The position numbers were made by a program, and so were the translations under genes. From Acidimicrobiales bacterium (lineage in GTDB: Bacteria > Actinomycetota > Acidimicrobiia > Acidimicrobiales > Bin134): 64,000 nt of DNA. The stretch covers positions 114,202 to 178,201 of the forward strand of contig OZ242356.1 of the NCBI GenBank assembly GCA_965208785.1, written 5' to 3'. The notes below the pieces were generated by a model that made no database searches, was not told where the DNA came from, and worked only from the letters and a program-made list of their open reading frames with translations. Numbering within the stretch: the first letter of the stretch is position 1; every line of letters starts with the position of its first letter. Below, piece by piece: positions 1 to 64,000 of the stretch.

Positions 1-1
1 G

Positions 2-1318
2 TTCCGCCGCCAGGGGATCACCTTCACGGTGTACGGGGGCGACGAGGGCACCGAGCGCACCTGGCCCATGGACCTGTTCCCCCGGATCATCGACGCCGGC
101 GAGTGGGCCATGCTGGAGCGGGGTCTGATCCAGCGGGTCACCGCCCTCAACCGGTTCCTCGACGACATCTATGCCGGCGAGCAGGCCATCATCGGCGACG
201 GCATCGTGCCCCGCTGGCTGATCACCTCGTGTACCGGCTTTGAGCGCGAGGCGATGAACGTGGCCGTCCCGCTGGGCGCCCGCTGCCTGGTGGCCGGCAT
301 CGACCTGGTGCGAGACGCCGACGGCGGCTACCGGGTGCTGGAGGACAACCTCCGCAATCCCAGCGGCATCTCCTACGTGATCGAGAACCGGGCCGCCATG
401 ACCAAGCTGCTGCCCGCCGCCTTCGCCGACCTGGCCGTTCGCTCGGTGGACCACTACGGGCGCTCCCTGCTGCGGGCGTTGCGCTCCATCGCCCCGCCGG
501 CCTGCGGCGACGAGCCCACGGTGGCGGTGCTCACACCCGGCATCTTCAACTCGGCCTACTTCGAGCACGCCTTTTTGGCCCGCAGCATGGGCGTGGAGCT
601 GGTGGAGGGGCGCGACCTGGTGGTGGACGACCATGTGGTGGCCATGCGCACCACTCGGGGCTTGGAGCGGGTGGACGTGATCTACCGCCGCATCGACGAC
701 GCCTTCTTGGACCCGGTGGTGTTCAACCCCCACTCGACCCTGGGAGTGCCGGGGCTTATGGCCGCGGCCCGGGCGGGAACGGTGTCGATCGCCAACTCGG
801 TGGGCAACGGGGTGGGCGACGACAAGGCGGTTTACGCCTACGCTCCCGACATGGTCCGCTACTACCTGGGCGAGGAGCCGATCATCCCCAACGCCGACAC
901 CTACCTGCTGTGGGAGGAGGACCAGCGGGCCGAGGTGCTCGACCGGATCGACCAGCTTGTGGTGAAGCCGGTGGCCGAATCGGGGGGCTACGGCATCGTG
1001 ATCGGCCCCACCGCCACCGACGCCGAGCTGGCCGAGGCCCGAGCCAAGATCCTCGCCGATCCCCGCAACTGGATCGCCCAGGAGGTGGTACACCTGTCGC
1101 GGCTGCCGGCGTGGAGCGGCGAGGGCTTCGCCCCCCGCCACATCGACCTGCGCCCCTTCGTGCTGAGCGGCGAGCAGGTGGAGGTTATCCCCGGCGGGCT
1201 CACCCGAGTGGCCCTGCGGGAGGGATCGCTCATCGTCAACAGCTCCCAGGGCGGCGGATCCAAGGACACCTGGGTGCTGGGCGATTCCGACCAACTCGAC
1301 CAGGCGGCCCCAAGCTAA
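2..1318 (+). CDS. circularly permuted type-2 ATP-grasp protein (5' end outside window)
   Basis: ORF 29..1318, but the frame stays open back to base 2 (FRRQGITFTVYGGDEG...). Sequence is typical of the ATP-grasp member of the ATP-grasp/alpha-E/transglutaminase triad. Stop TAA 1316-1318. Confidence 0.85.
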   Translation, partial: FRRQGITFTVYGGDEGTERTWPMDLFPRIIDAGEWAMLERGLIQRVTALNRFLDDIYAGEQAIIGDGIVPRWLITSCTGFEREAMNVAVPLGARCLVAGIDLVRDADGGYRVLEDNLRNPSGISYVIENRAAMTKLLPAAFADLAVRSVDHYGRSLLRALRSIAPPACGDEPTVAVLTPGIFNSAYFEHAFLARSMGVELVEGRDLVVDDHVVAMRTTRGLERVDVIYRRIDDAFLDPVVFNPHSTLGVPGLMAAARAGTVSIANSVGNGVGDDKAVYAYAPDMVRYYLGEEPIIPNADTYLLWEEDQRAEVLDRIDQLVVKPVAESGGYGIVIGPTATDAELAEARAKILADPRNWIAQEVVHLSRLPAWSGEGFAPRHIDLRPFVLSGEQVEVIPGGLTRVALREGSLIVNSSQGGGSKDTWVLGDSDQLDQAAPS

Positions 1319-1416
1319 TGCTGGCCCGACATGCAAGCGAACCAGGACACCCGAGCTGATGCTGGCCCGACATGCAAGCGAACCAGGACACCCGAGCTGA
1401 TGCTGGCCCGACATGC
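1318..1416 (+). repeat. 41-bp tandem repeat (2 full copies + 17-nt partial) at the ATP-grasp/alpha-E junction
   Basis: ATGCTGGCCCGACATGCAAGCGAACCAGGACACCCGAGCTG at 1318-1358 and 1359-1399. The first 17 nt recur at 1400-1416. Read directly. Confidence 0.95.
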
Positions 1417-2419
1417 TGAGGACATGTTCTGGGCCGGGCGCTATCTGGAGCGGGCCGAGGACACCGCCCGGATGGTGCGGGCCACCCTGCTCAGCACCGT
1501 GGCCGAGAGCCCGGCCCAGGCCATCGACCGAATGCAGAACCTGATCCGCACCCTGCGGCTGAAAATGCCCACACCCTCCGAGGATGTGCAGACCATGGCC
1601 CAGAGCCTGGCGCCGTCACCGCCGATGCTGCGCAGCGAAGCCGGGCTGGGCATCGACGTGCAAGCCGCGGCCTCGGCCTTGGTGGCCTCGCCCACATTGG
1701 CCGGATCGGTGGTGTTCTGCATCGGCCGGGCCCGGGAGAACTTCCGCTCCTTGCGAGACCAGATCCCGTCGGAACTGTGGGAGCAGGTCAACCAGGCCCA
1801 CTTGCGGCTCCGACAGGAAGACTTCGCCGTCACGATGGAGCAAGACCCGTTCCAAACCCTCGACTTCATCCGGGTGAGCTGCCAGTCGCTCACGGGGGTT
1901 ATCAGCACCTCCATGTCCCAGGGGGAGGGCTACCGGTTTCTGGTGCTGGGCCAGACGCTGGAGCGGGCGTTGATGACCTGCCGGCTGATCAGCGTCCGCT
2001 ACCCCGAGCTCGACGGGTCGTCCTACGACGAGATGGCGCTCACTTTGCGGTCGGTCTCGGCGTTGGAGGCTTATCAGCGAGCTAGCCAGTCGTCGCCGGT
2101 GGGCTCGGACGTGGCCCGGTTCCTGCTGTTGGACGGCTCATTTCCCCGATCGGTGCTCTATTGCCTGCGAGCCAGCGAAGACCACGTCGAAGCGTTGGCC
2201 GCCAACGGTCGGCCCCCGCCTCTCCGACGTTTGGGCCAGCTCCGCTCCGAGCTGGAGTACGCTGACTTCGACACCATGGTGGCCGACCTGCCCCATCATC
2301 TGTCCACTCTGGAAGACGGGGTGCGGGATGTGGCCATTCTGGTGGGCAACCACTTCTTCCGCAACGCCGAGTCTTTCGATCTTCACAGCCAGGCCATCAT
2401 GCCGGGGGTGTCGTCGTGA
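1400..2419 (+). CDS. alpha-E domain-containing protein
   Basis: MLARHAEDMFWAGRYLERAEDTARMV matches the canonical alpha-E N-terminus. The ORF-track start at 1331 would add 23 aa made only of repeat sequence. Confidence 0.85.
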   Translation: MLARHAEDMFWAGRYLERAEDTARMVRATLLSTVAESPAQAIDRMQNLIRTLRLKMPTPSEDVQTMAQSLAPSPPMLRSEAGLGIDVQAAASALVASPTLAGSVVFCIGRARENFRSLRDQIPSELWEQVNQAHLRLRQEDFAVTMEQDPFQTLDFIRVSCQSLTGVISTSMSQGEGYRFLVLGQTLERALMTCRLISVRYPELDGSSYDEMALTLRSVSALEAYQRASQSSPVGSDVARFLLLDGSFPRSVLYCLRASEDHVEALAANGRPPPLRRLGQLRSELEYADFDTMVADLPHHLSTLEDGVRDVAILVGNHFFRNAESFDLHSQAIMPGVSS

Positions 2420-2474
2420 GCACCGCATCGACTGGCTCCCCGTATTGCCGAACGCTCAGCCCCGGAGCCCCGTC

Positions 2475-3419
2475 GTGAAACTCGACATCTGCTATCGCAC
2501 AAGGTTCGCGTTCGACGCCCCGGCGCGCGAGTCGCAGAACGAGATGCGGGCCTGCCCGGTCACCAACGAGCGCCAGCAGCTCCTGGGCTACCGGATCACG
2601 GTGGAGCCGTCGGCGAGAACGCTGTCGTTCACCGACTACTGGGGCACCCGGGTGGACCAGTTCGGGGTCACCGATGCCCACACCGCGCTCGAGGTCACCG
2701 CGGAGGCCTCGGTGGAGACCCAAGACCCGCTGCCGATGTCGTCCGAGGTGCCGTTGGATGCGCTGGACGCTCCTGGATTCCGCCATGGCCACAACGAATA
2801 TCTCATCCGTACCCGCCACACCGGCTGGGACGACGCCATGGCCCGAGAGGGCCGAAGGCTGATCCAGGCCGAATCCACCGTGGTGGGGGCGGCGACGAGC
2901 ATTCACCGGTATGTGGCCAACCGGCTGTCGTATCAGCCCGGCGCCACCGAGATCGGCGAGTCGATCACCGACATCGTTGCCAAAGGGGTGGGCGTCTGCC
3001 AGGACTACGCCCACCTGGCCGTGGCCCTGTGCCGAAGCGTCGGCATCCCGGCCCGCTATGTGTCGGGCTACCTGTTTTCCAGCGACGACCGCACCGGCAG
3101 CATCGACGGCGACCTGGTGAGGGTGCAGACCCACGCCTGGTTCGAGGCGGCCATTCCCGGCGCGGGCTGGCTGCCGCTCGACCCCACCAACCAACTGGCG
3201 GTGGGCCGCCAGCACGTCAAGATCGGCCACGGGCGAGACTACGACGACGTCCCGCCTCTGCGGGGGGTGTATTCCGGCCCGGGCCGCCCAGAAGTGGATG
3301 CGTCGGTGGAGATCCGCCGAATGGACCCCTCGCGCCAGCCCTCAACCCTCATGCGGCCCTCGCTGCTGGCCTCAGTCAAGGCCCCCCGCACCCGACAACA
3401 GCAGCAGCAACAGCAGTGA
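2475..3419 (+). CDS. transglutaminase-like family protein
   Basis: N-terminus VKLDICYRTRFAFD. Cys-His-Asp core present (GVCQDYAHL, THAWFE, LDPTN). GTG 2475 chosen by family N-terminus and is in frame with ORF 2328..3419. Ends in a run of 7 Gln. Confidence 0.85.
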   Translation: MKLDICYRTRFAFDAPARESQNEMRACPVTNERQQLLGYRITVEPSARTLSFTDYWGTRVDQFGVTDAHTALEVTAEASVETQDPLPMSSEVPLDALDAPGFRHGHNEYLIRTRHTGWDDAMAREGRRLIQAESTVVGAATSIHRYVANRLSYQPGATEIGESITDIVAKGVGVCQDYAHLAVALCRSVGIPARYVSGYLFSSDDRTGSIDGDLVRVQTHAWFEAAIPGAGWLPLDPTNQLAVGRQHVKIGHGRDYDDVPPLRGVYSGPGRPEVDASVEIRRMDPSRQPSTLMRPSLLASVKAPRTRQQQQQQQ

Positions 3420-3432
3420 GAACCGGGCCCCG

Positions 3433-4308
3433 CTAAATGCGGGCCTCGCGCACGTCGAGGCGGCGGAGCATCTCGTCGCCCACGAAGTTCAGCGCCATGA
3501 GGGTGACGAACATCACCCCGCCGGTGATAAGGGCGATGTGGGGGGCATCCTCCAGCCTTCCCTTGCCGGCCGACAAGATGTTGCCCCAGGTGATGCTGGG
3601 CGAGCCCACGCTCACCCCGATGAACGACAGGCTCCCCTCGGCGATGATCACGATTCCCATGGCCAAAAAGGCGATCGAGGCCAAGGCCGGCACCACATTG
3701 GGCAGCACTTCCCGGAACAGCAAGCGGGGCCATTTGGCCCCCATCATGTCGGCCACGGTCACGAACTCCCGAGCGGCGAACCGCAGTGCCTGGGCCCGGG
3801 CGATGCGGGCGATGGCCGGGATGGTCAAGATGGTCACCGCGATGGTCACGTTCAGGTAGCTCTGGCCCAGCATGGTCACGATGAACAGGGCGAACACCAG
3901 TGCGGGAAGGGCCAGCGCCACGTTCACCACGCTGCTGATTCCGAGGTCGATCCACTTGCCGAAGTAGCCGGCCACCACTCCCAGCACACCGCCCACCACG
4001 ATCCCGATGCCCACCGCCGGGCCGGCGATCGACAGCGACAGCCGTCCGCCCCACACCGAGCGGGCGAACATGTCGCGGCCAAGCTGATCGGTGCCGAACC
4101 AGTTCGACCATGACGGCCCCTCTTCTGGCGGCCCGGACAGCGGCTTGTGGGGGTCGTCCAAGAATCCCAGCCACGGGGCCAGCACGGCGCTGGCCACCAC
4201 CAGAATCAACCACCCCACCGACACCCACAGGGCGACGTTGTGGCGGCGTTGCCGGGGGGCGATGTCGGGCTGGGCGCCCGTAACGGCTGTGGTGGTGACA
4301 TCGGTCAT
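3433..4308 (-). CDS. ABC transporter permease, peptide/nickel (DppC/OppC-like)
   Basis: 291-aa multi-TM protein with family-typical sequence. ATGA overlap with the upstream permease. Confidence 0.9.
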   Translation of the reverse strand: MTDVTTTAVTGAQPDIAPRQRRHNVALWVSVGWLILVVASAVLAPWLGFLDDPHKPLSGPPEEGPSWSNWFGTDQLGRDMFARSVWGGRLSLSIAGPAVGIGIVVGGVLGVVAGYFGKWIDLGISSVVNVALALPALVFALFIVTMLGQSYLNVTIAVTILTIPAIARIARAQALRFAAREFVTVADMMGAKWPRLLFREVLPNVVPALASIAFLAMGIVIIAEGSLSFIGVSVGSPSITWGNILSAGKGRLEDAPHIALITGGVMFVTLMALNFVGDEMLRRLDVREARI

Positions 4309-5249
4309 TTTCGCCGCACCCGGGGGTCGAGCACCGAGTAGAGAAGGTCGACCATCGTGGTCACCGTCACAAAGACCGCGGCGATCAGCGCCACCAGGGT
4401 TTGCACCAGCAGGAACTCCCGGGCCGCCACCCAGCTCACCAGCAGCGAGCCCACGCCGTCGAGATCAAACAAGAACTCCACCACGATGGCGCCGTTCACC
4501 GCTTGGGCGGCCTGGATTCCGAAGATGGTCAGCAGCGTGAAGCTAGACGGGCGCAGCACATGGCGGATGAGCACATGGCGAACCGGCAGGCCTTTGGCCC
4601 GGGCAGTGCCCACAAAATCTTCCTGCAAGGTGCCGATCACGTCGGTGCGCAGCAGTCGCAGATAAACGGGCAGCAGACCGGCGGCCAGCGTTACCGAAGG
4701 AAGGAACATCACCTTGAAATGGGCTACCAGCCCTTCGGAGATCGGCTGGTAGCCGCTCAAGTCGAACCAGTCGAGCCTCACCGCGAACACCAAAATCAGC
4801 ACCAGCCCGAGCACGAACACCGGGATGGACAAGAGCGCGAACGCCCCTCCGCTGGCGATCTTGTCGCTCACGCTGTTCTGCTTGTATCCCGACCACAGCC
4901 CAAGGGGAATGGCCGCGCCCAAAGCCAGGAACTGGGAGTAGACCAAAAGGAGCAGGGTTCGGGGCAGTGCGGTGTTTAGGGCCTCGCCGAACGAGCGCCC
5001 GGTGAGGTACGACTTGCCGAAGTCGCCGGTGAGCACGTCGCCGCCCCACTTGGCCCACTGCACGATGACCGGGTCGCCGAGGTTGCGGTCCCGCTCGCAT
5101 TCGGCAATCTGCTCCTCGGTGGCCGCCCCGCCGAACGCGGCCACGCACGGGTTGCCGGGGAGCAGGTTCAGCATCCAGTAGAACAGCAGCGTTACGGCCA
5201 GCACCACCAGGGCAAGCTGGGCCAAGCGCGTTCCGAAGAACCGGAGCAC
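4305..5249 (-). CDS. ABC transporter permease, peptide/nickel (DppB/OppB-like)
   Basis: 314-aa protein starting MLRFFGTRLAQLALVVL, typical of DppB/OppB family. Confidence 0.9.
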   Translation of the reverse strand: MLRFFGTRLAQLALVVLAVTLLFYWMLNLLPGNPCVAAFGGAATEEQIAECERDRNLGDPVIVQWAKWGGDVLTGDFGKSYLTGRSFGEALNTALPRTLLLLVYSQFLALGAAIPLGLWSGYKQNSVSDKIASGGAFALLSIPVFVLGLVLILVFAVRLDWFDLSGYQPISEGLVAHFKVMFLPSVTLAAGLLPVYLRLLRTDVIGTLQEDFVGTARAKGLPVRHVLIRHVLRPSSFTLLTIFGIQAAQAVNGAIVVEFLFDLDGVGSLLVSWVAAREFLLVQTLVALIAAVFVTVTTMVDLLYSVLDPRVRRK

Positions 5250-5301
5250 TGGCCTCTCCTGCCCCTGGCCTTTTGGCGCCCCTCTTCGCCGAGGCCGGCC
5301 G

Positions 5302-7110
5302 CTACTGCTCGATCCAGGTCTCGGTCAAGAACACCCTGCCGCTGAACACCCTCTCGTGCCGCGCTCCGTCGGCAAGAGTGAGGTTGTCAACCCCATGCAC
5401 ATGGTCGTGGGTGGCAAAAAGCCAGTTGGAGTTGTAGAACCAGATGTAGTGGGCGCTCTCGCCGAACGCCCGGTTGATGTCCTCGGCCAGCTCTCTTTGC
5501 CGATCGGGGTCTGTGGTGGTCAGAACTTCGTCGAGTGCGGCGTCAATCGCCGGGTTGTTGATGCGGCCGAAGTTCAGTGCGATTCCCCGGCCGAACTTGC
5601 TGTGCCACCAAACCCGCTCGGCGGCCACGCCGAAGCCCTCGTGCTGGCGCCACAGGAAAGCGGTGAAGTTGCCGAACACCGCGTTGGTGATCAACTCGGC
5701 CTGGTCTACCTGGGTGATGTTCACGTCGAGCCCGCATTCACCCCACATGGTGGCAATCAACTCGGTGCTGAGGAGGTTGGCCGGGTCGTTGGTGGTGCCC
5801 AAATCCACGTTGGTTACGCCCAAGCGGGCAATGGTGGCGCGACCGGCGCCGGGGTCGTAAGCCGGGAATCCGGTGTCGTCCAGATAACCGGGCGTGCCGG
5901 GCGAGAACGGGCCATCGTCCGGAGCCTGTCCATCCCAGCGAAGGGTGCTGTAGGTCTGTCGGTCGGTGCATTGGGCCAGCGCCCGGCGGAACTCCACGTT
6001 GTCGAACGGGGGTCGGGAGTTGTTCAACAACAGGTAGGTGGTTTCAGCGTAGCGATCTTCCTGCCAGAAGGTCTTGAACTCCTCGTTGTAGTCGTCGACT
6101 CTGAGCCCTTCGTTCACACTGCTGGCATCGAGGTCGCCCGACCGAAGCGCGGCATACCGGGCATCGGTATCGGGGATGGGCCGGAAATCAATGCCATCGA
6201 GGTAGGGAAGCTGGCGTCCTTCGGCGTCGGTGCGCCAGTAGTTGGGGTTGCGCACCATCCGGGTTACCTCGTTGTCAATCCACTCGTCCAGCATGAACGG
6301 GCCGGTGCCAATGGGGTTGCGTGCCGCGCCCTCGGCGCCCAAGTCGTGCATCGACGGTGCCCCGAAATAGCCGATATGACTAGTCAAGAGACTGGGCAAG
6401 GCGGCATACGGTCTTCCGAACACCATCTTTATGGACACATCGTCCAAAACCTCGATTGCCTGGAGCTCCCAGTCGCTGACAAAGATGCCGGTGAGAGTGC
6501 CTTTGGCCTGCTCCTCGAAGTGCCGCTTCAGCGCGGCTGCGTCGGCTGGCGACCCGTCGTGGAACTGGAGTCCTGGACGCAGGGTCAGAGTCCACTCGGT
6601 GAAGTCGTCGTTGGAGGTGAAGCTCTCCAGCAGGTTGGGGACTATCCGGCCGTCGTCACCCTCAACGGTCAGGGTGTCGTACAGGGCGCGGAACAGGATG
6701 TGGCCCGACACCGCAGCCTGGGCATTCACCGGGTTCAGGCCGTTGGTGGTCTCGGCTTCCAGCCCCACCACCAGGGTGCCCCCGTACTGGGGCTCCGGCG
6801 CGGCGGGTGGCGCCTCGGTGGCCACCGTCTCGGGCGCCGAGGCGTCCTCTGAAGTGCCCTCGCCTTGCTCGCCGCTACCATCGGTGCTGGGTTGGGCCTC
6901 GCCGTCGCCGTCGCCGCTGGGGGCAGAAGCATCATCTCCGCCCCCCCCCGAGGGCGCCTCGGGTGCGGCGGTCGCCTCAGCCGCCAAACCGCTGCCCCCG
7001 TCATCGTCGTCGTTGTTGCCTCCGCAGGCCGATGCCACCAGCACCAGCGCGCACAGCAGAGCCAGCCACCGCCGCCGAGCTAGCTTCGAGGCCCGACAAG
7101 AATCAGCCAT
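5302..7110 (-). CDS. ABC transporter substrate-binding lipoprotein, family 5 (peptide/nickel)
   Basis: Signal peptide plus lipobox LVASAC, then a long acidic Gly/Asp/Glu/Pro linker, then an SBP-5 body. Confidence 0.9.
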   Translation of the reverse strand: MADSCRASKLARRRWLALLCALVLVASACGGNNDDDDGGSGLAAEATAAPEAPSGGGGDDASAPSGDGDGEAQPSTDGSGEQGEGTSEDASAPETVATEAPPAAPEPQYGGTLVVGLEAETTNGLNPVNAQAAVSGHILFRALYDTLTVEGDDGRIVPNLLESFTSNDDFTEWTLTLRPGLQFHDGSPADAAALKRHFEEQAKGTLTGIFVSDWELQAIEVLDDVSIKMVFGRPYAALPSLLTSHIGYFGAPSMHDLGAEGAARNPIGTGPFMLDEWIDNEVTRMVRNPNYWRTDAEGRQLPYLDGIDFRPIPDTDARYAALRSGDLDASSVNEGLRVDDYNEEFKTFWQEDRYAETTYLLLNNSRPPFDNVEFRRALAQCTDRQTYSTLRWDGQAPDDGPFSPGTPGYLDDTGFPAYDPGAGRATIARLGVTNVDLGTTNDPANLLSTELIATMWGECGLDVNITQVDQAELITNAVFGNFTAFLWRQHEGFGVAAERVWWHSKFGRGIALNFGRINNPAIDAALDEVLTTTDPDRQRELAEDINRAFGESAHYIWFYNSNWLFATHDHVHGVDNLTLADGARHERVFSGRVFLTETWIEQ

Positions 7111-7229
7111 GACACGATCCCCCCCATGTTCGTAGTTGTCGTCACGTTACTCCAGGCGGCAGATGCCTGCTCCCCGGCTCTCGCCCAGCCAAGCCGCCGC
7201 CAAGAAGGCCCGGCCCAAGAAGACCTCGG

Positions 7230-7304
7230 GGTGCTCTCCTCCCTCGGGGAGCGCGAGGTTGCTGTACCCGCTGTGGTTGACGGCCACGAGAGCGATCGAG
7301 CACC
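7230..7304 (-). promoter_or_regulatory. candidate structured RNA element (three hairpins closed by a 7-bp helix)
   Basis: GGTGCTC 7230-7236 pairs with GAGCACC 7298-7304. Enclosed hairpins at 7239-7251, 7253-7271 (imperfect) and 7272-7288. Lies between the stop of gene 7328..8320 and the SBP start. No riboswitch class recognised. Confidence 0.25.
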
Positions 7305-7327
7305 GAGAAACCTCCCGTCGCAAACGG

Positions 7328-8320
7328 TCAGAAGCGCAGTTCAGGCAACAGATAGGTGTTTCTTATCCGCTCCCCAAACTCAGGACTAGACAATGCGTCA
7401 GGCCCGTCAGGCACGACGACGCCCCGGCGGGCGCAGTCCTCGGCCATCGTGGCGATCAGGGTGGGCTCGTCGAGATCGTCCAAATGCTGGTCGTAAACCT
7501 CAGCCTCTCCTGCATCGTCAAACACGAAGGCCTTCCAGGAAAGCGACACCCGCACCTCGTCGAAACCATGGCGCACCGGTTCGCGGCCGGGCTCCTCGAT
7601 GATCCACTGGCGATCGGGGGTCAGCGTGATGGCGGCTTCAAAGCCGTACTTGGCGTAGTCGGCCTCGGCGCCGATCGACTCCACCCGGTGGGGCATGTGG
7701 TCGTTGTCGCCCATCACGCCGTAGTTGTAGGGCGGCTTCACCGTCACCATGTCGCCGTCCCACCCCTCGGGCCAGTAGGTGAACTCCCCTCCCGCGCCCA
7801 GGTAGTACCAGCACACCGCGGTGGCGATCCGCACCCGCCAGCGGTCGAAACACCCAGAGTGCATCATGCAGTTGAGCAGCCAGGTGGGGTATTCGTCCCG
7901 GCCCACCCCCCGAAAGGAGGGTATGTCGGTGTGGCGGGCGTACTGGCCGCTGGGGGCGTTGATGTTCACATAGGTGAAATAGGGCCGCACCACCTCGGCG
8001 CCGTAGAGCTGGCGGGCGGCCTCGATGAACCGGGGGTTGTTGACGATGGTGTCGGCCCCCTCCACGGCCTGTTCCTCGGCCCCCCACGTCGTGCGGTAGA
8101 CCGGCGGCACCCGGGGCTCGCCGTCGACCACGTCGACGAACGACGGCACGTCGCCGGTGCGGGCCCCGGCTCGCAGCGCGGCCCGGCTCTCCATGAACTC
8201 TGCGCCGGCCAGCGTCAGCGGATGGGGCGACTGGCGCTGCAAGATGCCCAGCAGCACATCGGGATCCTCCAGGGCCTGTTGCATGATGACCGGCGGTCGG
8301 GGCAGCGTCGTGGTGCGCAT
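7328..8320 (-). CDS. hypothetical protein, possible cupin / Fe(II)-2OG-oxygenase-like
   Basis: Protein-like 330-aa ORF with an H-x-D (ARHTDIPSF) and a later His (DHMPHRVE). Start ATG 8320 preferred over 8416. No family recognised. Confidence 0.6.
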   Translation of the reverse strand: MRTTTLPRPPVIMQQALEDPDVLLGILQRQSPHPLTLAGAEFMESRAALRAGARTGDVPSFVDVVDGEPRVPPVYRTTWGAEEQAVEGADTIVNNPRFIEAARQLYGAEVVRPYFTYVNINAPSGQYARHTDIPSFRGVGRDEYPTWLLNCMMHSGCFDRWRVRIATAVCWYYLGAGGEFTYWPEGWDGDMVTVKPPYNYGVMGDNDHMPHRVESIGAEADYAKYGFEAAITLTPDRQWIIEEPGREPVRHGFDEVRVSLSWKAFVFDDAGEAEVYDQHLDDLDEPTLIATMAEDCARRGVVVPDGPDALSSPEFGERIRNTYLLPELRF

Positions 8321-8399
8321 CGCCACACAATACGGCACAAGATAGGGTGGATCGGAAGGGCTCGCCCGAGTCGCCCGGAGTCTTCCGCGAGGAGCTTCC

Positions 8400-8939
8400 A
8401 TGGAAACCACCACCATCTTGTTGCCTACTGGCGAGGTGAACGAGCCCGCTCAGCCGCTGGCCATTCGCAAGGACTCGCTGGCCGGCGCGACGGTGGGCAT
8501 CATCGACAATGACATGTGGCGATCGATGGCGATCATGGCCGACGAGCTGTCCCGCCAGTTGGTGGACCGGGCCGGGGCGGCCGGGGTGGTCGTTAGGGCC
8601 AGCGGTCCGATGCACGGCGCCGATCCCGAGCAGTATCAGCAGGAGATGAAGGCATTCCACGCCGAAGCCGACGCGGTGATCAGCGGTTTGGGCAATTGAG
8701 GCTCATGCACGGCGTGGTGTATCCACGCCAGCAGCACGCTGGAAGCCATGGGAACCCCGGCGGTTGGCCTGGTGACCGAGCAGTTCCGGGGCTTGGCCGA
8801 GGCCACCGCCCGGGGCCTGCGGGTGGACAATCAGCCATTGATCGTGTTGCCGTCGGGCTACGACGAGTGGTCTGAGGATGACATCAGGGCCGACATCGCC
8901 TCCCGCCTCGACGACATCGTGGACGCTTTGGTGGCATGA
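8400..8939 (+). CDS. UGSC-motif selenoprotein (TGA 8697-8699 read as selenocysteine)
   Basis: ORFs 8400..8699 and 8748..8939 are in one frame. Read-through gives ...ISGLGN-U-GSCTAWCIHASS.... GAGGAG ribosome-binding site before ATG 8400. Hairpin just downstream of the TGA. Confidence 0.8.
8706..8733 (+). promoter_or_regulatory. SECIS-like hairpin
   Basis: 7-bp perfect stem GGCGTGG (8711-8717) / CCACGCC (8723-8729) with loop UGUAU. A further 3 bp pair at 8706-8708 / 8731-8733. The loop lies about 22 nt from the UGA. Confidence 0.6.
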
Positions 8940-8979
8940 CCCCGCGGGTGGCCATTGCGGGCAGCCGGACAAGGATGAG

Positions 8980-10035
8980 ATGACTCAGCGGGTTGACGTC
9001 GACGGCGGAGTCGACGAGGTAGAGGCCTATCTGCGAGAGCGGGGCATGACCGACGGCTTGCCGATCGTGCCCCCCACCCCCGAGCGGGTGGCCGCCGCGG
9101 TGGCCGCCTCCGGGCTGTCGGCCGACCAGGTGGTGAGCGATGTCCCCCCGCTGAATGCCCCGGCCACCGTGGAGAAGATCGCAGTCAATGCGGTGATGGC
9201 CGGGTGCTCACCCGACGTGATGCCGGTGCTCATCGCCGCCATCGACGCCTTCTGCGACCCCCAGATGAACGCCCACGGCGTTCAGACCACCACCAACCCG
9301 GTGGGGCCGATGCTGGTGGTGAACGGCCCGATCCGCAACCGGCTGGGCTTCAACTACGGGGCGGGGTGCTTCGGGCCGGGATCGCACGCAAACGCCACTG
9401 TGGGGCGGGCTCTTCGACTGGCCCTGGTGAACATCGGCGGGGCCATCCCCGGAGATGTGGACAAGGCGCCGCTGGGCTGGCCGGGCAAGGCCACCTCGCT
9501 GTGCGTGGCCGAGAACGAGGAGGCCTCCCCGTGGCCGCCCTACCACACCGAGGCCGGGTTCGACGCCGACGATGATGTGGTGACGGTGCTGGCCGTGAAC
9601 GGGATGTGGCCCATCACCGACATGCACCACGAGGCCGACCAGGTGCTGCACCACGTGGCTCGGGGGCTGGCCATCAGCGGGCCGTGCGGGGGCCACGACG
9701 CCCCCAACCCCTTTCCGACCGTGCTGGTGATGAGCCCGGTGATCGCCGAGATGGTGGCCGGCGTGCTGCCCACCAAGCAGGAACTGCGGGAGCATCTCTT
9801 CGCCGAAGCCCGGGTGCCGCTCGACTTTTACCCCCCGTACCGGCACCAGCCCACCCGAGACGTGCTCGAAGGGCTCGGCGTGGCCATTGAGAACGACCGG
9901 GTGCCCATCGTGCTCTCCCCCGACCACTTCGTGATCCTGGTGGCCGGGGGCGCGGGCGGGCTTCAGTCGGCAGGGCTGTCGTGCATGCTGGGCATGCCCG
10001 CGAGCCGGGCTGTCGCGACCGGCTCGGCGGCTTAG
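8980..10035 (+). CDS. conserved hypothetical protein (selenoprotein operon partner)
   Basis: Begins MTQRVDVDGGVDEVEAYLRERGMTDGLPIVPPTPERV. ATG 8980 is in frame with ORF 8878..10035 and lies 40 nt after the selenoprotein stop. Family not recognised. Confidence 0.75.
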   Translation: MTQRVDVDGGVDEVEAYLRERGMTDGLPIVPPTPERVAAAVAASGLSADQVVSDVPPLNAPATVEKIAVNAVMAGCSPDVMPVLIAAIDAFCDPQMNAHGVQTTTNPVGPMLVVNGPIRNRLGFNYGAGCFGPGSHANATVGRALRLALVNIGGAIPGDVDKAPLGWPGKATSLCVAENEEASPWPPYHTEAGFDADDDVVTVLAVNGMWPITDMHHEADQVLHHVARGLAISGPCGGHDAPNPFPTVLVMSPVIAEMVAGVLPTKQELREHLFAEARVPLDFYPPYRHQPTRDVLEGLGVAIENDRVPIVLSPDHFVILVAGGAGGLQSAGLSCMLGMPASRAVATGSAA

Positions 10036-10045
10036 CTGAAAGGAG

Positions 10046-10318
10046 CTAGTGGGCCTCGAGGCCGAGTTGCTCGAATATCTCGGCCCGGCGCTCCTCGTAG
10101 GTCTCCTCGTCCATTCCCCCAGACTGGTACTTCTCGCTCAGCAGGCGGAAATCCTCGTAAAGCTCGGCTTCTGACTTTCCGTTTGAGGAAGGCACCTCTA
10201 CTTCTTCCTCGAAGGGAACCTCAAGCTTGCCGTGACGGCGGGCCTGCTTGGCCGCAGCCCGCTCGCGCTTGTTCTTCTCCCGCTGTCGCTTCTGAAAGCT
10301 CTCTGATCCTCGACCCAT
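10046..10318 (-). CDS. small hypothetical protein (basic N-terminus, acidic SHOCT-like C-terminus)
   Basis: 90-aa ORF: KRQREKNKRERAAAKQARR, then ...LLSEKYQSGGMDEETYEERRAEIFEQLGL. Confidence 0.55.
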   Translation of the reverse strand: MGRGSESFQKRQREKNKRERAAAKQARRHGKLEVPFEEEVEVPSSNGKSEAELYEDFRLLSEKYQSGGMDEETYEERRAEIFEQLGLEAH

Positions 10319-10769
10319 GGCAATTCCTAGTCAAATGTTGTGTGCGCAGAAATGCCATTGTACGCCCTCCCCAGAGCCTCTTGGCACATTGCCAACCGGT
10401 GGCTGCAAGCGGTTGAGCGCTTAGCCGACCGCAGGCGCCGGGGGCCGGGCACCACTGCGTTGACACCTTTAAAGAGGGAGCACCCCAGGTCGCCTCTTGA
10501 CCAACTCGCTTCTTGATTCCCGAAACTACGCTTTCCCACTTCTCATTTAGGGGTGCTGCACCGCGCTCATGAGCGAAGATCAAGACATCCTCAACAAGCA
10601 CTCGACCTGAGGGGATGTGCATTCCGCCCTTGTCCCGGCCAGTGCCCGAAAGACGGGGATGGATATGCGGATACCAGACTTTCGAACCGTCATCCGGGTG
10701 CCAATGGAACTCAACAGCCAATTCTCCGTAACCCTGAAAGACGGCCGGGGCCAGTTCTCCGGCGTTCAC
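10221..10769 (-). CDS. hypothetical ORF, possibly decayed
   Basis: Only the first ~95 codons look protein-like (EFHWHPDDGSKVWYPHIHP...VLVEDVLIFAHERG). The 3' part overlaps gene 10046..10318 and reads like non-coding sequence. Lies in a low-GC patch. Confidence 0.35.
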   Translation of the reverse strand: MNAGELAPAVFQGYGELAVEFHWHPDDGSKVWYPHIHPRLSGTGRDKGGMHIPSGRVLVEDVLIFAHERGAAPLNEKWESVVSGIKKRVGQEATWGAPSLKVSTQWCPAPGACGRLSAQPLAATGWQCAKRLWGGRTMAFLRTQHLTRNCHGSRIRELSEATAGEEQARAGCGQAGPPSRQA

Positions 10770-10908
10770 AATTGCCCCCGCTCACCCGCCGATGTGCCCG
10801 ACACCGACGATGCCCGCCTCGTCGTGCTGGACCCGACCTCGCCCCCCGAAAACGCCGCCACCCTTGAAATTCTACGACAGCGCATTTGAAATCTAGGTCA
10901 GGCACCGC

Positions 10909-11859
10909 TCAGTCCGAGTAGTTGACTCCCGGCAGCACGCACAGCATTTCGAACAGCAGGTTGGCGGCGCCAACGGCGGTGGCGCCGGTGGGGTCGTAGA
11001 TGGGGGCTACCTCCACCAGGTCGCAGCCGACCAGGTCGAGGCCCCGGCAGCCTCGGATGATCTCGAGGGCCTGGGGCGCGGTGAGGCCGGCGATCTCGGG
11101 GGTGCCGGTGCCGGGGGCGAACGCCGGGTCGAGGGCGTCGATGTCGAAGCTCATGTACACCGGTCCGCCGCCCACCTTCTCGCGCACCTCGGCCATGAGC
11201 GGTTCCAGCGAGCGGTTCCAGCACTCCTCCACCTGCACCACCCGGAAGCCCTGCTCGCGCGACCAGTCGAAGTCGTCGGCGGCATAGCCGGTGCCCCGCA
11301 CGCCGATCTGGGCCACCCGGTGGGTGTCGAGCAGCCCCTCTTCCACGGCTCGGCGAAACGGGGTGCCGTGGGCGATGGCCTCGCCGAACATGTGCTCGTT
11401 GATGTCGGTGTGGGCGTCCACGTGGACAACCCCCAGCGGCCCGTGCTTGCGCCGCATGGCCCGCATGATGGGCAGGGCGATGGTGTGATCGCCCCCCATC
11501 GTCACCGCGATCACGTCGTGGCCGAGGAGCTCGTCGTAGAAGGCCTCGATGCGGGCCACCGCGTCGGCCAGGTTGTAGGGGTTGGTGGCCACGTCGCCGA
11601 TGTCGTCGATGCGAAGGCTGTCGAACGGCGCCGCTCTCGTGGCCATGTTGTAGGGACGGATCAGCACCGACTCGTTGCGGATGCCCCTCGGGCCGAAGCG
11701 GGCCCCCGGCCGGTTGGACGTGCCGATGTCGATCGGCACGCCCACGACGGCGACATCGAGATCGGCCGCCGCCGACCGGCCGGGAAGCCGCATGAAGGTG
11801 GCGATGCCCGCGAAGCGGGGCATCTGATTGCCCCCGAGGGGTTGAGGCATGTCTGCCAC
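10909..11859 (-). CDS. speB: agmatinase (arginase/ureohydrolase family)
   Basis: Motifs GGDHT, VHVDAHTD and SFDIDALDP. Confidence 0.9.
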   Translation of the reverse strand: MADMPQPLGGNQMPRFAGIATFMRLPGRSAAADLDVAVVGVPIDIGTSNRPGARFGPRGIRNESVLIRPYNMATRAAPFDSLRIDDIGDVATNPYNLADAVARIEAFYDELLGHDVIAVTMGGDHTIALPIMRAMRRKHGPLGVVHVDAHTDINEHMFGEAIAHGTPFRRAVEEGLLDTHRVAQIGVRGTGYAADDFDWSREQGFRVVQVEECWNRSLEPLMAEVREKVGGGPVYMSFDIDALDPAFAPGTGTPEIAGLTAPQALEIIRGCRGLDLVGCDLVEVAPIYDPTGATAVGAANLLFEMLCVLPGVNYSD

Positions 11860-11893
11860 CTCAGTTCCTCCGTTCCCCAGCGGACCGGAGCGC

Positions 11894-12997
11894 TTACCCC
11901 TTGGCCTCGATGAAGGCGTCGGAGAACTTCACCTCGAAGTCGCCGGTGTCCTGGATCTCCTCCAAGATCTCCACCGGGGCCACGCCAGGCGTGCTGAGGA
12001 AGTCTTGGAGGTCTTCATCGAGCCCGCCGAATGCGGCCGCGTTCGGGGTGGAGTAGTAGTTCCAGTTCGACAGAGCGGCGCCCTGCTCGGCGGTGAGCAG
12101 CCAGTTGATGAACGTGTGGGCCGTACACGGGCTGCCGGCGTCGAAGGGGATCGCCATGTTGTCGATCCAGCGGGTGCCGCCCTCGTCGGGCACGAAGTAC
12201 TCGTAGCGCGACGGGTCGTCGGTCTCCAGGAACTGGGTGAACATATCGCCCGAATAGCCGTGGGCGATCACCGTCTCGCCGGTGGTGAGGAACTCGTCGG
12301 CCGAGTCGGTGTTGAACGCCGCCAGACGGCCTCGGGCGCTGGCCACCAGATCGGTGGCCTCTTGAAGCTCGCCCTCGTCGGTGGAGTTCAGCGAGTAGCC
12401 CAGATACTTCAGCGCTGCGCCGATCGTCTCCCGAGGATCGTTGAGCAGCGAGATCGAGCCGCTGTGCTCGTCGGCGATGGCCGGATCGAAGATCAAACCC
12501 CAAGAACGGGGGAAGTCGGCGCCCAGCGCGGCGGTGTCCACCGCGATGCCGGTGGTGCCCCACTGGTAGGGAACCGAGTAGTCGCCCGCCGGGTCGTAGA
12601 TCAGGTTCCGGAAATCGCCGGAGATGTTGGCGATGTTGGGGATGGCGTCCTTGTTGAGCGGCTGTACGGTCTCGCCGGCGATGAGGATGGCCACCATGTA
12701 GTCCGACGGCACGATCAGGTCGTAGCCCGAATTGCCGGCGGCCACAATGGGCTGCATGGCCTCGTTGGAGTCGTAGACGTCCATGGTGACGCTCACACCG
12801 AACTGCTCTGAGAACGAAGTGAGCTGCTCCTCGTCGATGTACTCGGCCCAGTTGTAGATGTTGAGGTTGCCATCGGTCTCGTTCACCTCGCAGTCGGCGA
12901 TTGCACCTCCATCGCCGTCATCGTCGCCGCATGCTGCGGCTACCAGCGCAAAGGCCAGCAGCACTCCGAGCAGCCCGAACAGTCTTTTCTGTTTCAT
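11894..12997 (-). CDS. potD: spermidine/putrescine ABC transporter substrate-binding lipoprotein
   Basis: Begins MKQKRLFGLLGVLLAFALVAAACG (lipobox), followed by a PotD/PotF-like body. ATG 12997 follows an AGAGGGGA ribosome-binding site. The long upstream ORF extension is spurious. Confidence 0.9.
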   Translation of the reverse strand: MKQKRLFGLLGVLLAFALVAAACGDDDGDGGAIADCEVNETDGNLNIYNWAEYIDEEQLTSFSEQFGVSVTMDVYDSNEAMQPIVAAGNSGYDLIVPSDYMVAILIAGETVQPLNKDAIPNIANISGDFRNLIYDPAGDYSVPYQWGTTGIAVDTAALGADFPRSWGLIFDPAIADEHSGSISLLNDPRETIGAALKYLGYSLNSTDEGELQEATDLVASARGRLAAFNTDSADEFLTTGETVIAHGYSGDMFTQFLETDDPSRYEYFVPDEGGTRWIDNMAIPFDAGSPCTAHTFINWLLTAEQGAALSNWNYYSTPNAAAFGGLDEDLQDFLSTPGVAPVEILEEIQDTGDFEVKFSDAFIEAKG

Positions 12998-13908
12998 TGG
13001 TTTATCCCCTCTTTGGGTTGGGTATTGGTATTGGGTTTGGCGGACATTGCTTGCCGGGCGGCGCGCAGCGATGGGCGCCCGCCCCGGCCGCTGAACTGCT
13101 GGAAGGCCAGCGACAAGGCCACCAGGAAGACCGATGCGGCCAGCATGAGCACCGAGGTGGCGTTTATCAGGGGGGTGACGCCCCGGCGGATGAGGCCGAA
13201 CACGAACACCGGCAGGGTGGTGGCGCCCGGTCCGGCGGCGAACTGGGTGATGACCACATCGTCGAGCGACAGGGTGAGGGCCAAAAGGGCGCCGCCGGCC
13301 ACGCCGGGCACGATCTGGGGGAAGGTCACATAGCGGAACGTCTTCCACCGGGATGCGTAGAGGTCGAGGGCGGCCTCCTCCAGCACCTCGCTCATCCCCG
13401 CCAGTCGGGCCCGCACCACCACCGACACGAAGCTGATGTTGAAGGCGATGTGGCTGATGGCGATGGACCCCAGTCCCTTTTGGACATCCCAGCCGAACAC
13501 CGAGTCGAGAATTTCGAAGAACTCGGCGAAGAACAGCAGCATCATCACCGCCATGGTCACGTCGGGGATGATGATGGGGAGATAGAGCAGGGCGTCGAAC
13601 ACCTTGCGGCCCTTGAACTTGAAGCGCTCCAGGGCCAGGGCCGCCAGCGTGCCCAGCACCACGGAGATGACGGTGGACAGCAGGGCCACCCGTACCGACA
13701 CCCACACCGCGCCCTGAAGCTGGCTGTGCTCGACGAAATCCTGGTACCACTCCAACGTGAAACCGCCCCACCGGCCCACGTTGCGGTCGTCGCTGAAGGA
13801 GAACACGATCAGCACGAAGATGGGGGCGAAGAAGAACAGGTAGACCAGCCAGGAGTGGGCCGTGAGCGCGATCTTGGTGGTGCCCCGGGGCTGGACGGTG
13901 CTGCTCAC
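12994..13908 (-). CDS. potC: spermidine/putrescine ABC transporter permease
   Basis: PotC-like TM protein. GTG 13908 overlaps the potB stop (GTGA). Its stop overlaps the potD ATG (ATGA). Confidence 0.85.
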   Translation of the reverse strand: MSSTVQPRGTTKIALTAHSWLVYLFFFAPIFVLIVFSFSDDRNVGRWGGFTLEWYQDFVEHSQLQGAVWVSVRVALLSTVISVVLGTLAALALERFKFKGRKVFDALLYLPIIIPDVTMAVMMLLFFAEFFEILDSVFGWDVQKGLGSIAISHIAFNISFVSVVVRARLAGMSEVLEEAALDLYASRWKTFRYVTFPQIVPGVAGGALLALTLSLDDVVITQFAAGPGATTLPVFVFGLIRRGVTPLINATSVLMLAASVFLVALSLAFQQFSGRGGRPSLRAARQAMSAKPNTNTQPKEGINQ

Positions 13909-14816
13909 AGGTTCCGGCCCCCGGTTCGGAAGTACACCAGGGTGGCCACCAGCATCACCGTCATCAGCACGAACGACAGCGACGCCCCTACCGGCCAATT
14001 CCTCGCCGTCAGGAACTGGGTGACGATGTAGGAGCCCAGTAGGGTGGTCTTGGCCCCGCCCAGGATCTCCGGTGTCACATAGGCGCCCAGGCTGGGAACG
14101 AACACCAGGATCGACCCGGCGATCACTCCCGGCATCGACAGCGGGAGCAGAACCCGCCGAAACGTCTGGAATCCCGACGCGTACAGGTCGCGGCTGGCCT
14201 CGACCAGGCTGAGGTCGATCCGCTCGATCGACGCGTACAGGGGCAGCACCATGAACGGCAGGAATCCGTACACCAGCCCGATCACCACCGCCGAGGTGGT
14301 GAACAGCAGCTCCCGCTCTCCCAGGCCGAGGGCCTCGGAGATGTTGGTGAAGAGCCCGTCGTTGCCCAGCAGCACCCGCCACGCGTAGTTGCGGACCAGG
14401 AAGTTGGTCCAGAACGGGATCATCACGAACACCAGCATGAGGTTGCGGACCAGGGGGGTGCGGGTGGCTATGAAGTAGGCGAACGGATAGGCCACCACCA
14501 AGCAGATCAGCGTGGTGAGGACGGCCAGCCACAGCGACCGGAACAGGATGTCGCGCACGATGGGCTCGCCCAGCTTGCGGTAGGCGTCGAGGTTCCAGCC
14601 CGAGAGGTCGGTGCCGCCGAAGCGGTTCCGAGTGGCGAACGAATAGATCATCACGATCCCCAGCGGGACGGCGAAGAACAGCACCAGGTAGGCGTAGGCC
14701 GGGAGCGACAGCAGGAACCCCCGCCGGGAGGCAGCCCGCTCGGCCGCCTTCTCGAACTCGGGAGTGGCCACGGCCGCCTCCTCGATCCGTTCGGGCCGGT
14801 CGGCCACCACGGTCAT
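13905..14816 (-). CDS. potB: spermidine/putrescine ABC transporter permease
   Basis: PotB-like TM protein. ATG 14816 overlaps the potA stop (ATGA). Confidence 0.85.
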   Translation of the reverse strand: MTVVADRPERIEEAAVATPEFEKAAERAASRRGFLLSLPAYAYLVLFFAVPLGIVMIYSFATRNRFGGTDLSGWNLDAYRKLGEPIVRDILFRSLWLAVLTTLICLVVAYPFAYFIATRTPLVRNLMLVFVMIPFWTNFLVRNYAWRVLLGNDGLFTNISEALGLGERELLFTTSAVVIGLVYGFLPFMVLPLYASIERIDLSLVEASRDLYASGFQTFRRVLLPLSMPGVIAGSILVFVPSLGAYVTPEILGGAKTTLLGSYIVTQFLTARNWPVGASLSFVLMTVMLVATLVYFRTGGRNL

Positions 14817-15907
14817 GCCCGCACCACCGAGACCGCGTCGAGCGTCCACGACACCGCCACCTCTTCGCCTGCGTAGGGGCGGTAGCCGCCGGGCTGGTTC
14901 TCGCGGCGGACTTCAAGGCGCACCCAGTCGAGCACCACCGTGTACACCAGCGCGTTGCCCAGATAGGTCACGCCCTCCAAGCGGCCGACCACCGATTGGT
15001 GATCAGCGGGCACTTCGTCGGGCGGGTGCATCCCGGCCCGCTCCGGTCGCAGGCACACCGCCACCCTGGTGCCCACGGGAAGATCCGAATGGCCGGGAAT
15101 GTGGACCCCGTTGGCCAGACACACCGTGCCGTTCGACACCACCGAGGCATCGAGCAGGTTGGTTTGGCCGATGAAGTTGGCCACGAATCGGTTCACCGGG
15201 TGCTCGTAGATCTCCGCCGGAGTGCCCACCTGGAGAAGCTCGCCCTCGTTCATCACCCCGATCCGGTCGGCCATGGTGAGGGCTTCTTCTTGGTCGTGGG
15301 TGACGAACACGAAGGTGATGCCCACCTCGCGCTGAAGGGCCTTCAGCTCGCCCTGCATCTCTTGGCGCAGCTTGAGGTCGAGGGCGCCCAGCGGCTCGTC
15401 GAGCAGCAGCACCTTGGGCCGGTTGACCAGCGCACGGGCCAGCGCCACCCGCTGGCGCTGGCCCCCCGAAAGCTGTTGAGAGCGGCGCTGCTCCAAGCCC
15501 TCGAGTCGAACCAGGCTGATGGCCTCCAGCACCCGGCCGGCGATCTCATCCTTGGAAACTCGCTGCATCTTGAGCCCGAAGGCCACATTGGCCTCCACCG
15601 TCATGTGGGGGAACAGGGCGTAGTCCTGGAAAACGGTGTTGACCGGGCGCTTGTTGGGAGGCAGCGTGCCGGCCTCGTTGCCGAAGATCTTGAGGCTGCC
15701 CTCGGTGGGGAACTCCAGCCCGGCGATCATGCGCAAGGTGGTGGTCTTGCCGCAACCCGACGGCCCCAGCAGGGCGAAGAACTCGCCGTCGGCGATCTCC
15801 AGGTCTACGTTGTCCACCGCCACCACCGAGCCGAAGCGCTTGGTGATGGCCGAGAGCTCCACTGCGGCGGTCTGGTCGCTCACCGGATCATCCTCCCCGT
15901 CGCCCAT
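14813..15907 (-). CDS. potA: spermidine/putrescine ABC transporter ATP-binding protein
   Basis: Walker A GPSGCGKTT, signature LSGGQRQR, and a C-terminal TOBE-like region. Confidence 0.9.
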   Translation of the reverse strand: MGDGEDDPVSDQTAAVELSAITKRFGSVVAVDNVDLEIADGEFFALLGPSGCGKTTTLRMIAGLEFPTEGSLKIFGNEAGTLPPNKRPVNTVFQDYALFPHMTVEANVAFGLKMQRVSKDEIAGRVLEAISLVRLEGLEQRRSQQLSGGQRQRVALARALVNRPKVLLLDEPLGALDLKLRQEMQGELKALQREVGITFVFVTHDQEEALTMADRIGVMNEGELLQVGTPAEIYEHPVNRFVANFIGQTNLLDASVVSNGTVCLANGVHIPGHSDLPVGTRVAVCLRPERAGMHPPDEVPADHQSVVGRLEGVTYLGNALVYTVVLDWVRLEVRRENQPGGYRPYAGEEVAVSWTLDAVSVVRA

Positions 15908-16365
15908 CAGCCTGTGCCCCAGCTATAGGTCTGCTTGACGAGGCGCAGGTAGTTCAGCGTCTCCAAGGCAACCACTCCGGGGATGGCCCGGATGCGGCCG
16001 TTGACCACCGACATGAAAGCGTCGCTGTCGGGGCACACGATCTCGGCGATGATGTCGAACCGCCCGGCCACGATGATCACGTACTCGGCCTCATCGATCT
16101 CGCCGATGGCGTCGGCCACGCTCCGGGCGTCTTCCGACACGGTGACCCCCACCAGGGCCTGGTAGCCCAAGCCCAGCGCCACCGGATCGGTAACCGCCAC
16201 CACCTGGATGACCCCCCGCTCGATCAGCCGGTTGACCCGCTGGCGGGTGGCCGCCTGCGACAGCCCGACCAGCGGCGCGATCTGGGCGTGGGGCAGCCGG
16301 CCGTCCACTTGCAGCTCGCGGATGATGGCCTTGTCGGTCTCATCGAGGTCGAACACCGCGGTCAT
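15907..16365 (-). CDS. Lrp/AsnC family transcriptional regulator
   Basis: 152 aa with an HTH (DKAIIRELQVDGRLPHAQIAPLVGLSQAATRQRV) and a RAM-like domain. TGATG overlap with potA. Confidence 0.9.
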   Translation of the reverse strand: MTAVFDLDETDKAIIRELQVDGRLPHAQIAPLVGLSQAATRQRVNRLIERGVIQVVAVTDPVALGLGYQALVGVTVSEDARSVADAIGEIDEAEYVIIVAGRFDIIAEIVCPDSDAFMSVVNGRIRAIPGVVALETLNYLRLVKQTYSWGTG

Positions 16366-16380
16366 CGGTCCACCTGCCTC

Positions 16381-17739
16381 CTAGAACCGGGCCTGGGCCT
16401 CGGTCAGGGCGGTGCGAAGGATCTGGTTGATGCGGTCGAACTCGTCGGGACCGGCGATCAGGGGCGGCGAGAGCTGGATAACGGGCTCGCCCCGGTCGTC
16501 GGCTCGGCAGATCAGCCCCAGATCGAGGAGGCGGTTGGTGAGAAACCCCCGCAGCAGTGATTCGGCTTCCTCCTCGGTGAACGATTCTTTGGTGTCCCGA
16601 TCCTTCACCAGCTCGATCCCGTAGAAGTAGCCCATGCCCCGGACCTCCCCGACAATCGGGAGGTCGCACAGGTCGTCCAACGCGGCCCGAAAGGCGGCCT
16701 CGTTGGCCATCACATGGTCGAGAAGGTGCTCTTTCTCGAACACGTCGAGGTTGGCCATGGCCACCGCACAGCTCACCGGGTGACCGGCAAAGGTGAACCC
16801 GTGCAAAAACGACTCGTCAGTGCCCACGAACGGCTCGGCCAACCGGTCGCTGGCGATCATCGCCCCCATAGGGGCGTAACCCGACGTCAGCCCCTTGGCG
16901 CAGGTGATGATGTCGGGCACGTATTCGAGCCGCTCGGAGCCGAACATGGCGCCCAGGCGACCGAAGGCGCAGATAACCTCGTCGGACACCAGCAGTATGC
17001 CGTGGCGATCGCAGATCTCGCGCACCCGGGCGAAGTAGCCGTCGGGCGGCACAAAGCACCCGCCGGCGTTTTGCACCGGCTCCAAGAACACCGCGGCCAC
17101 CGTTTCAGGGCCGGCCCGCAGCACCGCCTGCTCGATGTCATCAGCACAGCCCAGCGTGCAGGCATCGCAGCCAGCGCACAGCCCGCAGCGGTACCTGTTG
17201 GTGTTGGCGGCATGGGAGACGCCGGGCACGAGCGGCTCGAAGGGGTCGCGCAGCGCCTTCAGCCCGGTGATCGACAGCGCTCCCATCGAAGTGCCGTGGT
17301 AGGAGAGGTCGCGGCTGACCACCTTGTTCCGCTGGGGCTGGCCGACCACCTTGAAGTACTGGCGGGCCAGCTTCCACGCCGACTCCACCGATTCCGAACC
17401 CCCGCTGGTGAAGAACACCCGGTTGAGGTCGCCGGGGGCGAACGCGGCCAGACGAGCGGCCAACTCCACCGCGCCGGGATGGGCATAGGTCCAGATCGGG
17501 AAGTAGCCGAGCTGCGATGCCTGACGCCCCGCGGCCTCGGCCAGCTCGTTGCGGCCGTGACCCACTTGGGAGACGAACAGGCCGGCCAGGCCGTCGAGGT
17601 ACTGCTTTCCGTTGGCGTCCCACACGTAGCAGCCGTCGCCTCGCTCCATGATGCGCATGCGGTCGACCGCGCTGCCGATGCTGCTGAAATGACCCCACAA
17701 ATGGCGGTCGGCCAGCGCAACCATCTCCTCGTGCTGCAT
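16381..17739 (-). CDS. class-III (omega) aminotransferase, putrescine/beta-alanine-pyruvate type
   Basis: DEVICAFGRLG motif with family-wide similarity. Start at MQHEEM (17739); the ORF allows 17772. Confidence 0.85.
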   Translation of the reverse strand: MQHEEMVALADRHLWGHFSSIGSAVDRMRIMERGDGCYVWDANGKQYLDGLAGLFVSQVGHGRNELAEAAGRQASQLGYFPIWTYAHPGAVELAARLAAFAPGDLNRVFFTSGGSESVESAWKLARQYFKVVGQPQRNKVVSRDLSYHGTSMGALSITGLKALRDPFEPLVPGVSHAANTNRYRCGLCAGCDACTLGCADDIEQAVLRAGPETVAAVFLEPVQNAGGCFVPPDGYFARVREICDRHGILLVSDEVICAFGRLGAMFGSERLEYVPDIITCAKGLTSGYAPMGAMIASDRLAEPFVGTDESFLHGFTFAGHPVSCAVAMANLDVFEKEHLLDHVMANEAAFRAALDDLCDLPIVGEVRGMGYFYGIELVKDRDTKESFTEEEAESLLRGFLTNRLLDLGLICRADDRGEPVIQLSPPLIAGPDEFDRINQILRTALTEAQARF

Positions 17740-17770
17740 CGAGGGCGCCCCCCTGCTTCGATTAGCGATC

Positions 17771-17840
17771 ACCGATTTAACACCACAAACCGGCCTTGTG
17801 CAACCAAATCGGTTGTCTCAGATAACTCGACAACCGGTTT
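17771..17840. promoter_or_regulatory. cluster of dyad symmetries in the divergent transaminase/ALDH control region
   Basis: ACCGATTT 17771-78 / AAATCGGT 17806-13. AAACCGG 17787-93 / CCGGTTT 17834-40. CACAA-N7-TTGTG 17784-17800. CAACC-N5-GGTTG 17801-17815. Confidence 0.35.
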
Positions 17841-17921
17841 TTGCTCGAACAGGGGCTTGATTGTGCGGGTTTGGTGCTGCAATATGAGCAATGCAACAAC
17901 GAGAGCGGGGGTAGCACGACC

Positions 17922-19343
17922 ATGCTGACGGACAACTACATCAACGGGAGATTCCAGCCGGCCATTGAGGGGGCGACCGACGAGGTGGTGAATCCAGCCA
18001 CCGGGAAGGTGATCGGCGAGGTGGCGTCCAGCTCGGCGGCTGATGTGGACGCCGCGGTCCAAGCCGCGGCCGCCGCCTTCCCCGAGTGGTCGGCCAAAAC
18101 CCCCCGGGAGCGCAGCGAGATCCTCCACCAGGTGGCCGACATCGTGGAGGAGAACGTGGCCGAGCTGTCCGAGCTCGAGTGCGAGAACGTGGGCAAGCCG
18201 GTTTCGATCATCGAATTCGAAATGGACCAACTGTGCGACAACTGGCGGTTCTTCGCCTCCGCCGGGCGCTTCCTCGACGGCAAGGCCGCCGGCGAGTATC
18301 TCGAGGGCTACACCTCGATGGTGCGCCGCGACCCCATCGGGGTGGTGGGCTCCATCGCCCCTTGGAACTACCCGCTGTTCATGGCCACGTGGAAGCTCGG
18401 CCCGCCGCTGGCGGTGGGCAACACGGTGGTGCTGAAACCCTCCGAGCTCACCCCCTACACCACTTTGCGGCTGGCCGAGTTGCTCGCCGACGTGCTTCCC
18501 CCCGGGGTGTTCAACGTGGTGTGCGGCCAGGGCCGAGCCGCCGGCGTGCCGCTGGTGCAGCACCCCGATGTGGCCATGGTGTCGCTCACCGGGTCGGTGG
18601 CCGCCGGAAAGTCGGTGGCCCAGGAGGCGTCGGACTCGCTCAAGCGGGTCCATCTCGAGCTCGGCGGGAAGGCGCCGGTGATCGTGTTCGACGATGCCGA
18701 CATCGAGGCGGTGGTGGCCAATCTGCGCGACAACAGCTTCTACAACACCGGCCAGGACTGCACCGCGCCCTGTCGGGTGATCGCCGGGTCGAGGGTACAC
18801 GACGATTTCGTGGCCCAGCTCACCGACGCCGCCGCCACCGTGGTCACCGGCGACCCTGCCGACGAGGACACCGAGATGGGCCCGCTGGTGTCCGGCGGCC
18901 AACTCGACCGGGTGTCGGGGTACGTCGAGCGGGCGGCCGAAGCCGGCGCGGAGATCACCATCGGGGGCGGCCCGCGCGACAGCGATGGCTACTTCTATCA
19001 GCCCTCGGTGGTGGTCGGGGTAGACCAGGCGTCGGAGATCGTGCAGCGTGAAGTGTTCGGCCCGGTCATCACCGTGCAGGCGGTGCCCGATGAGGAGACC
19101 GCTCTGGCCTGGGCCAACGACTGCGACTACGGGCTGGCCGCCAGCGTGTGGACCAACGACGTGGGCCGGGCCATGCGCATGGCCAAGGGTCTGCGGTTCG
19201 GCACCGTGTGGGTGAACGACCACATCCCGATCATCTCCGAGATGCCCCACGGCGGCTTCAAGCAGTCGGGCTACGGCAAGGACATGTCGCTCTACGCCCT
19301 CGACCACTACACCGAGCTCAAGCACGTCATGGTGAAGCACTGA
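17922..19343 (+). CDS. NAD-dependent aldehyde dehydrogenase (aminobutyraldehyde dehydrogenase-like)
   Basis: Begins MLTDNYINGRF. Contains ELGGKAP and the catalytic Cys region GQDCTAP. ATG 17922 is in frame with ORF 17841..19343. Confidence 0.9.
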   Translation: MLTDNYINGRFQPAIEGATDEVVNPATGKVIGEVASSSAADVDAAVQAAAAAFPEWSAKTPRERSEILHQVADIVEENVAELSELECENVGKPVSIIEFEMDQLCDNWRFFASAGRFLDGKAAGEYLEGYTSMVRRDPIGVVGSIAPWNYPLFMATWKLGPPLAVGNTVVLKPSELTPYTTLRLAELLADVLPPGVFNVVCGQGRAAGVPLVQHPDVAMVSLTGSVAAGKSVAQEASDSLKRVHLELGGKAPVIVFDDADIEAVVANLRDNSFYNTGQDCTAPCRVIAGSRVHDDFVAQLTDAAATVVTGDPADEDTEMGPLVSGGQLDRVSGYVERAAEAGAEITIGGGPRDSDGYFYQPSVVVGVDQASEIVQREVFGPVITVQAVPDEETALAWANDCDYGLAASVWTNDVGRAMRMAKGLRFGTVWVNDHIPIISEMPHGGFKQSGYGKDMSLYALDHYTELKHVMVKH

Positions 19344-19384
19344 GCTCAACGAACTGGTCACCGCAAGATGGTGAAGCACTGAGC
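19329..19384 (+). repeat. 17-nt direct repeat spanning the ALDH stop codon (39-bp period)
   Basis: ATGGTGAAGCACTGAGC at 19329-19345 and again at 19368-19384. Confidence 0.95.
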
Positions 19385-19416
19385 GGCCAAGTCTGGGCAC
19401 CGGTGGGGTTCGACTC

Positions 19417-20796
19417 GTGAGCGACCGCTACCGGGACATTTCGTTTTGGCACGACACCTGCCCGGGCTCGCTTGAGCCCCGTCCTTCGCTCGCCGGTGAT
19501 GCCGATGTCGACGTCGCCATCGTGGGCGGGGGCTACACCGGGCTGTGGACCGCCTACTACCTGCTGTCCATCGACCCGTCGATTCGGGTGATGGTGATCG
19601 AGCGCGACATCGTGGGTTTCGGCGCTTCGGGCCGCAACGGGGGCTGGTGCGTGGGGGAGCTGGCCGCCGGGCCCAGGCGGCATGAGGCAGTGGCCGGCAA
19701 CGATGCCGCCCGTCGGTTTCTCCACGCCCTGCACGATGCGGTCGACGAGGTGGGTCGAGTGGCCGAGCGGGAGGGCTTCGACTGCCAGTACGCCAAGGGC
19801 GGTGCCATCCGCTTGGCCCGCAATCGGGCCCATCTCACCCGCCAGCGGGAGCAAGTCGAGCACTTCCACCGTGCCTACGGGCTGACCGACCACGACATGC
19901 GGATGCTCGGTGCCGATGAGGCCCGCACCCACTTGGCCGCCACCAGGGTGGTGGGCGGCATGTTCTTCGCCCACACCGCGGCCCTCCACCCGGCCCGGCT
20001 GGTTCGGGGGCTCGGCGATGTAGTTGAGCGCATGGGCGGCAAGATCGTCGAGGGCACGGCCGCCACCGCCATCGAGCCGGGCGCAGTTGCCACCGACCGG
20101 GGAGTTGTCAAGGCCGAGATCGTGGTGCGAGCCCTAGAGGGCTATACCGGCACGCTGGAGGGGAACCGCCGGACATTGGCCCCGCTGTATTCGCTGATGG
20201 TGGCCACCGAGCCCATCGACGACACGCTCTGGGATGAGATCGGATTGAGCCACCGGCAGACGTTCACCGACGACCGCTTCATGGTCATCTACGGGCAGCG
20301 AACGGCCGATGGTCGGATTGCGTTCGGCGGACGGGGAGCCCCCTACAACTTCGGCTCGCGGATCGCCAGCTCGGTGGAGCAGAGATCGCGCACCCACGAA
20401 CGAATCGCCGAAACCCTGGTCGAATTGCTGCCCATGCTCTCTGATGTTGCCTTCACCCACCGCTGGGGCGGTGTGCTCGGCGTACCCCGCGACTGGTTTC
20501 CTTCAGTGGGCTTGGATCGAGGCCGGGGCATGGCCTGGGGCGGCGGCTACGTCGGCGAGGGGGTGGCCGCTGCCAACCTGGCCGGCCGAACCCTGGCCGA
20601 GCTGATCGCCGAGGCCGACTCGCCCCGCATCGACCTTCCCTGGGTGGGACACCGGTCGCGGCGATGGGCGCCCGAGCCGCTCCGGTGGCTGGGCATCAAC
20701 GGGGCGTTGAGGATCATGGGCATCGCCGACCGTTCGGAGGCGATTACCGGCAGGACTTCCCGCCTCGCCCGGATGATGCAGCGGATGCTGAGCTAG
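19417..20796 (+). CDS. FAD-dependent oxidoreductase (DadA/PuuB-like amine oxidase)
   Basis: Dinucleotide-binding motif DVAIVGGGYTGL. 459 aa. Confidence 0.85.
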   Translation: MSDRYRDISFWHDTCPGSLEPRPSLAGDADVDVAIVGGGYTGLWTAYYLLSIDPSIRVMVIERDIVGFGASGRNGGWCVGELAAGPRRHEAVAGNDAARRFLHALHDAVDEVGRVAEREGFDCQYAKGGAIRLARNRAHLTRQREQVEHFHRAYGLTDHDMRMLGADEARTHLAATRVVGGMFFAHTAALHPARLVRGLGDVVERMGGKIVEGTAATAIEPGAVATDRGVVKAEIVVRALEGYTGTLEGNRRTLAPLYSLMVATEPIDDTLWDEIGLSHRQTFTDDRFMVIYGQRTADGRIAFGGRGAPYNFGSRIASSVEQRSRTHERIAETLVELLPMLSDVAFTHRWGGVLGVPRDWFPSVGLDRGRGMAWGGGYVGEGVAAANLAGRTLAELIAEADSPRIDLPWVGHRSRRWAPEPLRWLGINGALRIMGIADRSEAITGRTSRLARMMQRMLS

Positions 20797-21587
20797 TCGC
20801 CGACGATATCGAGGGAATACTCGTTGGCCACCTCTGGTTCGGGGGCGCACAACAAGAGCGACTCGATGCCGAACGTGGGAGCGGCAAACAGTGCGGCGAG
20901 GCAGGAGGCCAGGCCGTGGGCAACCTCGCTGGCATGCATGAGCCCGGTGCGGAACCCTTGGCGCTGCCAGTGGGGAATGACGGCCTCAAAGTCTTCGCGG
21001 GTGAACGAATGGGCGAACTCGGAGGGCTCGGTGGGGCCCAAGATAACGGTGACAAACCGGCGGTTGCCCAGCAGCTCGGTTCGCCATCCGTCCATGGTGG
21101 CCTCCAGGGCCCGCTTGGAGGCGGCGTAGGGCACCAGCGAGTGACGGGGCATCGACGAGGCGTTCGACGACACCGCAACCACCACCGCATCTTCGCTGAG
21201 ATGGGGAAGGGCGGCTTTGATGACCAGGTTCGGCCCATAGGTGTTGACCCCGAACACCGCCTGCCAGTCGTCCGCTGCCATCTCGGCCATCGGCGCCAAG
21301 GGCGACATGCCCGCGGTGTAGACGATGCCGTCGAGCCCGCCGAGCATTTTGGCGGCCTCGCCCACCCCTTGTTCGATGCTGGCCGGGTCCAGCACGTCGA
21401 TCGCCACCACATGGCCGCCTCCGGCCTCGGCCACCGCCTCTTCGAGCGCCTCGCGGCGGCGAGCGGCGAACACCATGTTGGCGCCGTTGCGCTGAAGGGC
21501 AATGGCAGTGGCCCGGCCCAGGCCCGACGAGGCGCCCACCACCAAGATCTTGCGCTCACTCAGGGCTTCCATCTGCTCCTCCTTCAC
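20793..21587 (-). CDS. SDR family oxidoreductase
   Basis: ILVVGASSGLGRA motif. The start may be the second Met (21572). Confidence 0.85.
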   Translation of the reverse strand: MKEEQMEALSERKILVVGASSGLGRATAIALQRNGANMVFAARRREALEEAVAEAGGGHVVAIDVLDPASIEQGVGEAAKMLGGLDGIVYTAGMSPLAPMAEMAADDWQAVFGVNTYGPNLVIKAALPHLSEDAVVVAVSSNASSMPRHSLVPYAASKRALEATMDGWRTELLGNRRFVTVILGPTEPSEFAHSFTREDFEAVIPHWQRQGFRTGLMHASEVAHGLASCLAALFAAPTFGIESLLLCAPEPEVANEYSLDIVGD

Positions 21588-22362
21588 CTAGGGCGCCGGT
21601 CAGCCAATCTTGCCAAAGGGGTCCGTCCCGCTCTGCGGCCTCAGCTCCGTCGGCCCCGTAAAGGTACAGCCACACCGACGCCCTGGCGTGATCGCCGAAA
21701 GACTCCACCGCCACGAATGCGGTGCCGGGCGCGGGCTCGTCGAGCAGCAGGGCGATCCGGTGCGGTCCGGCTTCTGCCACCGTGCCGGCCAGCGGGGGAG
21801 CATCAGGCGAGTTGGCTTCGATCCGCTCGCCCACCCCCGGGGTCGACGAGATGCCCAGCGCGGTTGTGAGCCCGGCCCACTGCTCATCGCGTGAGCCTGC
21901 TCCCATGGCGGTGGGCAGCACCGAGACGGCTGTCTGGCCTCCGAAGTGCTCCAAGTGCAGCCCGAGGTTGGACATGAACAAGCCCCAGCCCTCCACCATG
22001 GCGTCATACTGAGCGTCCCACTCGTTGCCTTCGCCGAAGCCGGTATTCACCAGCCGCACCCTGCACCGGTCTTCGCCTGCGGGCGCCACAGTCCATTCAA
22101 AGGCCAGTCCGTCCACGCCCTCGCCGCCGTCGAAGCAAATCCGCCGTGGCGGCTCCCACACCGCCACCCGCCCGCGAATCTGCATCTCCGGCCCCGGCCC
22201 AAACGAGGCCATGGCCGCTCCACCGGCCCGCTCCTCAACGGTGTGGGGCACATACCACGAGGAGATCCCCGGCCCCGTGGCCACCGCCCGCCACACCTCC
22301 TCAGGCGTCCCCGCTACCTCCACCTCCAACCCAATCGACCGCTCTTCAGCCATGGTGTTCAC
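21556..22362 (-). CDS. SRPBCC (AHSA1-like) domain protein
   Basis: N-terminal half resembles the activator-of-Hsp90-ATPase/SRPBCC fold (EVEVAGTPEEVWRAVATGPGISSWY). Confidence 0.7.
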   Translation of the reverse strand: MNTMAEERSIGLEVEVAGTPEEVWRAVATGPGISSWYVPHTVEERAGGAAMASFGPGPEMQIRGRVAVWEPPRRICFDGGEGVDGLAFEWTVAPAGEDRCRVRLVNTGFGEGNEWDAQYDAMVEGWGLFMSNLGLHLEHFGGQTAVSVLPTAMGAGSRDEQWAGLTTALGISSTPGVGERIEANSPDAPPLAGTVAEAGPHRIALLLDEPAPGTAFVAVESFGDHARASVWLYLYGADGAEAAERDGPLWQDWLTGALGEGGADGSPE

Positions 22363-22473
22363 ACTAGTGGGTGTCGCTGAGCAGGACCGTAGCCAAAATG
22401 CTTTTGTGACTACATTTGGGGACTATATTATTAGCAGTTGATGTGTGCTTCAATCGGAACTACACTAAAATAG

Positions 22474-22809
22474 ATGGAAGTAATTATAATGGAACAAGAA
22501 ATGTCAACCCTCGGCCAGCAAGCTCGCACGGTGGCGGCACGGGAATTCAAGACGCACTGTCTCCAGTTGATTCGCGAGGTCCAGGAAACCGGCCAAGAGA
22601 TCATCATCACCCGCCACAAGAAGCCCGTCGCCCGGCTCGCCCCCGCCCAAAGGGAGTTCATCCCCTTGAGCGGAATAGACAAGGGGCGGCTCAAGATCTA
22701 TGGCGACATCGTGTCATCAGTGTGGGACGACGAGTCATTCGACATGGAGGACAATCCCGACAAGGTCCTCGATCCCGTTGCCTGGTACGAACGTCATGAT
22801 AACGGTTGA
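22474..22809 (+). CDS. Phd/YefM-type antitoxin
   Basis: Contains AAREFKTHCLQLIREVQETGQEIIITRHKKPVARL. Start ambiguous (22474, 22489 or 22501). Preceded by an AT-rich promoter patch. Confidence 0.8.
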   Translation: MEVIIMEQEMSTLGQQARTVAAREFKTHCLQLIREVQETGQEIIITRHKKPVARLAPAQREFIPLSGIDKGRLKIYGDIVSSVWDDESFDMEDNPDKVLDPVAWYERHDNG

Positions 22810-23212
22810 CACTCACACATTGATTTGGCTGAGGTGTTCGGACGACCGGGTAGGCCGGCGCACCGAAGCCTTGCTGATCGAAGCCCAGTTTGAAGGAGAG
22901 CTAGCGGCCTCTGCCGCAGTGTTCACCGAGGCCACTCGATTGCATCTGAACGGAAGAGTCGACCTGGGAATGCCGCCGAGGGCGTGGGCGGACACCTGTA
23001 CGGACAATGGCCTCCGGATCATCCCCGTCTCCGCCCGCATCGCCATCGAGTCGTCGATGCTGGGCACCTCGGGATTTCACGGCGACCCCTTGGACCGCCT
23101 CATCGCCGCTACGGCCGTCGTCGGAGGCCACAGCCTGGTAACCGCCGACCGCCAGATCGCCCAATGGGCCGAGCGCACCCGCCTCCTGAGCGTCATCGAC
23201 CCCGCCCCCTAG
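22796..23212 (+). CDS. vapC: PIN-domain toxin
   Basis: Begins MITVDTHTLIW and contains ...HGDPLDRLIAATA.... ATG 22796 overlaps the antitoxin 3' end by 14 nt. Confidence 0.8.
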   Translation: MITVDTHTLIWLRCSDDRVGRRTEALLIEAQFEGELAASAAVFTEATRLHLNGRVDLGMPPRAWADTCTDNGLRIIPVSARIAIESSMLGTSGFHGDPLDRLIAATAVVGGHSLVTADRQIAQWAERTRLLSVIDPAP

Positions 23213-23361
23213 TGGTGTGTCTTGGGTTTAGGGCCGTGGAGGGAGGAGTCCTGGGATACGAGAGCCGGGTGTCGGGCCTGGTCGCGGGCCTGTGAATTCC
23301 CGGCGGCCAGGAGGTGCTGTTTGCGCTCCGACTCGAACGTGCCGATGTACTTGGTCGGCAC

Positions 23362-25566
23362 TCAGTTGAACACATCGCGGCAGTGAGTCCTGACCGCTTG
23401 GTCTCGGTTGAACTGTCTGGCCAGCGCATTTTGGCAGGCGGCGGACCGGCAGGTTTCTAGGCGCTCCAGCTCTTGGCGGATCGGGGTCCACCCCGACCAC
23501 AGCGCCTCTTGGGCCTGGGCCTCGGCGACGGTGAACGGCTCGGCGGTGTTCCACGGCGCGTCGGGCAGTGTCCACCCCAGCGCAACGAGCACCCGCGCCC
23601 AGTTGCCGGCGTAGCCGGGCCGGTTCTTGTTGTTGTCGTGGTATCGCTTCACGGTCCCGGCGATGTTGCCGCGGGCGGTGCAGACTTGGGGTGTCGGCTG
23701 GTTTCGGGAGTAGTCGGTGACGGGGTCGGCCCGCTCCGGCCACGGCGTCGGGGCCGGGGTCGGCTCGGGGTCCGGCTCCGGCGGGGGGGCGGGCATGGTG
23801 ATCTGAAGCGACGGGCCTTGATCGCCGTGGCCGCTGCCCAAATGGTGGGTGACGGTCCACGAGCCGGGGGCGTTGAACCGCGGGTAGCCGTCGTCGTGGT
23901 AGCGGTACACCTCGAAGGTCTTGGGCTGGTTCCAGTCCGAAGAGTTGAACGAAGTCCAAGCGGCCTGGTGGTTGTGGCCCGACGGCGCCCGCCTCTGGTC
24001 GCGGCACCGCCACAAGCACACGCCCAGCGCCCTCTGCGCGTTGGCCGAAGCGGGCGGGAGCGAAACCCGCGCGTATACCGACACCGGCCCGCCAGGATCG
24101 CGCGAGAGCCTCACGGTGTAGGAGACGGCATCGCCCTCGAACAGCGTCGCGGACGACTCAGAGACCACGATGGCCCGGCTTATGTCGTTGTCGCGCACCC
24201 GCACCGTGGCCGACCCCGCGCTCTGAGACACCCGGTAATCGTCGCCCGGCAACACCTCCAGAGTCACCGAGCCGTCAGGCTCCCACACGTCATCATCAAC
24301 GATGGACACGCCAGCCCACCCCGCAGACGAGAAGGTCCGCCGAACGCCTACTTGGCTGGCGGCTATGAAGTCGCCGCTTTGGCTCCATTGGTATCTGATA
24401 GGCCCGGTGAACCCTGAGGGGCGCTGCAAGTGAACAATGACGCTCTGCCCCTCGGTTTTCTGCTCGTTGCCTGCAAGCAGTCTCACCCCGACCACGGGCC
24501 GGTCATCGACTTCGACTCGGGGTGCCACGACCACGGGCACGCTGAGCCGCCCCCTGGTCGATCCGCTGTCGGACATCGCGACTCTCCCCGCGGCCGACGG
24601 GGCGCCGACGCTGAACGTGAGCGCCGTCGCCTGCTGGGTGACGTTGTTGTCGCCGTCGCGCCGCTCGCGCACCGCCCCCAAAAGCCAGTGCTGCGCGTAC
24701 AGCCTCGCGTTCTGGTGGCCGCTGCCGGCAAGGCTCACGCCGCCCGACAGGCTGAGCCGCGTCCACTGAGGCCCGTCGGCGGTGAACGTCAAAGTGAACT
24801 CGCCGCCCTCGGTCACCATCGGGACACAAGCGTTCCGCCCCGCATACGGGGCGTGCTGCTGGTGGTTGGCAGCCGGGCCGACATAGCGCACCGTGTACGC
24901 CACGCCGTCGCGGCGGGAGCCGGTGAAGGTCAGCGCCCGCTCGCCGCTGCAATCCACAAGCCCCGGAGTCCCGCCCACCACCGGCGTGCCCGCTTTGCTG
25001 ACACCGACAGCCCTGAACTTCAGCGTCGCCGAAGGGTTGCTGTTCCAAGTGGAAGCGGTGACGGAGTAGGTTCTGAAATAAGTGCCGTCGGTGATGCTCC
25101 AGCCGGGCAGGCCCCCGGAGTCCTCGCCGCCCGAAGTCGTGGCGCGAATACCCGCCGTAGCCCTGTTAGCGCCCACGTCGATCACCAGGAAATAGCTGGT
25201 GGTCGCCGCCAGGTCGATGCCGGTGCTCGTGAACGTGAGCACCTGGTCGGAGTTGGAGACGGGGAAGCTGGAGGGGTTGGCCAGGGTGCCCAGCGAGCCG
25301 CCCGGAAACCCGCCCGACGACGAGTGGATGCTGGCGGTCAGATCCGAACTTGAGAGGTCGTTAGTGATATCGGAGAACTCCACTTCGACGCTGCGGAGGC
25401 TGTAGCCCGCGCTGTTGGCGCCGGTCGTGAACCCCTGGGCGTAGTCATTGCCCAAAGACGCGCTGGGTCCGTCTGACTGGCCCAAATTGCCGGTGAAGGT
25501 CAGCGCCGACTGCGCCAAAAGCGGCGACGCCGCCCCCAAACCGGCCGCGGCCACAGCCACAACCAC
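23362..25566 (-). CDS. large secreted protein of unknown family (Calx-beta-like segments)
   Basis: 734-aa ORF with a hydrophobic N-terminus (...AVAAAGLGAASPLLAQS). Contains VSIVDDD and VRVRDND motifs, a Pro-rich linker and a Cys-containing C-terminal domain. The true start likely depends on poly-G tract length (GTG 25636 with 17 or 20 G). Confidence 0.75.
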   Translation of the reverse strand: MVVAVAAAGLGAASPLLAQSALTFTGNLGQSDGPSASLGNDYAQGFTTGANSAGYSLRSVEVEFSDITNDLSSSDLTASIHSSSGGFPGGSLGTLANPSSFPVSNSDQVLTFTSTGIDLAATTSYFLVIDVGANRATAGIRATTSGGEDSGGLPGWSITDGTYFRTYSVTASTWNSNPSATLKFRAVGVSKAGTPVVGGTPGLVDCSGERALTFTGSRRDGVAYTVRYVGPAANHQQHAPYAGRNACVPMVTEGGEFTLTFTADGPQWTRLSLSGGVSLAGSGHQNARLYAQHWLLGAVRERRDGDNNVTQQATALTFSVGAPSAAGRVAMSDSGSTRGRLSVPVVVAPRVEVDDRPVVGVRLLAGNEQKTEGQSVIVHLQRPSGFTGPIRYQWSQSGDFIAASQVGVRRTFSSAGWAGVSIVDDDVWEPDGSVTLEVLPGDDYRVSQSAGSATVRVRDNDISRAIVVSESSATLFEGDAVSYTVRLSRDPGGPVSVYARVSLPPASANAQRALGVCLWRCRDQRRAPSGHNHQAAWTSFNSSDWNQPKTFEVYRYHDDGYPRFNAPGSWTVTHHLGSGHGDQGPSLQITMPAPPPEPDPEPTPAPTPWPERADPVTDYSRNQPTPQVCTARGNIAGTVKRYHDNNKNRPGYAGNWARVLVALGWTLPDAPWNTAEPFTVAEAQAQEALWSGWTPIRQELERLETCRSAACQNALARQFNRDQAVRTHCRDVFN

Positions 25567-25613
25567 CAGCGCGACGAAAACAGACCTGAGCCCTCGCCTG
25601 CCCCTAACTAGGT

Positions 25614-25631
25614 GGGGGGGGGGGGGGGGGG
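25614..25631. repeat. homopolymer G18 (C18 on the coding strand)
   Basis: Counted directly: 7+10+1 G. Lies between GTG 25636 and the signal-peptide codons of gene 23362..25566. Confidence 0.95.
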
Positions 25632-26066
25632 TTCACAGCACACACCAGCACAGACCGCGCTGCGCCCACCGCGTCCGAGCCCGCCCCCGCGGAAACCCCG
25701 CCCATGCCCACGCCTGTTCCTGCCGTCATTGCTTGCTCCCGTCTCGCGCACCAAGCGCGCACCAACCTGCGCGCATGCTACCACTCCGCGAGCAACACCC
25801 ATTAACCCAAGCCCCCACCCCTGCCCCCGCAAGCCCGCGACCGAGCCGGCGGCGAGGACGCCGCGGCCGGCCGCAGCGGTTCGCGGGCGAGGCCACCGCC
25901 GACGTGCTGACGGGTGAATCTGTCACCGAGTCCCAGTAGCGTCGTCACCGGTCGCGGCTCCGTACCAAGCCGTCCAAGCATCCACCACCGGGCGAGGTGC
26001 GACATGGGATCATTCCCAAGGGAGGCCGATCGCAGGCTCCCGTTCAGCATCGGCGAAGGAGGACTT

Positions 26067-27089
26067 GTGTCTGCTGCCAGAGATGACAGCCAACTCTGGT
26101 CGGTACACAGGGGCGACGCGCTCGACGCCTATGCCGTGTGGCCATCCCCCTCGGCCATAATTTCGGATGGCGCATACGGGGTGGGGGGATTCCCCGGCGA
26201 TCCGCGGACGCCAGAAGATCTGGCCGAATGGTATGCACCCCATGTAGAGGCTTGGTCCAAGCACTCACTGCCATCTTCGACGCTGTGGTTTTGGAATACT
26301 GAGATCGGCTGGGCCACAGTTCATCCAGTCTTGGCTGAATTCGGCTGGGACTATGTTCAAACGATCGTGTGGGACAAGGGCATCGGGCACATCGCAGGCA
26401 ATGTGAATGGGGACACCATCCGCCGCTTTCCGGTGGTAACCGAGGTTTGCGTGCTCTATCGGCGTCGTTTGGAATTCCCGACGCGAGATGGCGTGATGAC
26501 GGCTCGGCAGTGGCTGCGGTATGAGTGGCAGCGGGCGGGTTTGCCCCTTCATCGGGCAAATGAGGCGTGTGGGGTGGCGAACGCCGCCACACGCAAGTAC
26601 CTCACCCAAGACTGGCTCTGGTATTTTCCACCACCTGACATGATGGAACGCCTGGTGTGCTACGCCAACGAGCATGGTATTGCGGCTGGTGCCCCCTATT
26701 ACTCCCTAGACGGTGTCGCGCCGGTCACGGCAGGGGAGTGGGCTGGGATGCGAGACCAGTGGAATCACACGCATGGCCTCACAAACGTGTGGTCAGCACC
26801 GCCGTTGAACGGGCAGGAGCGCTACAAGGGCAACGGGGTTCGCTCGGCGCCGCGCGTGTACAAGCCTGGTCGCAACGCCGCTGTCCACCTCAATCAGAAG
26901 CCACTGGAGTTCATGCGCCGAATCATCAAGGCTGCTACCGAGCCAGACGACGCCGTTTGGGAGCCCTTTGGGGGGCTGTGCAGCGCGGTTGTGGCTGCGG
27001 TGGAGGCCGGGCGACGCGGCTACGCAGCGGAGACGGTGGACCACTTTGCCGACCTGGCCATTGAGCGCCTCAGATCTGCTGAATCCTGA
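26067..27089 (+). CDS. beta-class N6/N4 DNA methyltransferase-like protein with atypical motif IV
   Basis: N-terminal IISDGAYG sits where DPPY is expected. NQKPLEFMRRII and the AdoMet motif VWEPFGGLCS are near the C-terminus. GAAGGAGG ribosome-binding site lies 6 nt before GTG 26067. Confidence 0.75.
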   Translation: MSAARDDSQLWSVHRGDALDAYAVWPSPSAIISDGAYGVGGFPGDPRTPEDLAEWYAPHVEAWSKHSLPSSTLWFWNTEIGWATVHPVLAEFGWDYVQTIVWDKGIGHIAGNVNGDTIRRFPVVTEVCVLYRRRLEFPTRDGVMTARQWLRYEWQRAGLPLHRANEACGVANAATRKYLTQDWLWYFPPPDMMERLVCYANEHGIAAGAPYYSLDGVAPVTAGEWAGMRDQWNHTHGLTNVWSAPPLNGQERYKGNGVRSAPRVYKPGRNAAVHLNQKPLEFMRRIIKAATEPDDAVWEPFGGLCSAVVAAVEAGRRGYAAETVDHFADLAIERLRSAES

Positions 27090-27171
27090 CTACGCTCCAA
27101 GCTCGATGAACAACCCGCCGACGCACCAATCTGTACCGCTTTGACCGCCAAGCGCAGACATTTCCTGATGT

Positions 27172-27193
27172 GCTGTTCCGACGCAGGAACAGC
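27172..27193 (+). terminator. hairpin downstream of the methyltransferase gene
   Basis: GCTGTTCC-gacgca-GGAACAGC, a perfect 8-bp stem. No clear U-tract. Confidence 0.35.
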
Positions 27194-27412
27194 TCTGGTG
27201 GCGTCACATTCGCGAAACCGAGCAAGATCCCTCCATTGAATCACCCGCCCACGCTTCTCCATACATGGGCCGGGACAACACCTCCGATTTGCGCCATCGG
27301 AAGGGGGCGAGCCCATTTCGCCTCTCGCATGGGCAGGAGCCGGGCGACGATCTGGAGGGAGAAGAAGCGCTGCGGGCCGGCGCAGTCGATGGTCACCCCC
27401 ACCGTCCGCAAC

Positions 27413-28687
27413 CTAAGCGCCGAGCAGCGCTGCGGGGATGACTCCGATGCCGTCTCGGCGGCGGTAGGCCTCGTTGCCGGTGCTGATGACTGCGGCGTCG
27501 AGCAGGTTGTCGCCGATCCGGTCCGCCAGCCAGCGCAGGTGCCGGACATCGTCGTCGACGACGGCGGCAGCGAGCTTGACTTCCAGCGCGACGACGCTGC
27601 CGTCGCGTCGTTCGACGATCAGGTCCACTTCCTGTTCGCCGCCGCGGGTGCGCAGATGCGAGACGCGCGCTCGCGAGGCTTGCGCGTAGACGCGCACCGA
27701 TTGGGCCACGAGCGACTCGAACAGGTGGCCCAGCAGCGTGCCGTCGCGTTGGGTTGCCTGCGGTGTGGCTATGCCGTCGAGCAGGGCCTCGGCGCCGATG
27801 CCCAAGCTGCTCATGGCGAGCGCGGGGTCGGCGAGATGGTGCTTGGGCGATGCCGCCAAGCGGCGCAGGCGGCTGCGGGTGGGCAGCCAGGCCGGCAGTT
27901 CCTCGACGATCCACATCTGCTCCATGACCCGCCGGTATACGGCGACGGTGGCCATCGACGGCGGGTCGCCGGCGCCGGGTGTGGCTGCGTCGCGTATCGA
28001 GGTGTAGGCGGCGGTCGTTGCGGTTGCGGCGGCGAATGCCTCCAGCCAGCGTCGCAGCGATGCGCGGTCTCGCACGCCGGTGCCGAGCTCGTCGATGTCG
28101 TGCTCCACGACGCGGTCGAGGTAGCTGCCGATCTGGCGTTCCCGTAGGCCCCGGTCGAGTTCGCGGATGGCGGGAAAGCCTGACCGCTCGATCTCCAGCG
28201 CATAATCGGAGAGCTTCATGGCCGAGCGGCCTGCCAATGGGGGCCGGCTGCCGCTCAGCAGTTCGGCCAGGCTGACCGTCGGTTCTGTGATGCCTCGTTC
28301 TGCCAGTGACATCGGGCGCATCCGCAGTGTGACCATACGGCCGGCGCCCGAGTGCGTCGGCCGCGTCGCCGGAGCGGCTGAGCCGGTGAGCAGGAAGCGC
28401 GCCGTGCCAGGATCAGCGTCGACGCGGCGCCGGACCATGTCCCACGAGTCGGGATAGCGCTGCCATTCGTCGATCAGAATCGGGGGGCGGCCAGCGAGCA
28501 GGCGCTCGGGATCGCCCCGCACGACGGCCAGTTGCCTGCCGTCGTCGAGTCGGTGAACCGTGCGAGCGCGCCGCAGGGCCGTCTCAGTCTTGCCCACAGC
28601 ACGCGGCCCCTCGATGACCACCGCAGGCAGGCCGCCGGCGAGCATGTCCAGCTCCGTGTCCACGATGCGAGGCAGATATGCATCCAC
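27413..28687 (-). CDS. AAA ATPase with C-terminal PD-(D/E)xK-like domain (COG1373 / DUF4143 type)
   Basis: Walker A GPRAVGKT, Walker B ILIDEWQ, and C-terminal EVDLIVE...ALEVK. GTG start at 28687. Confidence 0.85.
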   Translation of the reverse strand: MDAYLPRIVDTELDMLAGGLPAVVIEGPRAVGKTETALRRARTVHRLDDGRQLAVVRGDPERLLAGRPPILIDEWQRYPDSWDMVRRRVDADPGTARFLLTGSAAPATRPTHSGAGRMVTLRMRPMSLAERGITEPTVSLAELLSGSRPPLAGRSAMKLSDYALEIERSGFPAIRELDRGLRERQIGSYLDRVVEHDIDELGTGVRDRASLRRWLEAFAAATATTAAYTSIRDAATPGAGDPPSMATVAVYRRVMEQMWIVEELPAWLPTRSRLRRLAASPKHHLADPALAMSSLGIGAEALLDGIATPQATQRDGTLLGHLFESLVAQSVRVYAQASRARVSHLRTRGGEQEVDLIVERRDGSVVALEVKLAAAVVDDDVRHLRWLADRIGDNLLDAAVISTGNEAYRRRDGIGVIPAALLGA

Positions 28688-28690
28688 GCT

Positions 28691-28759
28691 GGCAAGTCTA
28701 CGTATCGGACGGCTCGAACTATGCGAATCGGACGGTCCCAGCTATATGGATCGGACAGT
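28691..28759 (-). repeat. three 23-bp-phased direct repeats directly upstream of the ATPase gene (array A)
   Basis: Core ATCGGAC(G/A)G on the + strand at 28704, 28727 and 28750. The proximal unit carries TAGACT 7 nt before GTG 28687. Confidence 0.9.
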
Positions 28760-28929
28760 ATGGCTGCGAAGCGGGCCGCGTTCTTGGAGGCATCGGATCG
28801 GCTGCGGCAGACGCGGTCGCCCCGACCGAGCATCGCTAGTCCATCCTGACGCCGGCCGACTGCACACGGACACGGTAACGGGCCACCCTGCTTCAACAAC
28901 TCGAGCCGGCGCGGTAGCGGGTGCGCCGG

Positions 28930-29055
28930 TTAGGACCACAGGGTGCTGATGGGAAGGGCCCATAATGCCCGCGGCCCGACTATCGACACGGCGGGAAGCT
29001 CAGCGAGATACTCGGCGATGAGTGGATCTACCAACCGCTTGCGGTAAGTGCTCAC
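28930..29055 (-). pseudogene. 5' fragment of a second DUF4143-type ATPase gene
   Basis: VSTYRKRLVDPLIAEYLAELPAVSIVGPRA aligns with DAYLPRIVDTELDMLAGGLPAVVIEGPRA of the intact gene. Similarity is lost inside Walker A and the frame stops 12 codons later. Confidence 0.7.
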
Positions 29056-29062
29056 CGCACCA

Positions 29063-29131
29063 TACTACCGATTTTCGACACCCAGGAATGCTGATTTTCG
29101 ACACCCTATGATGTCGGTTTTCGACACCCAA
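29063..29131 (-). repeat. three 23-bp-phased direct repeats directly upstream of the ATPase pseudogene (array B)
   Basis: Core TTTTCGACACCC on the + strand at 29072, 29095 and 29118. The proximal unit carries TAGTAT 6 nt before GTG 29055. Confidence 0.9.
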
Positions 29132-29199
29132 GACACCCCGTTGCCGACAGCACATGAGTCGACACCACTGAGCTTCCCATCCCAGATTCCCGCGAAGGC

Positions 29200-29553
29200 T
29201 CAATAAAGGTTCAGACGACCATCCTCGAACCGGGCCGCCATTTCGATCTGAGCACCTCCGACTCCTTCATCGCGCACGCCTCCATCAAGGGTGCCGTCGG
29301 CAAACATGTCGTGAATGATTCCAGCCGCGGTGATTACCACTCGGTTGCCCGCCTGCTCATTGCGCTCGATGTGGCCCTTCAGCGGTCCCCGGTACACCTG
29401 CCACACCCCGCGTAGGTCAGGGGCGCCGTCGGACAGCGGCTCGTCGCAACCGGCCAGCACCAGCGGCGGCCACTCCCGCCACCGACCGGGGGGCGTTCGG
29501 ACAATCGGCAAGTCGACCGCCTTGGTGGTCGCCGACTCGAGATTCGCCGCCAA
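29200..29553 (-). CDS. hypothetical protein
   Basis: 117-aa protein-like ORF (DLRGVWQVYRGPLKGHIERNEQAGNRVVITAAGIIHDMF). No family recognised. Confidence 0.5.
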   Translation of the reverse strand: MAANLESATTKAVDLPIVRTPPGRWREWPPLVLAGCDEPLSDGAPDLRGVWQVYRGPLKGHIERNEQAGNRVVITAAGIIHDMFADGTLDGGVRDEGVGGAQIEMAARFEDGRLNLY

Positions 29554-29803
29554 CTCCGGCAGGAGGTAGTGCTCGCTTCCGACCGGGGTCCGGTCACGGG
29601 TGACGCCGCACCCGAAGCGGTGCCGCCGCCATTGAACCCAGAGCCTTCACCACATCGCCTATTCGCATCGCCGACTCCCCAAATCAATCGCGTTCAACAC
29701 TGGCATTAGATATTGGCATCAATACTGGCCGAGGTGGGCGGCGATCGCGACGGCAACCCCAGTGTCGCTGTCGAAGTGCTCTGGCATCTGTGGGAGAACC
29801 GGG

Positions 29804-30220
29804 TTAGAGGGCTGCGTCGATGCACTGCACCGGGCCGTCCCAGGCCAGCATGTCTCTGTCCAAGGTGAGCAGCGGGCACTCCTGGACAAGCGCGGTGGCC
29901 AGGATGAACCGGTCTGCGGTGTCATTGGTGGCCAGTCCCAGTTCCCCCAGTCGAGCGGCCTGCTCCGCTTCCAGCGACCCAAGAGGCAGGTCTCTGATCC
30001 CCGCGGCTGCCATTCGCAGCCGGAGAAGAGTCACGTTGGCCTCTACGGCCAACCGCCGTTTGGCTTGCAGCAGGGCCAGTTCCCAGTAGGTGATGGCGCT
30101 GACCACTGCCTCGCCTCGTCGAGACGCACGGTCAACGCGTTGGATGGTCTGGGCCCCGAGTTTGCCGTCAGCCAGCCCCCAGCAGAAGCGGAGCACCACG
30201 TTTGTATCGAGTAGCAGCAT
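29804..30220 (-). CDS. vapC: PIN-domain toxin
   Basis: Begins MLLLDTNVVL and contains ...TADRFILATA...LLTLDRD. TGATG overlap with the upstream antitoxin. Confidence 0.85.
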   Translation of the reverse strand: MLLLDTNVVLRFCWGLADGKLGAQTIQRVDRASRRGEAVVSAITYWELALLQAKRRLAVEANVTLLRLRMAAAGIRDLPLGSLEAEQAARLGELGLATNDTADRFILATALVQECPLLTLDRDMLAWDGPVQCIDAAL

Positions 30221-30561
30221 CAGCCATCAGGCTCAGACGGGCCGACAACGAGGCTGGGCTCTTTCTCGTCCCAGCTGGCGAGGATCTCGTTGACCACCTC
30301 CTCATGGCTGGGCGATACGTCCGCTTCGTCGAAATCGAACCCATCGGGTAGCGAGATGATGTCCCGGCAAAAGCCGAATAGCGACCCGGAGTATTCGGCG
30401 AGGGGTGATCGGGGTGGTCGAACCTCAGCCACTGGCCGCCCGTTCTTGGTTATGACGATTTCTTGACCGTCCCTCACCGCCTCCAAGAGCGGGCCGCAAT
30501 TGGCCCGGAACTCGCTGACCGGCACAGTGACCGCTGAAACGGGATCTTTGGCAAGCGCCAT
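30220..30561 (-). CDS. Phd/YefM-type antitoxin
   Basis: Contains VPVSEFRANCGPLLEAVRDGQEIVITKNGRPVAEV. Confidence 0.8.
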   Translation of the reverse strand: MALAKDPVSAVTVPVSEFRANCGPLLEAVRDGQEIVITKNGRPVAEVRPPRSPLAEYSGSLFGFCRDIISLPDGFDFDEADVSPSHEEVVNEILASWDEKEPSLVVGPSEPDG

Positions 30562-30589
30562 TGGGTCAGGCTAGCTGCTTTGCTAATTA

Positions 30590-30605
30590 TGTACAACAAC
30601 GTACA
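30590..30605 (-). promoter_or_regulatory. palindromic operator candidate TGTAC-N6-GTACA upstream of the antitoxin
   Basis: Read directly. Overlaps an ATAATT/CATAAT -10-like hexamer on the minus strand. Confidence 0.45.
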
Positions 30606-30668
30606 GAATAGTTTGATGACAGAAGGTTGCACGCCTACTCCCAGTTGGTTCTCGGTACCTTGATACGT

Positions 30669-33392
30669 ATGGCTTCGGCTGACCACCTCGATCAAATCGA
30701 CTCGGCGCTTCGCAACGACATCAGGCGGCTGGGCAACCAGCTCGGCGATGCCCTGGTGCGACAGCACGGCCCTGAGTTGCTGGAGCGCGTCGAACAAGTG
30801 CGGGCCATGGCCCGGGGACTGCGACGCGACGAGGAGTCGGGAGCGGCCCTGGCCGAGGTGCTCGACGATGTGGATGTGGTGGAGGCCATCCGCCTGGTAA
30901 GGGCGTTCACGGTCTACTTTCACCTGGCTAACACCGCCGAGCAGGTCCACCGCATTGAGGATCTCAACGCCGGTGGCCTTGTCGGCAGCCTCCGCTTCGC
31001 TGACACGGTGGCCAAGCTCCGAGACCTTGGCATCGATGCGGCTGAGATTGTGGCCGCCACCCGAGGTGCCGACCTTCGCCCGGTGTTCACCGCTCATCCC
31101 ACCGAGGCTTCCCGCCGGTCGATTCTCGACAAGCTGAACGAGATCGCCGTTCTCATTGAGCGTCGCAGCGAGACCGGCGGCGGGCCGGCCGGCCGGGGCC
31201 GGATCGATCGCCGCGTCGACGAGCTCATCGACGCCATCTGGCAAACCGACGAGCTTCGCCGGGAGCGGCCCGATCCTGTTGACGAGGCCCGCTCCATCCT
31301 CTACTTCCTCACCGAGATCGCCGCTGACGGGGTGCCCGAGCTGTTCGACGACGTCGATGCTGTGTTGCGATCGATCGGGGGCTCGCTGGACGGGCCCCAG
31401 GTGCCGGTGCGGTTCGGGTCGTGGGTGGGCGGCGATCGCGATGGCAACCCCAATGTCACCCCCGAGACAACGCTGGAGGTGCTGGCCTTTCAGCGGGGAC
31501 GGGCGCTGCGCCTGCTGGTGGCCGAGGTGGAAGAGTTGTCGTCGGAACTGTCGGTTAGCACCGCCGTTACCGCCATCACCCCTGAATTGCAGGCCCAGAT
31601 CGAAGCCGACCGCGACGACTTTCCCGACGTGGTGTCCCGATTCAGCAAGTTGAGCGCCGGCGAGCCCTACCGGCAGCGCTGTTCGGTGATTCACCAGCGC
31701 CTGTTGGAAGCCGCCGCCCAGCCTCCCGGACCGAGGGCCTATGGGTCGCCCGCCGACATGGAGGCCGACCTGGCCGCCATGGCCCGCTCGCTCGAAGTCA
31801 ACGGGGGATCGCTGATGGCCAGCGGCCGCTTGGCCCGGGTCCGGCGGATCCTGGCCATGGTCGGATTCCACCTCGCCACCCTCGACATCCGCGAGAACGC
31901 CGCGGCCCACCACGAGGCATTGGCGGAGCTGTTCGCCGAGTTGGGCACCGAATACCTGGCGCTCTCCCGTTCGGACCGCACCGCGCTGTTGGCCGCCGAA
32001 CTGGAAAGCCGCCGGCCCCTGGCCCCTCCCGCGGGGTCGAGCGCCCAGGGCTCTCTGGCTCTGTTCGCGGCCCTGCGAAAAGCCTTCGACCGCCACGGCG
32101 ACGGCGTGATCGAGAGCTACATCGTCTCCATGACCCACGGCGTTGACGACGTGCTGGCCCCCGCGGTGCTGGCCCGCGAGGTCGGCCTGGTGGACATCCC
32201 CGGAGGCGTCGCCCGAATTGGCTTCGTGCCGCTATTCGAGACCATCGACGACCTCCGGGGGATCGGGCCCATGCTCCGGGAGCTGTTGGCCGCACCCGCC
32301 TACCGTCGCCTGGTGCAGCTCAGGGGCAACAGGCAAGAGGTGATGGTCGGCTACTCCGACTCCAACAAGGACGGCGGCATCACCACCTCGCAGTGGGAGA
32401 TCCACAAGGCGCTGCGGGAGATCGCCGAGGTCTCGGCCGAGACCGGAATCAAGGTGGTTGTGTTCCACGGCCGGGGCGGCACCGTGGGGCGAGGGGGCGG
32501 GCCCACCAACGCGGCCATCTTGTCGCAACCAGCCGGGGTGGTGGCCGGAGCGATGAAGATCACCGAGCAGGGCGAGGTGATCGCCGACAAGTACGGCCTG
32601 CCCCGCCTGGCCCAGCGCAACCTGGATCTCGCCCTGTCGGCGGTGCTGGAGGCCACTCTCGCCCACCAGAGCCCCCGTCACGGCCGCGGCGGCATCGATG
32701 CCTGGAACGATGTCATGGAACTCATGTCGACCAGCGCCTATCAGGCGTACCGCAGCTTGCTCGACACCCCCGGCTTTGTGGAGTACTTCCAGGCCTCGAC
32801 CCCCGTAGAAGAGCTGACCGCCATGAACATCGGCTCCCGACCGGCTCATCGTTCGGGATCAAAGGCTGGCATCGACGATCTCCGAGCCATCCCCTGGGTG
32901 TTCGGGTGGACCCAGTCGCGGCAGATCATCCCCGGCTGGTTCGGGGTGGGCACGGCTCTGGCTGCGGTTGACGAGGCCGGCAGCGAAGAACTGCTCCCGG
33001 CCATGTACGAAGGCTGGCAGTTCTTTCGCACGTTTGTCTCCAACGTGGAGATGACTTTGGTCAAGACCGATCTGGCCATTGCCGGGCACTATGTCAATCG
33101 CCTCGTCGCCCCTGAACTCCATCACTTCTTCAACACAATTGTTGAAGAGCACGATCTCACCGTCGCCCACATCGCCAAGCTGACCGGCGGCGAACTGCTC
33201 GGCGATCTTCCGGTGCTCAAGCGGACCTTGGCCGTTCGTGATGCCTACCTCGACCCCATAAGCGTGCTGCAAGCAGAACTGCTGGCCCGTTCGCGGGCCA
33301 AACTGGGCTTGCAAGATGACAGCCGTCGCATTCAGCGGGCCCTCCTGCTGACCGTGAATGGAGTCGCCGCCGGCATGCGCAACACCGGCTGA
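30669..33392 (+). CDS. ppc: phosphoenolpyruvate carboxylase
   Basis: VGYSDSNKDGG signature, C-terminal ...MRNTG. About 907 aa from MASADHLDQ. Confidence 0.95.
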   Translation: MASADHLDQIDSALRNDIRRLGNQLGDALVRQHGPELLERVEQVRAMARGLRRDEESGAALAEVLDDVDVVEAIRLVRAFTVYFHLANTAEQVHRIEDLNAGGLVGSLRFADTVAKLRDLGIDAAEIVAATRGADLRPVFTAHPTEASRRSILDKLNEIAVLIERRSETGGGPAGRGRIDRRVDELIDAIWQTDELRRERPDPVDEARSILYFLTEIAADGVPELFDDVDAVLRSIGGSLDGPQVPVRFGSWVGGDRDGNPNVTPETTLEVLAFQRGRALRLLVAEVEELSSELSVSTAVTAITPELQAQIEADRDDFPDVVSRFSKLSAGEPYRQRCSVIHQRLLEAAAQPPGPRAYGSPADMEADLAAMARSLEVNGGSLMASGRLARVRRILAMVGFHLATLDIRENAAAHHEALAELFAELGTEYLALSRSDRTALLAAELESRRPLAPPAGSSAQGSLALFAALRKAFDRHGDGVIESYIVSMTHGVDDVLAPAVLAREVGLVDIPGGVARIGFVPLFETIDDLRGIGPMLRELLAAPAYRRLVQLRGNRQEVMVGYSDSNKDGGITTSQWEIHKALREIAEVSAETGIKVVVFHGRGGTVGRGGGPTNAAILSQPAGVVAGAMKITEQGEVIADKYGLPRLAQRNLDLALSAVLEATLAHQSPRHGRGGIDAWNDVMELMSTSAYQAYRSLLDTPGFVEYFQASTPVEELTAMNIGSRPAHRSGSKAGIDDLRAIPWVFGWTQSRQIIPGWFGVGTALAAVDEAGSEELLPAMYEGWQFFRTFVSNVEMTLVKTDLAIAGHYVNRLVAPELHHFFNTIVEEHDLTVAHIAKLTGGELLGDLPVLKRTLAVRDAYLDPISVLQAELLARSRAKLGLQDDSRRIQRALLLTVNGVAAGMRNTG

Positions 33393-33526
33393 GGTTCTGA
33401 GCTTCAGTCGCACATTCCCAGGAGCCCGGCGACGAATCACGGAGTCGCAGGTACATTGTCACTGTGCTCCTCATCGGCTACCGCAAGCCCAAAGCCGAGA
33501 TGCCCAAGCCAATCGAACTGTAGGCA

Positions 33527-35161
33527 GTGCCGGACCTCAACTGCGTGACATCGCTATCACCGGCCTCTCGGTCCGGTCTGCTGGCCAGGCTGGGGAGCGA
33601 GCGGTTCGACCTCTTGATCGTCGGAGGGGGAATAACCGGTGCGGGCGTGGCCCGCGACGCAGCCCATCGCGGTCTGCGGGTGGCGCTGGTTGAGAAGGAC
33701 GACTTCGCCGCCGGCACGTCGTCGCGCTCGTCCAAGTTGATTCACGGCGGGCTGCGGTACTTGGCCATGGGCGAGGTCGGGATGGTGCGCGAGACCGCTC
33801 GTGAACGCCAGGCTGTACACCAGATGGCCCCGCATCTGGCCGAGCCGTGCTGGATGGTGGTGCCCGCTCGCAACCGGGCCAGCCTGATGAAGTTTCGAGC
33901 CGGGATCAGCACCTACGAGAAGCTCGGGGCCGTCGAAGACGCCGACCGCAACCTCAGCTGGGATCGCGGCGCCCTCGCCGAGCACGAGCCCTGCCTGCGC
34001 CGGGACGAATTTCCCTGGGCGTGCGCCTACCGGGAGTATTTGACCGACGACGCCCGGCTGGTGCTGGCCGTGCTGCGCGACGCGGTGGGTGCCGGGGCCC
34101 AAGTGGCCGGCCGGCTGCCGGTGGTGGATGTGATCTGGGAAGGCAGGCAAGTAGACGGGGTGGTGGCGGCGTGCGAGGTGAGCGGTGATCGGGTGGAGAT
34201 CCGCGCCGACGCAGTGGTGAATGCCACCGGGCCCTGGGTGGAGCGCTTAGCCCAATTCGAGGAAGAGGCCGACACTGACCGGCTCCATCCCTCCAAGGGC
34301 GTGCACGTGGTGGTAGACGCCGCCCGGCTGCCGGTGCGGAACTTGGTGATCATGTCGACACCCGACAAGCGCAGCGTCTTCGTGCTGCCTCGGGGCGACG
34401 CGGTGGCCATCGGCACCACCGACACCAGCTACGAGGGCAAACAGCTCCTGTGGCCCGAGATCGAGCGGTCCGACGTGGCGTATCTGCTACAACCGCTCAA
34501 GCGCTACCTCGACGTCGAGCCGCTGGGTTTCGACGACGTGGTGGCCGCTTGGTCAGGCGTGCGCCCCCTGGTGGCACAACAGGGTAAGGAGGCCACTGAG
34601 ATCTCCCGCAAAGAAGAGGTATGGGTGGGAACCGGGGGCATGATCACCGTGGCCGGCGGCAAGCTCACCGGCTTTCGCACGATGGCCATGACGGTGCTGG
34701 TCTTTGTGGCTGAGCGGTTGGGTCGATCGCTGGGATCAAGCCCGGGGCCCAACCCGATCCCCGGCGGCAACCTCTCATCGGAACTCGATGCCTGTGCCGC
34801 ATCGGTAGTTACGGCCACTGGCGTCGAACGGCCGTTGGCCGACCGGTTGGTGCGGCTCTATGGGGACGAGGCCAGTCAGGTGCTGGCCTTGGGCCATCAA
34901 CCAATCCTCCCTGGCGGGCGGGTGGTGGCCGGCGAGGTCGACTGGGCGGTGAAGGTGGATGGAGCTCTGACCCTTGAAGATCTGATCTATCGCCGCACCC
35001 GAGCCGCCTGGTACACGCCCGCTGAACGGGACGACCTGCTCGCCCCGGCGGCGTCGCTGATGGGCGATCTGCTGGGGTGGGACGAGGCCCGCATCATCTC
35101 AGAGATCGATGCCGTTCGAGCCCGCTTCGCCAGCGAACTCGAATTCAAAGCGAACGCCTGA
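33527..35161 (+). CDS. glpD: FAD-dependent glycerol-3-phosphate dehydrogenase
   Basis: Contains FDLLIVGGGITGAGVARDAAHRGLRVALVEKDDFAAGTSSRSSKLIHGGLRYL. Confidence 0.9.
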   Translation: MPDLNCVTSLSPASRSGLLARLGSERFDLLIVGGGITGAGVARDAAHRGLRVALVEKDDFAAGTSSRSSKLIHGGLRYLAMGEVGMVRETARERQAVHQMAPHLAEPCWMVVPARNRASLMKFRAGISTYEKLGAVEDADRNLSWDRGALAEHEPCLRRDEFPWACAYREYLTDDARLVLAVLRDAVGAGAQVAGRLPVVDVIWEGRQVDGVVAACEVSGDRVEIRADAVVNATGPWVERLAQFEEEADTDRLHPSKGVHVVVDAARLPVRNLVIMSTPDKRSVFVLPRGDAVAIGTTDTSYEGKQLLWPEIERSDVAYLLQPLKRYLDVEPLGFDDVVAAWSGVRPLVAQQGKEATEISRKEEVWVGTGGMITVAGGKLTGFRTMAMTVLVFVAERLGRSLGSSPGPNPIPGGNLSSELDACAASVVTATGVERPLADRLVRLYGDEASQVLALGHQPILPGGRVVAGEVDWAVKVDGALTLEDLIYRRTRAAWYTPAERDDLLAPAASLMGDLLGWDEARIISEIDAVRARFASELEFKANA

Positions 35162-36552
35162 TGGCCCTCATAGACGAACTCGCCAGCCTGCTGGGCGACA
35201 ATCTTCTCCTCGACGACAAGGCCCGCCACAGCAGAGCCCGCGACACCTGGCCACGCTCCGAGTTCGACCAGTGGCAGGACCGGCTAGTGCTGCCGGTTGC
35301 GGTGGCGGTGCCGTCAAGCACTGAGCAGTTGTCTGCAACCGTGCAGTTGTGCCGGTCACACCGCGCCCCGATGATCCCCCGAGGAGCAGGATCGGGATGC
35401 GTGGGCGGTGTGCTGGCGTCAACCAACTCGGTGGTGATCAGCACCGAGCGCCTGAGCGGACTGCGGTGGCTTGACCCGGTGGACGGCCTGGCCGCATTCG
35501 GCGCTGGCACAATGGGCATCGACGCCGAGAACCGAGTGCGGGAAGACGGATTCACCATCGGACACTGGCCCCAGTCGATCGAGATCTCCTCGGTCGGCGG
35601 TTGGGTGGCCACCCGGGCATCCGGCCAGTACTCCACCGCCTACGGCAACATCGAAGACATCGTGTATGCGGTTGAGGCGGTGTTGCCCGACGGGTCGATC
35701 TACCGGTCGCGCCCCACCCCCCGGGCATCGGCCGGACCCGATCTGCGGGAGTTGCTGCTGGGCAGCGAGGGCACGCTCGGGATCATCACCGAGGTGACCT
35801 TCTCGCTGCGACCGCTCCCCGAACCGGGGGTGCGCCAGGCCTTCCACTTCGAGGACATGAGTGCGGGGATCGATGCGGTGCGCAGCGTGATCGTCCCCGG
35901 CTGGCGGCCCCCGGTGGTGCGCCTCTACGATGCCGGCGAATCGCGCCGCCACTTCCGCGACCACGTACCCAAGGGCCGCTGCATGGCCATCTTCTTGCAT
36001 GAGGGACCGCCCGGGCACGCCGCGCTGGAGGGCGCCGCGGTGGCAGAGCTGTGCCAGGCTGGCGGTGGAGAACAGGCCGACCCCGGTGCAGTGGATCACT
36101 GGTTCGAGCACCGCAACACGGTGCCGACTTGGACCGAGCTATTCGAACAGAGCCTGGTGGCCGACACCATCGAGGTGGCCACCGGCTGGCGCCATCTGGC
36201 CCACCTCTACACCGCGGTTATCGAAGCCATCAACGCGGTGCCCACGGTGATCGCGGCCACCGCCCACACATCACACGCCTACCAATCCGGGGCCAACCTC
36301 TACTTCACCTTTGTCGCCCAACCCTCAGATCCTGGCGAATACCAGTCGGTCCACGACGCCTGCTGGGCCGCGGCCATGCAAGCGGCCACTGACTGCGGTG
36401 CCGGCATCGCCCACCACCACGGCATCGGCCGCGTCCGCCGCCCCTGGATGACCGACGAGCTCGGCGACGCCGGCGTCAAAGTCCTGCGCTCCGTCAAGGC
36501 CGCCCTCGACCCCGACAACCTCATGAACCCCGGAGTCTTGATTCCAGACTGA
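35161..36552 (+). CDS. FAD-linked oxidase (GlcD / alkyl-DHAP-synthase-like)
   Basis: FAD_binding_4-type N-terminal half and an oxidase C-terminal half. ATG 35161 overlaps the glpD stop (TGATG). Confidence 0.8.
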   Translation: MALIDELASLLGDNLLLDDKARHSRARDTWPRSEFDQWQDRLVLPVAVAVPSSTEQLSATVQLCRSHRAPMIPRGAGSGCVGGVLASTNSVVISTERLSGLRWLDPVDGLAAFGAGTMGIDAENRVREDGFTIGHWPQSIEISSVGGWVATRASGQYSTAYGNIEDIVYAVEAVLPDGSIYRSRPTPRASAGPDLRELLLGSEGTLGIITEVTFSLRPLPEPGVRQAFHFEDMSAGIDAVRSVIVPGWRPPVVRLYDAGESRRHFRDHVPKGRCMAIFLHEGPPGHAALEGAAVAELCQAGGGEQADPGAVDHWFEHRNTVPTWTELFEQSLVADTIEVATGWRHLAHLYTAVIEAINAVPTVIAATAHTSHAYQSGANLYFTFVAQPSDPGEYQSVHDACWAAAMQAATDCGAGIAHHHGIGRVRRPWMTDELGDAGVKVLRSVKAALDPDNLMNPGVLIPD

Positions 36553-36614
36553 CCACAATCGCTCCAGCCGTTGCATTCCGAGCCGCATCAGCAAGAAACC
36601 TTGACCCCTGAGAG

Positions 36615-36935
36615 TCATGCGACTTGGACTGCATCAGTGAGCTTGTCGGGAACATCGGCTGGGAACGACAACACGAGATGCCTGTCGAGCGCCGTCGCGA
36701 CCCGGGCAAGTGTGTCGATCCGATTCTTCGCACCGCCACCCTCCTCAAGCCGAGAGATGACCGACTGAGTGGTGCCCATCCGGTCGGCAAGCTCTCGCTG
36801 GCTCAAGCCGGCTTCGGTCCGCAGTTCAAAGATGAGCTGTCCCAAATCAAGATTTTGCTCGATCCCGGCCCGCGTCTCGGCGGACAGCTCACCTTTGGTC
36901 TTCTTGATGTCTTCCCATCTGGACAGATTGGCCAT
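36615..36935 (-). CDS. higA: XRE-family HTH antitoxin
   Basis: HTH GLSQRELADRMGTTQSVISRLE. GAAGGGGG ribosome-binding site before ATG 36935. Confidence 0.8.
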   Translation of the reverse strand: MANLSRWEDIKKTKGELSAETRAGIEQNLDLGQLIFELRTEAGLSQRELADRMGTTQSVISRLEEGGGAKNRIDTLARVATALDRHLVLSFPADVPDKLTDAVQVA

Positions 36936-36946
36936 CGTGCCCCCTT

Positions 36947-37282
36947 CTACGGATTGTACTTGGCGCATTCCTGAGCGATCTTTCGAGCCCGAGCAATTTC
37001 AGCCCGCTCGTTGTTTCGCTGTTTACGGAATGTTGTCAACAAGATGATGCGGCCATCGCCAGTGAATCTGTAGGTGATACGCCGAGCAGTTGAACCGAGT
37101 GTGAACCGGACTTCGAATAAGCCCTCGCCGAGACTTCGTGAGAACGGCATTCGCGCTCGAATCCCGAGTGAAGCGAGTCGGTCAACCACGGTCGCCGTCC
37201 GTTCCCATTCGGTATGGCTGAGCTCGTCGAACCATTCGACGACCTCATCGTGCGCCTCAATCTCAGCCACACAGAGCATCAT
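36947..37282 (-). CDS. higB: RelE/HigB (Gp49-like) toxin
   Basis: Contains EIEAHDEVVEWFDEL...LFEVRF...RITYRFTGDGRIILLTTFRKQ. The toxin-first order is typical of HigBA. Confidence 0.75.
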   Translation of the reverse strand: MMLCVAEIEAHDEVVEWFDELSHTEWERTATVVDRLASLGIRARMPFSRSLGEGLFEVRFTLGSTARRITYRFTGDGRIILLTTFRKQRNNERAEIARARKIAQECAKYNP

Positions 37283-37317
37283 CGCATATATGCGATAATC
37301 GCACAAGGGCGATTATA
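37281..37317 (-). promoter_or_regulatory. TATAAT -10 plus two tandem ATCGC-N6-GCGAT operators for higBA
   Basis: ATCGCATATATGCGAT at 37281-37296. AATCGC-acaagg-GCGATT at 37297-37314. TATAAT (minus strand) at 37312-37317. Confidence 0.55.
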
Positions 37318-37325
37318 CGTGCCGT

Positions 37326-38105
37326 CTAGGGGGTTCGCAGCATGGCCACGCCCATGCACCGTCCCGCCCGGCCCGACTGCCCGCGATGCGAGAAGAAGCG
37401 CTGGGCGTCCAGGGTGTCCATTCGGGAGTCTTCAATGTTCTTGAGCCACACACCGGCATCCAGAAGCTGCTGTTTGACCATGTACGGGATGTCCAGGTGC
37501 GGTTTCTCCCCGGCGTCGTAGAGCACCGCCGGTTGCTGGTGGTACTCCCCCTCGGCCTGCATGGCCTCGTTCATGGAGACTTCGAGGGAGAGCGGTTGCA
37601 GGCATGGTCCGATACCGGCCTGGATGTCACGCGGCCGGCAGCCCAGCTCCCGGGCCATCGTCTCCACCGCCCGCTGCGCGATCCGCCCTATGGCCCCGCG
37701 CCATCCCACGTGCACGATGCCGATGGCCGGTTGCGCCGGGTCGTAGAGCACCACCGGCGCACAGTCGGCCACCAGCACGGCCATAGGGATCATCGGTGTA
37801 CTTGTCACCAGAGCATCACAGGCGGCCACCCCCGACTCCGATGAGTCGGCGCCCCGGCCTTTGTCGTGCTCGCCGACGACTTTGACTCGAATCCCGTGTA
37901 CTTGGCGGGGTACCACTAGGTCCCGGAAGTCGAATCCCAATTCGTCGCCCGCGACCTTGCGGTTGGCGATGACCCGTGCTGGGTCGTCCCCCACCTCAAA
38001 GCTGAGGTTGAGACTGCCCAACTCGCCTGTGCTCACACCGCCTTCACGACCAGTGACCGCGGCCAGCACCTGGAGCCCGTCAAAGCTGAACCGGACTGAG
38101 TCCAT
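37326..38105 (-). CDS. pgeF: peptidoglycan editing factor / laccase-domain protein (YfiH family)
   Basis: Contains HVGWRG and FFSHRG with family-wide similarity. Confidence 0.85.
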   Translation of the reverse strand: MDSVRFSFDGLQVLAAVTGREGGVSTGELGSLNLSFEVGDDPARVIANRKVAGDELGFDFRDLVVPRQVHGIRVKVVGEHDKGRGADSSESGVAACDALVTSTPMIPMAVLVADCAPVVLYDPAQPAIGIVHVGWRGAIGRIAQRAVETMARELGCRPRDIQAGIGPCLQPLSLEVSMNEAMQAEGEYHQQPAVLYDAGEKPHLDIPYMVKQQLLDAGVWLKNIEDSRMDTLDAQRFFSHRGQSGRAGRCMGVAMLRTP

Positions 38106-38133
38106 TGAGTCCTACCCTAGTAGTATTTCTGGT

Positions 38134-38349
38134 GTGAAAGTTAGCGTGAGCCTTCCCGACGAAGACGTTGAGTTTCTCGACGCCTATGCCCGCCACCACC
38201 AAATCGCCTCCCGATCAGCCACCCTTCACCGGGCGATCCGGCTCCTGCGGGCATCTGAGCTGGCGCAAGATTATGCCGACGCATTCACACAGTGGGATAG
38301 CGAAGAGCGCCATCTTTGGGACTCCGCCGCATCTGACGGGCTCGCATAG
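38134..38349 (+). CDS. mazE: ribbon-helix-helix antitoxin
   Basis: Begins VKVSVSLPDEDVEFLDAYARHH. TAGTAT lies 7 nt before GTG 38134, suggesting a leaderless transcript. Confidence 0.75.
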   Translation: MKVSVSLPDEDVEFLDAYARHHQIASRSATLHRAIRLLRASELAQDYADAFTQWDSEERHLWDSAASDGLA

Positions 38350-38354
38350 CACCA

Positions 38355-38702
38355 ATGCGGCGAGGAGAGATCCGCATCGTCAACCTCAGCCCCACGCTGG
38401 GCGCCGAGGCCGCCCAAACCCGGCCCGCGGTGATTGTCAGCAACGACGGCGCCAACACCACGGCCGCCCGGTTGGGACACGGAGTGGTAACCGTGGTCCC
38501 CATCACCTCCAACACCGAGCGGATCCACCCCTTCCAGGTGCTGCTCGTCGCCGCCGACACCGGCCTCGAGCGCGACTCCAAAGCTCAAGCCGAGCAGGTC
38601 AGGTCGATCTCCGTCGAGCGGGTTGGCCGCCTGGTCGGCCAAGTCCCCTTCGATCTCATGGCCCACCTCGACAGCGCCCTCCGACTCCACCTCGCCCTGT
38701 GA
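38355..38702 (+). CDS. mazF: MazF/PemK-family endoribonuclease toxin
   Basis: Begins MRRGEIRIVNLSPTLGAEAAQTRPAVIVSND and contains ...VVPITS.... Confidence 0.9.
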   Translation: MRRGEIRIVNLSPTLGAEAAQTRPAVIVSNDGANTTAARLGHGVVTVVPITSNTERIHPFQVLLVAADTGLERDSKAQAEQVRSISVERVGRLVGQVPFDLMAHLDSALRLHLAL

Positions 38703-38774
38703 CGAACTCGCCGTGACAAGGGCCAGACATGCCCGAAGTACTGATCTACAGAGTGAGGTGACGGTAAGGCGCCG

Positions 38775-39806
38775 TCACCTCGGAGGTTCAGGATCCAGCC
38801 CGCCTGTCAGTGTCCCTCCCCCGGAAAGGTCCACCACTCGACGCTCGGTGACGATGGCGGTGATGAGCTCAGCCCGGGTGACGTCGAACGCAGGATTGAT
38901 CACTTTGGTCTCAGGCGGCGCCGTGCCCTCAAGCGGGTAGGAGACAACTTCGCGGGCCCCTCGATCCTCGATCGGGATTGAGGCGCCCGAGGATGTTTCG
39001 AGGTCGATGGTCGACTCTGGGGCCACCACCACAAAGGGAACGCCAGCGTCGGCGGCGGCGAGCGCAAGGCCGAACGTGCCTATCTTGTTGGCGGTGTCGG
39101 CGTTGGCGGCGATCCGGTCAGCGCCGGTCAAGACAACGTCGATCAGGCCGCTGGCCAGCACTGATGCAGCGGCGCTGTCGACGATGAGCCGGTGCGGAGC
39201 GTCCATCTGGGCGAGTTCCCAGGCCGTCAGCCGGGCGCCTTGCAGCAGTGGCCGGGTCTCCAGCGCGACAACCTCCGCCAGCAGGCCCCGCTTGTGGAGC
39301 TCCTCGGCGACCGCGAGCGCCGTACCGCCCTCCACGGCGGCGAGCGCTCCGGTGTTGCAGATGGTCATCACCGTCAGCGGCCGGCCATCCACGAACTGCG
39401 CGGCGAGATCGGCGCCTCGCCTCGCCATCCCGCGAGATGCCGCGATCTCCTCGTCCCGAACCTCAAAGGCGGCATTGAGCACCGCCTCGAAGCCCTGGGG
39501 AGCGAATTCGGCGACGCGGCGGACCATACGCGCGAGGTTCACCGCTGTTGGTCGAGCGCTTTCCAAGTCGTTGAGCAGGGGCTCCAACTGCGTGGGGCCA
39601 CCGGCCGACTCGCGGTGGGCGAGCGCGACGCCGAAACCACCCACGACTCCCAGAGCGGGCGCCCCCCGGACGGCGAGCCGATCAATGGCCGCCACCACGT
39701 CGGCGACTGTGGTGAGGCGAAGCACTCGTACCGCGCCTGGAAGCATCGTCTGGTCGATGACCTCCACCGCGCCTTCAACCCAATCCACAGTTCGCTTCAA
39801 GACCAA
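38775..39806 (-). CDS. mtnA: S-methyl-5-thioribose-1-phosphate isomerase
   Basis: eIF-2B alpha/beta/delta family sequence (VRGAPALGV, ICNTGALA). Confidence 0.9.
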   Translation of the reverse strand: MVLKRTVDWVEGAVEVIDQTMLPGAVRVLRLTTVADVVAAIDRLAVRGAPALGVVGGFGVALAHRESAGGPTQLEPLLNDLESARPTAVNLARMVRRVAEFAPQGFEAVLNAAFEVRDEEIAASRGMARRGADLAAQFVDGRPLTVMTICNTGALAAVEGGTALAVAEELHKRGLLAEVVALETRPLLQGARLTAWELAQMDAPHRLIVDSAAASVLASGLIDVVLTGADRIAANADTANKIGTFGLALAAADAGVPFVVVAPESTIDLETSSGASIPIEDRGAREVVSYPLEGTAPPETKVINPAFDVTRAELITAIVTERRVVDLSGGGTLTGGLDPEPPR

Positions 39807-39897
39807 GCACCTCTATTTGTCTGACAACTACGGCCAAGGTACTCGCACAGCTAATTTGTCGGGCAAGCAGACATTGTGGGTGGGTCGCGAGGGTCTC

Positions 39898-41862
39898 ATG
39901 GAGAACAGATGGACGTCGGCGAGCGCTGACGGCGAACACAGCGACGACCTTGATGCCTGCGTGCATGGCTCTCAGCTGCTGGGCAGCGACCCAGCCCTCG
40001 TTTTGCATGGTGGCGGGAACACGTCGGTCAAACAGCCGTTCCACGACCTCACGGGCCAGGAAATTGACGCGCTCTACGTGAAGGGGTCGGGTTGGGATCT
40101 GGCCACGATCGAGCGAGCGGGCTTCGCCCCGCTCCGACACGCCCGCCTCCTCGAGCTGCTTGCCCTCGACTCGCTAAGCGACATGGACATGATGCGAGAG
40201 CTCTCGGCCGCTTGCCTGGACCCCGCGGCGCCCGCGCCATCGGTTGAGACGCTCCTCCACGCCCTGATTCCCCACAAGGCGGTGCAACACAGCCACGCCG
40301 ATGTGATCGTCACCCTCACCAACACTGCCGAAGGGGAGACCGCGGTCAGGGACGTCTACGGGCCGGACGTGCTCATCATCCCGTACGTCATGCCGGGTTT
40401 CGACCTCGCAAAGGTCGTGTCGCGGATGTGGGATGACGACGGCTGCTCCGGGATGGTCCTCCTCAACCACGGTCTGTTCACCTTTGCCGACACGACGAGA
40501 GAGGCGTACGAGCGCCACGTGGAACTCATCTCCCGCGCCGAAGCATGGCTTGATGAACATGCGCCGATGGCGGCGCCGGCGACCGAGCCGCCACCTCAGT
40601 GCAGCTGCCTTCGCCTCGCGGAGCTTCGCCGGCAACTCTCCGAGGTCGCCGGCAAGCCGCTCATCATGGGGCGACACTGGACGCCGCAAATCGCCCGCTT
40701 CGTGGCCCGACCCGACCTTGAGAGCCTGGCCAACCGGGGCCCATTGACCCCGGACCATGTGTTGAGAACGAAGCGAACGGCGTTGGTCGGCACAGACGTC
40801 GAACCCTATGCAGAGGCCTACCAGGATTACTTCGACGAGAACGCAGCCCGCTCCGAGGAACACCTCAAGATGCTTGACCCCGCGCCCCGGGTCCTGGTCG
40901 ATCCTGAAATCGGCCTTCTCGGTATTGGCGAGACCGCCAAGGCATCGGCCATCGCGGCCGAGATCTACGCCCACACCATCCCCGTGCTCGAACGTGCCGA
41001 AGACCACCTCGGCGGCTACGTCGCACTCCGGCCCGAAGACATCTTCGACGTCGAGTACTGGTCGCTCGAGCAAGCCAAGCTGGCCCTTGACGGTCCAAAG
41101 GCCCGATTCACCGGCTGCGCCGCAATCGTCACCGGGGCCGCATCAGGTATTGGCCGGGCTTGTGCCGATGCCCTCCTCTCCCAGGGCTGCGCCGTGACCG
41201 GATTCGACTCCTCACCGGCCATCGAGTGCGCCTTCGAGGGCCCGAACTGGCTCGGGCGAGAGGTCGACGTCACCGACGCAGACGCCCAGCGACGCGCCAT
41301 CGACGACGCGGTTGAACGGTTCGGCGGGGTCGACATCGTCGTTGCGGCGGCAGGCATCTTCGGCCCGTCAGCGCCGATTCAACACCTCGACTTCGCCGAC
41401 TGGCGATCAGTCCAAGCCGTGAACGTCGACGCGATCGCGCAACTGCTCTCTTCGACCCACGACCTCCTGGCGCTCTCGCCCATCGGTGGGCGGGTGGTCA
41501 TAGTCGGGTCAAAGAACGTACCCGCCCCCGGCCCGGGCGCAGCCGCCTACTCCGCGTCCAAGTCGGCGGTGACACAACTGGCGCGGGTCGCGGCGATTGA
41601 GTGGGCTGGAGAGGGCATCCGCGTGAACGTCGTCCACCCCGATGCCGTGTTCGACACCGGCCTTTGGGACGATGCGACCCTCGAAGCGAGGGCGGCGCAG
41701 CATGGGCTGACCGTCGAGGAGTACAAGTCCCGCAATCTGCTCGGAACGGCGGTGAGCTCGAAGGCGGTCGCATCTGTCGTCGCCGAGCTGTGCAGCGACA
41801 CATTCGCGGCAACCACCGGCGCACAGATCCCAATCGACGGCGGCAACATCCGAGTGGTGTGA
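39898..41862 (+). CDS. bifunctional class-II aldolase / short-chain dehydrogenase
   Basis: N-terminal aldolase/adducin-like half (LVLHGGGNTSVK). C-terminal SDR half (VTGAASGIGRA...YSASK). ATG 39898 is in frame with the spuriously long ORF 39007..41862. Confidence 0.85.
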   Translation: MENRWTSASADGEHSDDLDACVHGSQLLGSDPALVLHGGGNTSVKQPFHDLTGQEIDALYVKGSGWDLATIERAGFAPLRHARLLELLALDSLSDMDMMRELSAACLDPAAPAPSVETLLHALIPHKAVQHSHADVIVTLTNTAEGETAVRDVYGPDVLIIPYVMPGFDLAKVVSRMWDDDGCSGMVLLNHGLFTFADTTREAYERHVELISRAEAWLDEHAPMAAPATEPPPQCSCLRLAELRRQLSEVAGKPLIMGRHWTPQIARFVARPDLESLANRGPLTPDHVLRTKRTALVGTDVEPYAEAYQDYFDENAARSEEHLKMLDPAPRVLVDPEIGLLGIGETAKASAIAAEIYAHTIPVLERAEDHLGGYVALRPEDIFDVEYWSLEQAKLALDGPKARFTGCAAIVTGAASGIGRACADALLSQGCAVTGFDSSPAIECAFEGPNWLGREVDVTDADAQRRAIDDAVERFGGVDIVVAAAGIFGPSAPIQHLDFADWRSVQAVNVDAIAQLLSSTHDLLALSPIGGRVVIVGSKNVPAPGPGAAAYSASKSAVTQLARVAAIEWAGEGIRVNVVHPDAVFDTGLWDDATLEARAAQHGLTVEEYKSRNLLGTAVSSKAVASVVAELCSDTFAATTGAQIPIDGGNIRVV

Positions 41863-42021
41863 CTGCCGGGCGACAACCACGTCATAGAAGATGGCGATGC
41901 CGGGTTCTCTCTCTTCCAAATTTATTGAGCCTGCGTGGAAACGCGGGGTGGGAGTGGTTTGAAGGTCCGTGATCTGGGGTCGGGGCCGGGGCCCTGCCCC
42001 TCGCGGCCGAACCGTTCGTAG

Positions 42022-42095
<74 letters not shown>

Positions 42096-42110
42096 TCGAG
42101 TGGACTAGAC

Positions 42111-42139
42111 ACTCTACCCCTCTGCCGCCGGACTGTCAC
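42111..42139 (-). promoter_or_regulatory. predicted tRNA promoter
   Basis: Minus strand reads GTGACA-17 nt-TAGAGT. The -10 ends 15 nt before the tRNA 5' end. Confidence 0.5.
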
Positions 42140-42202
42140 CTGATTTTTGGAAGAATTGGTGATCGCAGCCCGGCGGGTGGCCAGCGGGGCGAGGCGACTG
42201 GG

Positions 42203-43126
42203 TCACACAACCTGGACAGGCCGGGCAAGAGCCTGGATCTCGGCCACGGCAATGCGGTGGGAAGGGGCGGTGAGCACTTGGGTGGGAACAGCGGGCGGTG
42301 GATTGGTGCAGGGGCCGCCGTCGTAGATGCACTGCACCTCGACATCCCAGTAGGCGGTAAGCAGCACCTCATAGCGGAAATCGGGGCTGGCCGCCGACGA
42401 GTATCGGTAATAGTGGAAGCAGTCCGACGGCTGGTCCATCGGATCGCGGCTGTAGTCGAATGCCATCACATCGTCAGCGTCGCACCACAGAGTGTTGCCG
42501 TCGCCCATTTCAACCCGCAAGAAGCCCAGTCGGCGGGGAGAGGCGGTGGCGGTAAGGCTCAGCTTGTGACCCTCAAGCGTGGTTGTGACCGTCTCCGACA
42601 CCGGAGCGCGGTCGGCGGCCGACACCCACACGTAGGTGGGAATCTGGACAATGGTCACCTCGCCCGGCGCCATCAAGATGGTCGGCTCGGGGATGGACAG
42701 CGCGCCCCAGGCCTCGTTTCGCAGTCGGGTGATCTCAGCGGCTGTGGTCGGAGCGGGCTTTTGGAACCGTCGGGGCTTATGCACCCAATAAGCGACGAGC
42801 TGGGGCTTGGTGTTTGTCTCGCAGATCTTGAACACGTATACCTCAAAGGAATCGGGAGCGAACACAAAGTCGTTGCCGAGCCAGGCGTCCAGTTCGGCGA
42901 GGTTGCCCTGGCGGAAATAGCAGGGTTGCTTCGGACTGCCCGGCGCGGGATCGGCGGGCGCCGCTCCGGGCACCTCCGCTTCGATCCACGCCCATAAATC
43001 CACCTTTCCCTCTTCGGCGGCCACCGAGTTGCCGTCATCAGCCTGTTGCCATCCGGCGGCCGGGCCGGAACTCGTGATGGCAATAAGGCAGGCGGCAGCC
43101 ATTGCCAGTATTGCGGAGCCTCGCAT
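42203..43126 (-). CDS. secreted hypothetical protein
   Basis: Signal peptide MRGSAILAMAAACLIAITSSGPAAG. 307 aa with several Cys. No family recognised. Confidence 0.7.
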   Translation of the reverse strand: MRGSAILAMAAACLIAITSSGPAAGWQQADDGNSVAAEEGKVDLWAWIEAEVPGAAPADPAPGSPKQPCYFRQGNLAELDAWLGNDFVFAPDSFEVYVFKICETNTKPQLVAYWVHKPRRFQKPAPTTAAEITRLRNEAWGALSIPEPTILMAPGEVTIVQIPTYVWVSAADRAPVSETVTTTLEGHKLSLTATASPRRLGFLRVEMGDGNTLWCDADDVMAFDYSRDPMDQPSDCFHYYRYSSAASPDFRYEVLLTAYWDVEVQCIYDGGPCTNPPPAVPTQVLTAPSHRIAVAEIQALARPVQVV

Positions 43127-43127
43127 C

Positions 43128-43180
43128 GAACTTCCCTTCGGTTCTTCGTGGGCGCGCCATGCGCAAGAAGGGGGAAGTTC
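43128..43180 (-). promoter_or_regulatory. strong hairpin abutting the start codon (MFS terminator and/or RBS-sequestering structure)
   Basis: GAACTTCCC 43128-36 pairs with GGGAAGTTC 43172-80. Inner TTCTT/AAGAA and GCGC/GCGC helices extend it. The mRNA 3' arm AAGGGAAGTTC ends 1 nt before ATG 43126. Confidence 0.4.
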
Positions 43181-43233
43181 GGGGGGAGGGGGCCTAGTGT
43201 CCTATGTCGGCCCCCCGATGTCAATAGGTGATT

Positions 43234-44391
43234 TCAGTGGGCGGCAGGCAACTGGGGGCGAACCACCGTTCGGCTCACCACCAGCGCAATCACCGAGAGC
43301 ATCCCTCCTGCAAAGAAGGCTGTCGAGTAAGACGACACCTCCACCACGCCCCCCAGAATCAGCCCGCCCAGCCCCATAGCCAGATCGAAGGCAATGCTGA
43401 AGGTGCCGATGGCCTGGCTGCGCCGGTTGACGGGCGCCGACTGCACTGCCATCACGAACAGGGCGGGAAACAGGAACGTCTGGCCCATGGCCAAAATGGC
43501 GGTGCCGATGAACACGCCGGGCACCTGCTGCCAGAAGGCGATAACCCACAGCCCGGTGGCCGAGCACACGTATGACATGGTGCTGGTGCGCTGCGGACCC
43601 AGCCGGTCGGGCAGGCGGGCCAGCAAAATCCGCAGGCTGATCACCATCACCGCGAAGGTGGCGAACACTGCTCCGGAGTGGGCGAAGCCGATGTCGTCCA
43701 CATGCAGCTTGATGAACGCCAGGAACCCGGAGTAGCCCAGCAGCCCCAGCCCCAAGAGCAAGGCCGGGCGGGTGGCAGGCCAGTGGATGAACGAAGTCGG
43801 CCATCCCGATGGCGCTCCCTCGGGACGGCCGGGCATGGAAGCCGCTCCCAATACGATGCCTATGGCGCACAGGAGCCCGCCCAGCACCCACACCGCGTCG
43901 GCGCTGGCCGCTGCTTCCAACTGCTCTCCGATGATCGGGCCCGCGGCCAAACCGGAGTACACCGAGACTGAGAAGTACGAGGTGGCCTCCCCTCGGCGGT
44001 GCTCGGGGGCCAAGTCTTGGGCTGCCGCAGCGATCCCCACGAAATAGGCGGCCTCCCCCAATCCGGTGACCAGCCGGAACAACACCGCCAGCACGACCGA
44101 GGTGACCCAAAGGTTGCCGAGGACACCGATCCCGGCCAGCGCGCAACCCCACACCACCACGAACCTGCGCCCCTTGGAGTCTCCCAGGGGCGCCACCAGA
44201 GGCCGGGCCACTGCCGCCGAGAGCCCGAATCCGCCGACAGCCAGACCCACAGCCACTGGTCCGCCGCCCAGGTCGTTCTCCACGAAGCCGGGCAGCACCG
44301 GGTACACCAGCCCCAGCGACAAGAAGTAGGACAACCCGCACAGGCACAGCACCGCGAAACGGGCCGTCAGCAGTGGCTGAGGGTCAGGCAC
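43234..44391 (-). CDS. MFS transporter
   Basis: 12-TM-like sequence. ORF is open to 44499, but GTG 44391 avoids a 70-100 nt overlap with the upstream gene. Start uncertain. Confidence 0.8.
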   Translation of the reverse strand: MPDPQPLLTARFAVLCLCGLSYFLSLGLVYPVLPGFVENDLGGGPVAVGLAVGGFGLSAAVARPLVAPLGDSKGRRFVVVWGCALAGIGVLGNLWVTSVVLAVLFRLVTGLGEAAYFVGIAAAAQDLAPEHRRGEATSYFSVSVYSGLAAGPIIGEQLEAAASADAVWVLGGLLCAIGIVLGAASMPGRPEGAPSGWPTSFIHWPATRPALLLGLGLLGYSGFLAFIKLHVDDIGFAHSGAVFATFAVMVISLRILLARLPDRLGPQRTSTMSYVCSATGLWVIAFWQQVPGVFIGTAILAMGQTFLFPALFVMAVQSAPVNRRSQAIGTFSIAFDLAMGLGGLILGGVVEVSSYSTAFFAGGMLSVIALVVSRTVVRPQLPAAH

Positions 44392-44398
44392 CTGAGAT

Positions 44399-45159
44399 CT
44401 ATCGGCGGTCGCCCAGAAACGGATAGCGGGAACGGATCTGTTCCAGCCGGGCGAGGTCGATGTCGGCATGCAGCACAGCCTCCTCGCCCTCGGGGGCACT
44501 GGCCACCTCGACCCCGAACGGGTCGATCACCACGGAACCGCCCTGGTAGTCGATGCCGCCGCCGGTGCCCACCCGGTTCACCCCCACCACATAGGCCTGG
44601 TTCTCGATGGCCCGGGCCACCAGCAGCGCCGACCAATGGGCCGCACGGCGCGCGGGCCAGTTGGCCACCACCACATAGCAGTCGGTGTCGTGGGCCAGAC
44701 TCCAGAACTCGTCGGAAAACCGCAGGTCGTAGCACACGAACGGGGTGATCCTGACCCCTTCTATCGTGACGGTCAGCCGCTCGGCGCCGGCGGCGTAGTG
44801 CTGGTGCTCCCCGCCGTAGGTGAACGGGTGGATCTTGTCGTAGACCGCGGCCTCTCCGTCGGGGCTGGCCAGCACAAACCGGTTGAAGGGCAAATCGGCC
44901 TTCGACGGATCGCTCACCGGCACCGATCCGCAGACCCACACGCCGTGGGCAGCGGCCTGGTCGGCCAGAAAACCGACGCTGGGGCCGTCGGGCGGCTCGG
45001 CCACCCGGTCGGAGGCCATGGAGAACCCGGTGGAGTACATCTCGGCCAGCACCACGAGGCGGGCGCCGTCGGCCGCGGCCTGCACCACCTTGGGCCCCAG
45101 CAGTTCGAAGTTGGCTTCAGGGTCCTCCCACACGATGTCGTGCTGGACGGCGGCTATCT

Positions 45160-45163
<4 letters not shown>
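44399..45163 (-). CDS. carbon-nitrogen hydrolase (omega-amidase/YafV-like)
   Basis: Begins MKIAAVQHDIVWEDPEAN. Glu-Lys-Cys triad context present (LAEM, YDKIHPF, FVCYDLRF). ATGA overlap with the aminotransferase gene. Confidence 0.85.
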
Positions 45164-46329
<1,166 letters not shown>

Positions 46330-46430
46330 AGAAGCCTACTTGGGACCCCCTCCCCCTCCCCTTGCCAATACCTCAGGGGTGTCTTGGAGGGCGATGTGCT
46401 CTTGCTTTGGGGTGACAAGAGCCAGACCCA

Positions 46431-46460
46431 TTGCATCTTCATCATACAAGAGTATGATGA
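46431..46460 (+). promoter_or_regulatory. vapBC promoter with 9-bp inverted-repeat operator
   Basis: TTGCAT-16 nt-TATGAT promoter. Inverted repeat TCATCATAC (46439-47) / GTATGATGA (46452-60). The -10 ends 6 nt before ATG 46465, suggesting a leaderless transcript. Confidence 0.55.
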
Positions 46461-46464
46461 TTGA

Positions 46465-46779
46465 ATGCCTAAGGAGCGAGTCACCATCACGGTGGAATTA
46501 GACCTTCTCGACCACGCCAAATCAGCCGTCCAGGCGGGCGTCTGCCGGTCGGTGAGCGAGTGGATCTCACAGGCCATGGCAGAGCAACTGGCCAGGGACG
46601 ACCGACTGGTGGCACTCGACGAGCTGATCGCGGAATTCGAAGCCTTGCATGGTCCCATCACCGACGAAGAGATCGAGGAGCAAATGCGGCGCGACCGAGA
46701 GGCGGCGGAGTTCCATAGGCAGGAGGGCGCGAGAAAGATGGCCGAACGCCAACGGCTCCTGGCTCAGCAAGCCGAATGA
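46465..46779 (+). CDS. vapB: ribbon-helix-helix antitoxin
   Basis: Begins MPKERVTITVELDLLDHAKSAV. ATGA overlap with the following PIN gene. Confidence 0.75.
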   Translation: MPKERVTITVELDLLDHAKSAVQAGVCRSVSEWISQAMAEQLARDDRLVALDELIAEFEALHGPITDEEIEEQMRRDREAAEFHRQEGARKMAERQRLLAQQAE

Positions 46780-47156
46780 ACGTCCTCCTCGATGCGGGCG
46801 CATTCATCGCCATAGAGAGCGGCTACCAGCCGATTGAGCGGTGGTTGAAGGGCGCCCGGCAAAAGGGGATCCCGCTGAGGACCCACGGCGGCGTCATTGC
46901 CCAGGTGTGGCGAGGGGGAACCCGAGGCCAAACCCGGTTGGCCCGAGCCTTGCGAGCGGTGGAGACAGTCCCTCTGGATGAAGAGTTGGGACGACAGGCC
47001 GGAGTGCTGCTCGCCCGCAGCGGCCTCTCCGACGCTATCGACGCCGCCTTGGTGGCCATGGCCGATCACGGCGACGAGATCATCACCTCCGACCCCGACG
47101 ACCTGGAAATGCTCGTATCCGCCAGCCAACGCAGGATCAACGTCATTCCACTCTGA
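46776..47156 (+). CDS. vapC: PIN-domain toxin
   Basis: Begins MNVLLDAGAFIAIE and contains ...SDAIDAALVAMA...IITSDPDD. Confidence 0.8.
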   Translation: MNVLLDAGAFIAIESGYQPIERWLKGARQKGIPLRTHGGVIAQVWRGGTRGQTRLARALRAVETVPLDEELGRQAGVLLARSGLSDAIDAALVAMADHGDEIITSDPDDLEMLVSASQRRINVIPL

Positions 47157-47234
47157 GCCTCCTCTCTCAAAAGAGACCGAGGCGGCGAATGGGACGGGCG
47201 GTAGATGGTCGCCCCAATGTGCTAGCAACCTGAC

Positions 47235-49469
47235 ATGACTTCTGATGCTCAGACATACGGCGGCGTGGTCGGCAACACGGTGGCTGAATCAACCCCGTGG
47301 TGGCCCGATCCCATAACCCCGCCCCCCGACAGCCCCAACATCGTCATGGTCGTGCTCGACGACGTGGGCTTCGCCGACCTGGGCTGCTTCGGCGCCGAGA
47401 TCGACACCCCCACCATGGACGGGTTGGCCGCCGCCGGTCTGCGCTACAACAACTTCCACACCACCGCCATCTGCTCGCCCACCCGGGCATGCCTGCTCAC
47501 CGGCCGCAACCATCACTCGGTGGGCATGGCGGTGGTGAGCAACTGGGACACCGGCTTCCCCGGCTGCACCGGGCGTATCTCCAGTCGGGCGGCCACGCTG
47601 GCCGAGATGCTCCGCCCTGCGGGCTACTCCACCTTCGCGGTGGGCAAGTGGCACCTGGCCCCCATCGAGGACACCACCCCGGCCGGCCCGTTCGACCAGT
47701 GGCCCCTCCAACGGGGCTTCGACCGGTACTACGGCTTCCTCGATGGCGCCACCAACCAATGGGACCCCGACCTGGTGGCCGACAACCACCACATCGACCG
47801 GCCCGACCGGCCCGGCTACCACGTCACCGAGGATCTGGTGGACCAGGCCATCGCCATGGTCACCGCCCAAACCTCGGCGTGGCCCGAGCGGCCCTTCTTC
47901 TTGTATCTGTGCTTCGGCACCGGCCATTACCCGATCCACGTCCCCAAGCCCTACATAAACCGCTACAACGGCCGCTACGACGCCGGCTGGGGCGCCATCC
48001 GAGAGCAGCGGTACAGCCGCCAGAAGGACATCGGCATCATCCCCGCCGACACCGAACTGCCCCCGTTCAACCCCGGCGTTCCCGAATGGGAGGAGCTGAG
48101 CGCCGACGAGCAGCGGGTGGCCGCCCGGATGCAGCAGGCCTATGCCGGGATGCTCACCCACACCGACGAGCACCTGGGCCGGCTAGTCGCCAGGCTCCAT
48201 GAGATCGGCCAGGCCACCAACACGGTGTTCGTTCTGCTGTCCGACAACGGGGCCACCCAAGAGGGCGGGCCGTCGGGCCACGAGAACAGCATGCGCTTCA
48301 TCAACGGCCTCGAACCCCGCCCCATTCACCAGCAGCTGGCCGACATCGACGAGATCGGCGGGCCCAACTCCTGGATGGCGTATCCGATGGGGTGGGCGAT
48401 GGCCGGCAATACCCCGCTGAAGTGGTACAAGCAGAACACCCATGCCGGCGGGGTGCGCGACCCGCTCATCATCTCCTGGGCCGACGGGATCGCCGACCAA
48501 GGTTCAGTTCGCACCCAGTACCACCACGTGAGCGACATCACCCCCACGCTGCTGGAGGCCATCGGCCTGGAGCCGCCGGCCAAAGTGGCCGGCATCGACC
48601 AGATGCCCATCGAGGGCACCAGCATGGTGTACTCCTTCACCGACGCCGACGCGCCCACCGCCAAGGCCGAGCAGTACTTCGAGATGCTGGGCCATCGGGC
48701 CATGTGGGCCGACGGTTGGAAGGCGGTGACCCGCCACATCCAGAGGGAGAGCTTCGACGACGACCGCTGGGAGCTGTACCACCTGGATCAGGACTTCTCC
48801 GAAGCCCAAGACTTGTCCGAGGCCGAGCCCGACCGGCTGGCCGAACTCATCGACCGGTGGTGGGAGGCGGCCCGCACCTATCAGGTGCTTCCCCTGGACG
48901 ACCGCATCCTGGAGCGGTTCCACGTTCCCAAACCCCGGCCCATAACCAGCCGATCCCGGTTCGTGTACTACCCGGGGACCTACATCCCCAGCGACGGCTG
49001 CCCCGACCTCAAGAACGTGTCCTACGAGATCACCGCGGAGCTGGCCCGGGCCGTCGGCGACGACGGGACCCTGGTGGCCTGCGGCGACGTGTCATCGGGC
49101 TTCTCGCTGTTCATCCAAGACGGGAGGCTGGTGTGGGACTACAACATGGCCTGGGACCACTACGTGGCCGAGACTGAGACCGCGTTGCCCACCGGGCCGG
49201 TCACCGTCACCGCCGCATTCGAGCGCACCGGCAGCTACTCCGGCACTGGACGACTATTGGTAAACGGCGAAGAAGCCGCCTCGGTGGCCATGCCCGTCAC
49301 CCACAACACCCACATTCACGCGGTGGGAATCAGCGTGGGCTTCACCAGAGCACCGTCCCCCAGCCCCCGCACCAGCGGCCAATTCCCCTTCACCGGCACC
49401 CTCAGCCGAGTGGTGATCGACATCGCCGACGACCGAGAGTTGCCCGATCAGCTGATGGTGATCGACTAA
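47235..49469 (+). CDS. arylsulfatase (Cys-type, formylglycine-dependent)
   Basis: CSPTRACLLTGRNHH sulfatase signature. 744 aa. Confidence 0.9.
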   Translation: MTSDAQTYGGVVGNTVAESTPWWPDPITPPPDSPNIVMVVLDDVGFADLGCFGAEIDTPTMDGLAAAGLRYNNFHTTAICSPTRACLLTGRNHHSVGMAVVSNWDTGFPGCTGRISSRAATLAEMLRPAGYSTFAVGKWHLAPIEDTTPAGPFDQWPLQRGFDRYYGFLDGATNQWDPDLVADNHHIDRPDRPGYHVTEDLVDQAIAMVTAQTSAWPERPFFLYLCFGTGHYPIHVPKPYINRYNGRYDAGWGAIREQRYSRQKDIGIIPADTELPPFNPGVPEWEELSADEQRVAARMQQAYAGMLTHTDEHLGRLVARLHEIGQATNTVFVLLSDNGATQEGGPSGHENSMRFINGLEPRPIHQQLADIDEIGGPNSWMAYPMGWAMAGNTPLKWYKQNTHAGGVRDPLIISWADGIADQGSVRTQYHHVSDITPTLLEAIGLEPPAKVAGIDQMPIEGTSMVYSFTDADAPTAKAEQYFEMLGHRAMWADGWKAVTRHIQRESFDDDRWELYHLDQDFSEAQDLSEAEPDRLAELIDRWWEAARTYQVLPLDDRILERFHVPKPRPITSRSRFVYYPGTYIPSDGCPDLKNVSYEITAELARAVGDDGTLVACGDVSSGFSLFIQDGRLVWDYNMAWDHYVAETETALPTGPVTVTAAFERTGSYSGTGRLLVNGEEAASVAMPVTHNTHIHAVGISVGFTRAPSPSPRTSGQFPFTGTLSRVVIDIADDRELPDQLMVID

Positions 49470-49637
49470 GTCCACCTATTCTCAGTTGTTTACATGAATT
49501 GACATACTTGCCGGATAACGTAAAGAGTGGCCCAGCCCCGAACCGCCAAAATCGGACTCGGCCACCCGGGGCGGGGCCACCTCGCCAATCAGCATAACAA
49601 CCTCTGCTGCCGGTTGGCAGCGCGATAATTTGGCCTC

Positions 49638-51038
49638 GTGACCGCAGAAGACCAGAAGTGGAGCTTCGTGGTGGCGGCCAATCGGCTCCCGGTGAGGCGG
49701 GTGCGGGAGGGCGATGCGGCCAAGTGGGTTCCCAGCCCCGGCGGGCTGGTATCGGCCATGCGCCCGGTGATGTCGGGCAATCCCAATGCGGTGTGGGCGG
49801 GCTGGCCCGGCGTTCCCGGCCTAGGGGCAGAGCCCTTCGACGTCGACGGCTTCCAGTGCCATCCGGTCAGCGTCAGCCAGGGAGAGCTCCAACTTTTCTA
49901 CGAGGGGTTCTCCAACGCCACCCTGTGGCCACTGTTCCACGATGCCCTGGTGCCCCCCGAGTACCACCGCACCTGGTGGGACGCCTATCGAACGGTCAAC
50001 CAGCGCTATGCCGACACCGTGGCCGACCTCGCCGCCCCCGGCGCCGCCGTGTGGATTCACGACTACCACCTGTTGCTGGTTCCCGGCCTGCTTCGGAAGG
50101 TCCGGCCCGATCTGAGAATCGGGTTCTTCCTCCACATCCCATTCCCGGCCCGCGAGCTGTACATCCGGCTGCCGTGGCGGACCGAGATCATCGACGGCCT
50201 GCTAGGCGCCGATTTGATCGGCCTGCAAACCCCGCTGGGCGCCGACAACTTCTGTAGGGCGGTGACCCGCATCACCGGGATCAAGACCACCGGCAAGACC
50301 ATCCACCACAACGGACGAACCACCCAGGTGGGCGCCTTCCCCATCGGCATCGACACCGAGCGGATCGCCGGTTTGGTCGCCGATCCTGCGGTACAGGCAA
50401 GGGCGGTCGAAATCCGACAATCCCTGGGCTCGCCCGCAACTGTGCTCCTGGGAGTGGACCGCCTCGACTACACTAAGGGCATCGAGGTTCGGCTGCGAGC
50501 CTTCCGGGAGCTGTTGGCCGAGAGGCGGCTATCGGTGGACGACTGCGTTTTGGTGCAGATCGCCGAACCCAGCCGCTCCCAGGTCACCGGCTATGCCGAG
50601 GTTCGCCGGGAGGTGGAGCAGCTAGTGGGCGATGTGAACGGGAATTTCGGGGTGATGGGCCGCCCAGTGGTCCACTACCTCCACCAGAGCCACCCCATCG
50701 AGGAGCTGGTGGCCATGTACCTCATTGCCGATGTGATGCTGGTGACCCCGCTGCGCGACGGCATGAACCTGGTGGCCAAGGAATACGTGGCCTGCCGCCC
50801 CGACAACACCGGGGTGCTGGTGCTGTCGGAGTTCACCGGGGCGGCCCAAGAGCTGCGGGCCGCAGAGTTGATCAACCCCCACGACATCGAGGGGCTGAAG
50901 TCCGCCATGGAGGCCGCGGCCCACCGCCCCTCCGCTGAAGCCGGCGCGGCCATGCGGACCATGAGGCGCCTCGTTCGGTCCAACACCGCCCAGCGGTGGG
51001 CCGAGCGCTTCTTGGCCCGTCTCGAGGCCAGCCCATGA
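49638..51038 (+). CDS. otsA: trehalose-6-phosphate synthase (GT20)
   Basis: Contains FVVAANRLPV and IHDYHLLLVP. TAATTT lies 6 nt before GTG 49638. Confidence 0.9.
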   Translation: MTAEDQKWSFVVAANRLPVRRVREGDAAKWVPSPGGLVSAMRPVMSGNPNAVWAGWPGVPGLGAEPFDVDGFQCHPVSVSQGELQLFYEGFSNATLWPLFHDALVPPEYHRTWWDAYRTVNQRYADTVADLAAPGAAVWIHDYHLLLVPGLLRKVRPDLRIGFFLHIPFPARELYIRLPWRTEIIDGLLGADLIGLQTPLGADNFCRAVTRITGIKTTGKTIHHNGRTTQVGAFPIGIDTERIAGLVADPAVQARAVEIRQSLGSPATVLLGVDRLDYTKGIEVRLRAFRELLAERRLSVDDCVLVQIAEPSRSQVTGYAEVRREVEQLVGDVNGNFGVMGRPVVHYLHQSHPIEELVAMYLIADVMLVTPLRDGMNLVAKEYVACRPDNTGVLVLSEFTGAAQELRAAELINPHDIEGLKSAMEAAAHRPSAEAGAAMRTMRRLVRSNTAQRWAERFLARLEASP

Positions 51039-51084
51039 CCGGAACCAACCCGTGACCGAGGCCAGCCCATGACCGAGGCCAGCC
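51024..51084 (+). repeat. direct/tandem repeats across the otsA stop and the next gene's start
   Basis: GAGGCCAGCCCATGACCG at 51024-41 and 51058-75. GAGGCCAGCC recurs at 51075-84. Confidence 0.95.
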
Positions 51085-53642
51085 GGACTGGGCCGATGAT
51101 GTCGGCCGATGAGGTGGACGCCCGGCTGCGGGAACTGGCCCGAGTGCCGGTGCTGCTGGTGGCCTGCGACTACGACGGCACGCTGGCCCCCATCATCGAC
51201 AATCCCGATGAGGCCCGGCCCCTCCGGGAGTCGGTGGCCGGGCTGCGCCAGCTTGCCGCCATGCCCGACACCCATGTGGCGGTGATCTCGGGGCGGGCGC
51301 TGCGGGATCTGGCCGCGCTGAGCCGCCTGCCCGAGGAGATCCACCTGGTGGGAAGCCACGGCACCGAGTTCGATGTCGGCTTCGCCGACGACCTCTCTGC
51401 CGAGCAGCGGGATATGCGCGACCGGATAATGGGGGAGCTGAACGACGTCGCCCGGCGCGACCACGGATTCATCATCGAGCCCAAACCGGCCGGCGTGGCC
51501 TTCCACTATCGCAAGGCCGACCCCGAGATCGCCGGAGCCGCGGTGACCGATGTGCTGAAGGGCCCCGGCAAGTGGAAGGGCGTCCACATCAAGGTCGGAA
51601 AGATGGTGGTGGAGCTGTCGGTGCTGAACCTCAACAAGGGCGACGCTTTGGACCGGCTGAGGACCGACGTGTCAGCCGAAGCGGTGTTCTTCGCCGGCGA
51701 CGACGCCACCGACGAAGACGCATTCGCCCGATTGGCCGGGCCTGATCTGGGTTTGAAGATCGGCCACGGACATACCCTGGCCCGAGCCCGGGTGGACGAC
51801 CCCCAGTCGGTGGCCCAGATGCTCGCCCTTCTGGGCGAGCGGCGCCGGGCATGGCTCATGGGCGAGCACGCCCTGCCCATCGAGCGCCACAGCCTTCTCA
51901 GCGACCAGCGGACGGTGGCGCTGGTCACCGCCGATGGCTCGGTGAATTGGATGTGCCACCCAAGAGCTGACTCCCCGGCGGTGTTCGCCGGTCTGCTGGG
52001 CGGCGCCAGAGCGGGCCACTTCTCGATCAGCCGCCACGACGACAGCCCGCCCATCTCCCACCGCTATCTGGACGGCACCATGATCACCGAGACCCGGTGG
52101 TCGGATGTGACGGTGACCGACTACCTGGACTGCTCCGACCAGCGACCCACCGAACCGGCCGGGCGCACCAACTTGATCCGGACCATCGACGGAACCGGAC
52201 GGATCCGCATCGAGTTCGCCCCCCGGCTGGATTTCGGCCGAGCTCCCACCGGACTGCACTTGATCGACGGCGGCTTGGAAGTGTGGGGCGCGGCCGAGAC
52301 CATACTCCTGCTATCGCCGGGAGTGAACTGGGAAATCGTCGACCATGGCCCCCACCAGACGGCAGTCGCCGACGTGCAGCTCGACGGAACCCCTCTGGAA
52401 CTGATGTTGCGCCTCGGCGTCCGCGGCCGCCCCCACCGCACCGACTTGACCGAAACCGACCGTCGACAGATCACCGAGCACCACTGGCGAGACTGGGCAC
52501 AAAAGCTGACGCTGCCGTCGGTGGCCTCCGAGGAAGTGGAGCGGTCGGCGCTGGCGCTCAAAGCGCTGTGCCACCAGCCCTCGGGAGCGATCCTGGCCGC
52601 AGCCACCACCAGCCTGCCCGAGGTGATGGGCGGGGTCCGCAATTGGGACTACCGCTACTGCTGGCCCCGAGACGCCGCCATGAGCGCAGCCGCCCTGCTG
52701 GCCTTGGGAAGCAGTCAGGAAGCTGGGGATCTTCTCGACTGGATCCTCGAACGAGTCGAGCACCTCCCCAGCCCCGAGCAGCTTCGGCCGGTGTATCCGC
52801 TGGTGGGCGACGAGGCCCTGCCCGAGGCGGTGCTGCCCGAGCTGGCCGGCTATGCGGGGAGCCGCCCGGTGCGGATAGGCAACGCCGCCGAGCACCAGGT
52901 GCAGCTCGACGTGTTCGGCCCGGTGGTCGATCTGGCCTGGCGGCTGTGCGAAGCCGAGGTGACCCTGACCGACCGGCACTGGGAGGTAGTCAAAGCAGTG
53001 GTGGGAGCGGTGGCCACCCGCTGGGGCGAGCCCGACCACGGTATCTGGGAGGAGCGCCGCCCGCCCCGCCACCATGTCCACTCCAAGGCCATGTGCTGGA
53101 TGGCGGTGGACCGGGCCATCAAGATCGCCGAGCGCATCGACCCCGAGATGGCCTCGTATTGGCGCCCGCTTCGCCACCAGATCGCCGCCGATGTGATCTT
53201 GAACGGGTGGAATGAGCAGCGCCGCTCCTACACGACCGCCTACGGTTCGACCGACATGGACGCCAGCCTGCTGTGGATAGGTCTGAGCGGGCTGCTGCCC
53301 CCCAGCGACTCCCGCTTCGTGTCCACCCTCAAAGCGGTGGAAAGCGAACTGCGCGACGGCCAGACGGTGTACCGCTACCGCCACGACGACGGGCTGCCCG
53401 GCACCGAGGGCGGCTTTTTGATCTGCACGTCGTGGCTGATCGAGGCCTACGTTCTGATCGGCCAGCTCGACGACGCCCGGGCCCTGTTCGACCGCTACCT
53501 CGACCTTTGCGGCCCCACCGGCCTGCTCCCCGAACAGTACGACCCGGCCAGCGAGCGCCTCTTGGGAAACCACCCCCAGGCCTACTCCCACCTCGGCCTC
53601 ATCAATGCCGCCTTGGCCCTCTCCGGCGCCAACGGCGGCTAA
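51069..53642 (+). CDS. fusion protein: trehalose-phosphatase (HAD) + glycoside hydrolase family 15 domain
   Basis: N-terminal LLVACDYDGTLAPI motif (OtsB-like). C-terminal ~600 aa carry the GH15 hallmark WDYRYCWPRDAA. Confidence 0.85.
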   Translation: MTEASRTGPMMSADEVDARLRELARVPVLLVACDYDGTLAPIIDNPDEARPLRESVAGLRQLAAMPDTHVAVISGRALRDLAALSRLPEEIHLVGSHGTEFDVGFADDLSAEQRDMRDRIMGELNDVARRDHGFIIEPKPAGVAFHYRKADPEIAGAAVTDVLKGPGKWKGVHIKVGKMVVELSVLNLNKGDALDRLRTDVSAEAVFFAGDDATDEDAFARLAGPDLGLKIGHGHTLARARVDDPQSVAQMLALLGERRRAWLMGEHALPIERHSLLSDQRTVALVTADGSVNWMCHPRADSPAVFAGLLGGARAGHFSISRHDDSPPISHRYLDGTMITETRWSDVTVTDYLDCSDQRPTEPAGRTNLIRTIDGTGRIRIEFAPRLDFGRAPTGLHLIDGGLEVWGAAETILLLSPGVNWEIVDHGPHQTAVADVQLDGTPLELMLRLGVRGRPHRTDLTETDRRQITEHHWRDWAQKLTLPSVASEEVERSALALKALCHQPSGAILAAATTSLPEVMGGVRNWDYRYCWPRDAAMSAAALLALGSSQEAGDLLDWILERVEHLPSPEQLRPVYPLVGDEALPEAVLPELAGYAGSRPVRIGNAAEHQVQLDVFGPVVDLAWRLCEAEVTLTDRHWEVVKAVVGAVATRWGEPDHGIWEERRPPRHHVHSKAMCWMAVDRAIKIAERIDPEMASYWRPLRHQIAADVILNGWNEQRRSYTTAYGSTDMDASLLWIGLSGLLPPSDSRFVSTLKAVESELRDGQTVYRYRHDDGLPGTEGGFLICTSWLIEAYVLIGQLDDARALFDRYLDLCGPTGLLPEQYDPASERLLGNHPQAYSHLGLINAALALSGANGG

Positions 53643-53783
53643 GACCCGGAGATCAGCTCCCAGATCCGCTCGACAGTCCAGGAAGCTCGCGTTGCGGAGA
53701 TGGCCGTCGGCCGCCAGCGCGCCACTCAAGTCCACCGAGTTGATGCGGGCGCCGGAAAAGGAGAAAGGGAGGTTGCGGGGGAG

Positions 53784-54050
53784 CTAGTTGGAAGCGGCGG
53801 TGCGGAAGTCGGCCAACGTCTCCATCCACCACCGGTTGGTCACCGTGGTGCTCCCGGGCAACGTGGCCAGGCAGTCGTCGACTTGGGCGACCACATCGGG
53901 GAGTTCGGCGGCGGCGAGACGCAGGTCCAACAATCCGTCTACCACCCGGGAGCGGCTGGTGAGCTCCCCATCGATGGCGTCCAGCAGCCGATCCACCAAT
54001 TCGGTGATCTCGATGAGGGCCGCTGGATTGCGGACGGTTTCCAATGTCAC
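53784..54050 (-). CDS. small hypothetical protein
   Basis: 88-aa protein-like ORF. No family recognised. Confidence 0.45.
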   Translation of the reverse strand: MTLETVRNPAALIEITELVDRLLDAIDGELTSRSRVVDGLLDLRLAAAELPDVVAQVDDCLATLPGSTTVTNRWWMETLADFRTAASN

Positions 54051-54195
54051 TGCTCTCTCCTTCGCTCCCGGTTGAGGTTACAACCGCCAAACACCCGGAT
54101 GTGTTCCCTGCGGCCTCATGATATCGGCCCCGGTGACAATCCGTGAACAAGGTTCCCCTACCTGCGCCTTCCCGATAGCGTGGCACGATGTGAAG

Positions 54196-55896
54196 ATGGA
54201 TATGCGACCGATACCCTGGAAGCACGGGCTCGTCATCCTGCTGACATCCACACTGCTGGCCACCGCCTGCGGCAACGACGACTCGTCGACCCCGGCCTCC
54301 CAGCAGCCCGCAGCCCAAGAGCCCACGGCAGCACCGGAAGCAACAGACGCCCCCGCCCCGGCCCCCGACGGCGAGCCCACCAGCGTGGTCATCGGGCTGG
54401 AGCAAGAGCTCACCAACTTCAACAATCTGACCGCAGGCGACAGCCTCCTGGCCGGCCGCCAAGTGATCCGAGCGGTGTGGCCCGCCTGCGTGCGCACCCG
54501 GCCCGACTTCTCCTTCGAGCCGTACTTCTGCGAAACCCTTCCCACCATCATCACCGATGACCCCCTGGTGGTGGAGTACCGCCTGCGGGCCGACGCCAAC
54601 TGGAGCGACGGCACTCCGGTGAGCTCCGACGACATGGTGTTCTACTTCGAGAACTGCAACGACCCCGAAGACGACTGCGCCGGCACATCGGGCTTTGACA
54701 GCGCCGAGTTGGAAGTGGTGGACGACAAAGCAGTCCGACTGAGCTGGCCGGCGGGTCAGCCCTTCGTGGAGTACATCCTGCTGTTCTCCGGGCCCTTCCC
54801 ACCCGCCCACTTGGGCCGCGACTGGAGCGAAGGCTTCCGTACCGACGCCGGGCTGGGCGCTGGTCCCTACGTGGTGGACGAATACAACCCGGGCAGCGAT
54901 CTGACCCTGGTGGCCAACCCCACCTGGTTCGGCGAGGGGCCCCACATCGACGAGGTCACCTTCCGGTTCATCAGCGATGTGGGCAACCTGCCCCTCGCGC
55001 TGGAGAACGGCGAGGTCGACGTGATCTACCCCCAGCCCCAAGTCGACCTCGTGGCCCAGATCGACGGAATCGGCGGGGTGGATTCCTCCATCACCTTCGG
55101 CCCCACCTGGGAGCACATCACGTTCAACACCGCCACCGTCCCCGAGGAGGTGCGCCGGGCCATCGCATCGGCGCTTGACCGAGAGCTGATCGTGACCGCT
55201 CTCATGCGGCCCTTCTCGGAGTCGGCCCAGCCGCTGGGCAACCGGATTTTCGTAAACGGCCAAGCCCAGTACGTGGACAACACCCCGGCCGAGTTCCAAC
55301 AAAGAGACGTGGCCGCGGCCCGTGCCGTGCTGGAGGCCGCCGGCTGGGTGCTTGACGGCGACGTGTACGCCAAAGACGGCCGGCAGCTGAGCCTTCGCAT
55401 CCGCACCACCGGCGGCAATGATCGCCGGGAGCAGTTCCAGGAGCTGGTGCAGAATCAGCTTGCTGAAGCCGGGATCAGAATCACCATCGACAACCTGCCC
55501 GGCGGTGAGATCTTCGGCCCGGTGTTCGGCTCGACCAACGACCCGCCCGGCCCGCCCGGAGACTTCGACTTGGTGATCTTCGCCTGGGTGGGCGGACCCC
55601 TGCCGGCCACATCGGCCCTCCAGGTGTTCGGGACGGGCAGCGACAGCAATCCCGGCGCCTACGCCGACGACCGGGTCAACGACCTGCTGACCGAGGCCAC
55701 CTTCACCCTCGACCTCGACCGCCAGGCCGAGCTGCTGAACCAGGCCGACGCCCTCATGTGGGAGACCCTGCCCAACACACCGGTGTACCAACTCCCCTTC
55801 TTCTTGGCCTGGAACGACAAAATCCAGAACATCCAAGACAACCCCACCTCGGAGAGCTTCACCTGGAACCTCGAAAAATGGGAACTGGCTGACTAG
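54196..55896 (+). CDS. ABC transporter substrate-binding lipoprotein, family 5 (peptide/nickel)
   Basis: Begins MDMRPIPWKHGLVILLTSTLLATACG (lipobox), then a Pro/Ala linker and an SBP-5 body. Start is approximately 54190-54202. Confidence 0.9.
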   Translation: MDMRPIPWKHGLVILLTSTLLATACGNDDSSTPASQQPAAQEPTAAPEATDAPAPAPDGEPTSVVIGLEQELTNFNNLTAGDSLLAGRQVIRAVWPACVRTRPDFSFEPYFCETLPTIITDDPLVVEYRLRADANWSDGTPVSSDDMVFYFENCNDPEDDCAGTSGFDSAELEVVDDKAVRLSWPAGQPFVEYILLFSGPFPPAHLGRDWSEGFRTDAGLGAGPYVVDEYNPGSDLTLVANPTWFGEGPHIDEVTFRFISDVGNLPLALENGEVDVIYPQPQVDLVAQIDGIGGVDSSITFGPTWEHITFNTATVPEEVRRAIASALDRELIVTALMRPFSESAQPLGNRIFVNGQAQYVDNTPAEFQQRDVAAARAVLEAAGWVLDGDVYAKDGRQLSLRIRTTGGNDRREQFQELVQNQLAEAGIRITIDNLPGGEIFGPVFGSTNDPPGPPGDFDLVIFAWVGGPLPATSALQVFGTGSDSNPGAYADDRVNDLLTEATFTLDLDRQAELLNQADALMWETLPNTPVYQLPFFLAWNDKIQNIQDNPTSESFTWNLEKWELAD

Positions 55897-55907
55897 TTTT
55901 TCCATAA

Positions 55908-56891
55908 GTGCTCGGATACGCGACACGCAAGCTGCTGATCTCGGTCGTCGTTCTATTCTTCGCCACTTTGGTGGCCTTTTTGCTGGTGGCCACGGTCGAT
56001 CCCATCGCCGAACAACGAGTCTTCTTGCTCTCCCAACCGGGCGGCACCGAGCAAGTTGAACGGCTGGAAGCCAGCCTGGGCCTCGACAAGCCGCTCGTCG
56101 AGCGCTACGGCCTCTGGCTCGGCGATCTGGCCACCGGCGACATGGGCACCTCCACCGACAACGGCCGACCGGTAACCACGCTTTTGGGCGAAGCCATTCC
56201 GGTCACCCTTCGGCTGGTGATAGCCGCCACCGTCGTCTCGGTGATCATCGGCGTGGCCGTGGGGGTGGTGAGCGCGGTCCGCCAGTACGGCGCGTTCGAC
56301 AACATCTCCACGTTCTTGGCCTTCTTGTTCTTCGCCATGCCGGTGTTCTGGCTGGGAGCGGTGCTCAAAGACCTGGGAATCCGGTTCAACGACTGGTGGG
56401 GTCGGCGGATCTTCTTCACCATCGGAGAGCAGTCGCCCCGCCTCGATGCCGACTTCTGGGGGACCTGGGCCGACCGGGCCGGCCACATCATCCTCCCCGC
56501 GCTCACCCTTATAGCCATCCAGTTGGCCGCCACCAGCCGGTTCCAGCGCTCGGCCATGCTGGATGTGCTGGAGAGCGACTACATCCGCACCGCACGGGCC
56601 AAAGGGGTCCCTCGGCGGCGGGTCATCACCCACCATGCCCTCCGCAACGCCCTGCTCCCGGTGGTGAGCTACACCGGGCTCACCTTCGGCACCCTGATCG
56701 GCGGCACGGTGGTCACCGAGGTGGTGTTCAACTGGAAGGGCATGGGCCGCCTGTTCCTGGATTCGCTGCTGAACGGCGATGTGTCTGTGACCCAGGGCTG
56801 GCTGCTGGCGGTGGGAATCTCGGTGATCATCGTCAATCTGCTGACCGATCTCACCTACGGCTTCTTGGATCCGAGGGTGCGAGATGGCTGA
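55908..56891 (+). CDS. ABC transporter permease (DppB-like)
   Basis: 327-aa TM protein typical of the family. Confidence 0.9.
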   Translation: MLGYATRKLLISVVVLFFATLVAFLLVATVDPIAEQRVFLLSQPGGTEQVERLEASLGLDKPLVERYGLWLGDLATGDMGTSTDNGRPVTTLLGEAIPVTLRLVIAATVVSVIIGVAVGVVSAVRQYGAFDNISTFLAFLFFAMPVFWLGAVLKDLGIRFNDWWGRRIFFTIGEQSPRLDADFWGTWADRAGHIILPALTLIAIQLAATSRFQRSAMLDVLESDYIRTARAKGVPRRRVITHHALRNALLPVVSYTGLTFGTLIGGTVVTEVVFNWKGMGRLFLDSLLNGDVSVTQGWLLAVGISVIIVNLLTDLTYGFLDPRVRDG

Positions 56892-57792
56892 CGCAACGGT
56901 CGAAATCCTCTCCGACCCCCGAGCCGAGCCAGAGGCCCGCTCGCAATGGCGGCTGGTGCTGCGCCGCTTCCTCGCCCACCGGATGGCGGTGACCGCGGCC
57001 GTCGTGCTGGTGGTGGCCTATCTGTTGAGCTATCTGGCCGAGCCCATCACCGGCTGGGGATACAAAGACTTGTCCCCCGATCTGTCGCAGAGGCCGTCGG
57101 CCGACCACTGGTTCGGCACCGACACCATCGGCCACGACATGTTCGCCCAGTCGATGCGGGGTTTGCGGGTGTCGGTCCACGTCAGCCTGGTGGTGGCCGG
57201 AATCGCCACCGTGCTGGGGTCGGTTCTGGGCGCGGTTCAGGGGTGGTTCCGGGGCCGGGTGGACGGCGCTTTGGGACTGTTGGTGGACTTTCTGCTCATC
57301 CTTCCCCTGCTGCCGGTGCTCATGGTGCTGGGCACCCGCACCCGGGCCAGCGGGGGCAGCTCCCTCATGTTCGTGGCCGTGGTGATCGGCCTGTTCCTGT
57401 GGGCACCTTTGGCCCGGGTGGTGCGGGGCGAGGTGTTCTCCATTCGGGAGAAGGAGTACATCGAGGCGGCCGAGGCCCTGGGAGCGTCGAACACCCGCAT
57501 CATCTTCCGCCACCTCATCCCCAACGCCATGAGCTCGATCATCGTGTACGCCACCCTCACGGTGGCCACCGCCATCCTGCTGGAGACCGCGCTGGCCTTT
57601 CTGGGCTTCGGCATCCAGCCCCCCGAGGTGTCGCTGGGATCGCTGGTGGACGAGGGCCGCGACGCCGCCCGCACCCGGTGGTGGCTGTTCTATCTGCCGG
57701 GGGCGGTGCTGGTGATGCTGGTGCTGTGCGTGAACTTCGTGGGCGACGGCCTGCGCGACGCCCTCGATCCCCGCCGGGAGCAGCGGCGATGA
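56884..57792 (+). CDS. ABC transporter permease (DppC-like)
   Basis: 302-aa TM protein. Overlaps its neighbours. Confidence 0.9.
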
Positions 57793-59873
57793 CCGGCCAG
57801 GCCGGATCAGGAGGCGGCGTGCCGGTGCTGTCGGTGCGGAACCTGGAGGTGGTGTTCCCCACTCCCGACGGAGACGTGCAGGCGGTTCGGGGGGTGAGCT
57901 GGGACGTCTTTGAAAACGAAGTGCTGGCCATTGGGGGCGAGTCGGGCTCGGGCAAGTCGGTGAGCGTGATGGCGGCATTGGGCCTGCTGCCGACCAACGC
58001 CCAGGTGAGCGGATCGGTTTCCTACCGGGGCCGCGACGTGCTGGCCATGACCAAAAAGGAACTCGAGCTGCTTCGGGGTTCGGCCATCTCCATGGTGTTC
58101 CAAGATCCGATGACCTCGCTGAACCCGGTGATGACCGTCGGAGCCCAGATCGCCGAAGGGGTCCGCATCCACCAGCGGGCCAAAGCGGCCATCGCCCGGT
58201 CGAGAGCAGTCGAGCTGCTCGATCTGGTGGGCATCCCCAACGCCCCCCAGCGGGTGGACTCCTATCCCCACGAGCTGTCGGGAGGGATGCGCCAGCGGGC
58301 GATGATCGCCATGGCCATCGCCAACGACCCCGATCTGCTGATCGCCGATGAGCCCACCACCGCTCTCGACGTCACCATCCAGGCCCAGGTGCTGGAGGTG
58401 CTGGAGCGGGCCCGCCAGGCCACGGGCTCGGCCCTGGTCATCATCACCCATGACCTGGGCATTGTGGCCAGAACGGCCCACCGCCTGGCGGTCATGTACG
58501 CCGGGCGGCTGGCCGAGACCGGCCCGGTGGACCCGGTGTTCGCCCGGCCAACCCACCCCTACACAGCAGGGCTGCTGGCCTCTATCCCCAGACTGGACTC
58601 GGCGGCGAACCGGCGGCTCGTCCCCATCGACGGCACCACGCCATCGATGCTGGCCCCGCCGCCGGGTTGCGCCTTCGCCCCCCGCTGCGACTGGTCTACC
58701 GATGCCTGCACCCATGAGGTGCCTGATCTGAGGGCGGTTGGTGAGCACGGACAGTCCTCGGCCTGCATCCGCACCGAGGAGTTCCAAGCCCGGGCCGAGC
58801 CCGCGACTGAGGTGGAGATTCAGCTTGAGCCGCTCGACCGGGCATTCCCCCGCCGCCCCCAATACACGCCGGCGGACACCGCCCTTTTGCAGGTGAGGGA
58901 GCTGTTCAAGGACTTCCCCATTCGAGCCAAGGGCCTCCGACGAAAGGTGGTGGGCACGGTCCAGGCCGTGAACGGAGTGTCGCTGCACATCGACAAGGGG
59001 GAGACATTGGGGCTGGTGGGCGAGTCCGGCTCGGGAAAGTCCACCGTGGCCCGCTGCATCCTCCGGCTCACCGAGCCCACATCGGGATCAGTGGTTTTCG
59101 ATGGAGCGGAGTTGACATCGCTGGACCGGCGGCAGATGCGGAACCGCCGCCGGGCCATGCAGATCGTCTTCCAAGATCCGATGGCCTCTCTGGACCCGCG
59201 GATGACGGTGTCGTCGATCATCTCCGAGCCGCTCCGTGTTCACCGCATGGGCGACGACATCCGCGATCGGGCAGCAGAGCTCTTGCAACTGGTGGGCTTG
59301 CACCCCCAGCACGGAAATCGCTATCCCCACGAGTTCTCCGGGGGCCAGCGCCAGCGCATCGGCATCGCCCGGGCCCTGGCCCTCTCGCCCGATCTGTTGA
59401 TCCTGGACGAGCCGGTATCGGCTTTGGATGTGAGCGTGCAGGCCGGGGTTCTGAATCTGCTGGAAGACATCCAAGGGAAGCTGGACCTCACCTATCTGTT
59501 CGTGGCCCATGACCTGTCGGTGGTCCACCACATTTCTGATCGAGTTGCGGTCATGTACTTGGGACGGATCGTCGAGGTCGGCACCGCGCAGCAGGTCTAC
59601 GAACTGCCCGCCCATCCCTACACCCAGGCCCTGCTGTCGGCCGTGCCCGTCCCCGATCCGCCCCGAGAGCGCAAGCGGCGGCGAATAGTGCTCGAGGGCG
59701 ATGTGCCCAATCCCGCCGACCCTCCGTCGGGCTGTCGATTCCGCACCCGGTGCTGGAAGGCCCAATCGATTTGCGCCGAACACGACCCGGAGTTGCTGGA
59801 CTTGGGGGTGGGACACCCGGTTGCCTGCCACTTCCCCACCCCCGACGACCTTACGGGGTCGGAGCACCGATAG
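57789..59873 (+). CDS. fused double ABC ATPase (DppD-DppF in one polypeptide)
   Basis: Two Walker A sites (GESGSGKS twice) and two signatures ([16 protein letters not shown]). ATG 57789 overlaps the permease stop (ATGA). Confidence 0.9.
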
Positions 59874-59884
59874 GGTTTCGCCCA

Positions 59885-60790
59885 GTGCCCGACGTCGTCA
59901 TCTCCGCCCGCGGGGTGCAGAAGAGCTACGGCTCGAACCACGTTCTCCAGGGGCTGGACTGCGACGTAGGGCGGGGCATCACCGGGCTTCTGGGGCCCAA
60001 CGGCGCCGGCAAGAGCACCTTCATGGGGCTGGTGCTGGGGTTGCGCCCCCGCCAAGGAGGCGTCCTCAACGTGCTGGGGGCGGATCCCGGGCAGAGCGGG
60101 CCTGAGCTGCGGGCCCGGCTGGGCTACGCCCCCGAGCACCACGACCTGCCCGGCGACGTGCAGGCCGCCGATTTGGTGCGCCACATCGCCCAGCTCCACG
60201 GCCTGCCCCGGCGGGCAGCCACAGAGCGGGCCAGCGACGCACTGTGGCAGGTGGGCTTGGGCGAGGAGCGGTTCCGCCCCATCGGCACGATGTCCACCGG
60301 ACAGCGCCAGCGGGTGAAGATGGCCCAGGCCCTGGCCCACGATCCCGACCTGCTGCTGCTCGACGAGCCCACCGACGGCCTCGACCCGGTGCAGCGCGAC
60401 GACATGCTGGCCCTCATCCGCCGGGTGGGCCGCGAGTTCGGCATCGACATCCTGCTGTCGTCGCACCTGTTGGAGGAAGTGGAGCGGGTGTGCGACTCGG
60501 TGGTCATTCTCGCCAACGGTGTGGTGGGCCACAGCGGACCCCTCAACCAAGCGGATTCCGCGGCATCAGGCATAAAGGTGGAACTGGACTCCGACCCCCA
60601 GTCTCTGGCCGCAGCACTAGTAGCGCACGGCGCGGAAGCAGCCGTCGACGGGCACATCCTCACCGTTACCGGACACGATGCGCTGACCGATCTGGTTCGA
60701 GACTTGGCGGCCGACCTGGGGCTGGGGCTGCGGCGGCTGGAGCCCCGCCGCACCACTCTCGAAGACGTGTTCATCGAGGCCTCCCGATGA
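59885..60790 (+). CDS. ABC transporter ATP-binding protein (ABC-2/DrrA-like), no adjacent permease
   Basis: Walker A GPNGAGKST, signature MSTGQRQR, Walker B LLLLDEP. GTG 59885. Confidence 0.85.
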   Translation: MPDVVISARGVQKSYGSNHVLQGLDCDVGRGITGLLGPNGAGKSTFMGLVLGLRPRQGGVLNVLGADPGQSGPELRARLGYAPEHHDLPGDVQAADLVRHIAQLHGLPRRAATERASDALWQVGLGEERFRPIGTMSTGQRQRVKMAQALAHDPDLLLLDEPTDGLDPVQRDDMLALIRRVGREFGIDILLSSHLLEEVERVCDSVVILANGVVGHSGPLNQADSAASGIKVELDSDPQSLAAALVAHGAEAAVDGHILTVTGHDALTDLVRDLAADLGLGLRRLEPRRTTLEDVFIEASR

Positions 60791-60836
60791 CCGAGGCCCG
60801 CATCCGCGACCGAGGCCCGCATCCGCGACCGAGGCC
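60789..60836 (+). repeat. 19-bp tandem repeat x2.5 starting inside the ATGA stop/start of the orphan ATPase gene
   Basis: GACCGAGGCCCGCATCCGC at 60789-807 and 60808-826. Partial copy GACCGAGGCC at 60827-836. Confidence 0.95.
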
Positions 60837-60946
60837 ATTTGACCGGTGAAGGGTCTTGCCGTGGACCACGGCTCCGACTGGGACGATATCTCTGAACTGC
60901 GCCAACAAGGAGAGTTGGGATAGCGCCTGCCCGTCCAGTGAAGCCG

Positions 60947-61645
60947 TCAGTCGAAGGAGGACAAATAGGCCTCCTCGATCTCATGGATTTGCGCCTGGAT
61001 TTCCCGGGAAGTCCCCTCGATGGCAATGCGCCCCCGCTGCATCACCAAGACCCGATCAGCAACAGCCAAAGCTTGTCGCACGTGCTGCTCAACCAGCAGC
61101 ACGCCGACTCCGTTGTCTGCCGCCCGTCGTACCATGGCGAGGAGCCGGGTGACGATGAGCGGCGCCAGCCCGAGAGACAGCTCATCGGCAAGAAGGACTT
61201 TCGGCCTGCGTCCGAGAACCCGAGCCAAAGTGAGCATCTGCTGCTCGCCGCCCGACAACAGCCCCGCTTTGCAGCCCAGCAACGGGATGAGCTCGGGGAA
61301 GAGATCAGTGGCATCGGCGATGCTCACATCGGCGAGGCGGAGGTTGTCGCGGGCCGTCATGTCCATGATCACCGACCGCTCTTCGGTGATGAATCCCATT
61401 CCCTGGCTGCACCGGATGTGCATCGGGCTGCTCGTGGCCTTCCCCATGAACTCGACGCAGCCCTGAAGAGGAGACAACTCGCCCGCCAGGGTCAACAGCG
61501 TGGTCGTCTTTCCCGCGCCATTGGGACCGATGAGGGCCACGATCTCTCCCTCAGCCACGCTGAGATCGAGTTCTCTGATGACCGCCAATTCCCCGTAGCC
61601 GGCCGAGACGCTCTGGCAAGCCAAGAGGACGTTCTGCTCGCTCAT
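60947..61645 (-). CDS. livF: branched-chain amino acid ABC transporter ATP-binding protein
   Basis: Begins MSEQNVLLACQSVSAGYG. Contains GPNGAGKTT and LSGGEQQML. ATGA overlap with the upstream gene. Confidence 0.9.
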   Translation of the reverse strand: MSEQNVLLACQSVSAGYGELAVIRELDLSVAEGEIVALIGPNGAGKTTTLLTLAGELSPLQGCVEFMGKATSSPMHIRCSQGMGFITEERSVIMDMTARDNLRLADVSIADATDLFPELIPLLGCKAGLLSGGEQQMLTLARVLGRRPKVLLADELSLGLAPLIVTRLLAMVRRAADNGVGVLLVEQHVRQALAVADRVLVMQRGRIAIEGTSREIQAQIHEIEEAYLSSFD

Positions 61646-64000
61646 GCTGGACTTCCCCGCTCTGGCTCGGCCTCTTGGACTGCGTCGCCCTCGGTTCCCA
61701 GGTACGCCTTGACCACGTCCGGATGCTCTCTGACCTCCTCTGGGCGCCCATCGGCTATCATCCTCCCGAAATCTATGCACACAACCCGGTCGCAGGTGGA
61801 CATCACCAAGCCCACGTCGTGCTCAACCAGCAGCACGCCCATGTTGCGCTCGTCGGCAAGGCTGCGGATAAGGCTGGCCAGTTCCCGGCTCTCCACCTCA
61901 TCGAGGCCGGCCGCGGGTTCATCCAGCATGATGATCGACGGGCCAGAGGCCACCGCCCGGGCGATTCCAACCAGGCGCCGTTGGCCGTAGTGGAGCTCAG
62001 AGGGCAGCCGATCAAGGCTTTCCTCCAGTGCAAAGCCCTGAATCGCGGCCACCGCGGTCGATGGGAGTTCGTGGTGGCCGGGCCAGAAGAGGTCGGAGAT
62101 CCACGACAGCTTGCGGGTGCCGCGCTCCGCCCCAGCCCGGATGTTCTGCTCAACGGTAATGTCCTCGAACAACTCCAGGGATTGGAACGACCGGCGCAGA
62201 CCGAGGCGGGCCCGCTTGGTCGGACTCAACCTGTCGACCCTGGCCCCGCCCACCGACATCTTGCCGGCCGAGGACCGCACGAATCCGGTGACCGCGTCGA
62301 TGATGGAGGTTTTTCCTGCGCCGTTGGGTCCGATCAGCCCGACCACCTCGCCAGGATTCACCTCGAAAGAAACCCGGTCAACCGCGAGCACGGCCCCGAA
62401 ATTGACAGAGAGCCCGCTCACCTCAAGGGTCGCGGGAGGCACCGGCTCGACAGCCGCTGAAGGGAGCGGGGGTCGTGGCTTGGGCCTGGTCGCCAAGCGC
62501 AGCCTCGGCCACAACTTGCGGGTTTCTGACACGGCGATGTCGGCGATGCCGTTCTGGTGGAAGAGCAGGATGAGCAATACGAGGATCGCACCCAAGATCA
62601 GATCCCACTTGTCGCCGAGGTGGAGCCAGTCTTCCACCACCCGGGTGCCCCAGCCTCCCACCGCGCTTGGGGCTGCGAAAACGCCTCCCAGCACGTAGCC
62701 CAGCCCGCCGATCACCGCGAACCCCATGCTGTTGATGGACTCGAATACGTTGAATCCGCCGTACTGGATGATGCGGCTGCGAAATGCCACCAATATGCCC
62801 GCGGCAGCTGCAAGCCCCGATGAGATGGCAAAGGCGTACAGCTTGACGCCGAACACGCTGATGCCCAGCGAGGCGGCGGCCCGCTCATTCGTGCGCACCG
62901 CGATGAGTCGCCGGCCGGTGCGCGACCGCCGCAGGTTGGCAACAAGGAGGGCCAGGAGGACGAATGCCGCCAAGTTCACCACCGCCCACGCCTTCGGATG
63001 ATTGAAGGCGTCGACTTCCCAGCCGAAGATCTTGACCAGCCCTACCCTGGTGCCGGCGTCGAGGACGTCGCCGAGGTACCGGGCATTGGCGAACACCATT
63101 TCCGACACACTGAATCCGAGCCCGAGCGTGAGCACGGCAAGGTTTACCCCCCGGGTCCGCAGTGCCGGCAGAGCGAACAGAAGGCCCACGGGAATGGTCA
63201 TAAGCACGCCGAGGATCATGGCCAGCTCGACGGGCACATCGGCTCGTATCAGGCGTCCGGCGATCAAAGCACCGATACCGGCAAAGGCCCACTGGGCCAG
63301 GGAGATCTGGCCTGCGTAGCCGGTGAGCACCACGATGGACAAAACCATGATGCCCGCGGCCAGAGATATGTAGGTGGCGTGGGCCCACGAGTCGCCCATC
63401 ACGGTGAACAGCAGCAACAACACAACCCCGGCGGCGGTCAGCAGACCGGTGATGTTCACTTCCCCGGTTCCCAGCCTTGGCAGCTTGTCGGCCACATGGG
63501 ATCGGAGCGGAAGGCCGCGGCCTCGGATCACCACAACCAAAAGGATCACCGCGAACGCCGAGAAGCGGTTGAGGCCGGTGATCAGGTCTTGACCGAAAAA
63601 GTCTTCCACATCGCCCTTGTAGGCGGTGGCCAGCGTCTCGCCGAGGCCGACGATCAGCCCGCCGAGCAGTGTCATCGGAAACGAGTGGAAGCCGCCCAAG
63701 AGCGCAGCGGCGAGACCGGCAACCGTGACCACGATGGTGAAGGTGGCAACCGAGAGGCCGGTCAGGGGGGCGGCCAACACCGCGGCGACTCCGGCCAATG
63801 CGCCTCCGGCCCCCCAGGTGAGCGCGGCCAGCCGGTCGGGCGACCAGCCGAGGGTTCTCACGGCCCGCTCATTCTGGGCGCTGGCGGTGATGGCCAGCCC
63901 CACGCGCGTGTACCGGGTCCACGCCCACAGCACCACAGTTACGGCCACCGTGATGCCGATCAGGTAGAGGCGCTCCTCTTGCACCTTCACACCGCCCAAG
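61642..64000 (-). CDS. fused LivH-LivM permease + LivG ATPase (5' end outside window)
   Basis: A single open frame of 785 codons. It reads a LivH-like C-terminal region, then a LivM-like permease, then a LivG-like ATPase (GPNGAGKTS, LHYGQRRLVGIARA). Confidence 0.8.
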   Translation of the reverse strand, partial: LGGVKVQEERLYLIGITVAVTVVLWAWTRYTRVGLAITASAQNERAVRTLGWSPDRLAALTWGAGGALAGVAAVLAAPLTGLSVATFTIVVTVAGLAAALLGGFHSFPMTLLGGLIVGLGETLATAYKGDVEDFFGQDLITGLNRFSAFAVILLVVVIRGRGLPLRSHVADKLPRLGTGEVNITGLLTAAGVVLLLLFTVMGDSWAHATYISLAAGIMVLSIVVLTGYAGQISLAQWAFAGIGALIAGRLIRADVPVELAMILGVLMTIPVGLLFALPALRTRGVNLAVLTLGLGFSVSEMVFANARYLGDVLDAGTRVGLVKIFGWEVDAFNHPKAWAVVNLAAFVLLALLVANLRRSRTGRRLIAVRTNERAAASLGISVFGVKLYAFAISSGLAAAAGILVAFRSRIIQYGGFNVFESINSMGFAVIGGLGYVLGGVFAAPSAVGGWGTRVVEDWLHLGDKWDLILGAILVLLILLFHQNGIADIAVSETRKLWPRLRLATRPKPRPPLPSAAVEPVPPATLEVSGLSVNFGAVLAVDRVSFEVNPGEVVGLIGPNGAGKTSIIDAVTGFVRSSAGKMSVGGARVDRLSPTKRARLGLRRSFQSLELFEDITVEQNIRAGAERGTRKLSWISDLFWPGHHELPSTAVAAIQGFALEESLDRLPSELHYGQRRLVGIARAVASGPSIIMLDEPAAGLDEVESRELASLIRSLADERNMGVLLVEHDVGLVMSTCDRVVCIDFGRMIADGRPEEVREHPDVVKAYLGTEGDAVQEAEPERGSPA

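What the first reader, a model, noticed from the sequence alone, without database searches (positions are those of the whole stretch)
1316..1416. 41-bp tandem repeat converts a TAATG gene overlap into a chain of two 13-codon mini-ORFs
The ATP-grasp stop (TAA 1316-1318) overlaps an ATG at 1318. That ATG opens MLARHASEPGHPS*, whose TGA overlaps the next ATG at 1359. The same 13-aa ORF follows, and its TGA overlaps ATG 1400, the genuine alpha-E start (MLARHAEDMFW...).

Each unit shifts the frame by -1, so three identical start contexts occur in three frames, linked TGATG to TGATG. This could act as a termination-reinitiation relay that tunes the ATP-grasp:alpha-E ratio. It could also be a recent slippage duplication. 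Annotation pipelines may instead pick ATG 1331 and add a 23-aa artefactual N-terminus.
Basis: seen in the sequence. Interest (0 to 1): 0.55.

Follow-up and report, generated by a model that had tools for sequence, protein, structure and literature searches.

The report
Gene-boundary stutter making relay mini-ORFs
The 41-bp repeat is a real, inherited duplication of the boundary between two genes; each extra copy is a tiny reading frame that probably hands the ribosome on to the next gene, and the same trick recurs at several gene boundaries in this group of sponge-associated bacteria.

Summary
Window 1318-1358 and 1359-1399 are identical 41-bp units, and 1400-1416 is a third partial copy that forms the true alpha-E start. 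This is not an assembly artefact: four other assemblies of the same species (99.6-99.7% identical) also carry two units.

The unit itself is old. One copy, a 59-bp variant or at least two copies occur in seven other species-level lineages of the sponge symbiont 'Ca. Poriferisocius'. Independent 44-bp and 68-bp duplications sit at the same junction in two further species.

The same architecture appears at three more junctions: alpha-E|transglutaminase (window 2416-2478), otsA|otsB (window 51023-51084) and a permease pair. In all 11 arrays I count as independent, every mini-ORF starts on the preceding stop and stops on the next start. Ten have unit lengths of 2 mod 3 (P about 1e-4). The peptides themselves are not conserved.

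Best reading: slippage duplications of overlapping stop/start junctions survive only when they remain translated termination-reinitiation relays. Tuning of the protein ratio is untested. NCBI annotation does add the predicted artefactual 23-aa N-terminus.

The closest known analogue is the mycobacterial MIRU, but these units are copied from their own flanks and are not dispersed.

The parts
2..1318 (+). Circularly permuted ATP-grasp gene, with its 5' end cut by the window edge. The variable C-terminal tail lies beyond the Pfam domain. The stop is TAA at 1316-1318.
   Evidence: Pfam PF14403/PF04174, E 6e-159, covering residues 18-395 of 429. The ORF is listed. Conspecific loci give 493 aa.
1293..1317 (+). 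ATP-grasp tail (AACTCGACCAGGCGGCCCCAAGCTA). This is the diverged source copy of the 3' 24 nt of the repeat unit (AAGCGAACCAGGACACCCGAGCTG).
   Evidence: The period-41 identity plot starts about 1309. The mini-ORF C-terminus SEPGHPS* parallels the ATP-grasp C-terminus LDQAAPS* in the same frame.
1318..1359 (+). Relay mini-ORF 1 (unit 1, 1318-1358): MLARHASEPGHPS*. Its start overlaps the ATP-grasp TAA (TAATG), and its TGA overlaps the next ATG.
1359..1400 (+). Relay mini-ORF 2 (unit 2, 1359-1399), identical to unit 1. Its TGA at 1398-1400 overlaps the alpha-E ATG.
   Evidence: Conspecific assemblies have the same two units with 1 nt difference between them.
1400..2419 (+). Alpha-E gene (339 aa). 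Positions 1400-1416 form the third, partial copy of the repeat.
   Evidence: Pfam PF04168, E 6.5e-73, match from residue 1. Identical to P0101. Homologues in 37 loci all match from residue 1.
1331..1399 (+). Artefactual 23-codon N-terminal extension created when ATG 1331 is chosen as the alpha-E start. It is an out-of-frame reading of the units.
   Evidence: The 362-aa ORF appears. NCBI annotates the 362-aa form in conspecific MAGs (P0098).
2416..2478 (+). Relay mini-ORF 3 between alpha-E and the transglutaminase: GTG-VSTASTGSPYCRTLSPGAPS*. Its start overlaps the alpha-E TGA (GTGA), and its TGA overlaps GTG 2475.
   Evidence: Its 3' end (CCCGGAGCCCCGTCGTGA) is a diverged copy of the alpha-E 3' end (CCGGGGGTGTCGTCGTGA).
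2475..3419 (+). Transglutaminase-like gene, last gene of the coupled chain.
   Evidence: Pfam PF08379 and PF01841.
51023..51084 (+). Second junction stutter, between otsA (49638-51038) and the otsB-trehalase fusion (51069-53642). Period 17, 3.6 copies. Mini-ORFs ATG51035-TGA51055 (MTGTNP*) and GTG51052-TGA51072 (VTEASP*) are chained ATGA/GTGA/ATGA.

Best explanation
The repeat is a tandem duplication of the gene boundary itself. Each unit combines the last ~24 nt of the ATP-grasp gene, the overlapping stop/start, and the first 17 nt of alpha-E. It most likely arose by replication slippage at microhomology.

Because the unit length is 2 mod 3, each extra copy forms a 13-codon ORF. That ORF begins on the previous stop codon and ends on the next start codon. 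A ribosome finishing the ATP-grasp gene can therefore re-initiate, translate the mini-ORF, terminate and re-initiate again. Translational coupling is carried across 82 nt that would otherwise break it.

The mini-ORFs act in cis. Their peptides are by-products.

Shown here:
- The repeat is real and inherited.
- It varies in copy number and length between species.
- Independent equivalents exist at this junction and at three others.
- All of them keep the stop/start chain.

Inferred:
- Selection removes junction duplications that break the chain.
- The mini-ORFs are translated.
- Alpha-E depends on coupling.
For: **Reality of the two-copy state.** Four further assemblies of the species have two units: L042 and L043 (NCBI MAGs) and L044 and L045 (two ENA biosamples). 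They are 99.6-99.7% identical to the window over 3.5-5.4 kb.

**Age and dynamics at this junction.**
- One homologous unit occurs in L041, L002, L004, L024 and L037.
- L046 has a 59-bp form, equal to 41 bp plus an in-frame 18-bp internal duplication.
- L003 has at least 2 units, with a 100-N gap inside the array.
- Most loci, including L001, have no unit.

**Independent origins at the same junction.** L034 has a 44-bp unit that is an evident copy of its own flanks, with CCGA microhomology at the boundaries. L030 has two 68-bp units.

**Other junctions.**
- Alpha-E|transglutaminase: the chain is intact in 43 of 43 loci, with inserts of 59, 65, 44, 2x38 and 17 nt.
- otsA|otsB: 0 units, 1x38, 2x38 and 2x17.
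- Permease pair in L034: 63+62 nt forming one 42-codon ORF.

**Frame rule.** I count 11 independent arrays and all preserve the chain. Ten have unit length 2 mod 3, binomial P = 1.3e-4.

**Peptide not constrained.** Unit divergence between species is about 0.12-0.15 per site. The alpha-E gene shows 0.18 at codon position 3 and 0.05 at positions 1+2. Nonsynonymous changes in the mini-ORF are frequent.

**Weak Shine-Dalgarno.** In the unit-bearing clade the pairing energy before alpha-E is -4.0 kcal/mol, against a background mean of -3.6 and -9.5 in other clades.

**No alternative element.** There is no RNA structure (z = -0.25), no Rfam hit, and no promoter or terminator.

**Published experiments.** Gaps of about 20 nt almost abolish termination-reinitiation coupling (PMC10666635 abstract). 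This explains why an untranslated 41-82-nt spacer would be costly.
Against: - There are no expression or ribosome-profiling data, so translation of the mini-ORFs is inferred.
- In L003 the first unit begins ATA rather than ATG, which breaks one link. This is a short-read scaffold with a gap in the array.
- The unit contains AGGA 12-15 nt upstream of the next ATG, so weak independent initiation at alpha-E cannot be excluded.
- The frame rule could reflect selection against long out-of-frame translation across the downstream start, rather than selection for ribosome hand-over.
- I judged the independence of the 11 events by eye from unit sequences and a neighbour-joining tree without support values. 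The 41- and 68-bp units might share an origin.
- Retention of ATG and TGA within the 41-bp clade is not by itself statistically significant.
Confidence: 0.7

Rival explanations
1. Neutral slippage scar. The duplication is real but irrelevant to translation. The mini-ORFs are not translated, or their translation does not matter, and alpha-E initiates on its own.
For: - The unit evolves at a near-neutral rate and its peptide is not conserved.
- There is an AGGA upstream of each ATG.
- The first unit in L003 has ATA instead of ATG.
- These genomes carry many other short tandem repeats.
Against: - All 11 independent arrays preserve the chain, P about 1e-4 for the length class.
- The 59-nt alpha-E|transglutaminase insert is only 64% identical between the window and L005, yet it has no indel and keeps both overlaps.
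- The AGGA pairing energy is at background level.
Confidence: 0.15
2. Adaptive rheostat or contingency locus. Copy number changes frequently, and each added reinitiation step lowers alpha-E relative to the ATP-grasp, tuning the stoichiometry.
For: - Copy number differs between species: 0, 1, 2 and at least 2.
- Units within a genome are more alike than units between genomes, which suggests turnover.
- Two of the few differences between the window and its conspecifics fall inside the junction, at positions 1317 and 1353.
Against: - All five assemblies of the species have exactly two units.
- The same stutter occurs at unrelated junctions (otsA|otsB, permeases), which argues for a general tolerated mutation rather than a system-specific regulator.
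- There are no expression data.
Confidence: 0.12
3. Assembly artefact. The reads would collapse the array to one copy.
For: Short tandem repeats can be mis-assembled. The L003 scaffold has a 100-N gap inside its array.
Against: The two-unit state was assembled independently in L042-L045, from at least two biosamples and two pipelines. In those assemblies the two units differ by one base, so they cannot be a simple stutter of one copy. Homologous units occur in complete long-read chromosomes of other species.
Confidence: 0.02
4. The mini-ORFs encode functional peptides, for example substrates of the ATP-grasp/transglutaminase system. Alternatively, the units are insertions of a mobile MIRU-like element.
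For: The operon belongs to a family predicted to modify peptides (my own recollection of the Iyer/Aravind analysis, not checked here). MIRUs have the same coupled small-ORF layout (PMC12548453).
Against: - Peptide sequences vary freely: MLARHASEPGHPS, MPARHASDSGHQS, MLARHPSQPGAPS, MLARHADNPGEGPR and 22-aa forms.
- Equivalent mini-ORFs occur at otsA|otsB and at a permease junction.
- Each unit is a chimera of its own two flanking genes.
- The unit-specific 24-mer occurs nowhere else in the 64 kb, even with 3 mismatches allowed.
Confidence: 0.03

Closest known systems
Mycobacterial interspersed repetitive units (MIRUs), e.g. the senX3-regX3 intercistronic array (Supply et al. 1997, as summarised in the review PMC12548453)
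   Same: Both are tandem units of tens of base pairs between genes of an operon in Actinomycetota. Each carries a short ORF coupled by overlapping stop/start codons to the flanking gene. The insertion therefore has minimal impact on downstream expression. Copy number varies between lineages.
   Different: MIRUs are a dispersed family of related sequences thought to be mobile and to insert at start codons. Here each unit is a local copy of the two gene ends that flank it. Units at different junctions are unrelated in sequence, and none is found elsewhere in the window. The host is an acidimicrobial sponge symbiont, not a mycobacterium.
Translational coupling by termination-reinitiation at overlapping gene pairs (ATGA / TGATG) in bacteria and archaea (Huber et al. 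2019, PMC6728339; 2023, PMC10666635)
   Same: The motifs are the same -4 and -1 overlaps. Eight plain overlapping junctions occur in the window itself. The proposed mechanism of each relay step is exactly this one.
   Different: The known cases are single overlaps between two real genes. Here 1-2 non-conserved mini-ORFs are interposed to give 2-3 successive overlaps. The relay was generated by duplicating the overlap.
Synthetic bicistronic design (BCD) and 'ribosome-delivering' uORFs of mycobacteria (cited in PMC12548453, section 11)
   Same: In both, a short leader cistron has a stop that overlaps the start of the gene of interest. Its only role is to deliver a ribosome.
   Different: A BCD leader has its own strong ribosome-binding site and embeds a strong Shine-Dalgarno for the downstream gene. 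Here the leader is itself entered by reinitiation from the upstream gene, and the embedded AGGA is weak.

Membership tests
MIRU-type intergenic repeat | Tandem units of about 40-100 bp between co-directional genes of an operon | tested here: met
   41-bp x 2.4 array between the ATP-grasp and alpha-E genes. Other arrays have 38-68-bp units, and some have 17-bp units.
MIRU-type intergenic repeat | Each unit contains a small ORF whose start and stop overlap those of neighbouring ORFs | tested here: met
   A chain-walk from the upstream stop reaches the downstream gene at three window junctions, in 43 of 43 loci for alpha-E|transglutaminase, and in all other arrays found except the ATA-initiated first unit of L003.
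MIRU-type intergenic repeat | Units belong to one sequence family dispersed at many loci of the genome (interspersed, possibly mobile) | tested here: not met
   The unit-specific 24-mer occurs only at 1335 and 1376 in the 64 kb with up to 3 mismatches allowed. Units at the four junctions are each copies of their own flanking gene ends. The whole genome was not available.
MIRU-type intergenic repeat | Copy-number polymorphism between strains (VNTR behaviour) | tested here: inconclusive
   Copy number differs between species: 0, 1, 2 and at least 2. It is 2 in all five assemblies of the window's species.
Termination-reinitiation coupled gene pair | Co-directional ORFs with a 4-nt (NTGA) or 1-nt (TGATG/TAATG) stop/start overlap | tested here: met
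   TAATG at 1316-1320, TGATG at 1357-1361 and 1398-1402, GTGA at 2416-2419 and 2475-2478.
Termination-reinitiation coupled gene pair | Translation of the downstream ORF depends on translation of the upstream ORF | not testable with these tools
   This needs reporter assays or ribosome profiling. Indirect support comes from the frame rule (P = 1.3e-4) and the weak Shine-Dalgarno.
Bicistronic-design-like leader cistron | A strong Shine-Dalgarno for the downstream gene embedded in the leader ORF | tested here: not met
   The best pairing to ACCUCCUUU is -4.0 kcal/mol (AGGA), against a background mean of -3.6. The anti-SD sequence is assumed, because no 16S gene lies in the window.
Alpha-E protein with a genuine N-terminal extension (362-aa annotation) | The extension is conserved in homologues and covered by the domain model | tested here: not met
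   The Pfam match starts at residue 1 of the 339-aa form. Homologues in 37 loci match from residue 1. The extension is an out-of-frame reading of the repeat.

The most novel reading that the evidence does not exclude
Junction stutter may be a general, self-templated way for operons in this lineage, and perhaps in other SD-poor, overlap-rich Actinomycetota, to grow translated relay mini-ORFs. Three consequences could follow. First, it could be the evolutionary seed of MIRU-like elements. Second, it could be a source of new N- and C-terminal tails and of gene fusions: with two units the ATP-grasp and alpha-E genes are in the same frame, separated by one stop codon. Third, it could act as a heritable, reversible rheostat of subunit stoichiometry through the number of reinitiation steps.
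Probability: 0.2. Interest if true: 0.8.

Novelty: new variant of a known kind. Interest (0 to 1): 0.6.

Why it matters
It provides a natural experiment on translational coupling. At least eleven junction expansions in uncultivated bacteria all kept an unbroken chain of overlapping stop and start codons. This suggests that ribosome hand-over between these genes is under selection, and that an untranslated spacer is not tolerated.

It suggests how MIRU-like coupled repeats, short translated ORFs between genes and variable protein termini can be born from the genes' own ends.

It is also directly testable with reporter constructs carrying 0, 1 or 2 units.

On the practical side, it flags a systematic annotation error. 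Gene callers extend the downstream protein into the repeat, giving 362 or 358 aa instead of 339 aa.

Tried and rejected
- **Exact-protein look-ups** of the window's alpha-E (362-aa form, 339-aa form and P0101) found nothing. Conspecific contigs were reached instead through the P0001 cluster.
- **RNA element:** the fold of 1280-1450 is no better than shuffles (z = -0.25). Rfam finds only a tRNA-Met at 42021-42095.
- **Promoter or terminator in the junction:** none found.
- **Strong Shine-Dalgarno created by the unit:** rejected, because AGGA pairs at background level.
- **Dispersed or mobile element:** rejected within the window.
- **Peptide function:** rejected on non-conservation and on occurrence at unrelated operons.
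- **Selection on ATG/TGA within the 41-bp clade alone:** too few sequences to be significant. This was my estimate, not a formal test.
- **Literature:** searches for Poriferisocius, for MIRU plus coupling, and for intercistronic tandem repeats found no description of self-templated junction repeats.
- **The 63-bp permease array in L034** first looked like a 0 mod 3 exception. Its second unit is 62 bp, so the total is 125 nt and the chain is kept.

Full report
**1.

The sequence at 1316-1416 is exactly as described.
- The ATP-grasp gene ends TAA at 1316-1318.
- ATG 1318 opens MLARHASEPGHPS, whose TGA (1357-1359) shares its A with ATG 1359.
- An identical 41-bp unit follows, and its TGA (1398-1400) shares its A with ATG 1400.
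- ATG 1400 opens MLARHAEDMFWAGRYLERAE.

Tandem Repeats Finder reports 1309-1416, period 41, 2.6 copies, 97% matches and score 202, the top score in the window. The three ATGs are in three different frames.

ATG 1400 is the true alpha-E start. The Pfam Alpha-E model aligns from residue 1. Every homologous locus begins MLARHAE at the stop/start overlap.

The unit is a chimera. Its first 17 nt copy the alpha-E 5' end. Its last 24 nt are a diverged copy of the ATP-grasp 3' tail, read in the ATP-grasp frame (SEPGHPS* against LDQAAPS*).

**2. Organism and operon**

The genes are a circularly permuted ATP-grasp, alpha-E and a transglutaminase-like protein. Thirty-eight related loci all come from sponge-associated Acidimicrobiia, 'Candidatus Poriferisocius' or the Sva0996 group. 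The window's alpha-E is identical to a protein on a 3.54-Mb contig (P0101).

**3. It is not an artefact, and the unit is not young**

Four other assemblies of the same species carry two units. These are two NCBI MAGs and two ENA metagenome assemblies from different biosamples, 99.6-99.7% identical to the window. In them the two units differ by one base, and the ATP-grasp stop is TGA rather than TAA.

The state of the junction in other lineages is as follows.

| Lineage | State at ATP-grasp/alpha-E junction |
|---|---|
| Sister species L041 (about 92% DNA identity to the window) | one 41-bp unit |
| Sister species L046 (about 90% DNA identity) | one 59-bp unit = 41 bp plus an in-frame 18-bp internal duplication (MPARHPSEPGHPSEPGHAS*) |
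| L002, L004, L024, L037 | one homologous 41-bp unit each |
| L003 | at least two units, with a 100-N scaffold gap inside the array |
| Most other loci, including the close L001 | none |

On a neighbour-joining tree the carriers group together with L001, and the window lies nearby. The unit therefore predates these species and has been gained, lost, expanded and contracted. Losses are expected to be clean, because the unit is flanked by direct repeats.

**4. The same thing happened independently, here and elsewhere**

At the same junction:
- L034 has a 44-bp unit that is an obvious copy of its own flanks, with CCGA microhomology at the boundaries.
- L030 has two 68-bp units encoding 22-aa ORFs.

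At the alpha-E|transglutaminase junction:
- Most loci have a plain GTGA or ATGA overlap.
- The window has a 59-nt insert at 2416-2478 that encodes VSTASTGSPYCRTLSPGAPS*. It starts on the alpha-E stop and stops on the transglutaminase start.
- Its 3' end is a decayed copy of the alpha-E 3' end.
- Homologous or independent inserts of 59, 65, 44, 2x38 and 17 nt occur in other loci.
- The chain is intact in 43 of 43 loci.

At otsA|otsB:
- The window has two 17-bp units at 51023-51084, encoding MTGTNP* and VTEASP* chained ATGA/GTGA/ATGA.
- Relatives have 0 units, one 38-bp unit or two 38-bp units.

At a permease|permease junction, L034 has 63+62 nt forming one 42-codon ORF that again ends on the true start.

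In the window as a whole, 8 junctions are plain overlaps and 3 are relays.

**5. The frame rule**

A junction duplication can have any length. Only a length of 2 mod 3 makes the extra ORF end on the copied stop codon.
- I count 11 independent arrays, and 10 have unit lengths of 2 mod 3 (41, 44, 68, 59, 65, 44, 38, 17, 38, 17).
- The eleventh has a total length of 2 mod 3.
- The binomial probability of at least 10 of 11 at p = 1/3 is 1.3e-4.
- The secondary 18-bp event in L046 keeps the frame as well.
- The 59-nt insert is only 64% identical between the window and L005, yet it has no indel and keeps both overlaps.

The peptide sequences, by contrast, drift. Unit divergence is about 0.12-0.15 per site. 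The alpha-E gene shows 0.18 at third codon positions and 0.05 at positions 1+2, and the mini-ORFs carry many amino-acid changes.

The one broken link is the first unit of L003, which begins ATA instead of ATG.

**6. Mechanism**

In the unit-bearing clade the Shine-Dalgarno pairing upstream of alpha-E is at background level. It is -4.0 kcal/mol against a background mean of -3.6, whereas other clades have GGAGG at -9.5. The anti-SD sequence was assumed. There is no RNA structure, Rfam family, promoter or terminator in the junction.

Published reporter experiments show that intergenic gaps of about 20 nt almost abolish termination-reinitiation coupling in E. coli and Haloferax (PMC10666635 abstract).

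Taken together, slippage duplicates the overlapping boundary. Duplications that leave the extra DNA translated as a relay keep the downstream gene coupled and so persist. The others are removed.

This part is inference. Whether each extra step lowers alpha-E output (tuning) is untested. All five assemblies of the species have the same copy number.

**7. Annotation**

NCBI annotates the conspecific alpha-E as 362 aa (MDE0115895.1, MDE0215574.1). JGI calls a 358-aa form in the sister species. ENA aa. The extensions are out-of-frame readings of the repeat and should be trimmed to ATG 1400.

**8. Comparison with what is known**

The closest described system is the mycobacterial MIRU. A recent review describes MIRUs as short repeats that insert at start codons, so that an internal ORF becomes coupled with -4 spacing to the gene. 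This minimises the effect on expression (PMC12548453).

The layout and the phylum are shared with MIRUs. The difference is origin. These units are templated by their own flanks, are unrelated between junctions, and are not dispersed in the 64 kb examined. The individual steps correspond to ordinary termination-reinitiation coupling (PMC6728339, PMC10666635). The logic resembles synthetic bicistronic designs.

I found no description of self-templated junction relays in the searchable literature. That search was limited.

**9. Verdict**

This is a real feature and a new variant of a known kind. Its 'tuning' and 'recent' elements are only partly supported, and its annotation warning is confirmed. 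Interest is moderate to fairly high, mainly because the pattern is recurrent, statistically clear and experimentally tractable.

Noticed in passing
window 2416-2478: A 20-codon ORF (GTG-VSTASTGSPYCRTLSPGAPS*) fills the alpha-E/transglutaminase spacer exactly. It has GTGA overlaps at both ends. Other species have 0, 17, 38x2, 44, 59 or 65 nt here, and the chain is always intact.
   Followed up: yes
window 51023-51084 (otsA 49638-51038 / otsB-trehalase fusion 51069-53642): A 17-bp x 3.6 tandem repeat at the gene boundary forms two 6-codon relay ORFs (ATGA/GTGA/ATGA). Relatives have 0, 1 or 2 units of 38 bp. One SNP separates the window from conspecific L047 inside the array.
   Followed up: yes
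window 60787-60849: A perfect 19-bp x 2.5 tandem repeat (GACCGAGGCCCGCATCCGC) starts at the ATGA overlap at the end of an ABC ATPase gene (59750-60790). It forms a 20-codon ORF, MTEARIRDRGPHPRPRPFDR*. No co-directional gene follows, because the next gene is convergent. The period is 1 mod 3, so a junction repeat without a downstream gene to couple does not follow the frame rule.
   Followed up: partly
window 25614-25631: A run of 18 G lies just after CTAACTAG, at the edge of the long minus-strand ORF 23362-25632. It could be a slippage-prone tract or a long-read homopolymer problem.
   Followed up: no
window 28699-28756 and 29068-29130: Two separate imperfect 23-bp tandem arrays, (TACGAATCGGACGG...) x2.5 and (CCGATTTTCGACACCC...) x2.8, lie in what looks like non-coding DNA. 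They may be protein-binding iterons.
   Followed up: no
window 3390-3419; about 4940-5020 in most loci: The transglutaminase-like protein ends in a run of glutamines (...TRQQQQQQQ*). The run is encoded by a CAG/CAA repeat whose length varies between species. Glutamine is the acyl-donor residue of classical transglutaminases.
   Followed up: no
L034 6099-6251 (minus strand); L030 1229-1344 and 186-364; L024 5031-5139; L003 4976-5024: These genomes carry many other perfect or near-perfect tandem repeats at gene ends. Examples are a 38-bp x 3.1 array next to a tRNA 3' end, a 71-bp x 2.5 duplication of a gene start with its upstream region, and 16- and 36-bp arrays between convergent genes.
   Followed up: partly
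window 1317 and 1353 compared with L042-L045: Two of the very few differences between the window and its 99.7%-identical conspecifics fall inside the junction. One changes the stop (TAA against TGA). The other is CCCGAGCTG against CCCAAGCTG in unit 1. This suggests unit turnover or gene conversion in the array.
   Followed up: partly
L042/L044 upstream of the ATP-grasp gene (outside the window): In conspecific contigs a MazE/AbrB-type small gene overlaps the ATP-grasp start by 4 nt. PIN and CcdA-like toxin-antitoxin genes lie upstream of it.
   Followed up: no
N-termini of the otsB homologues P0103-P0140: The N-terminal 7-15 residues before the conserved ...EEVDARLRELARVPVLLVACDYDGT vary in length between species. 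They often contain an internal Met at the point where shorter homologues start. This would fit old junction duplications that became in-frame extensions.
   Followed up: no

Follow-up and report, generated by a model that had tools for sequence, protein, structure and literature searches.

A UGSC-family selenoprotein and its partner protein form a conserved two-gene unit, with a lineage-specific neighbor of the 2-oxoglutarate/Fe(II) oxygenase fold

The UGSC family corresponds to the "UGSC-containing protein" of Zhang and Gladyshev (2008; PMC2398784), who counted it among the commonest selenoproteins of aquatic metagenomes, with 255 selenocysteine (Sec) forms versus 21 cysteine forms in the GOS data (their Table 2). 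The same study proposed a thioredoxin-fold oxidoreductase and recorded a fusion of UGSC to a domain termed "Unknown_1" (PMC2398784). The literature that we searched does not describe a near-obligate pairing of UGSC with the partner family reported below (protein B), the two orders in which both are fused, or their co-diversification.

We analyzed a stretch of 64,000 nucleotides (the window) in which a UGSC gene lies between two genes, here called A and B. A preliminary description had suggested that all three might form a redox module. The relevant features are as follows:

8400..8939, + strand: UGSC-family selenoprotein gene, 179 aa including Sec100; motif G-N-U-G-S-C-T
8697..8699, + strand: in-frame UGA (TGA) read as selenocysteine, with homology on either side of the codon
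8711..8729, + strand: candidate bacterial SECIS hairpin GGCGUGG-UGUAU-CCACGCC, starting 14 nt past the UGA
8980..10035, + strand: protein B gene, 351 aa; ATG at 8980, 40 nt past the UGSC stop
7328..8320, − strand: protein A gene, 330 aa; predicted 2-oxoglutarate/Fe(II) oxygenase fold
8321..8399, no strand: 79-bp spacer between the divergent A and UGSC genes
3433..7110, − strand: ABC transporter genes (Pfam), co-directional with A and downstream of it
5302..7110, − strand: SBP_bac_5 binding protein, ABC transporter component (Pfam)
4305..5249 and 3433..4308, − strand: two ABC permeases (Pfam)
10046..10318, − strand: 90-aa Lys/Glu/Arg-rich small protein (ORF call), convergent with B

The layout given in the preliminary description, including positions, the gap between UGSC and B, the spacer, both protein lengths and the quoted motifs, was confirmed throughout, and all three genes proved to be real and conserved: UGSC matches a Pfam family, a separate search for B returned more than 5,596 homologues, and A has 86. 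A mechanical ORF call extends A to 7328..8416 on the − strand (362 aa); all of its homologues start at Met 8320, and we therefore use the 330-aa form and the 79-bp spacer. A consensus scan of this spacer gave no promoter-like site. The 90-aa protein convergent with B has no family match in Pfam or NCBIfam; a relative, locus L207, carries a 90-aa gene in the equivalent position, also convergent with B, so that the two correspond in position and length.

Judged by its sequence, the window gene is a genuine UGSC-family selenoprotein. It matches Pfam PF24696 with 118.3 bits (cut-off 25; E 5e-34), and the alignment runs unbroken through the UGA, from profile position 2 to 171 of 172. The stricter NCBIfam equivalog NF041046 scores 83.9 bits, under its cut-off of 125. 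Reading through the UGA yields ...GLGN-U-GSCTAWC..., with GLGN-U-GSCT at residues 96-104. Among 121 aligned relatives, position 100 is U or C in 119 and C103 is present in 117, and the majority of UGSC matches in genome-derived loci have exactly one in-frame TGA, located at the motif. Cysteine replaces Sec in the Natrialba UGSC and in the fusion proteins P0233, P0239, and P0247, and the UGSC domain of a further fusion, P0221, has neither Sec nor Cys. With regard to the proposed thioredoxin fold, no Trx-type Pfam match was found in 24 UGSC sequences at E values up to 10.

The hairpin at 8711-8729 looks like a selenocysteine insertion signal, although for this sequence alone its folding z-score of −1.3 falls short of significance. 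In a set of 190 unique UGSC genes, however, its seven base pairs recur in register in 73-99%, and the apical pair covaries, being G-C in 131 genes and C-G in 52. The 63 nt past the UGA also fold better than control segments from the same genes (p about 3e-8). No Rfam model matched. A search limited to the 64-kb window, with the rest of the genome outside it, found neither Sec machinery genes nor a tRNA-Sec. Selenocysteine looks essential in UGSC because U/C100 and C103 are near-invariant, Sec forms greatly outnumber Cys forms, and the SECIS-like hairpin covaries.

The gene that follows UGSC belongs to a partner family that accompanies it almost everywhere. A scan of species-representative genomes yielded at least 597 B loci; in 72 of the 82 that were examined, B is directly adjoined, upstream or downstream, by a UGSC gene of the same orientation, and several loci contain two or three UGSC-B pairs in tandem. 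The pair is spread over many bacterial phyla and occurs in one archaeon. For the reverse direction, we sampled 120 metagenome contigs chosen solely because their DNA fits a pattern of the Sec motif; this pattern covers only the GG-[D/N]-U-G-S-C-T...H subtypes. All 120 encode UGSC, with 124 genes in total: 92 have an adjacent B on the same strand, 28 run off the contig end, and for the other four, B is encoded on the complementary strand or lies at a distance of 1-3 kb. Hence, every case in this sample that could be judged has B adjoining or nearby.

The two families are also frequently joined. In 41 of about 171 adjacent pairs, the domains are fused in frame without a stop between them, and both orders occur. 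Database entries include the Cys-type UGSC::B fusions P0233, P0239, and P0247, the B::UGSC proteins P0220 and P0231, which are cut at the Sec codon, and the fusion P0053 (locus L081). Moreover, the families have diversified together: a mirror-tree comparison of 120 pairs gave r = 0.82 (permutation maximum 0.09), and gene order is clade-specific in 110 of these pairs. These observations establish UGSC and B as a very strongly conserved functional two-gene unit. Judging by the fusions only, the two proteins may also form a physical complex. For about 12% of B genes, UGSC is not adjacent; together with the lack of Sec and Cys in P0221, this suggests that some B proteins can work without a selenol.

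Protein B, which carries the segments MTDGLPIVPPTPERV, AVNAVMAGCSP, and FGPGSHANATVGRALRLALVNIGG, had been described as belonging to no nameable family, and this holds: Pfam, NCBIfam, and the PDB sequences contain nothing that matches it. The family is nevertheless large, comprising about 7,660 clusters at 50% identity. Its predicted structure is of good quality (pLDDT 89.5, pTM 0.90), and neither single-sequence nor profile searches linked A or B to a solved structure. Searching Pfam at E values up to 10 with 24 UGSC and 30 B sequences revealed no consistent second family. In 121 B sequences, D25, G26, A68, G75, G116, G142, R143, E178, and G323 are strictly invariant. The conserved cysteines are two, C76 and C175. 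Each is absent in about 7-8% of pairs, and they are lost independently, which makes a fixed cysteine relay inside B unlikely. An Fe-S cluster or a fixed disulfide relay through C76 and C175 was considered and is disfavored, as these cysteines disappear independently while the U-x-x-C motif is kept.

The genes around the pair recur but vary, and their setting is catabolic. They encode TctC, TRAP and ABC binding proteins, CoA-transferase III, a luciferase-like monooxygenase, MmgE/PrpD, enoyl-CoA hydratase, MaoC, and SDR proteins. In Robertmurraya sp. 2P01SA, a UGSC-B fusion lies within a sigma-54-regulated organic-acid operon. When the ORFs of the 82 loci were clustered in search of a third universal gene, such as a reductase or thioredoxin, no family appeared in more than 17 loci, and no electron donor is conserved beside the pair in this set. 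The neighbor families from which a substrate might be guessed are, besides being variable, common in these genomes anyway.

We consider it fairly probable that UGSC and B together constitute a two-subunit enzyme that performs redox Sec chemistry on imported substrates, with A being a separate oxygenase. UGSC would be the small subunit, providing the catalytic selenocysteine in the invariant U-G-S-C motif; our reading of the alignment places Sec at a beta-strand/helix junction, with Cys103 positioned for resolving a selenenyl-sulfide. B would be the large subunit and most likely forms a substrate pocket from D25, R143, and E178 together with conserved Asn, Thr, Arg, and Lys residues. In the proposed cycle, the selenolate would attack the substrate held by B, Cys103 would close the Se-S bond, and a general cellular thiol system (thioredoxin or similar) would re-reduce it. 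The redox or reductase reading follows from the invariant U-x-x-C motif, and the variable neighbors suggest the substrate class: probably organic acids or derivatives of amino acids that are small and imported, each paralogous pair serving a different one. Our best guess is thus Sec-based redox catalysis on imported carboxylate-type compounds. Since no reductase or thioredoxin is conserved nearby, a non-redox reaction (isomerase or lyase) would fit about as well.

One such reaction is suggested by the predicted structure of B. A Foldseek search of the model against the PDB returned weak matches only, and the best of these are class I fumarate hydratases. UGSC-B might accordingly be read as a non-redox hydro-lyase, isomerase, or racemase resembling the class I fumarate/tartrate hydratases, whose large subunit is catalytic and is joined by a small second one; Sec would act as a nucleophile, a base, or a metal or cluster ligand. 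UGSC-B resembles that family in its division into proteins of 351 and about 170 aa, in a gene order that varies, and in being often fused; MmgE/PrpD, enoyl-CoA hydratase, and MaoC, encoded near the pair, handle unsaturated or hydroxy acids; the lack of a conserved reductase near the pair fits as well; and one UGSC sequence has a faint Fumerase_C match (E 0.09). We nonetheless regard this reading as unlikely. The best match, 5l2r (E 3.7e-4, probability 0.82, 374 aligned columns), reaches TM-scores of only 0.24 with an rmsd of 19 Å, and hhalign comparisons of B and UGSC with E. coli FumA, TtdA, and TtdB give probabilities of 0.1-0.7%. Class I hydratases bind a 4Fe-4S cluster through three cysteines; this three-Cys site is absent from B, whose two conserved cysteines are dispensable in about 13% of members, and redox pairs typically show the U-x-x-C spacing that is invariant here. 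With hhalign values below 1% and no consistent Pfam match, the fumarate hydratase idea is kept only as a weak rival.

A second comparison concerns D-proline reductase and glycine reductase protein B (PrdA/PrdB and GrdE/GrdB), of which UGSC-B could be a distant functional analogue. Both arrangements combine a Sec subunit carrying U-x-x-C with an adjacent larger partner, the Sec:Cys ratio of UGSC equals or exceeds the PrdB extreme in the GOS table (PMC2398784), and transporters for amino-acid-like compounds or carboxylates occur near the pair. Such an analogy appears decidedly unlikely, however. At E values up to 10, none of 24 UGSC sequences matches GRDB (PF07355) and none of 30 B sequences matches Gly_reductase (PF09338), and genes for PrdC, GrdA, GrdC, or thioredoxin reductase are not conserved nearby. 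B also shows no sign of a self-cleavage or pyruvoyl site: the model puts C76 between a pair of helices, and eight of 121 members have Ala or Val instead, which argues against a self-cleaving pyruvoyl proprotein.

Protein A, on the other side of the spacer, probably belongs to a different functional context. The preliminary description had taken its HxD...H arrangement, contained in ARHTDIPSF and DHMPHRVE, as a hint of an Fe(II) oxygenase, and the present analysis bears this out. At E ≤ 0.01, neither Pfam nor NCBIfam assigns A to a family, and a PDB-sequence match is lacking too, but its predicted structure (pLDDT 92) retrieves 254 PDB matches at E ≤ 0.001 in Foldseek; the 50 of these that were listed are all 2-oxoglutarate oxygenases, among them 6n1f, P. 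putida P4H, and PHD2 (E 1e-8, probability 1.0, TM-score up to 0.64 relative to the target). In an alignment of 29 sequences reaching down to 27% identity, the metal triad H130, D132, and H211 is invariant, as is R257 of an R-x-S motif (VRVSLSWK), with S259 nearly so. By its model, protein A has the double-stranded beta-helix fold of 2-oxoglutarate/Fe(II) oxygenases, in which R257 and S259, judging by their position, would bind the C5 carboxylate of 2-oxoglutarate.

The association of A with UGSC-B is narrow. By tblastn, A is present in one of the 82 compared B loci and absent from the other 81; it stands beside the pair only in two close relatives, L001 (UGSC 96% identical) and L207 (A 79% identical), and around four more distantly related homologues (35-47% identical), neither UGSC nor B occurs within 5 kb. 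The link is therefore limited to this sponge-symbiont lineage, and A is only a local neighbor outside the conserved pair. It probably belongs with the adjacent SBP_bac_5 ABC transporter; the order of A, binding protein, and permease is also found in L207, and A would be a separate oxygenase, probably co-transcribed with this peptide/opine-type transporter. A single three-component redox system, in which A oxidizes a substrate and UGSC-B takes up the product or recycles A, is highly unlikely and largely refuted as a general scheme by this distribution, by the orientation of A with the transporter genes and opposite to UGSC-B, and by its small family as against the thousands of B members, although the divergent 79-bp arrangement is kept in L001 and L207, unrelated Fe/2OG oxygenases lie near the pair elsewhere (TauD family in five loci, PhyH in one), and the scheme could hold locally in this lineage.

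Given the limited adjacency of A, the suggested three-gene redox module becomes a probable two-gene selenoenzyme with a lineage-specific neighbor: the grouping of UGSC with B stands in both search directions, and the inclusion of A does not extend beyond the two close relatives. A near-constant partner turns the orphan UGSC selenoprotein into a testable two-component enzyme, and it draws attention to a family with thousands of members that is unannotated and has no close solved structure. For the natural Cys versions (the pair of Natrialba asiatica and the three Cys-type fusions named above), expression in E. coli should require no selenocysteine machinery, and cultured hosts exist, such as Robertmurraya sp. 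2P01SA. One listed UGSC example, ABI76733.1, is probably from Hyphomonas neptunium. The pairing also offers a clean annotation criterion for thousands of "hypothetical" genes and helps to correct gene calls which the Sec codon has split or truncated. More tentatively, and with somewhat less than even confidence, we propose that UGSC-B is a widespread, unrecognized two-subunit selenoenzyme whose large-subunit fold has no close solved relative and whose reaction type would be new among selenoproteins, for example, a Sec-dependent reduction, isomerization, or bond cleavage as imported organic acids are catabolized. If true, the many paralogous pairs per genome would represent a substrate-diversified enzyme family.

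Compared with known systems, A shares the fold, the H-x-D...H triad, and the R-x-S motif with prolyl-4-hydroxylase/PHD-type oxygenases, but it differs from them in having no Pfam match, a length of 330 aa that includes about 100 additional residues on either end, and a small family. Class I fumarate hydratase and L-tartrate dehydratase resemble UGSC-B in combining a large and a small subunit in a variable state of fusion; these enzymes act on dicarboxylates. In PrdA/PrdB and GrdE/GrdB, the larger partner binds the substrate, and a bond beside the carboxylate is reductively cleaved. The hosts of UGSC-B, which we take to be mostly aerobic or facultative heterotrophs, are unlike the Stickland fermenters that possess Prd and Grd. 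These systems and UGSC-B are alike in that Sec is seldom replaced by Cys.

ORF calling and translation of the window recovered three genes matching the preliminary description, together with all of the peptide motifs quoted there:

8400–8939, forward strand: UGSC, a small selenocysteine protein, with an in-frame TGA at 8697–8699
8980–10035, forward strand: protein B, 351 aa, starting 40 nt past the UGSC stop
7328–8320, reverse strand: protein A, 330 aa, start Met at 8320 (the mechanical ORF extends to 8416)

Because all homologues of A begin at Met 8320, A is taken to be 330 aa long, which leaves a spacer of 79 bp to the divergent UGSC. The genome around this region has a GC content of 65–69%, and the database names of the closest homologues point to sponge-associated Acidimicrobiia ('Candidatus Poriferisocius'). 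The observations of the preliminary description stood, and its interpretation was partly right: the grouping of the genes into one set held for UGSC with B and failed for A.

UGSC and B form a near-obligate pair, as checked in both search directions. Scanning one genome per species for B yielded at least 597 loci, of which 82 were examined; their hosts include Acidimicrobiia, Dehalococcoidia and other Chloroflexota, Beta-, Alpha-, Gamma- and Deltaproteobacteria, Methylomirabilota/Rokubacteria, Binatia, Acidobacteriota, Poribacteria, Actinomycetes, one Bacillaceae isolate, and the haloarchaeon Natrialba. UGSC lies directly up- or downstream of B on the same strand in 72 of the 82 loci, and several loci carry two or three tandem pairs. 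Among the ten loci without UGSC, at least one ends at B, and others resemble true orphans with unrelated neighbours. In two rokubacterial loci lacking UGSC (L019, 3818–5608; L030, 3838–7038), B is preceded by a protein of about 600 aa without a Pfam match, possibly fused to B in L030, which could be an alternative partner. Conversely, 120 metagenome contigs, selected solely by matching the Sec motif at the DNA level, all encode UGSC; B is adjacent on the same strand for 92 of their 124 UGSC genes, the contig end is reached for 28, and for the last four B lies on the opposite strand or 1–3 kb away. The adjacency of UGSC and B is therefore conserved across genomes, and these two genes are the true unit.

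The two proteins are also linked by fusion and co-diversification. In 41 of about 171 adjacent pairs, UGSC and B are in frame without an intervening stop, in both orders, and database proteins bear out each of these fusion types, including full Cys-type UGSC::B fusions. Gene callers cut B::UGSC proteins short at the Sec codon, and some called UGSC::B products start just past it. Pairwise distances of UGSC and B correlate with r = 0.82 (permutation maximum 0.09), and gene order is clade-specific. A 2008 survey (PMC2398784) noted UGSC fused to a domain called only 'Unknown_1', which might correspond to B. None of the nine papers found to mention UGSC assigns it a function, and the UGSC passages of three of them describe no partner. 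The pairing is widespread and, in the literature covered, undescribed.

The UGSC of the window is a real selenoprotein. When translated through the UGA, it aligns to Pfam UGSC (PF24696) in a single stretch that spans this codon (E 5e-34), scoring under the NCBIfam equivalog cut-off, which is stricter than that of Pfam. A hairpin (GGCGUGG-UGUAU-CCACGCC, 8711–8729) begins 14 nt 3' of the UGA; alone, it is not significant on folding in the GC-rich window sequence. Its seven pairs can form in 73–99% of 190 distinct UGSC genes (L001–L202), and the 63 nt 3' of the UGA fold more strongly than control segments from the same genes. The apical pair is G-C in 131 and C-G in 52 of the 190 genes, a switch that corresponds to linked substitutions, Trp..Ile versus Cys..Val, at positions two residues apart following Sec (GSCT-x-W/C-x-I/V-H). 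The protein sequence is constrained by this SECIS-like hairpin. Cysteine occupies the Sec position in Natrialba homologues and several fusion proteins, and Table 2 of the GOS survey lists 255 Sec versus 21 Cys forms (PMC2398784). UGSC-like domains devoid of both Sec and the resolving Cys (e.g., GFGWSGVYT) are fused to or adjoin B in P0221 (563 aa), L047 (9420–11051), and L011 (3077–1473), so some family members must work without a selenol. Public gene calls break or shorten UGSC/B genes at the UGA (e.g., L081, 4647–4931 and 5001–6245; L207, 4497–4934), leaving fragments of 94 aa and 145 aa labelled 'UGSC' and B proteins whose 60–100 extra N-terminal residues are the C-terminal half of UGSC.

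Protein B has no match in Pfam, NCBIfam, or PDB sequences, and its family is large, with more than 5,596 homologues in a word-indexed search and 7,660 clusters at 50% identity in an exhaustive profile search (5,103 at E ≤ 1e-10). Its confident model from a 30-sequence alignment (pLDDT 89.5, pTM 0.90) gave only weak Foldseek matches in the PDB, namely class I fumarate hydratase (E 3.7e-4, TM 0.24, rmsd 19 Å), followed by Toblerone-fold cyclic amide hydrolases. In profile comparisons with Escherichia coli FumA, TtdA, and TtdB, all probabilities stayed under 1%. Strictly invariant among 121 sequences are D25, G26, A68, G75, G116, G142, R143, E178, and G323; C76 and C175, suggested as invariant by the first alignment, are each absent in 7–8% of members through independent losses. 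P0207 (717 aa) and P0212 (713 aa) are tandem B-B fusions of two diverged B domains, neither protein including a UGSC domain.

Protein A is a separate enzyme and a lineage-specific neighbour of the pair. H130, D132, H211, and R257 (H-x-D...H...R-x-S) do not vary across 29 aligned family members, and the PDB neighbours of its confident model (pLDDT 92) are prolyl-hydroxylase-type 2-oxoglutarate/Fe(II) oxygenases (probability 1.0), so the earlier impression of a cupin/Fe(II) oxygenase was right. Next to UGSC-B, A was found solely in L001 and L207, both close relatives, and neither UGSC nor B was found near four more distant A homologues, which removes A from the proposed set. Both here and in L207, genes for an SBP_bac_5 binding protein and permeases follow A on the same strand; A more plausibly acts on the substrate of this transporter. 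In L204, a distant A homologue follows a PEP-mutase/NTP-transferase protein, a B12-binding radical SAM enzyme, and a glycosyltransferase, surroundings that look like phosphonate or glycan modification.

Elsewhere in the window, a highly charged 90-aa protein (MGRGSESFQKRQREKNKRERAAAKQARRH...; 10046–10318, reverse strand) without a family match is convergent with B; L207 has a gene of equal length (90 aa) at the equivalent position. A polyamine-type utilisation block (10909–17772, reverse strand) comprises agmatinase, a PotD/F-like binding protein, permease(s), a TOBE-domain ABC ATPase, and a class III aminotransferase; L207 has an IS element and a luciferase-like fragment beside UGSC-B instead. 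Genes for a circularly permuted ATP-grasp (PF14403/PF04174) and an Alpha-E protein (PF04168) lie side by side at 29–2419 (forward strand). Two long reverse-strand ORFs without a Pfam match at E ≤ 1e-4 (17769–19400, 543 aa; 2397–3230, 277 aa) could be additional genes that lack annotation, or else spurious high-GC ORFs.

UGSC-B has no conserved third partner: no neighbour family occurs in more than 17 of the 82 loci. Those that recur most often are solute-binding proteins (TctC, SBP_bac_5, TRAP), CoA-transferase III, and luciferase-like monooxygenases, besides MmgE/PrpD, enoyl-CoA hydratase/MaoC, and SDRs. In the cultured Robertmurraya sp. 2P01SA, a UGSC/B fusion gene sits within a same-strand run encoding a PrpR-type sigma-54 activator, an enoyl-CoA hydratase, an MmgE/PrpD protein, a TRAP transporter, an Ldh_2 dehydrogenase, a thioesterase, and a MaoC hydratase. 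This gene context suggests an enzyme that catabolises organic acids or amino-acid derivatives imported by the cell, as do the occurrence of several paralogous pairs in one genome and the invariant Asp/Arg/Glu of B. Since the U-x-x-C motif (Sec100 and Cys103) is invariant and Sec is almost never replaced, the selenolate is suggested to perform chemistry poorly done by a thiol; Cys103 would then resolve a Se-S intermediate, and general thiol systems might recycle the pair. Our preferred reading is accordingly a Sec-dependent oxidoreductase of two subunits. Because UGSC-B conserves no reductase partner, an isomerase or lyase without redox chemistry is a serious alternative. The pairing opens a long-standing orphan selenoprotein family to experiment. 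Set beside PrdAB and GrdBE, of whose families it carries none of the sequence features, UGSC-B is alike in logic only.

Follow-up and report, generated by a model that had tools for sequence, protein, structure and literature searches.

A run of 18 identical nucleotides stands between a start codon and the signal peptide of a predicted secreted protein in a 64,000-nucleotide stretch of DNA (hereafter the window), whose host is a sponge-associated Acidimicrobiia symbiont related to Candidatus Poriferisocius. Does this tract switch the gene on and off by slipping, or does it reflect a sequencing error, a decayed gene or some other regulatory device? The Acidimicrobiia of the Poriferisocius group are uncultured, and we addressed the question from the reading frames around the tract, the state of the gene and the alleles of related strains.

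The tract, the leader and the reading frames

The homopolymer occupies 25614..25631 (minus strand) as C18 on the coding strand, G18 on the plus strand, and is read as Pro codons in the frame of a short upstream leader. It is flanked by GTGAA on its 5' side and ACCTAGTTAGGGGCAGGCGAGGG on its 3' side, the 18-G tract and GTGAA-C18 context being exactly as an earlier note on this DNA had described them. In the window (66% G+C) the next longest G/C runs are one C9 (6941-6949) and two 7-mers, and dinucleotide-preserving shuffles predict 0.12 G runs of 12 or more per window. The tract is real, and its length is well above chance expectation. It also qualifies as a hypermutable simple sequence repeat, for which we took a homopolymer of about 8 nt or more as the criterion for a contingency locus. 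The earlier note had raised an assembly or two-colour poly-G artefact as a way in which its proposal could fail. However, orthologous tracts sit inside long contigs with both flanks collinear, and homology between relatives runs across the tract. Because the same tract, at other lengths and between conserved flanks, is found in independent assemblies of close relatives, neither a poly-G artefact nor a chimeric join accounts for it. A search of JGI metagenomes for the exact DNA pattern across the tract gave zero matches.

The leader ORF (25604..25729, minus strand) runs, at 18 C, from ATG 25729 through MTAGTGVGMGGVSAGAGSDAVGAARSVLVCAVN-P7-S to the stop TAG 25606-25604. A Shine-Dalgarno-like (SD) GGGAG (25736..25740, minus strand) precedes the ATG at a spacing of 6 nt and is kept in the orthologous loci L001 and L104; analogous GGGAGG or AAGGAG sites lie ahead of leader starts at other loci of the protein family. 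The leader coding sequence, including SD and ATG, is conserved among the window, L001 and L104, and the leader peptide is shared with L104/P0161 (MTDAGSATGKASAGADAAGAARSV...); the differences are an in-frame indel of 6 nt and changes that fall mostly at third positions. Comparison of the window with L001 also identified a 13-nt unit within the leader, GCGGGGTTTCCGC (25689..25701, minus strand), which is tandemly duplicated in L001. The duplication alters the leader amino acids there, so the leader peptide is not strictly constrained.

Frame computation placed the tract in a tightly arranged set of starts and stops. One nucleotide 5' of it, a TGA in the gene frame (25633..25635, minus strand) shuts that frame upstream at n = 18, as the earlier note had said, and leaves the 18-C allele out of frame. 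Directly 3' of it, TAG-T-TAG (25604..25610, minus strand) provides overlapping stops in both non-gene frames (25610-25608 and 25606-25604). The proximal GTG cluster GTGTGTGCTGTG (25634..25645, minus strand) has members in all frames: GTGs 25645 and 25636 share the frame of leader ATG 25729, GTG 25643 is in the third frame and in frame with the gene at n = 16/19/22, and GTG 25641 is in the gene frame but then meets the TGA. At 18 C, GTG 25636 is in the -1 frame relative to the gene; that it comes into frame at 17 or 20 C agrees with the earlier note, and our computation adds 14 C. With n = 17 or 20 C, leader and gene form a single ORF, and with the 18 C of the window the leader terminates at TAG 25606-25604 and the gene retains internal GTGs only. 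The tract thus separates start codon and gene body, and because its unit is no multiple of 3 its length sets the frame; the C count is all that decides whether the leader frame runs on through the signal peptide and the 716-aa mature protein.

The earlier note had taken GTG 25636 as the start codon, and on this point we differ. The SD-led leader ATG 25729, in the same frame, is the more probable initiation site, because the orthologous proteins P0011 and P0161 are whole ORFs beginning at that ATG; no good SD was found upstream of the proximal GTGs. If so, the ON protein would carry an extension of about 45 aa before the n-region, and an N-terminal extension of this kind before a Sec signal is unusual. 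GTG 25643 potentially makes 16, 19 or 22 C ON as well. A scan of 25400-26000 for promoter and terminator consensus sequences gave nothing, and an Rfam scan of the whole window detected only a tRNA (42022-42095). We also considered a hairpin in which the C-run pairs with G-rich sequence downstream and sequesters the SD, and rejected it: folds of six loci were no better than shuffles (z +0.06 to +2.8), with the tract mostly unpaired in minimum-free-energy folds.

The encoded protein and its alleles in related strains

In the gene frame, the region directly 3' of the tract (25513..25605, minus strand) encodes a predicted signal peptide with n-region RGRRGLRS, h-region VFVALVVVAVAAAGLGAA, c-region SPLLA and cleavage before QS, as judged by a heuristic and by homologue alignment. 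It aligns to its counterparts in homologues P0002, P0003, P0005 and P0007, and homologues start MGRGLRPV... at the point where the window protein has RGRRGLRSV. Because it aligns to the N-termini of homologues starting there, we regard the signal peptide 3' of the tract as genuine coding sequence, which bears out the earlier placement of the tract between start codon and signal peptide. The internal GTGs 25566 and 25554 drop all four Arg and the best hydrophobic core, VFVALVVVAVAA, consistent with the earlier view of GTG 25566 as a start within the core that lacks a charged n-region; GTG 25554 is the start implied by database protein P0001 (begins MAAAGLG). A Tat-type signal appears unlikely, as the RR in RGRRGLRS is off the S/T-R-R-x-F-L-K consensus and homologues are without RR.

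The gene ORF (23362-25566, minus strand) has a 734-aa product, and sequence and homologue comparison predict a mature secreted protein of 716 aa (23362..25512, minus strand). An N-terminal beta-sandwich domain of about 175 aa is followed by sequence resembling the Calx-beta-type parts of homologues, and a conserved C-terminal domain closes the mature protein. Homologues carry Calx-beta, and giant proteins contain as many as 16 copies of the beta-sandwich domain. A Pfam scan of the frame-restored protein returned no family and a PDB sequence search with the protein no match. Given the signal peptide, the beta-sandwich and the Calx-beta homologues, the product looks extracellular and adhesin-like, and secreted, adhesin-like proteins are the usual cargo of contingency loci. 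The gene for this predicted secreted or surface product is otherwise intact. Between the window and L001, which are about 96% identical in DNA, there are 0 stops or indels in 2250 nt of gene body, and 15.2 synonymous and 19.8 non-synonymous changes give a dN/dS of about 0.45. On this comparison the gene body looks functional.

The earlier note had proposed comparing the locus in related strains, and this comparison returned lengths of 18, 22, 14 and about 10 between otherwise conserved flanks. The window has C18 and is unfused. L001 has C22 and, with its 13-nt duplication, restores the frame to give the 794-aa fused ORF P0011. In L104, with C14, the leader halts at the TAG and is unfused; its encoded protein is P0135. 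P0161, which clusters with P0135 at 90% identity, is a 795-aa fused ORF reading leader-PPP-RGRG, and this T-PPP-R junction implies about C10, a length inferred from protein. Fused (ON) alleles are therefore represented by P0011 and P0161 and unfused (OFF) alleles by the window and L104, and these comparisons place ON and OFF alleles within two pairs of near-identical strains. Repeat length thus differs among close strains with both states present. A paralogous group has tract lengths of 13, 20 and 25.

The compared loci come from separate assemblies, different samples and different records. The related contigs have 2-15x coverage, and their names (ctg..._10x_l, ptg...l) follow the style of long-read metagenome assemblies. 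Every sequencing chemistry is prone to error at homopolymers of 14-25 nt, and the assembled value of 18 could be off by one. The three groups whose main ORF has no start of its own (window, L104 and L087) each show an assembled length exactly one C above the fused length, a pattern that might instead mean +1 frameshift recoding or a systematic miscall. The region itself is variable, with toxin-antitoxin pairs flanking the gene and a 3.9-kb insertion in the window only. A protein search of genome contigs for the gene found no relative; evidently the species representative is without the gene, or the genome lies outside the set. For P0001 and P0100, a look-up of encoding contigs gave no record. 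The idea that neighbouring DNA methylase/MTaX1 genes of the window and L105 form one linked module was rejected, because window ORF 27170-28147 is without similarity to the MTaX1 of L105.

The 5' arrangement recurs across the family of unannotated secreted beta-sandwich/Calx-beta proteins (2908 cluster representatives). A frame-shifting 5' repeat (C9-C25, 4-mer or 8-mer), counted when within 250 nt of the signal peptide, is present in 8 of 12 independent gene groups, and the background is 3 such repeats in 586 kb. At 8 loci the repeat is poly-C on the coding strand inside an SD-led leader (C9, 13, 13, 14, 18, 20, 22 and 25); other members carry perfect repeats of 4-mer or 8-mer units in that position. 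In L103, L105 and L089 the stop of the leader and the main start share nucleotides (TCATGA or GTGA). L098, L102, L103 and L105 have a dedicated start codon for the main gene, so simple fusion by the tract is impossible there. The same arrangement was found in many paralogues and in other phyla, and loci of the Gemmatimonadota type have an 8-mer repeat.

Proposed slipped-strand switching and the alternatives

We consider the tract to be probably the hypermutable element of a slipped-strand contingency (phase-variable) locus, a reading based on sequence comparison. Translation would begin at the SD-led ATG 25729, and ribosomes would decode about 33 leader codons before they enter the poly-C, to be read as poly-proline. 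At n = 17 or 20 (ON), the product of the leader-gene ORF would be an N-terminally extended secreted or surface protein. With n = 18 (OFF), standard decoding would give no exportable protein, because the gene frame is without a usable start before the hydrophobic core. Slipped-strand mispairing at an 18-nt homopolymer during replication would gain or lose C's at high frequency, and the sponge symbiont population would then always hold both ON and OFF cells for the surface protein. RNA-polymerase slippage and tRNA-Pro +1 slippage on CCC-C would probably make the OFF state leaky.

The tract could be real and its length of 18 a homopolymer miscall for a true 17, 19 or 20, in which case the gene would be intact with a poly-proline stretch and the OFF state technical. 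A one-nucleotide change is enough to restore the frame, and long homopolymers are the main class of indel error in long-read consensus and are affected at G-tracts in Illumina data as well. The low coverage of the related contigs and the shared offset of the three unfused loci (window, L104 and L087) point the same way, and database G-tract lengths have disagreed with the actual population in another species, in the part of that report available to us (PMC9187656). We nonetheless find a miscall unlikely, since the differences among orthologues and paralogues are 4-12 nt (10/14/18/22; 13/20/25), far beyond consensus errors, and the loci were assembled separately from different samples. Even at n = 17 a homopolymer of this length would be intrinsically unstable, so the error would alter the state of the allele and leave the nature of the element the same. 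Constitutive recoding, in which the out-of-frame arrangement is the working state and full-length protein arises by RNA-polymerase slippage or tRNA-Pro +1 frameshifting on CCC-C without a DNA switch, is distinctly unlikely in our judgement. In the window, L104 and L087 the gene frame lies +1 from that of the leader, 0-frame stops follow 2-6 codons past the tract, and 8 of 8 tracts are C rather than G on the mRNA-like strand and so are read as poly-Pro. EF-P and m1G37 have a role at CCC-C, and in a variant of this reading poly-proline stalling might enhance the frameshift and make output dependent on EF-P or proline status. Yet programmed sites hold the slippery sequence and frame relation fixed, and here neither is conserved among orthologues: length ranges from 10 to 25, P0011 and P0161 are fused, and L098 and L102 fall in other frame classes. 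No stable structure of a stimulatory kind emerged from the RNA folds (z +0.06 to +2.8 against shuffles), and chance could produce the three +1 cases (about 0.04-0.11). There is general documentation of transcriptional slippage and of frameshift correction at homopolymers, as far as the accessible parts of those sources go (PMC1088944, PMC5009743, PMC8254509).

The overlap of leader stop and main start in L103, L105 and L089 is classical translational-coupling geometry, and strong SDs and conserved leader N-termini (e.g., MA[LF]DR..H) would also suit a poly-Pro leader that serves as a translational attenuator or coupling device, with tract-length variation as tolerated noise. This explanation is very unlikely for the window. 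The window, L001, L104 and L087 are without a main-ORF start near the leader stop, which makes coupling unworkable there; because the unit is no multiple of 3, every slip moves the leader stop, and length necessarily alters output; and sequestration of the SD by a C-run hairpin is unsupported by folds. Least probable of all is a pseudogene in decay, or a dispensable island gene in which a homopolymer has expanded neutrally and without check. Such a gene might be expected from the variable region, with its toxin-antitoxin flanks and 3.9-kb window-only insertion, from the broken frame in the window assembly and from the missing Pfam annotation. However, the tract is the sole frame problem: neither strain (window or L001) has a second disabling mutation in 2.25 kb, and dN/dS is below neutrality. 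Relatives hold fused alleles (P0011 and P0161), and recurrence of the 5' arrangement in many paralogues and other phyla is not predicted by neutral decay.

Relation to known switches and possible meaning for the symbionts

A slipped-strand switch at the window would resemble several systems in which the initiation codon of a surface-protein gene is separated from the mature coding part by a frame-shifting repeat. Neisseria pilC has a poly-G and opa has CTCTT repeats in the signal-peptide coding region, and Haemophilus influenzae lic1 combines CAAT repeats with alternative start codons. Starts in several frames give these more than one ON class, comparable to GTGs 25636/25645 versus GTG 25643 at the window. 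In contrast to the window, their hosts are Gram-negative pathogens of low to moderate G+C, and their repeats, usually of length 8-14, are within the signal peptide or immediately ahead of it and lack a conserved leader of 30-40 codons.

The earlier note had described such switching as rarely reported in actinobacteria. The host is indeed actinobacterial, but a precedent exists in Bifidobacterium breve UCC2003, where the sortase-dependent pilin genes bbr_0113 and bbr_1889 carry an intragenic G-tract replication-slippage switch, according to the part of the paper available to us (PMC9187656). On that account, the two systems share an actinobacterial host, a 5' G/C homopolymer that splits the Sec-signal part from the rest of a surface-protein gene, annotation as two ORFs in databases and an ON state that needs a particular tract length. 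The B. breve tracts are 10-12 nt and follow the signal peptide, whereas the window tract is 18 nt (10-25 in relatives) and precedes it, in an SD-led leader. The cargo also differs in not being a pilin: no LPXTG motif was seen on reading the 734-aa product, and no sortase family was found among the genes called around the L001 locus and the five neighbouring window ORFs scanned, hence no sortase cluster. Switching was measured in B. breve and is inferred from strain comparison at the window. The window locus would work like the Bifidobacterium pilin switches and is not a member of that family.

Two further systems share single features with the window, as described in the portions of the sources available. 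[quoted passage not shown] The 7C tract of Mycobacterium tuberculosis glpK is an actinobacterial homopolymeric C tract with reversible ON/OFF frameshifts (bioRxiv 10.1101/717272), but it is 7 nt long, internal to a metabolic enzyme gene, linked to drug tolerance and not 5' of a secreted-protein gene.

It is possible, and we suggest it tentatively, that the window locus exemplifies an expression-switch design used throughout its family (repeat-gated translational coupling or fusion) in uncultured sponge symbionts of at least two and probably three phyla. In such a design, the repeat would lie inside or directly after a short SD-led leader ORF, and its length would decide between fusion of the leader to the main ORF and a stop overlapping the main start (TCATGA or GTGA). 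If true, the known modes of phase variation would gain a variant based on a leader ORF, and every symbiont genome would possess a phasome, a set of surface proteins that switch independently of one another, for its dealings with host or phages.

To our knowledge, nearly all that is known of phase variation comes from cultured pathogens and a few gut commensals, and a literature search on sponge symbionts and phase variation found nothing on the subject. Gene callers truncate such genes, as in P0001, whose start falls inside the signal peptide, and such proteins are therefore missed in secretome predictions; likewise, consensus tract lengths in metagenome-assembled genomes should not be taken at face value. 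If the window locus and its relatives do switch, sponge mutualists would maintain mixed populations that display or hide large adhesin-like proteins, which would bear on symbiont escape from feeding by sponge cells, on pressure from phages and on the diversity among strains in metagenome-assembled genomes.

Tract, reading frames and leader

The window carries exactly 18 G on the plus strand (25614-25631), reading GTGAA-C18-ACCTAGTTAGGGGCAGGCGAGGG on the minus strand, 5' of a secreted-protein ORF of 734 aa (23362-25566, minus strand). This tract is genuine in the sequence and far beyond chance, since the next longest G/C runs in the window (66% G+C) are a C9 and two 7-mers, and dinucleotide-preserving shuffles give an expectation of 0.12 G runs of at least 12 per window. 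The gene frame is closed by TGA 25635-25633 immediately 5' of the tract, and GTG 25636 lies in the -1 frame, joining the gene at 14, 17 or 20 C. GTG 25643, within the GTGTGTGCTGTG cluster, lies in the third frame and would match the gene at 16, 19 or 22 C. The third frame ends at TAG 25610-25608, and TAG-T-TAG directly 3' of the tract closes both non-gene frames. Only lengths divisible by three, such as 18, leave the gene without any start.

The tract, the TGA and the frame of GTG 25636 are as described in the earlier note, which read the tract as a candidate phase-variation switch; we differ on the start, which it had placed at GTG 25636. In the same frame as that GTG and 31 codons further upstream, ATG 25729 opens a short leader ORF that contains the tract; GGGAG precedes this ATG with a spacing of 6 nt. 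At 18 C the leader product is MTAGTGVGMGGVSAGAGSDAVGAARSVLVCAVN-P7-S, terminated by TAG 25606-25604. Compared with L104, the locus of a more distant orthologue, it shows one in-frame 6-nt indel and otherwise mostly third-position changes, which suggests that the leader is probably translated. Because it is conserved and probably translated, and because alleles with leader and gene fused in one ORF begin at the leader ATG, we prefer 25729. Homologues from other organisms start with MGRGLRPVLAAALL... or MTASRRLAKLPLLL... at the exact position of RGRRGLRSVFVALVV in the window protein, so the n-region that immediately follows the tract is coding and requires an upstream start. Internal starts are inadequate: initiation at GTG 25566, or at GTG 25554 as the database protein of this gene implies (P0001, beginning MAAAGLG), would remove all four arginines together with the best hydrophobic core, VFVALVVVAVAA.

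We also note a second, shorter, potentially slippery tract, C9 on the plus strand at 6941-6949. In ORF 5302-7110 (minus strand) it reads as G9 on the coding strand and encodes GGGG within an Asp/Gly/Ser-rich N-terminal region; judged by its sequence, the product looks like a lipoprotein-type solute-binding protein.

Alleles in relatives and the proposed mechanism

P0011 (794 aa), encoded on a 447-kb metagenome contig, is a second member of the 90%-identity cluster of the annotated window protein. The relative's locus L001, 93-96% identical in DNA to window 13278-25860, has the same flanks but carries C22 (10112-10133) and, within the leader, a tandem duplication of 13 nt (GCGGGGTTTCCGC), together a net gain of 17 nt that brings the leader ATG into frame and opens the entire 794-aa ORF (ON). 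L104, from an Acidimicrobiaceae MAG and encoding P0135, shares the Shine-Dalgarno site (SD), ATG and leader (MTDAGSATGKASAGADAAGAARSV...) with the window, and its C14 tract (2946-2959) is followed directly by a TAG that ends the leader (unfused). P0161, a cluster-mate of P0135 from another MAG, is ON, reading MTDAGSATGKASAGADAAGAARPVSVSAAT-PPP-RGRGAVGRRFW..., with the leader joined to a 795-aa protein through about C10. Four alleles of one gene therefore have 10, 14, 18 and 22 C, two fused and two unfused. This comparison with relatives, which the earlier note had proposed, excludes poly-G chemistry or a joining artefact as the source of the tract. The lengths differ in steps of exactly four, possibly by coincidence. 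Across 2250 nt of gene body, window and L001 show no indel or stop, with 15.2 synonymous and 19.8 non-synonymous changes (dN/dS 0.45), and the gene body is otherwise intact.

Tract lengths of 14-25 nt are difficult for every sequencing platform, the related contigs have 2-15x coverage, and the assembled value of 18 may be off by one; the tract is nevertheless real and variable and gates the reading frame. As PMC9187656 shows, G-tract lengths in databases can disagree with the real population.

With this frame logic, a conserved leader, length polymorphism that includes both states and an intact cargo, the locus is best read as a case of translational phase variation of the classical type known from Neisseria pilC and opa and Haemophilus lic1. 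Replication slippage would alter tract length at high frequency and produce mixed ON/OFF populations. Slippage of RNA polymerase, and of tRNA-Pro by +1 on CCC-C, would probably make the OFF state leaky. There is a hint of recoding instead, in which the out-of-frame arrangement would be read through by slippage: three groups lacking their own start were each assembled one C above the fused length. This excess is compatible with chance, and as a rule it is contradicted by the fused alleles and the variable tract lengths. Pairing of the C-run with downstream G-rich sequence in a hairpin was unsupported. Phase variation has an actinobacterial precedent in Bifidobacterium breve pilin genes, where G-tracts split the Sec signal from the remaining gene (PMC9187656); the window gene is not a pilin, and its tract sits in a leader, before the signal peptide.

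The protein, its host and its neighbourhood

The window protein matched nothing in Pfam and had no sequence relative in the PDB. Its first 175 mature residues (24988-25512, minus strand) make up a domain present in 2908 cluster representatives (E <= 1e-3) and repeated as many as 16 times in proteins reaching 6614 aa. An AlphaFold model of this domain is a beta-sandwich (pLDDT 76.7, pTM 0.79); it weakly resembles a phage baseplate protein (E 1.4e-4, TM 0.59) as well as lectin-like or carbohydrate-binding modules. Calx-beta domains occur in homologues, and the protein is best regarded as adhesin-like and either secreted or surface-located. The window PEP carboxylase (30627-33392) shares 90-92% identity with its counterparts in MAGs labelled Candidatus Poriferisocius sp. 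or Acidimicrobiales bacterium, which bears out an actinobacterial host; the next closest are from other sponge-associated Acidimicrobiia, one record being titled marine group Sva0996. Enrichment in Calx-beta, fn3 and cadherin-type proteins has been reported for sponge-symbiotic Acidimicrobiia (PMC11706023), and our literature search on sponge symbionts and phase variation found nothing on the subject.

Two PhdYeFM/PIN toxin-antitoxin pairs bracket the tract gene (about 29804-30560 and about 22490-23210, mapped from L001 gene calls), and the L104 orthologue, too, has PIN and Phd/ParE on its flanks. A segment of about 3.9 kb (25861-29803), missing from the equivalent place in L001, separates the leader region from a PhdYeFM/PIN pair. 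It contains an N6/N4 DNA methylase (25914-27089, plus strand) and an AAA_14/DUF4143 ATPase (27413-28687, minus strand) and looks like a variable defence-type islet. Elsewhere, a related Acidimicrobiia MAG (L008, MEGAHIT-style k141 contig name) has G16 (5868-5883) adjoining a Phd/PIN pair; the ATG of another secreted protein, collagen-like with GPP repeats, follows 21 nt downstream of this run. Acidimicrobiales chromosome OZ224042.1 (L027) has C16 (405-420) beside a nucleotidyltransferase-like ORF and a repeat, (GCCCAGGAT)x4, at about 250-285. It may be common across this clade for genes of secreted proteins to carry long G/C tracts at their 5' ends.

Repeats across the protein family

Eight family loci have an SD-led leader ORF with a poly-C run in its coding strand: L105 (C9), L087 and L103 (both C13), L104 (C14), the window (C18), L098 (C20), L001 (C22) and L102 (C25). 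L098, L102 and L103 form one conserved group with flanks about 85% identical, in which the tract has 20, 25 and 13 C respectively. Other members, one annotated Gemmatimonadetes, have perfect repeats at the place of the poly-C: (GCCGGGTC)x6 to x30, (GTCCAGCR)x8, (GGTCCAGA)x9, (CGCCCAGC)x4 and (GCCA)x24. A repeat lies within 250 nt of the signal peptide in 8 of 12 independent gene groups; as background, 586 kb of Acidimicrobiia DNA plus the window held three such repeats, one being the tract itself.

Distant homologues have perfect 8-mer or 4-mer tandem repeats, in 4 to 30 copies, at or just upstream of the 5' end (L002 2586-2822, L097 2123-2173, L003 1-54, L089 2550-2613, L090 2675-2709, L091 1625-1720, L092 1-74). 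The L003 protein is annotated Gemmatimonadetes, the other six are on metagenome contigs without a taxon, and the related P0038 carries a Chloroflexi annotation. A promoter-like TTGACA...TATAAT box directly adjoins the repeat in both L090 and L097, and in L089 an AAGGAG-led leader ORF runs through the repeat to a TGA overlapping the main ATG. L097 (2400-2500; P0004, Gemmatimonadota-type) has CTG where orthologues have a TTG start, and the gene caller's start falls inside its first domain; perhaps the start is non-canonical or the copy inactivated. Two inverted copies of an IS66-family element (TnpB_IS66 and DDE_Tnp_IS66; L002 1-2329 and 5983-8341) flank the Gemmatimonadota-type P0002, like a composite transposon.

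In L103, L105 and L089 the leader ends in a stop codon that shares bases with the start of the main ORF (TCATGA or GTGA), which is the geometry of translational coupling. A main start of its own is missing in the window, L001, L104 and L087, and there the signal peptide can be delivered only by in-frame fusion. Use of leader-embedded repeats throughout this family, and across phyla, is a candidate pattern that would be more novel than the window locus itself.

Follow-up and report, generated by a model that had tools for sequence, protein, structure and literature searches.

The 23-bp direct repeats that lie in front of a DUF4143-type ATPase gene in the window, the 64-kb stretch of Acidimicrobiales DNA analysed here, are probably operator units for the protein which that same gene encodes. 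The protein would bind the units head-to-tail over its promoter and control its own synthesis. The comparison of proteins and repeats across the family gives strong support to recognition of the repeats by the protein of the adjacent gene. Both the binding and the regulatory effect are what we infer from sequence: the covariation of protein residues with repeat bases speaks for recognition, while repression is deduced from the position of the repeats only.

Two arrays of three units each were located in the window, both reading on the minus strand. Array A comprises a distal unit 1 at 28759-28737 (ACTGTCCGATCCATATAGCTGGG), unit 2 at 28736-28714 (ACCGTCCGATTCGCATAGTTCGA) and a proximal unit 3 at 28713-28691 (GCCGTCCGATACGTAGACTTGCC), and ends 3 nt before GTG 28687, the start codon of the intact ATPase gene (27413..28687, minus strand). 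Unit 3, in which the first of two conserved blocks reads CCGTCC, carries the -10-like hexamer TAGACT (form TAnnnT; 28700-28695, minus strand) within its second block. The 7 nt between this hexamer and GTG 28687 are the spacing expected of a leaderless promoter. The core GGGTGTCGAAAA is shared by the three units of array B (29131-29109, 29108-29086 and 29085-29063). This array ends 7 nt before GTG 29055, and its -10-like hexamer TAGTAT (29067-29062, minus strand) is placed 6 nt before that codon. The two paralogues of the window are therefore preceded by differing unit sequences. The sequence-only reading had described two 23-bp-phased triplets in front of two DUF4143-type ATPase copies, with TANNNT -10 hexamers 6-7 nt before the starts; the coordinates, the strand and both hexamers were confirmed.

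The period of 23 was returned for both arrays by Tandem Repeats Finder (TRF). A lag-23 self-match score, counted as matches over 46 positions in a sliding 46-nt comparison, was calculated for the whole window. Arrays A and B scored 31/46 and 34/46, which were the top two places, and were the only sites with at least 26/46; the third-ranked place (24/46) was located within a permease-like coding region. The exact 12-mer GGGTGTCGAAAA occurred three times, all within array B. An Rfam scan of positions 26000-32000, with E values up to 1, gave zero matches. No match to the sigma-70 consensus was obtained at array A or B, as expected of promoters without a -35 element.

Repeats of the same phasing were also identified in front of related genes. 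The scan of a genome collection, which sampled bacterial members, was analysed for the best 80 of 562 relatives, with 54-88% identity. These 80 loci belonged to Acidimicrobiia, Vicinamibacterales, Gemmatimonadota, Chloroflexota, Gammaproteobacteria, Pseudonocardia, Solirubrobacterales and other lineages, and were chromosomal in most genomes. The best self-match lag between 15 and 35 in the 100 nt upstream of the gene was exactly 23 in 76 of 77 loci, as against 2 of 77 control stretches. The mean self-match was 0.52 at lag 23, 0.43 at lag 46 and about 0.25 at other lags. TRF reported arrays in the -150..0 stretch of 40 of 79 loci, all with period 23, over a background of 0.011 arrays per 150 nt for any period of 18-27. 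The arrays usually held 2-5 units, with a range from 2 to about 15 (the latter in locus L033).

All 14 distant homologues inspected (25-56% identity; plasmids and 'Bacteriophage sp.' records) carried arrays of 22 or 23 bp. The period was 23 in Prosthecochloris, Collinsella, Bacteroides, Spartinivicinus, Microvirga, Rhizobium and four faecal contigs, and 22 in Agrobacterium, Sphingomonas, Sulfitobacter and Thermus. Neighbouring, more divergent paralogues had 23-bp arrays of their own with other unit sequences. Comparable repeats upstream of homologues, by which the sequence-only reading had proposed to judge its idea, were thus found in close and distant relatives, in the B-type clade described below and in neighbouring paralogues. 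The subfamily was nearly absent from phage records (5 of 50,697), and a scan of IMG/VR yielded no relatives of it.

The gene behind array B had been read as a truncated paralogue. It is a paralogue remnant, as proposed, and the truncation is what did not stand: the ORF at 28930..29055 (minus strand) has 41 codons, the first 30 of which are fused in frame to the last 11 and a stop codon, with the junction near 28965 and a GGGCA microhomology at that point. The ORF matched positions 2-31 of the family HMM (E 5e-4). Its 5' part, the first 30 codons, was 85% identical to residues 4-30 of the full-length relative L120 (E 1.4e-8). Because the last 11 codons and the stop align with the C-terminus of L120, the remnant is, on this alignment, an in-frame internal deletion of about residues 31-398 and no simple 3' truncation.

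The full-length B-type genes L120 and L093 were recovered when metagenomes were scanned for array-B cores spaced by 23 bp, and arrays of this type precede the full-length paralogues L120, L093 and L136. The B clade is about 35% identical to A and has 3-7 units. Only 2 of the 34 metagenome matches to the array-B core preceded DUF4143 genes; the other 32 were unrelated and often formed long iteron-like arrays. Since 23-bp repeats with this core also occur in unrelated contexts, neither 23-bp phasing alone nor the short array-B core is diagnostic of the DUF4143 family.

The consensus of the unit was derived with an iteratively refined weight matrix and reads n-C-C-G-T-C-[C/G]-A-A-w-y-n-G-T-A-G-n-n-T-A-n-n-n, with imperfect unit registers in divergent loci. 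It contains two conserved blocks about one helical turn apart, namely block 1 (CCGTC[C/G], positions 2-7) and block 2 (G-T-A-n-n-n-T, positions 13-19). The matrix matched 185 times in the -160..0 stretches, which add up to about 13 kb, with every match in gene orientation (a tally by strand lists 1 reversed), and only 156 times on both strands of the remaining 663 kb.

The geometry at the proximal end of the array recurred across the family. An in-frame start codon followed the TAnnnT of the proximal unit by 6-8 nt in 47 of 75 loci, a spacing which is that expected of leaderless transcripts. The suggestion that the proximal unit supplies a leaderless promoter therefore gained support beyond the window, as far as sequence can tell. 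In Gammaproteobacteria, Bacteroides and Chlorobi, the array was followed by a leader of 30-60 nt. The distal units of several clades lacked TAnnnT, with GAGCGT or CACAAT in its place, and retained G13, A15 and T19. This indicates that block 2 is conserved beyond promoter function, and the reading of the units as tandem promoters was rejected on the same observation. A reading of CGTC and GAAAC as an ECF-sigma promoter was also rejected, as their spacing is 14 nt and not 16-17.

The product of the intact gene was analysed at the level of its domains. The gene encodes 424 amino acids and a stop codon. The conserved N-terminus, of which Y4, P6 and R7 were invariant in alignment A1, supports GTG 28687 as the start. 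The protein matched Pfam AAA_14 (E 7.5e-13, 49.1 bits, cut-off 27) followed by DUF4143 (E 8.7e-26, 91 bits, cut-off 28.1) and no other Pfam family, while an NCBIfam search gave no match. The PADLOC model PDLC04790 for PDC-S01 matched it at full length (residues 1-422, E 5.8e-80). Its close relatives are annotated in metagenome-assembled genomes of Acidimicrobiia. The Walker A (G27-T34) and Walker B (D73-E74) motifs of the AAA+ domain and the PD-(D/E)XK catalytic residues of the C-terminal domain (E353, D355, E369 and K371) are all intact in the window protein. Residues G27, G32, K33, D73, E74, E353, D355 and E369 were invariant in three alignments (A1, A2 and A3); K371 was likewise invariant in A1 and A2, and in A3, which comprises 139 sequences, its conservation was at least 90%. 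The gene is flanked by an N6/N4 DNA methyltransferase, a PIN/Phd toxin-antitoxin pair and PEP carboxylase, and a terminator-like hairpin, a consensus match only, lies at 27370..27385 (minus strand), about 30 nt past the stop codon.

A first AF2 model built from 14 sequences was unusable (pLDDT 48.7) and was replaced by one built from a 139-sequence alignment that included the B clade (pLDDT 92, pTM 0.93). Domain boundaries were taken from the DSSP pattern of this model. The AAA+ core is predicted at about residues 1-125, with a lid, and is followed by a helical region. Segment 208-266 is modelled as helix-helix-helix-beta, and it is on this secondary-structure pattern, not on a structural match at domain level, that we regard it as winged-helix-like. 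Domain 318-424, modelled as alpha-beta-beta-beta-alpha-beta, bears the invariant E353, D355, E369 and K371. The nearest solved folds in Foldseek were the archaeal AAA+ ATPases 2qen (E 9e-6) and 2fna (E 2e-4), followed by clamp loaders and ORC/Cdc6 proteins including 2qby (E 8e-4), with TM scores of only 0.27-0.38 for 2qen, 2fna and 2qby. A sequence search of the PDB returned P-loop noise only.

Single protein columns were compared with single unit positions in 70 loci, using normalised mutual information (nMI) and a robust z score. The strongest pair was position 7 of the unit, in block 1, with residue 348 of the protein (nMI 0.98, robust z 23), the next best column reaching 0.46. Arginine or lysine at residue 348 was accompanied by C in 37 of 37 cases, histidine or glutamine by G in 22 of 22 and alanine by A in 3 of 3; serine and glycine were mixed. 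Residue 348 lies in the motif H-L-R-T-X-G-G-E-x-E353-V-D355, a loop beside the nuclease active site, and is separated from E353, D355, E369 and K371 by 5-23 residues. In the window protein this loop, which leads into the catalytic E353 and D355 and holds R348, is encoded by codons 344-355 (HLRTRGGEQEVD, 27623..27658, minus strand).

Block 2 was tracked by residues 245 and 246, which adjoin each other in the predicted winged-helix-like segment. Position 12 covaried with residue 245 of the motif KPA[K/R]xTT (nMI 0.62, z 15), where lysine went with G (31/37), arginine with T (19/21) and methionine with C (7/7). Positions 15 and 16 covaried with residue 246, at which threonine or serine went with A-G (z 9). 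Both residues fall at the start of the predicted recognition helix, encoded in the window by codons 242-257 (PPSMATVAVYRRVMEQ, 27917..27964, minus strand). A further signal linked positions 4-5 to residue 275 (motif TRNRL[R]RL), with arginine accompanied by GT in 51 of 54 cases (z 10-12). Mutual information at the level of whole protein and DNA regions brought out no prominent domain, and the signal was seen at single columns only. The two places in the protein that hold covarying residues (245/246 and 348) would match the two-block unit.

The pairs were also compared with a tree-based null. On a neighbour-joining tree, a minimum of 11 changes fell on position 7 and of 21 on residue 348, and the observed nMI of the three main pairs was reached in none of 2000 tree-based simulations for any of them. 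The pairing rules also held for two out-of-sample loci: Prosthecochloris L081, with H348, K245 and S275, carries TGGCGAAAcGGTAG, and L042Y, with Q348 and R245, has G at position 7 and TGTAG. In a blind test, predictions were fixed for five proteins before the DNA was retrieved, and DNA was obtained for four of them (all except P0146, an R348 protein). The prediction was met for L148 (K348; GCCAAAnGGTA) and for its close relative L150 (H348; GCGAAAnGGTA). For L149 (Q348) the G at position 7 was met and a sub-rule for position 8 failed, and for L151 (K348, R245, A275), where the array is degenerate, the prediction failed. The sequence-only reading had named the ATPase itself as a possible binder of iteron-like sites, an idea to which the covariation and the partly successful blind predictions lend strong comparative support. 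The differing unit sequences of paralogues within one genome also speak for it, and no other binder suggests itself: across the loci no neighbouring gene is conserved, and the DNA shared with relatives in other contexts is confined to the array and the ORF.

On the proposed mechanism, each 23-bp unit would be occupied by one protomer composed of AAA+, winged-helix-like and PD-(D/E)XK parts. Block 1 would be read by residue 275 and by residue 348, in the loop that precedes the nuclease active site, and block 2 by residues 245 and 246, where the winged-helix-like helix starts. Successive protomers would follow one another head-to-tail at intervals of 23 bp, or about 2.2 helical turns. Block 2 of the proximal unit would double as the -10 hexamer of a mostly leaderless promoter. 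If transcription begins at the start codon, the proximal unit would cover about -25 to -3 and unit 2 of array A, by its position, about -48 to -26, with block 2 of this next unit at about -36 to -30, the position of a -35 element. As block 2 coincides with the -10 hexamer and the block 2 of the next unit takes the place of the -35 element, occupancy should exclude RNA polymerase. This would keep the protein at a low, self-limited level, that is, under autorepression.

Repression alone leaves the invariant nuclease residues unexplained, and their invariance suggests that the repeats may have a further role. It is conceivable, at a low probability, that the repeats are bound by the ATPase with gene control as a secondary matter, the array being a place where the ATPase-nuclease docks, assembles or cuts. 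It might, for instance, serve as a scaffold of DNA on which an oligomer is kept inactive until infection, as a cut site through which self-targeting kills the cell in abortive infection, or as the cis-acting end by which array and gene move as a selfish module. The closeness of the invariant E353, D355, E369 and K371 to the base-reading residue 348 fits such a role, as does the range of 2 to 15 units. Remnants made up of an array and a few 5' codons recur next to intact copies, and the genes are set among restriction-modification and toxin-antitoxin genes, both of which would also agree with it.

The limits of the conserved DNA point in the same direction. Proteins 91-96% identical to the window ATPase are encoded in quite different genomic contexts. 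When the window was aligned by blastn with seven relatives (77-96% nucleotide identity over the gene), upstream similarity extended no further than the first base of the distal unit (28759), ending inside the array in 4 of the 7, and downstream similarity stopped at the stop codon (27412-27422) with none beyond. Judged from these alignments, the array and the ORF are the only DNA common to relatives in different contexts. Together with the active site beside residue 348 and the recurrent remnants, this gives rise to the more specific and likewise doubtful proposal that array and gene form a self-contained module, whose site-specific ATPase-nuclease recognises, and may nick or cut, the repeats that border its own gene on the 5' side. 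If so, the array could act in cis when the module is copied or moved, or it could be a built-in target that makes the protein a suicide switch upon infection.

Several observations count against docking or cleavage as the main role. The proximal unit always overlaps the -10 element, which would be needless for a pure docking site. No second, inverted array was found at the other end of the gene; a search past the stop codon for unit-like sequence, a second array or an inverted repeat gave 7 weak matches against about 3 expected, which is not convincing. An empty site was sought and not found, as the contigs with the PIN gene of the window all show the same arrangement, and no target duplication was found. 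In the one published assay of a PDC-S01 gene, no protection was obtained against T4, T5 or T7 (10.1101/2024.09.26.614923). Control of the gene by its own product is retained as the preferred reading.

The remaining explanations are contradicted by the data. A host-encoded transcription factor or nucleoid protein could bind the repeats, with the ATPase as merely the regulated gene, and direct-repeat operators for unlinked regulators do exist. This is very improbable, as unit sequences differ among the paralogues of one genome, the module occurs in many phyla without a conserved neighbour, and the bases covary with ATPase residues far beyond the tree-based null.

Scarcely any more credit can be given to a known transposon terminus, such as the Tn7- or Mu-like ends with several transposase sites of roughly 22 bp, or to plasmid-type replication iterons. 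The length and phasing of the repeats resemble both, the combination of an AAA+ ATPase and a PD-(D/E)XK nuclease recalls TnsC and TnsA, and the metagenome matches to the array-B core were often long iteron-like arrays. Against this stand the missing inverted array at the other gene end and the chromosomal location in most genomes. No conserved neighbour gene, and thus no conserved transposase or Rep gene, was found across the 80 loci, the sole recurrent neighbour being another DUF4143 paralogue. There is no AT-rich unwinding region, the lowest G+C of any 100 nt near the arrays being 52%, and the adjacent gene matches AAA_14 and DUF4143 only, which is not the profile of a Rep-type initiator. 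A mobile-element terminus, which the sequence-only reading had put forward as the finding that would overturn it, is not supported, given the lack of an inverted copy, of a conserved transposase neighbour and of an Rfam match.

That the repeats are functionless products of chance or neutral slippage has a practically negligible probability, even though slippage would be expected to vary the copy number as is observed. Period, position, orientation and the two-block pattern remain the same from phylum to phylum, even where protein identity is as low as 25%. Within the unit, the core is constant, and the other positions have diverged faster than the coding sequence: the genes of the window and L087 are 95.6% identical, whereas of the 23 unit positions all agree in unit 3 and only 16 in unit 2.

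The window protein is a member of PDC-S01, the PADLOC phage defence candidate that combines AAA_14 with DUF4143 (COG1373). The PDC-S01 family has been described as an ATPase fused to a PD-(D/E)XK domain, and a survey that counted about 39,000 instances reports it as fourth in abundance among the defence-type genes of prokaryotes (PMC12988326). It became a candidate defence gene through 'guilt by embedding' (10.1101/2024.01.29.577857), and DUF4143 appears among the PD-(D/E)XK families without a known function (PMC3424549). The literature searched made no mention of upstream repeats, DNA recognition or autoregulation for DUF4143 or PDC-S01, in agreement with the earlier impression that the arrangement is undescribed.

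A self-operator with a partly readable protein-DNA code would provide the first concrete handle on the function of DUF4143 (PDC-S01). DUF4143 proteins would be sequence-specific DNA binders with a predictable recognition surface (residues 245, 246, 275 and 348), and genome sequences would show their targets. Expression is probably self-limited, and this may help to explain the negative heterologous defence test. A PD-(D/E)XK domain with an intact active site that takes part in operator reading, as the covariation suggests, would further raise the question of when it cuts, and what.

Known systems share parts of this arrangement. Plasmid iterons are bound by their Rep initiators, for instance pPS10 RepA, R6K pi and RK2 TrfA. 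As in those systems, tandem direct repeats (about 17-23 bp) are spaced about two helical turns apart beside the gene for their binder (here a putative one), paralogues carry orthogonal repeats, and the product also controls its own promoter, which in the present case is a proposal. The binder here is, however, an AAA+, winged-helix-like and PD-(D/E)XK protein and not a WH1-WH2 Rep, the AT-rich unwinding element and the replicon context are missing, and the repeats carry a -10 element. Tn7- and Mu-type ends differ in having inverted repeats at both ends and a linked transposase, neither of which was found as a conserved feature here.

In R1 ParR-parC and pSM19035 omega, short direct repeats in array form extend over the promoter of the binder's operon, with cooperative binding and autorepression. 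The arrays described here likewise overlap the promoter of the putative binder's gene, but their units are 23 bp long as opposed to 7-11 bp, and the binder would be a large ATPase-nuclease in a single-gene module instead of a small ribbon-helix-helix protein. Archaeal Orc1/Cdc6 on origin recognition boxes (PDB 2qby) offers a parallel for the mode of reading: it is an AAA+ protein of the initiator/clamp-loader type, and one protomer contacts a site of roughly 22 bp through two separate parts, as is proposed here for the ATPase. In contrast to Orc1/Cdc6, the second reader would apparently be a nuclease-like domain rather than the AAA+ initiator-specific motif, the sites are arranged head-to-tail over a promoter and not inverted around an origin, and the protein bears an extra PD-(D/E)XK domain whose active site is intact.

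Tandem arrays of 23-bp units accompany not only intact DUF4143 ATPase genes but also short 5' remnants of them. In three of the loci recovered by the genome-collection and metagenome scans (L-numbers), an array followed by 5' codons lies beside an intact copy. The distance upstream of the gene is about 2620 nt in L038 and about 1650 nt in L042, and the L037 remnant is located at about 5494-5643 on the minus strand. These remnants retain no more than the initial 12, 16 or 50 codons of a DUF4143 gene. The L038 remnant shares 97% identity with the intact copy 2.6 kb away, over that copy's array and 5' end. Array-plus-5'-codon remnants are commoner than expected from random deletion.

The number of repeat units was usually 2-5, and reached about 15 tandem 23-bp units in the L033 array, which spans positions -367 to -26 counted from the start of the gene. 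The metagenome scan also showed the core GTGTCGAAAA in long 23-bp-spaced arrays (L098-L103, L124, L119, L125 and others) that have no adjoining DUF4143 gene; these are probably iterons of other replicons. A match to the weight matrix of the repeat was further observed within the gene in approximately 16 loci (e.g. L010, L014 and L019), at about +541 of the coding sequence on the opposite strand, where the conserved QLDGY motif is encoded. Coding constraint probably accounts for this match, which may alternatively represent an internal operator.

Population variants of the window locus are separated by indels, with sites in the window at 27130-27290 and 29536-29732, the latter segment being missing from L146 and L147. 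L145 carries about 0.9 kb of additional sequence between the ATPase and methyltransferase genes, including a 266-aa ORF that was lost from the window through three deletions and that may encode the methylase's restriction partner. Directly upstream of array B, the array preceding the internally deleted paralogue, lies a 117-aa ORF (29200-29553, minus strand) without matches in Pfam, PADLOC or NCBIfam; its L145 counterpart was called at 155 aa. The 734-aa ORF at 23362-25566 (minus strand), whose product has an NCBIfam match to the choice-of-anchor R domain (E 1.3e-23), is unrelated to the repeat arrays.

Members of the DUF4143 family directly adjoin genes for type I restriction HsdR, NotI with a methylase, Mrr and BrnT/PIN toxins (L150, 1702 onward; L142 and L143, 1-1430; L139, 3981-5994), which is consistent with the description of PDC-S01, the PADLOC defence candidate, as 'embedded in defence loci'.
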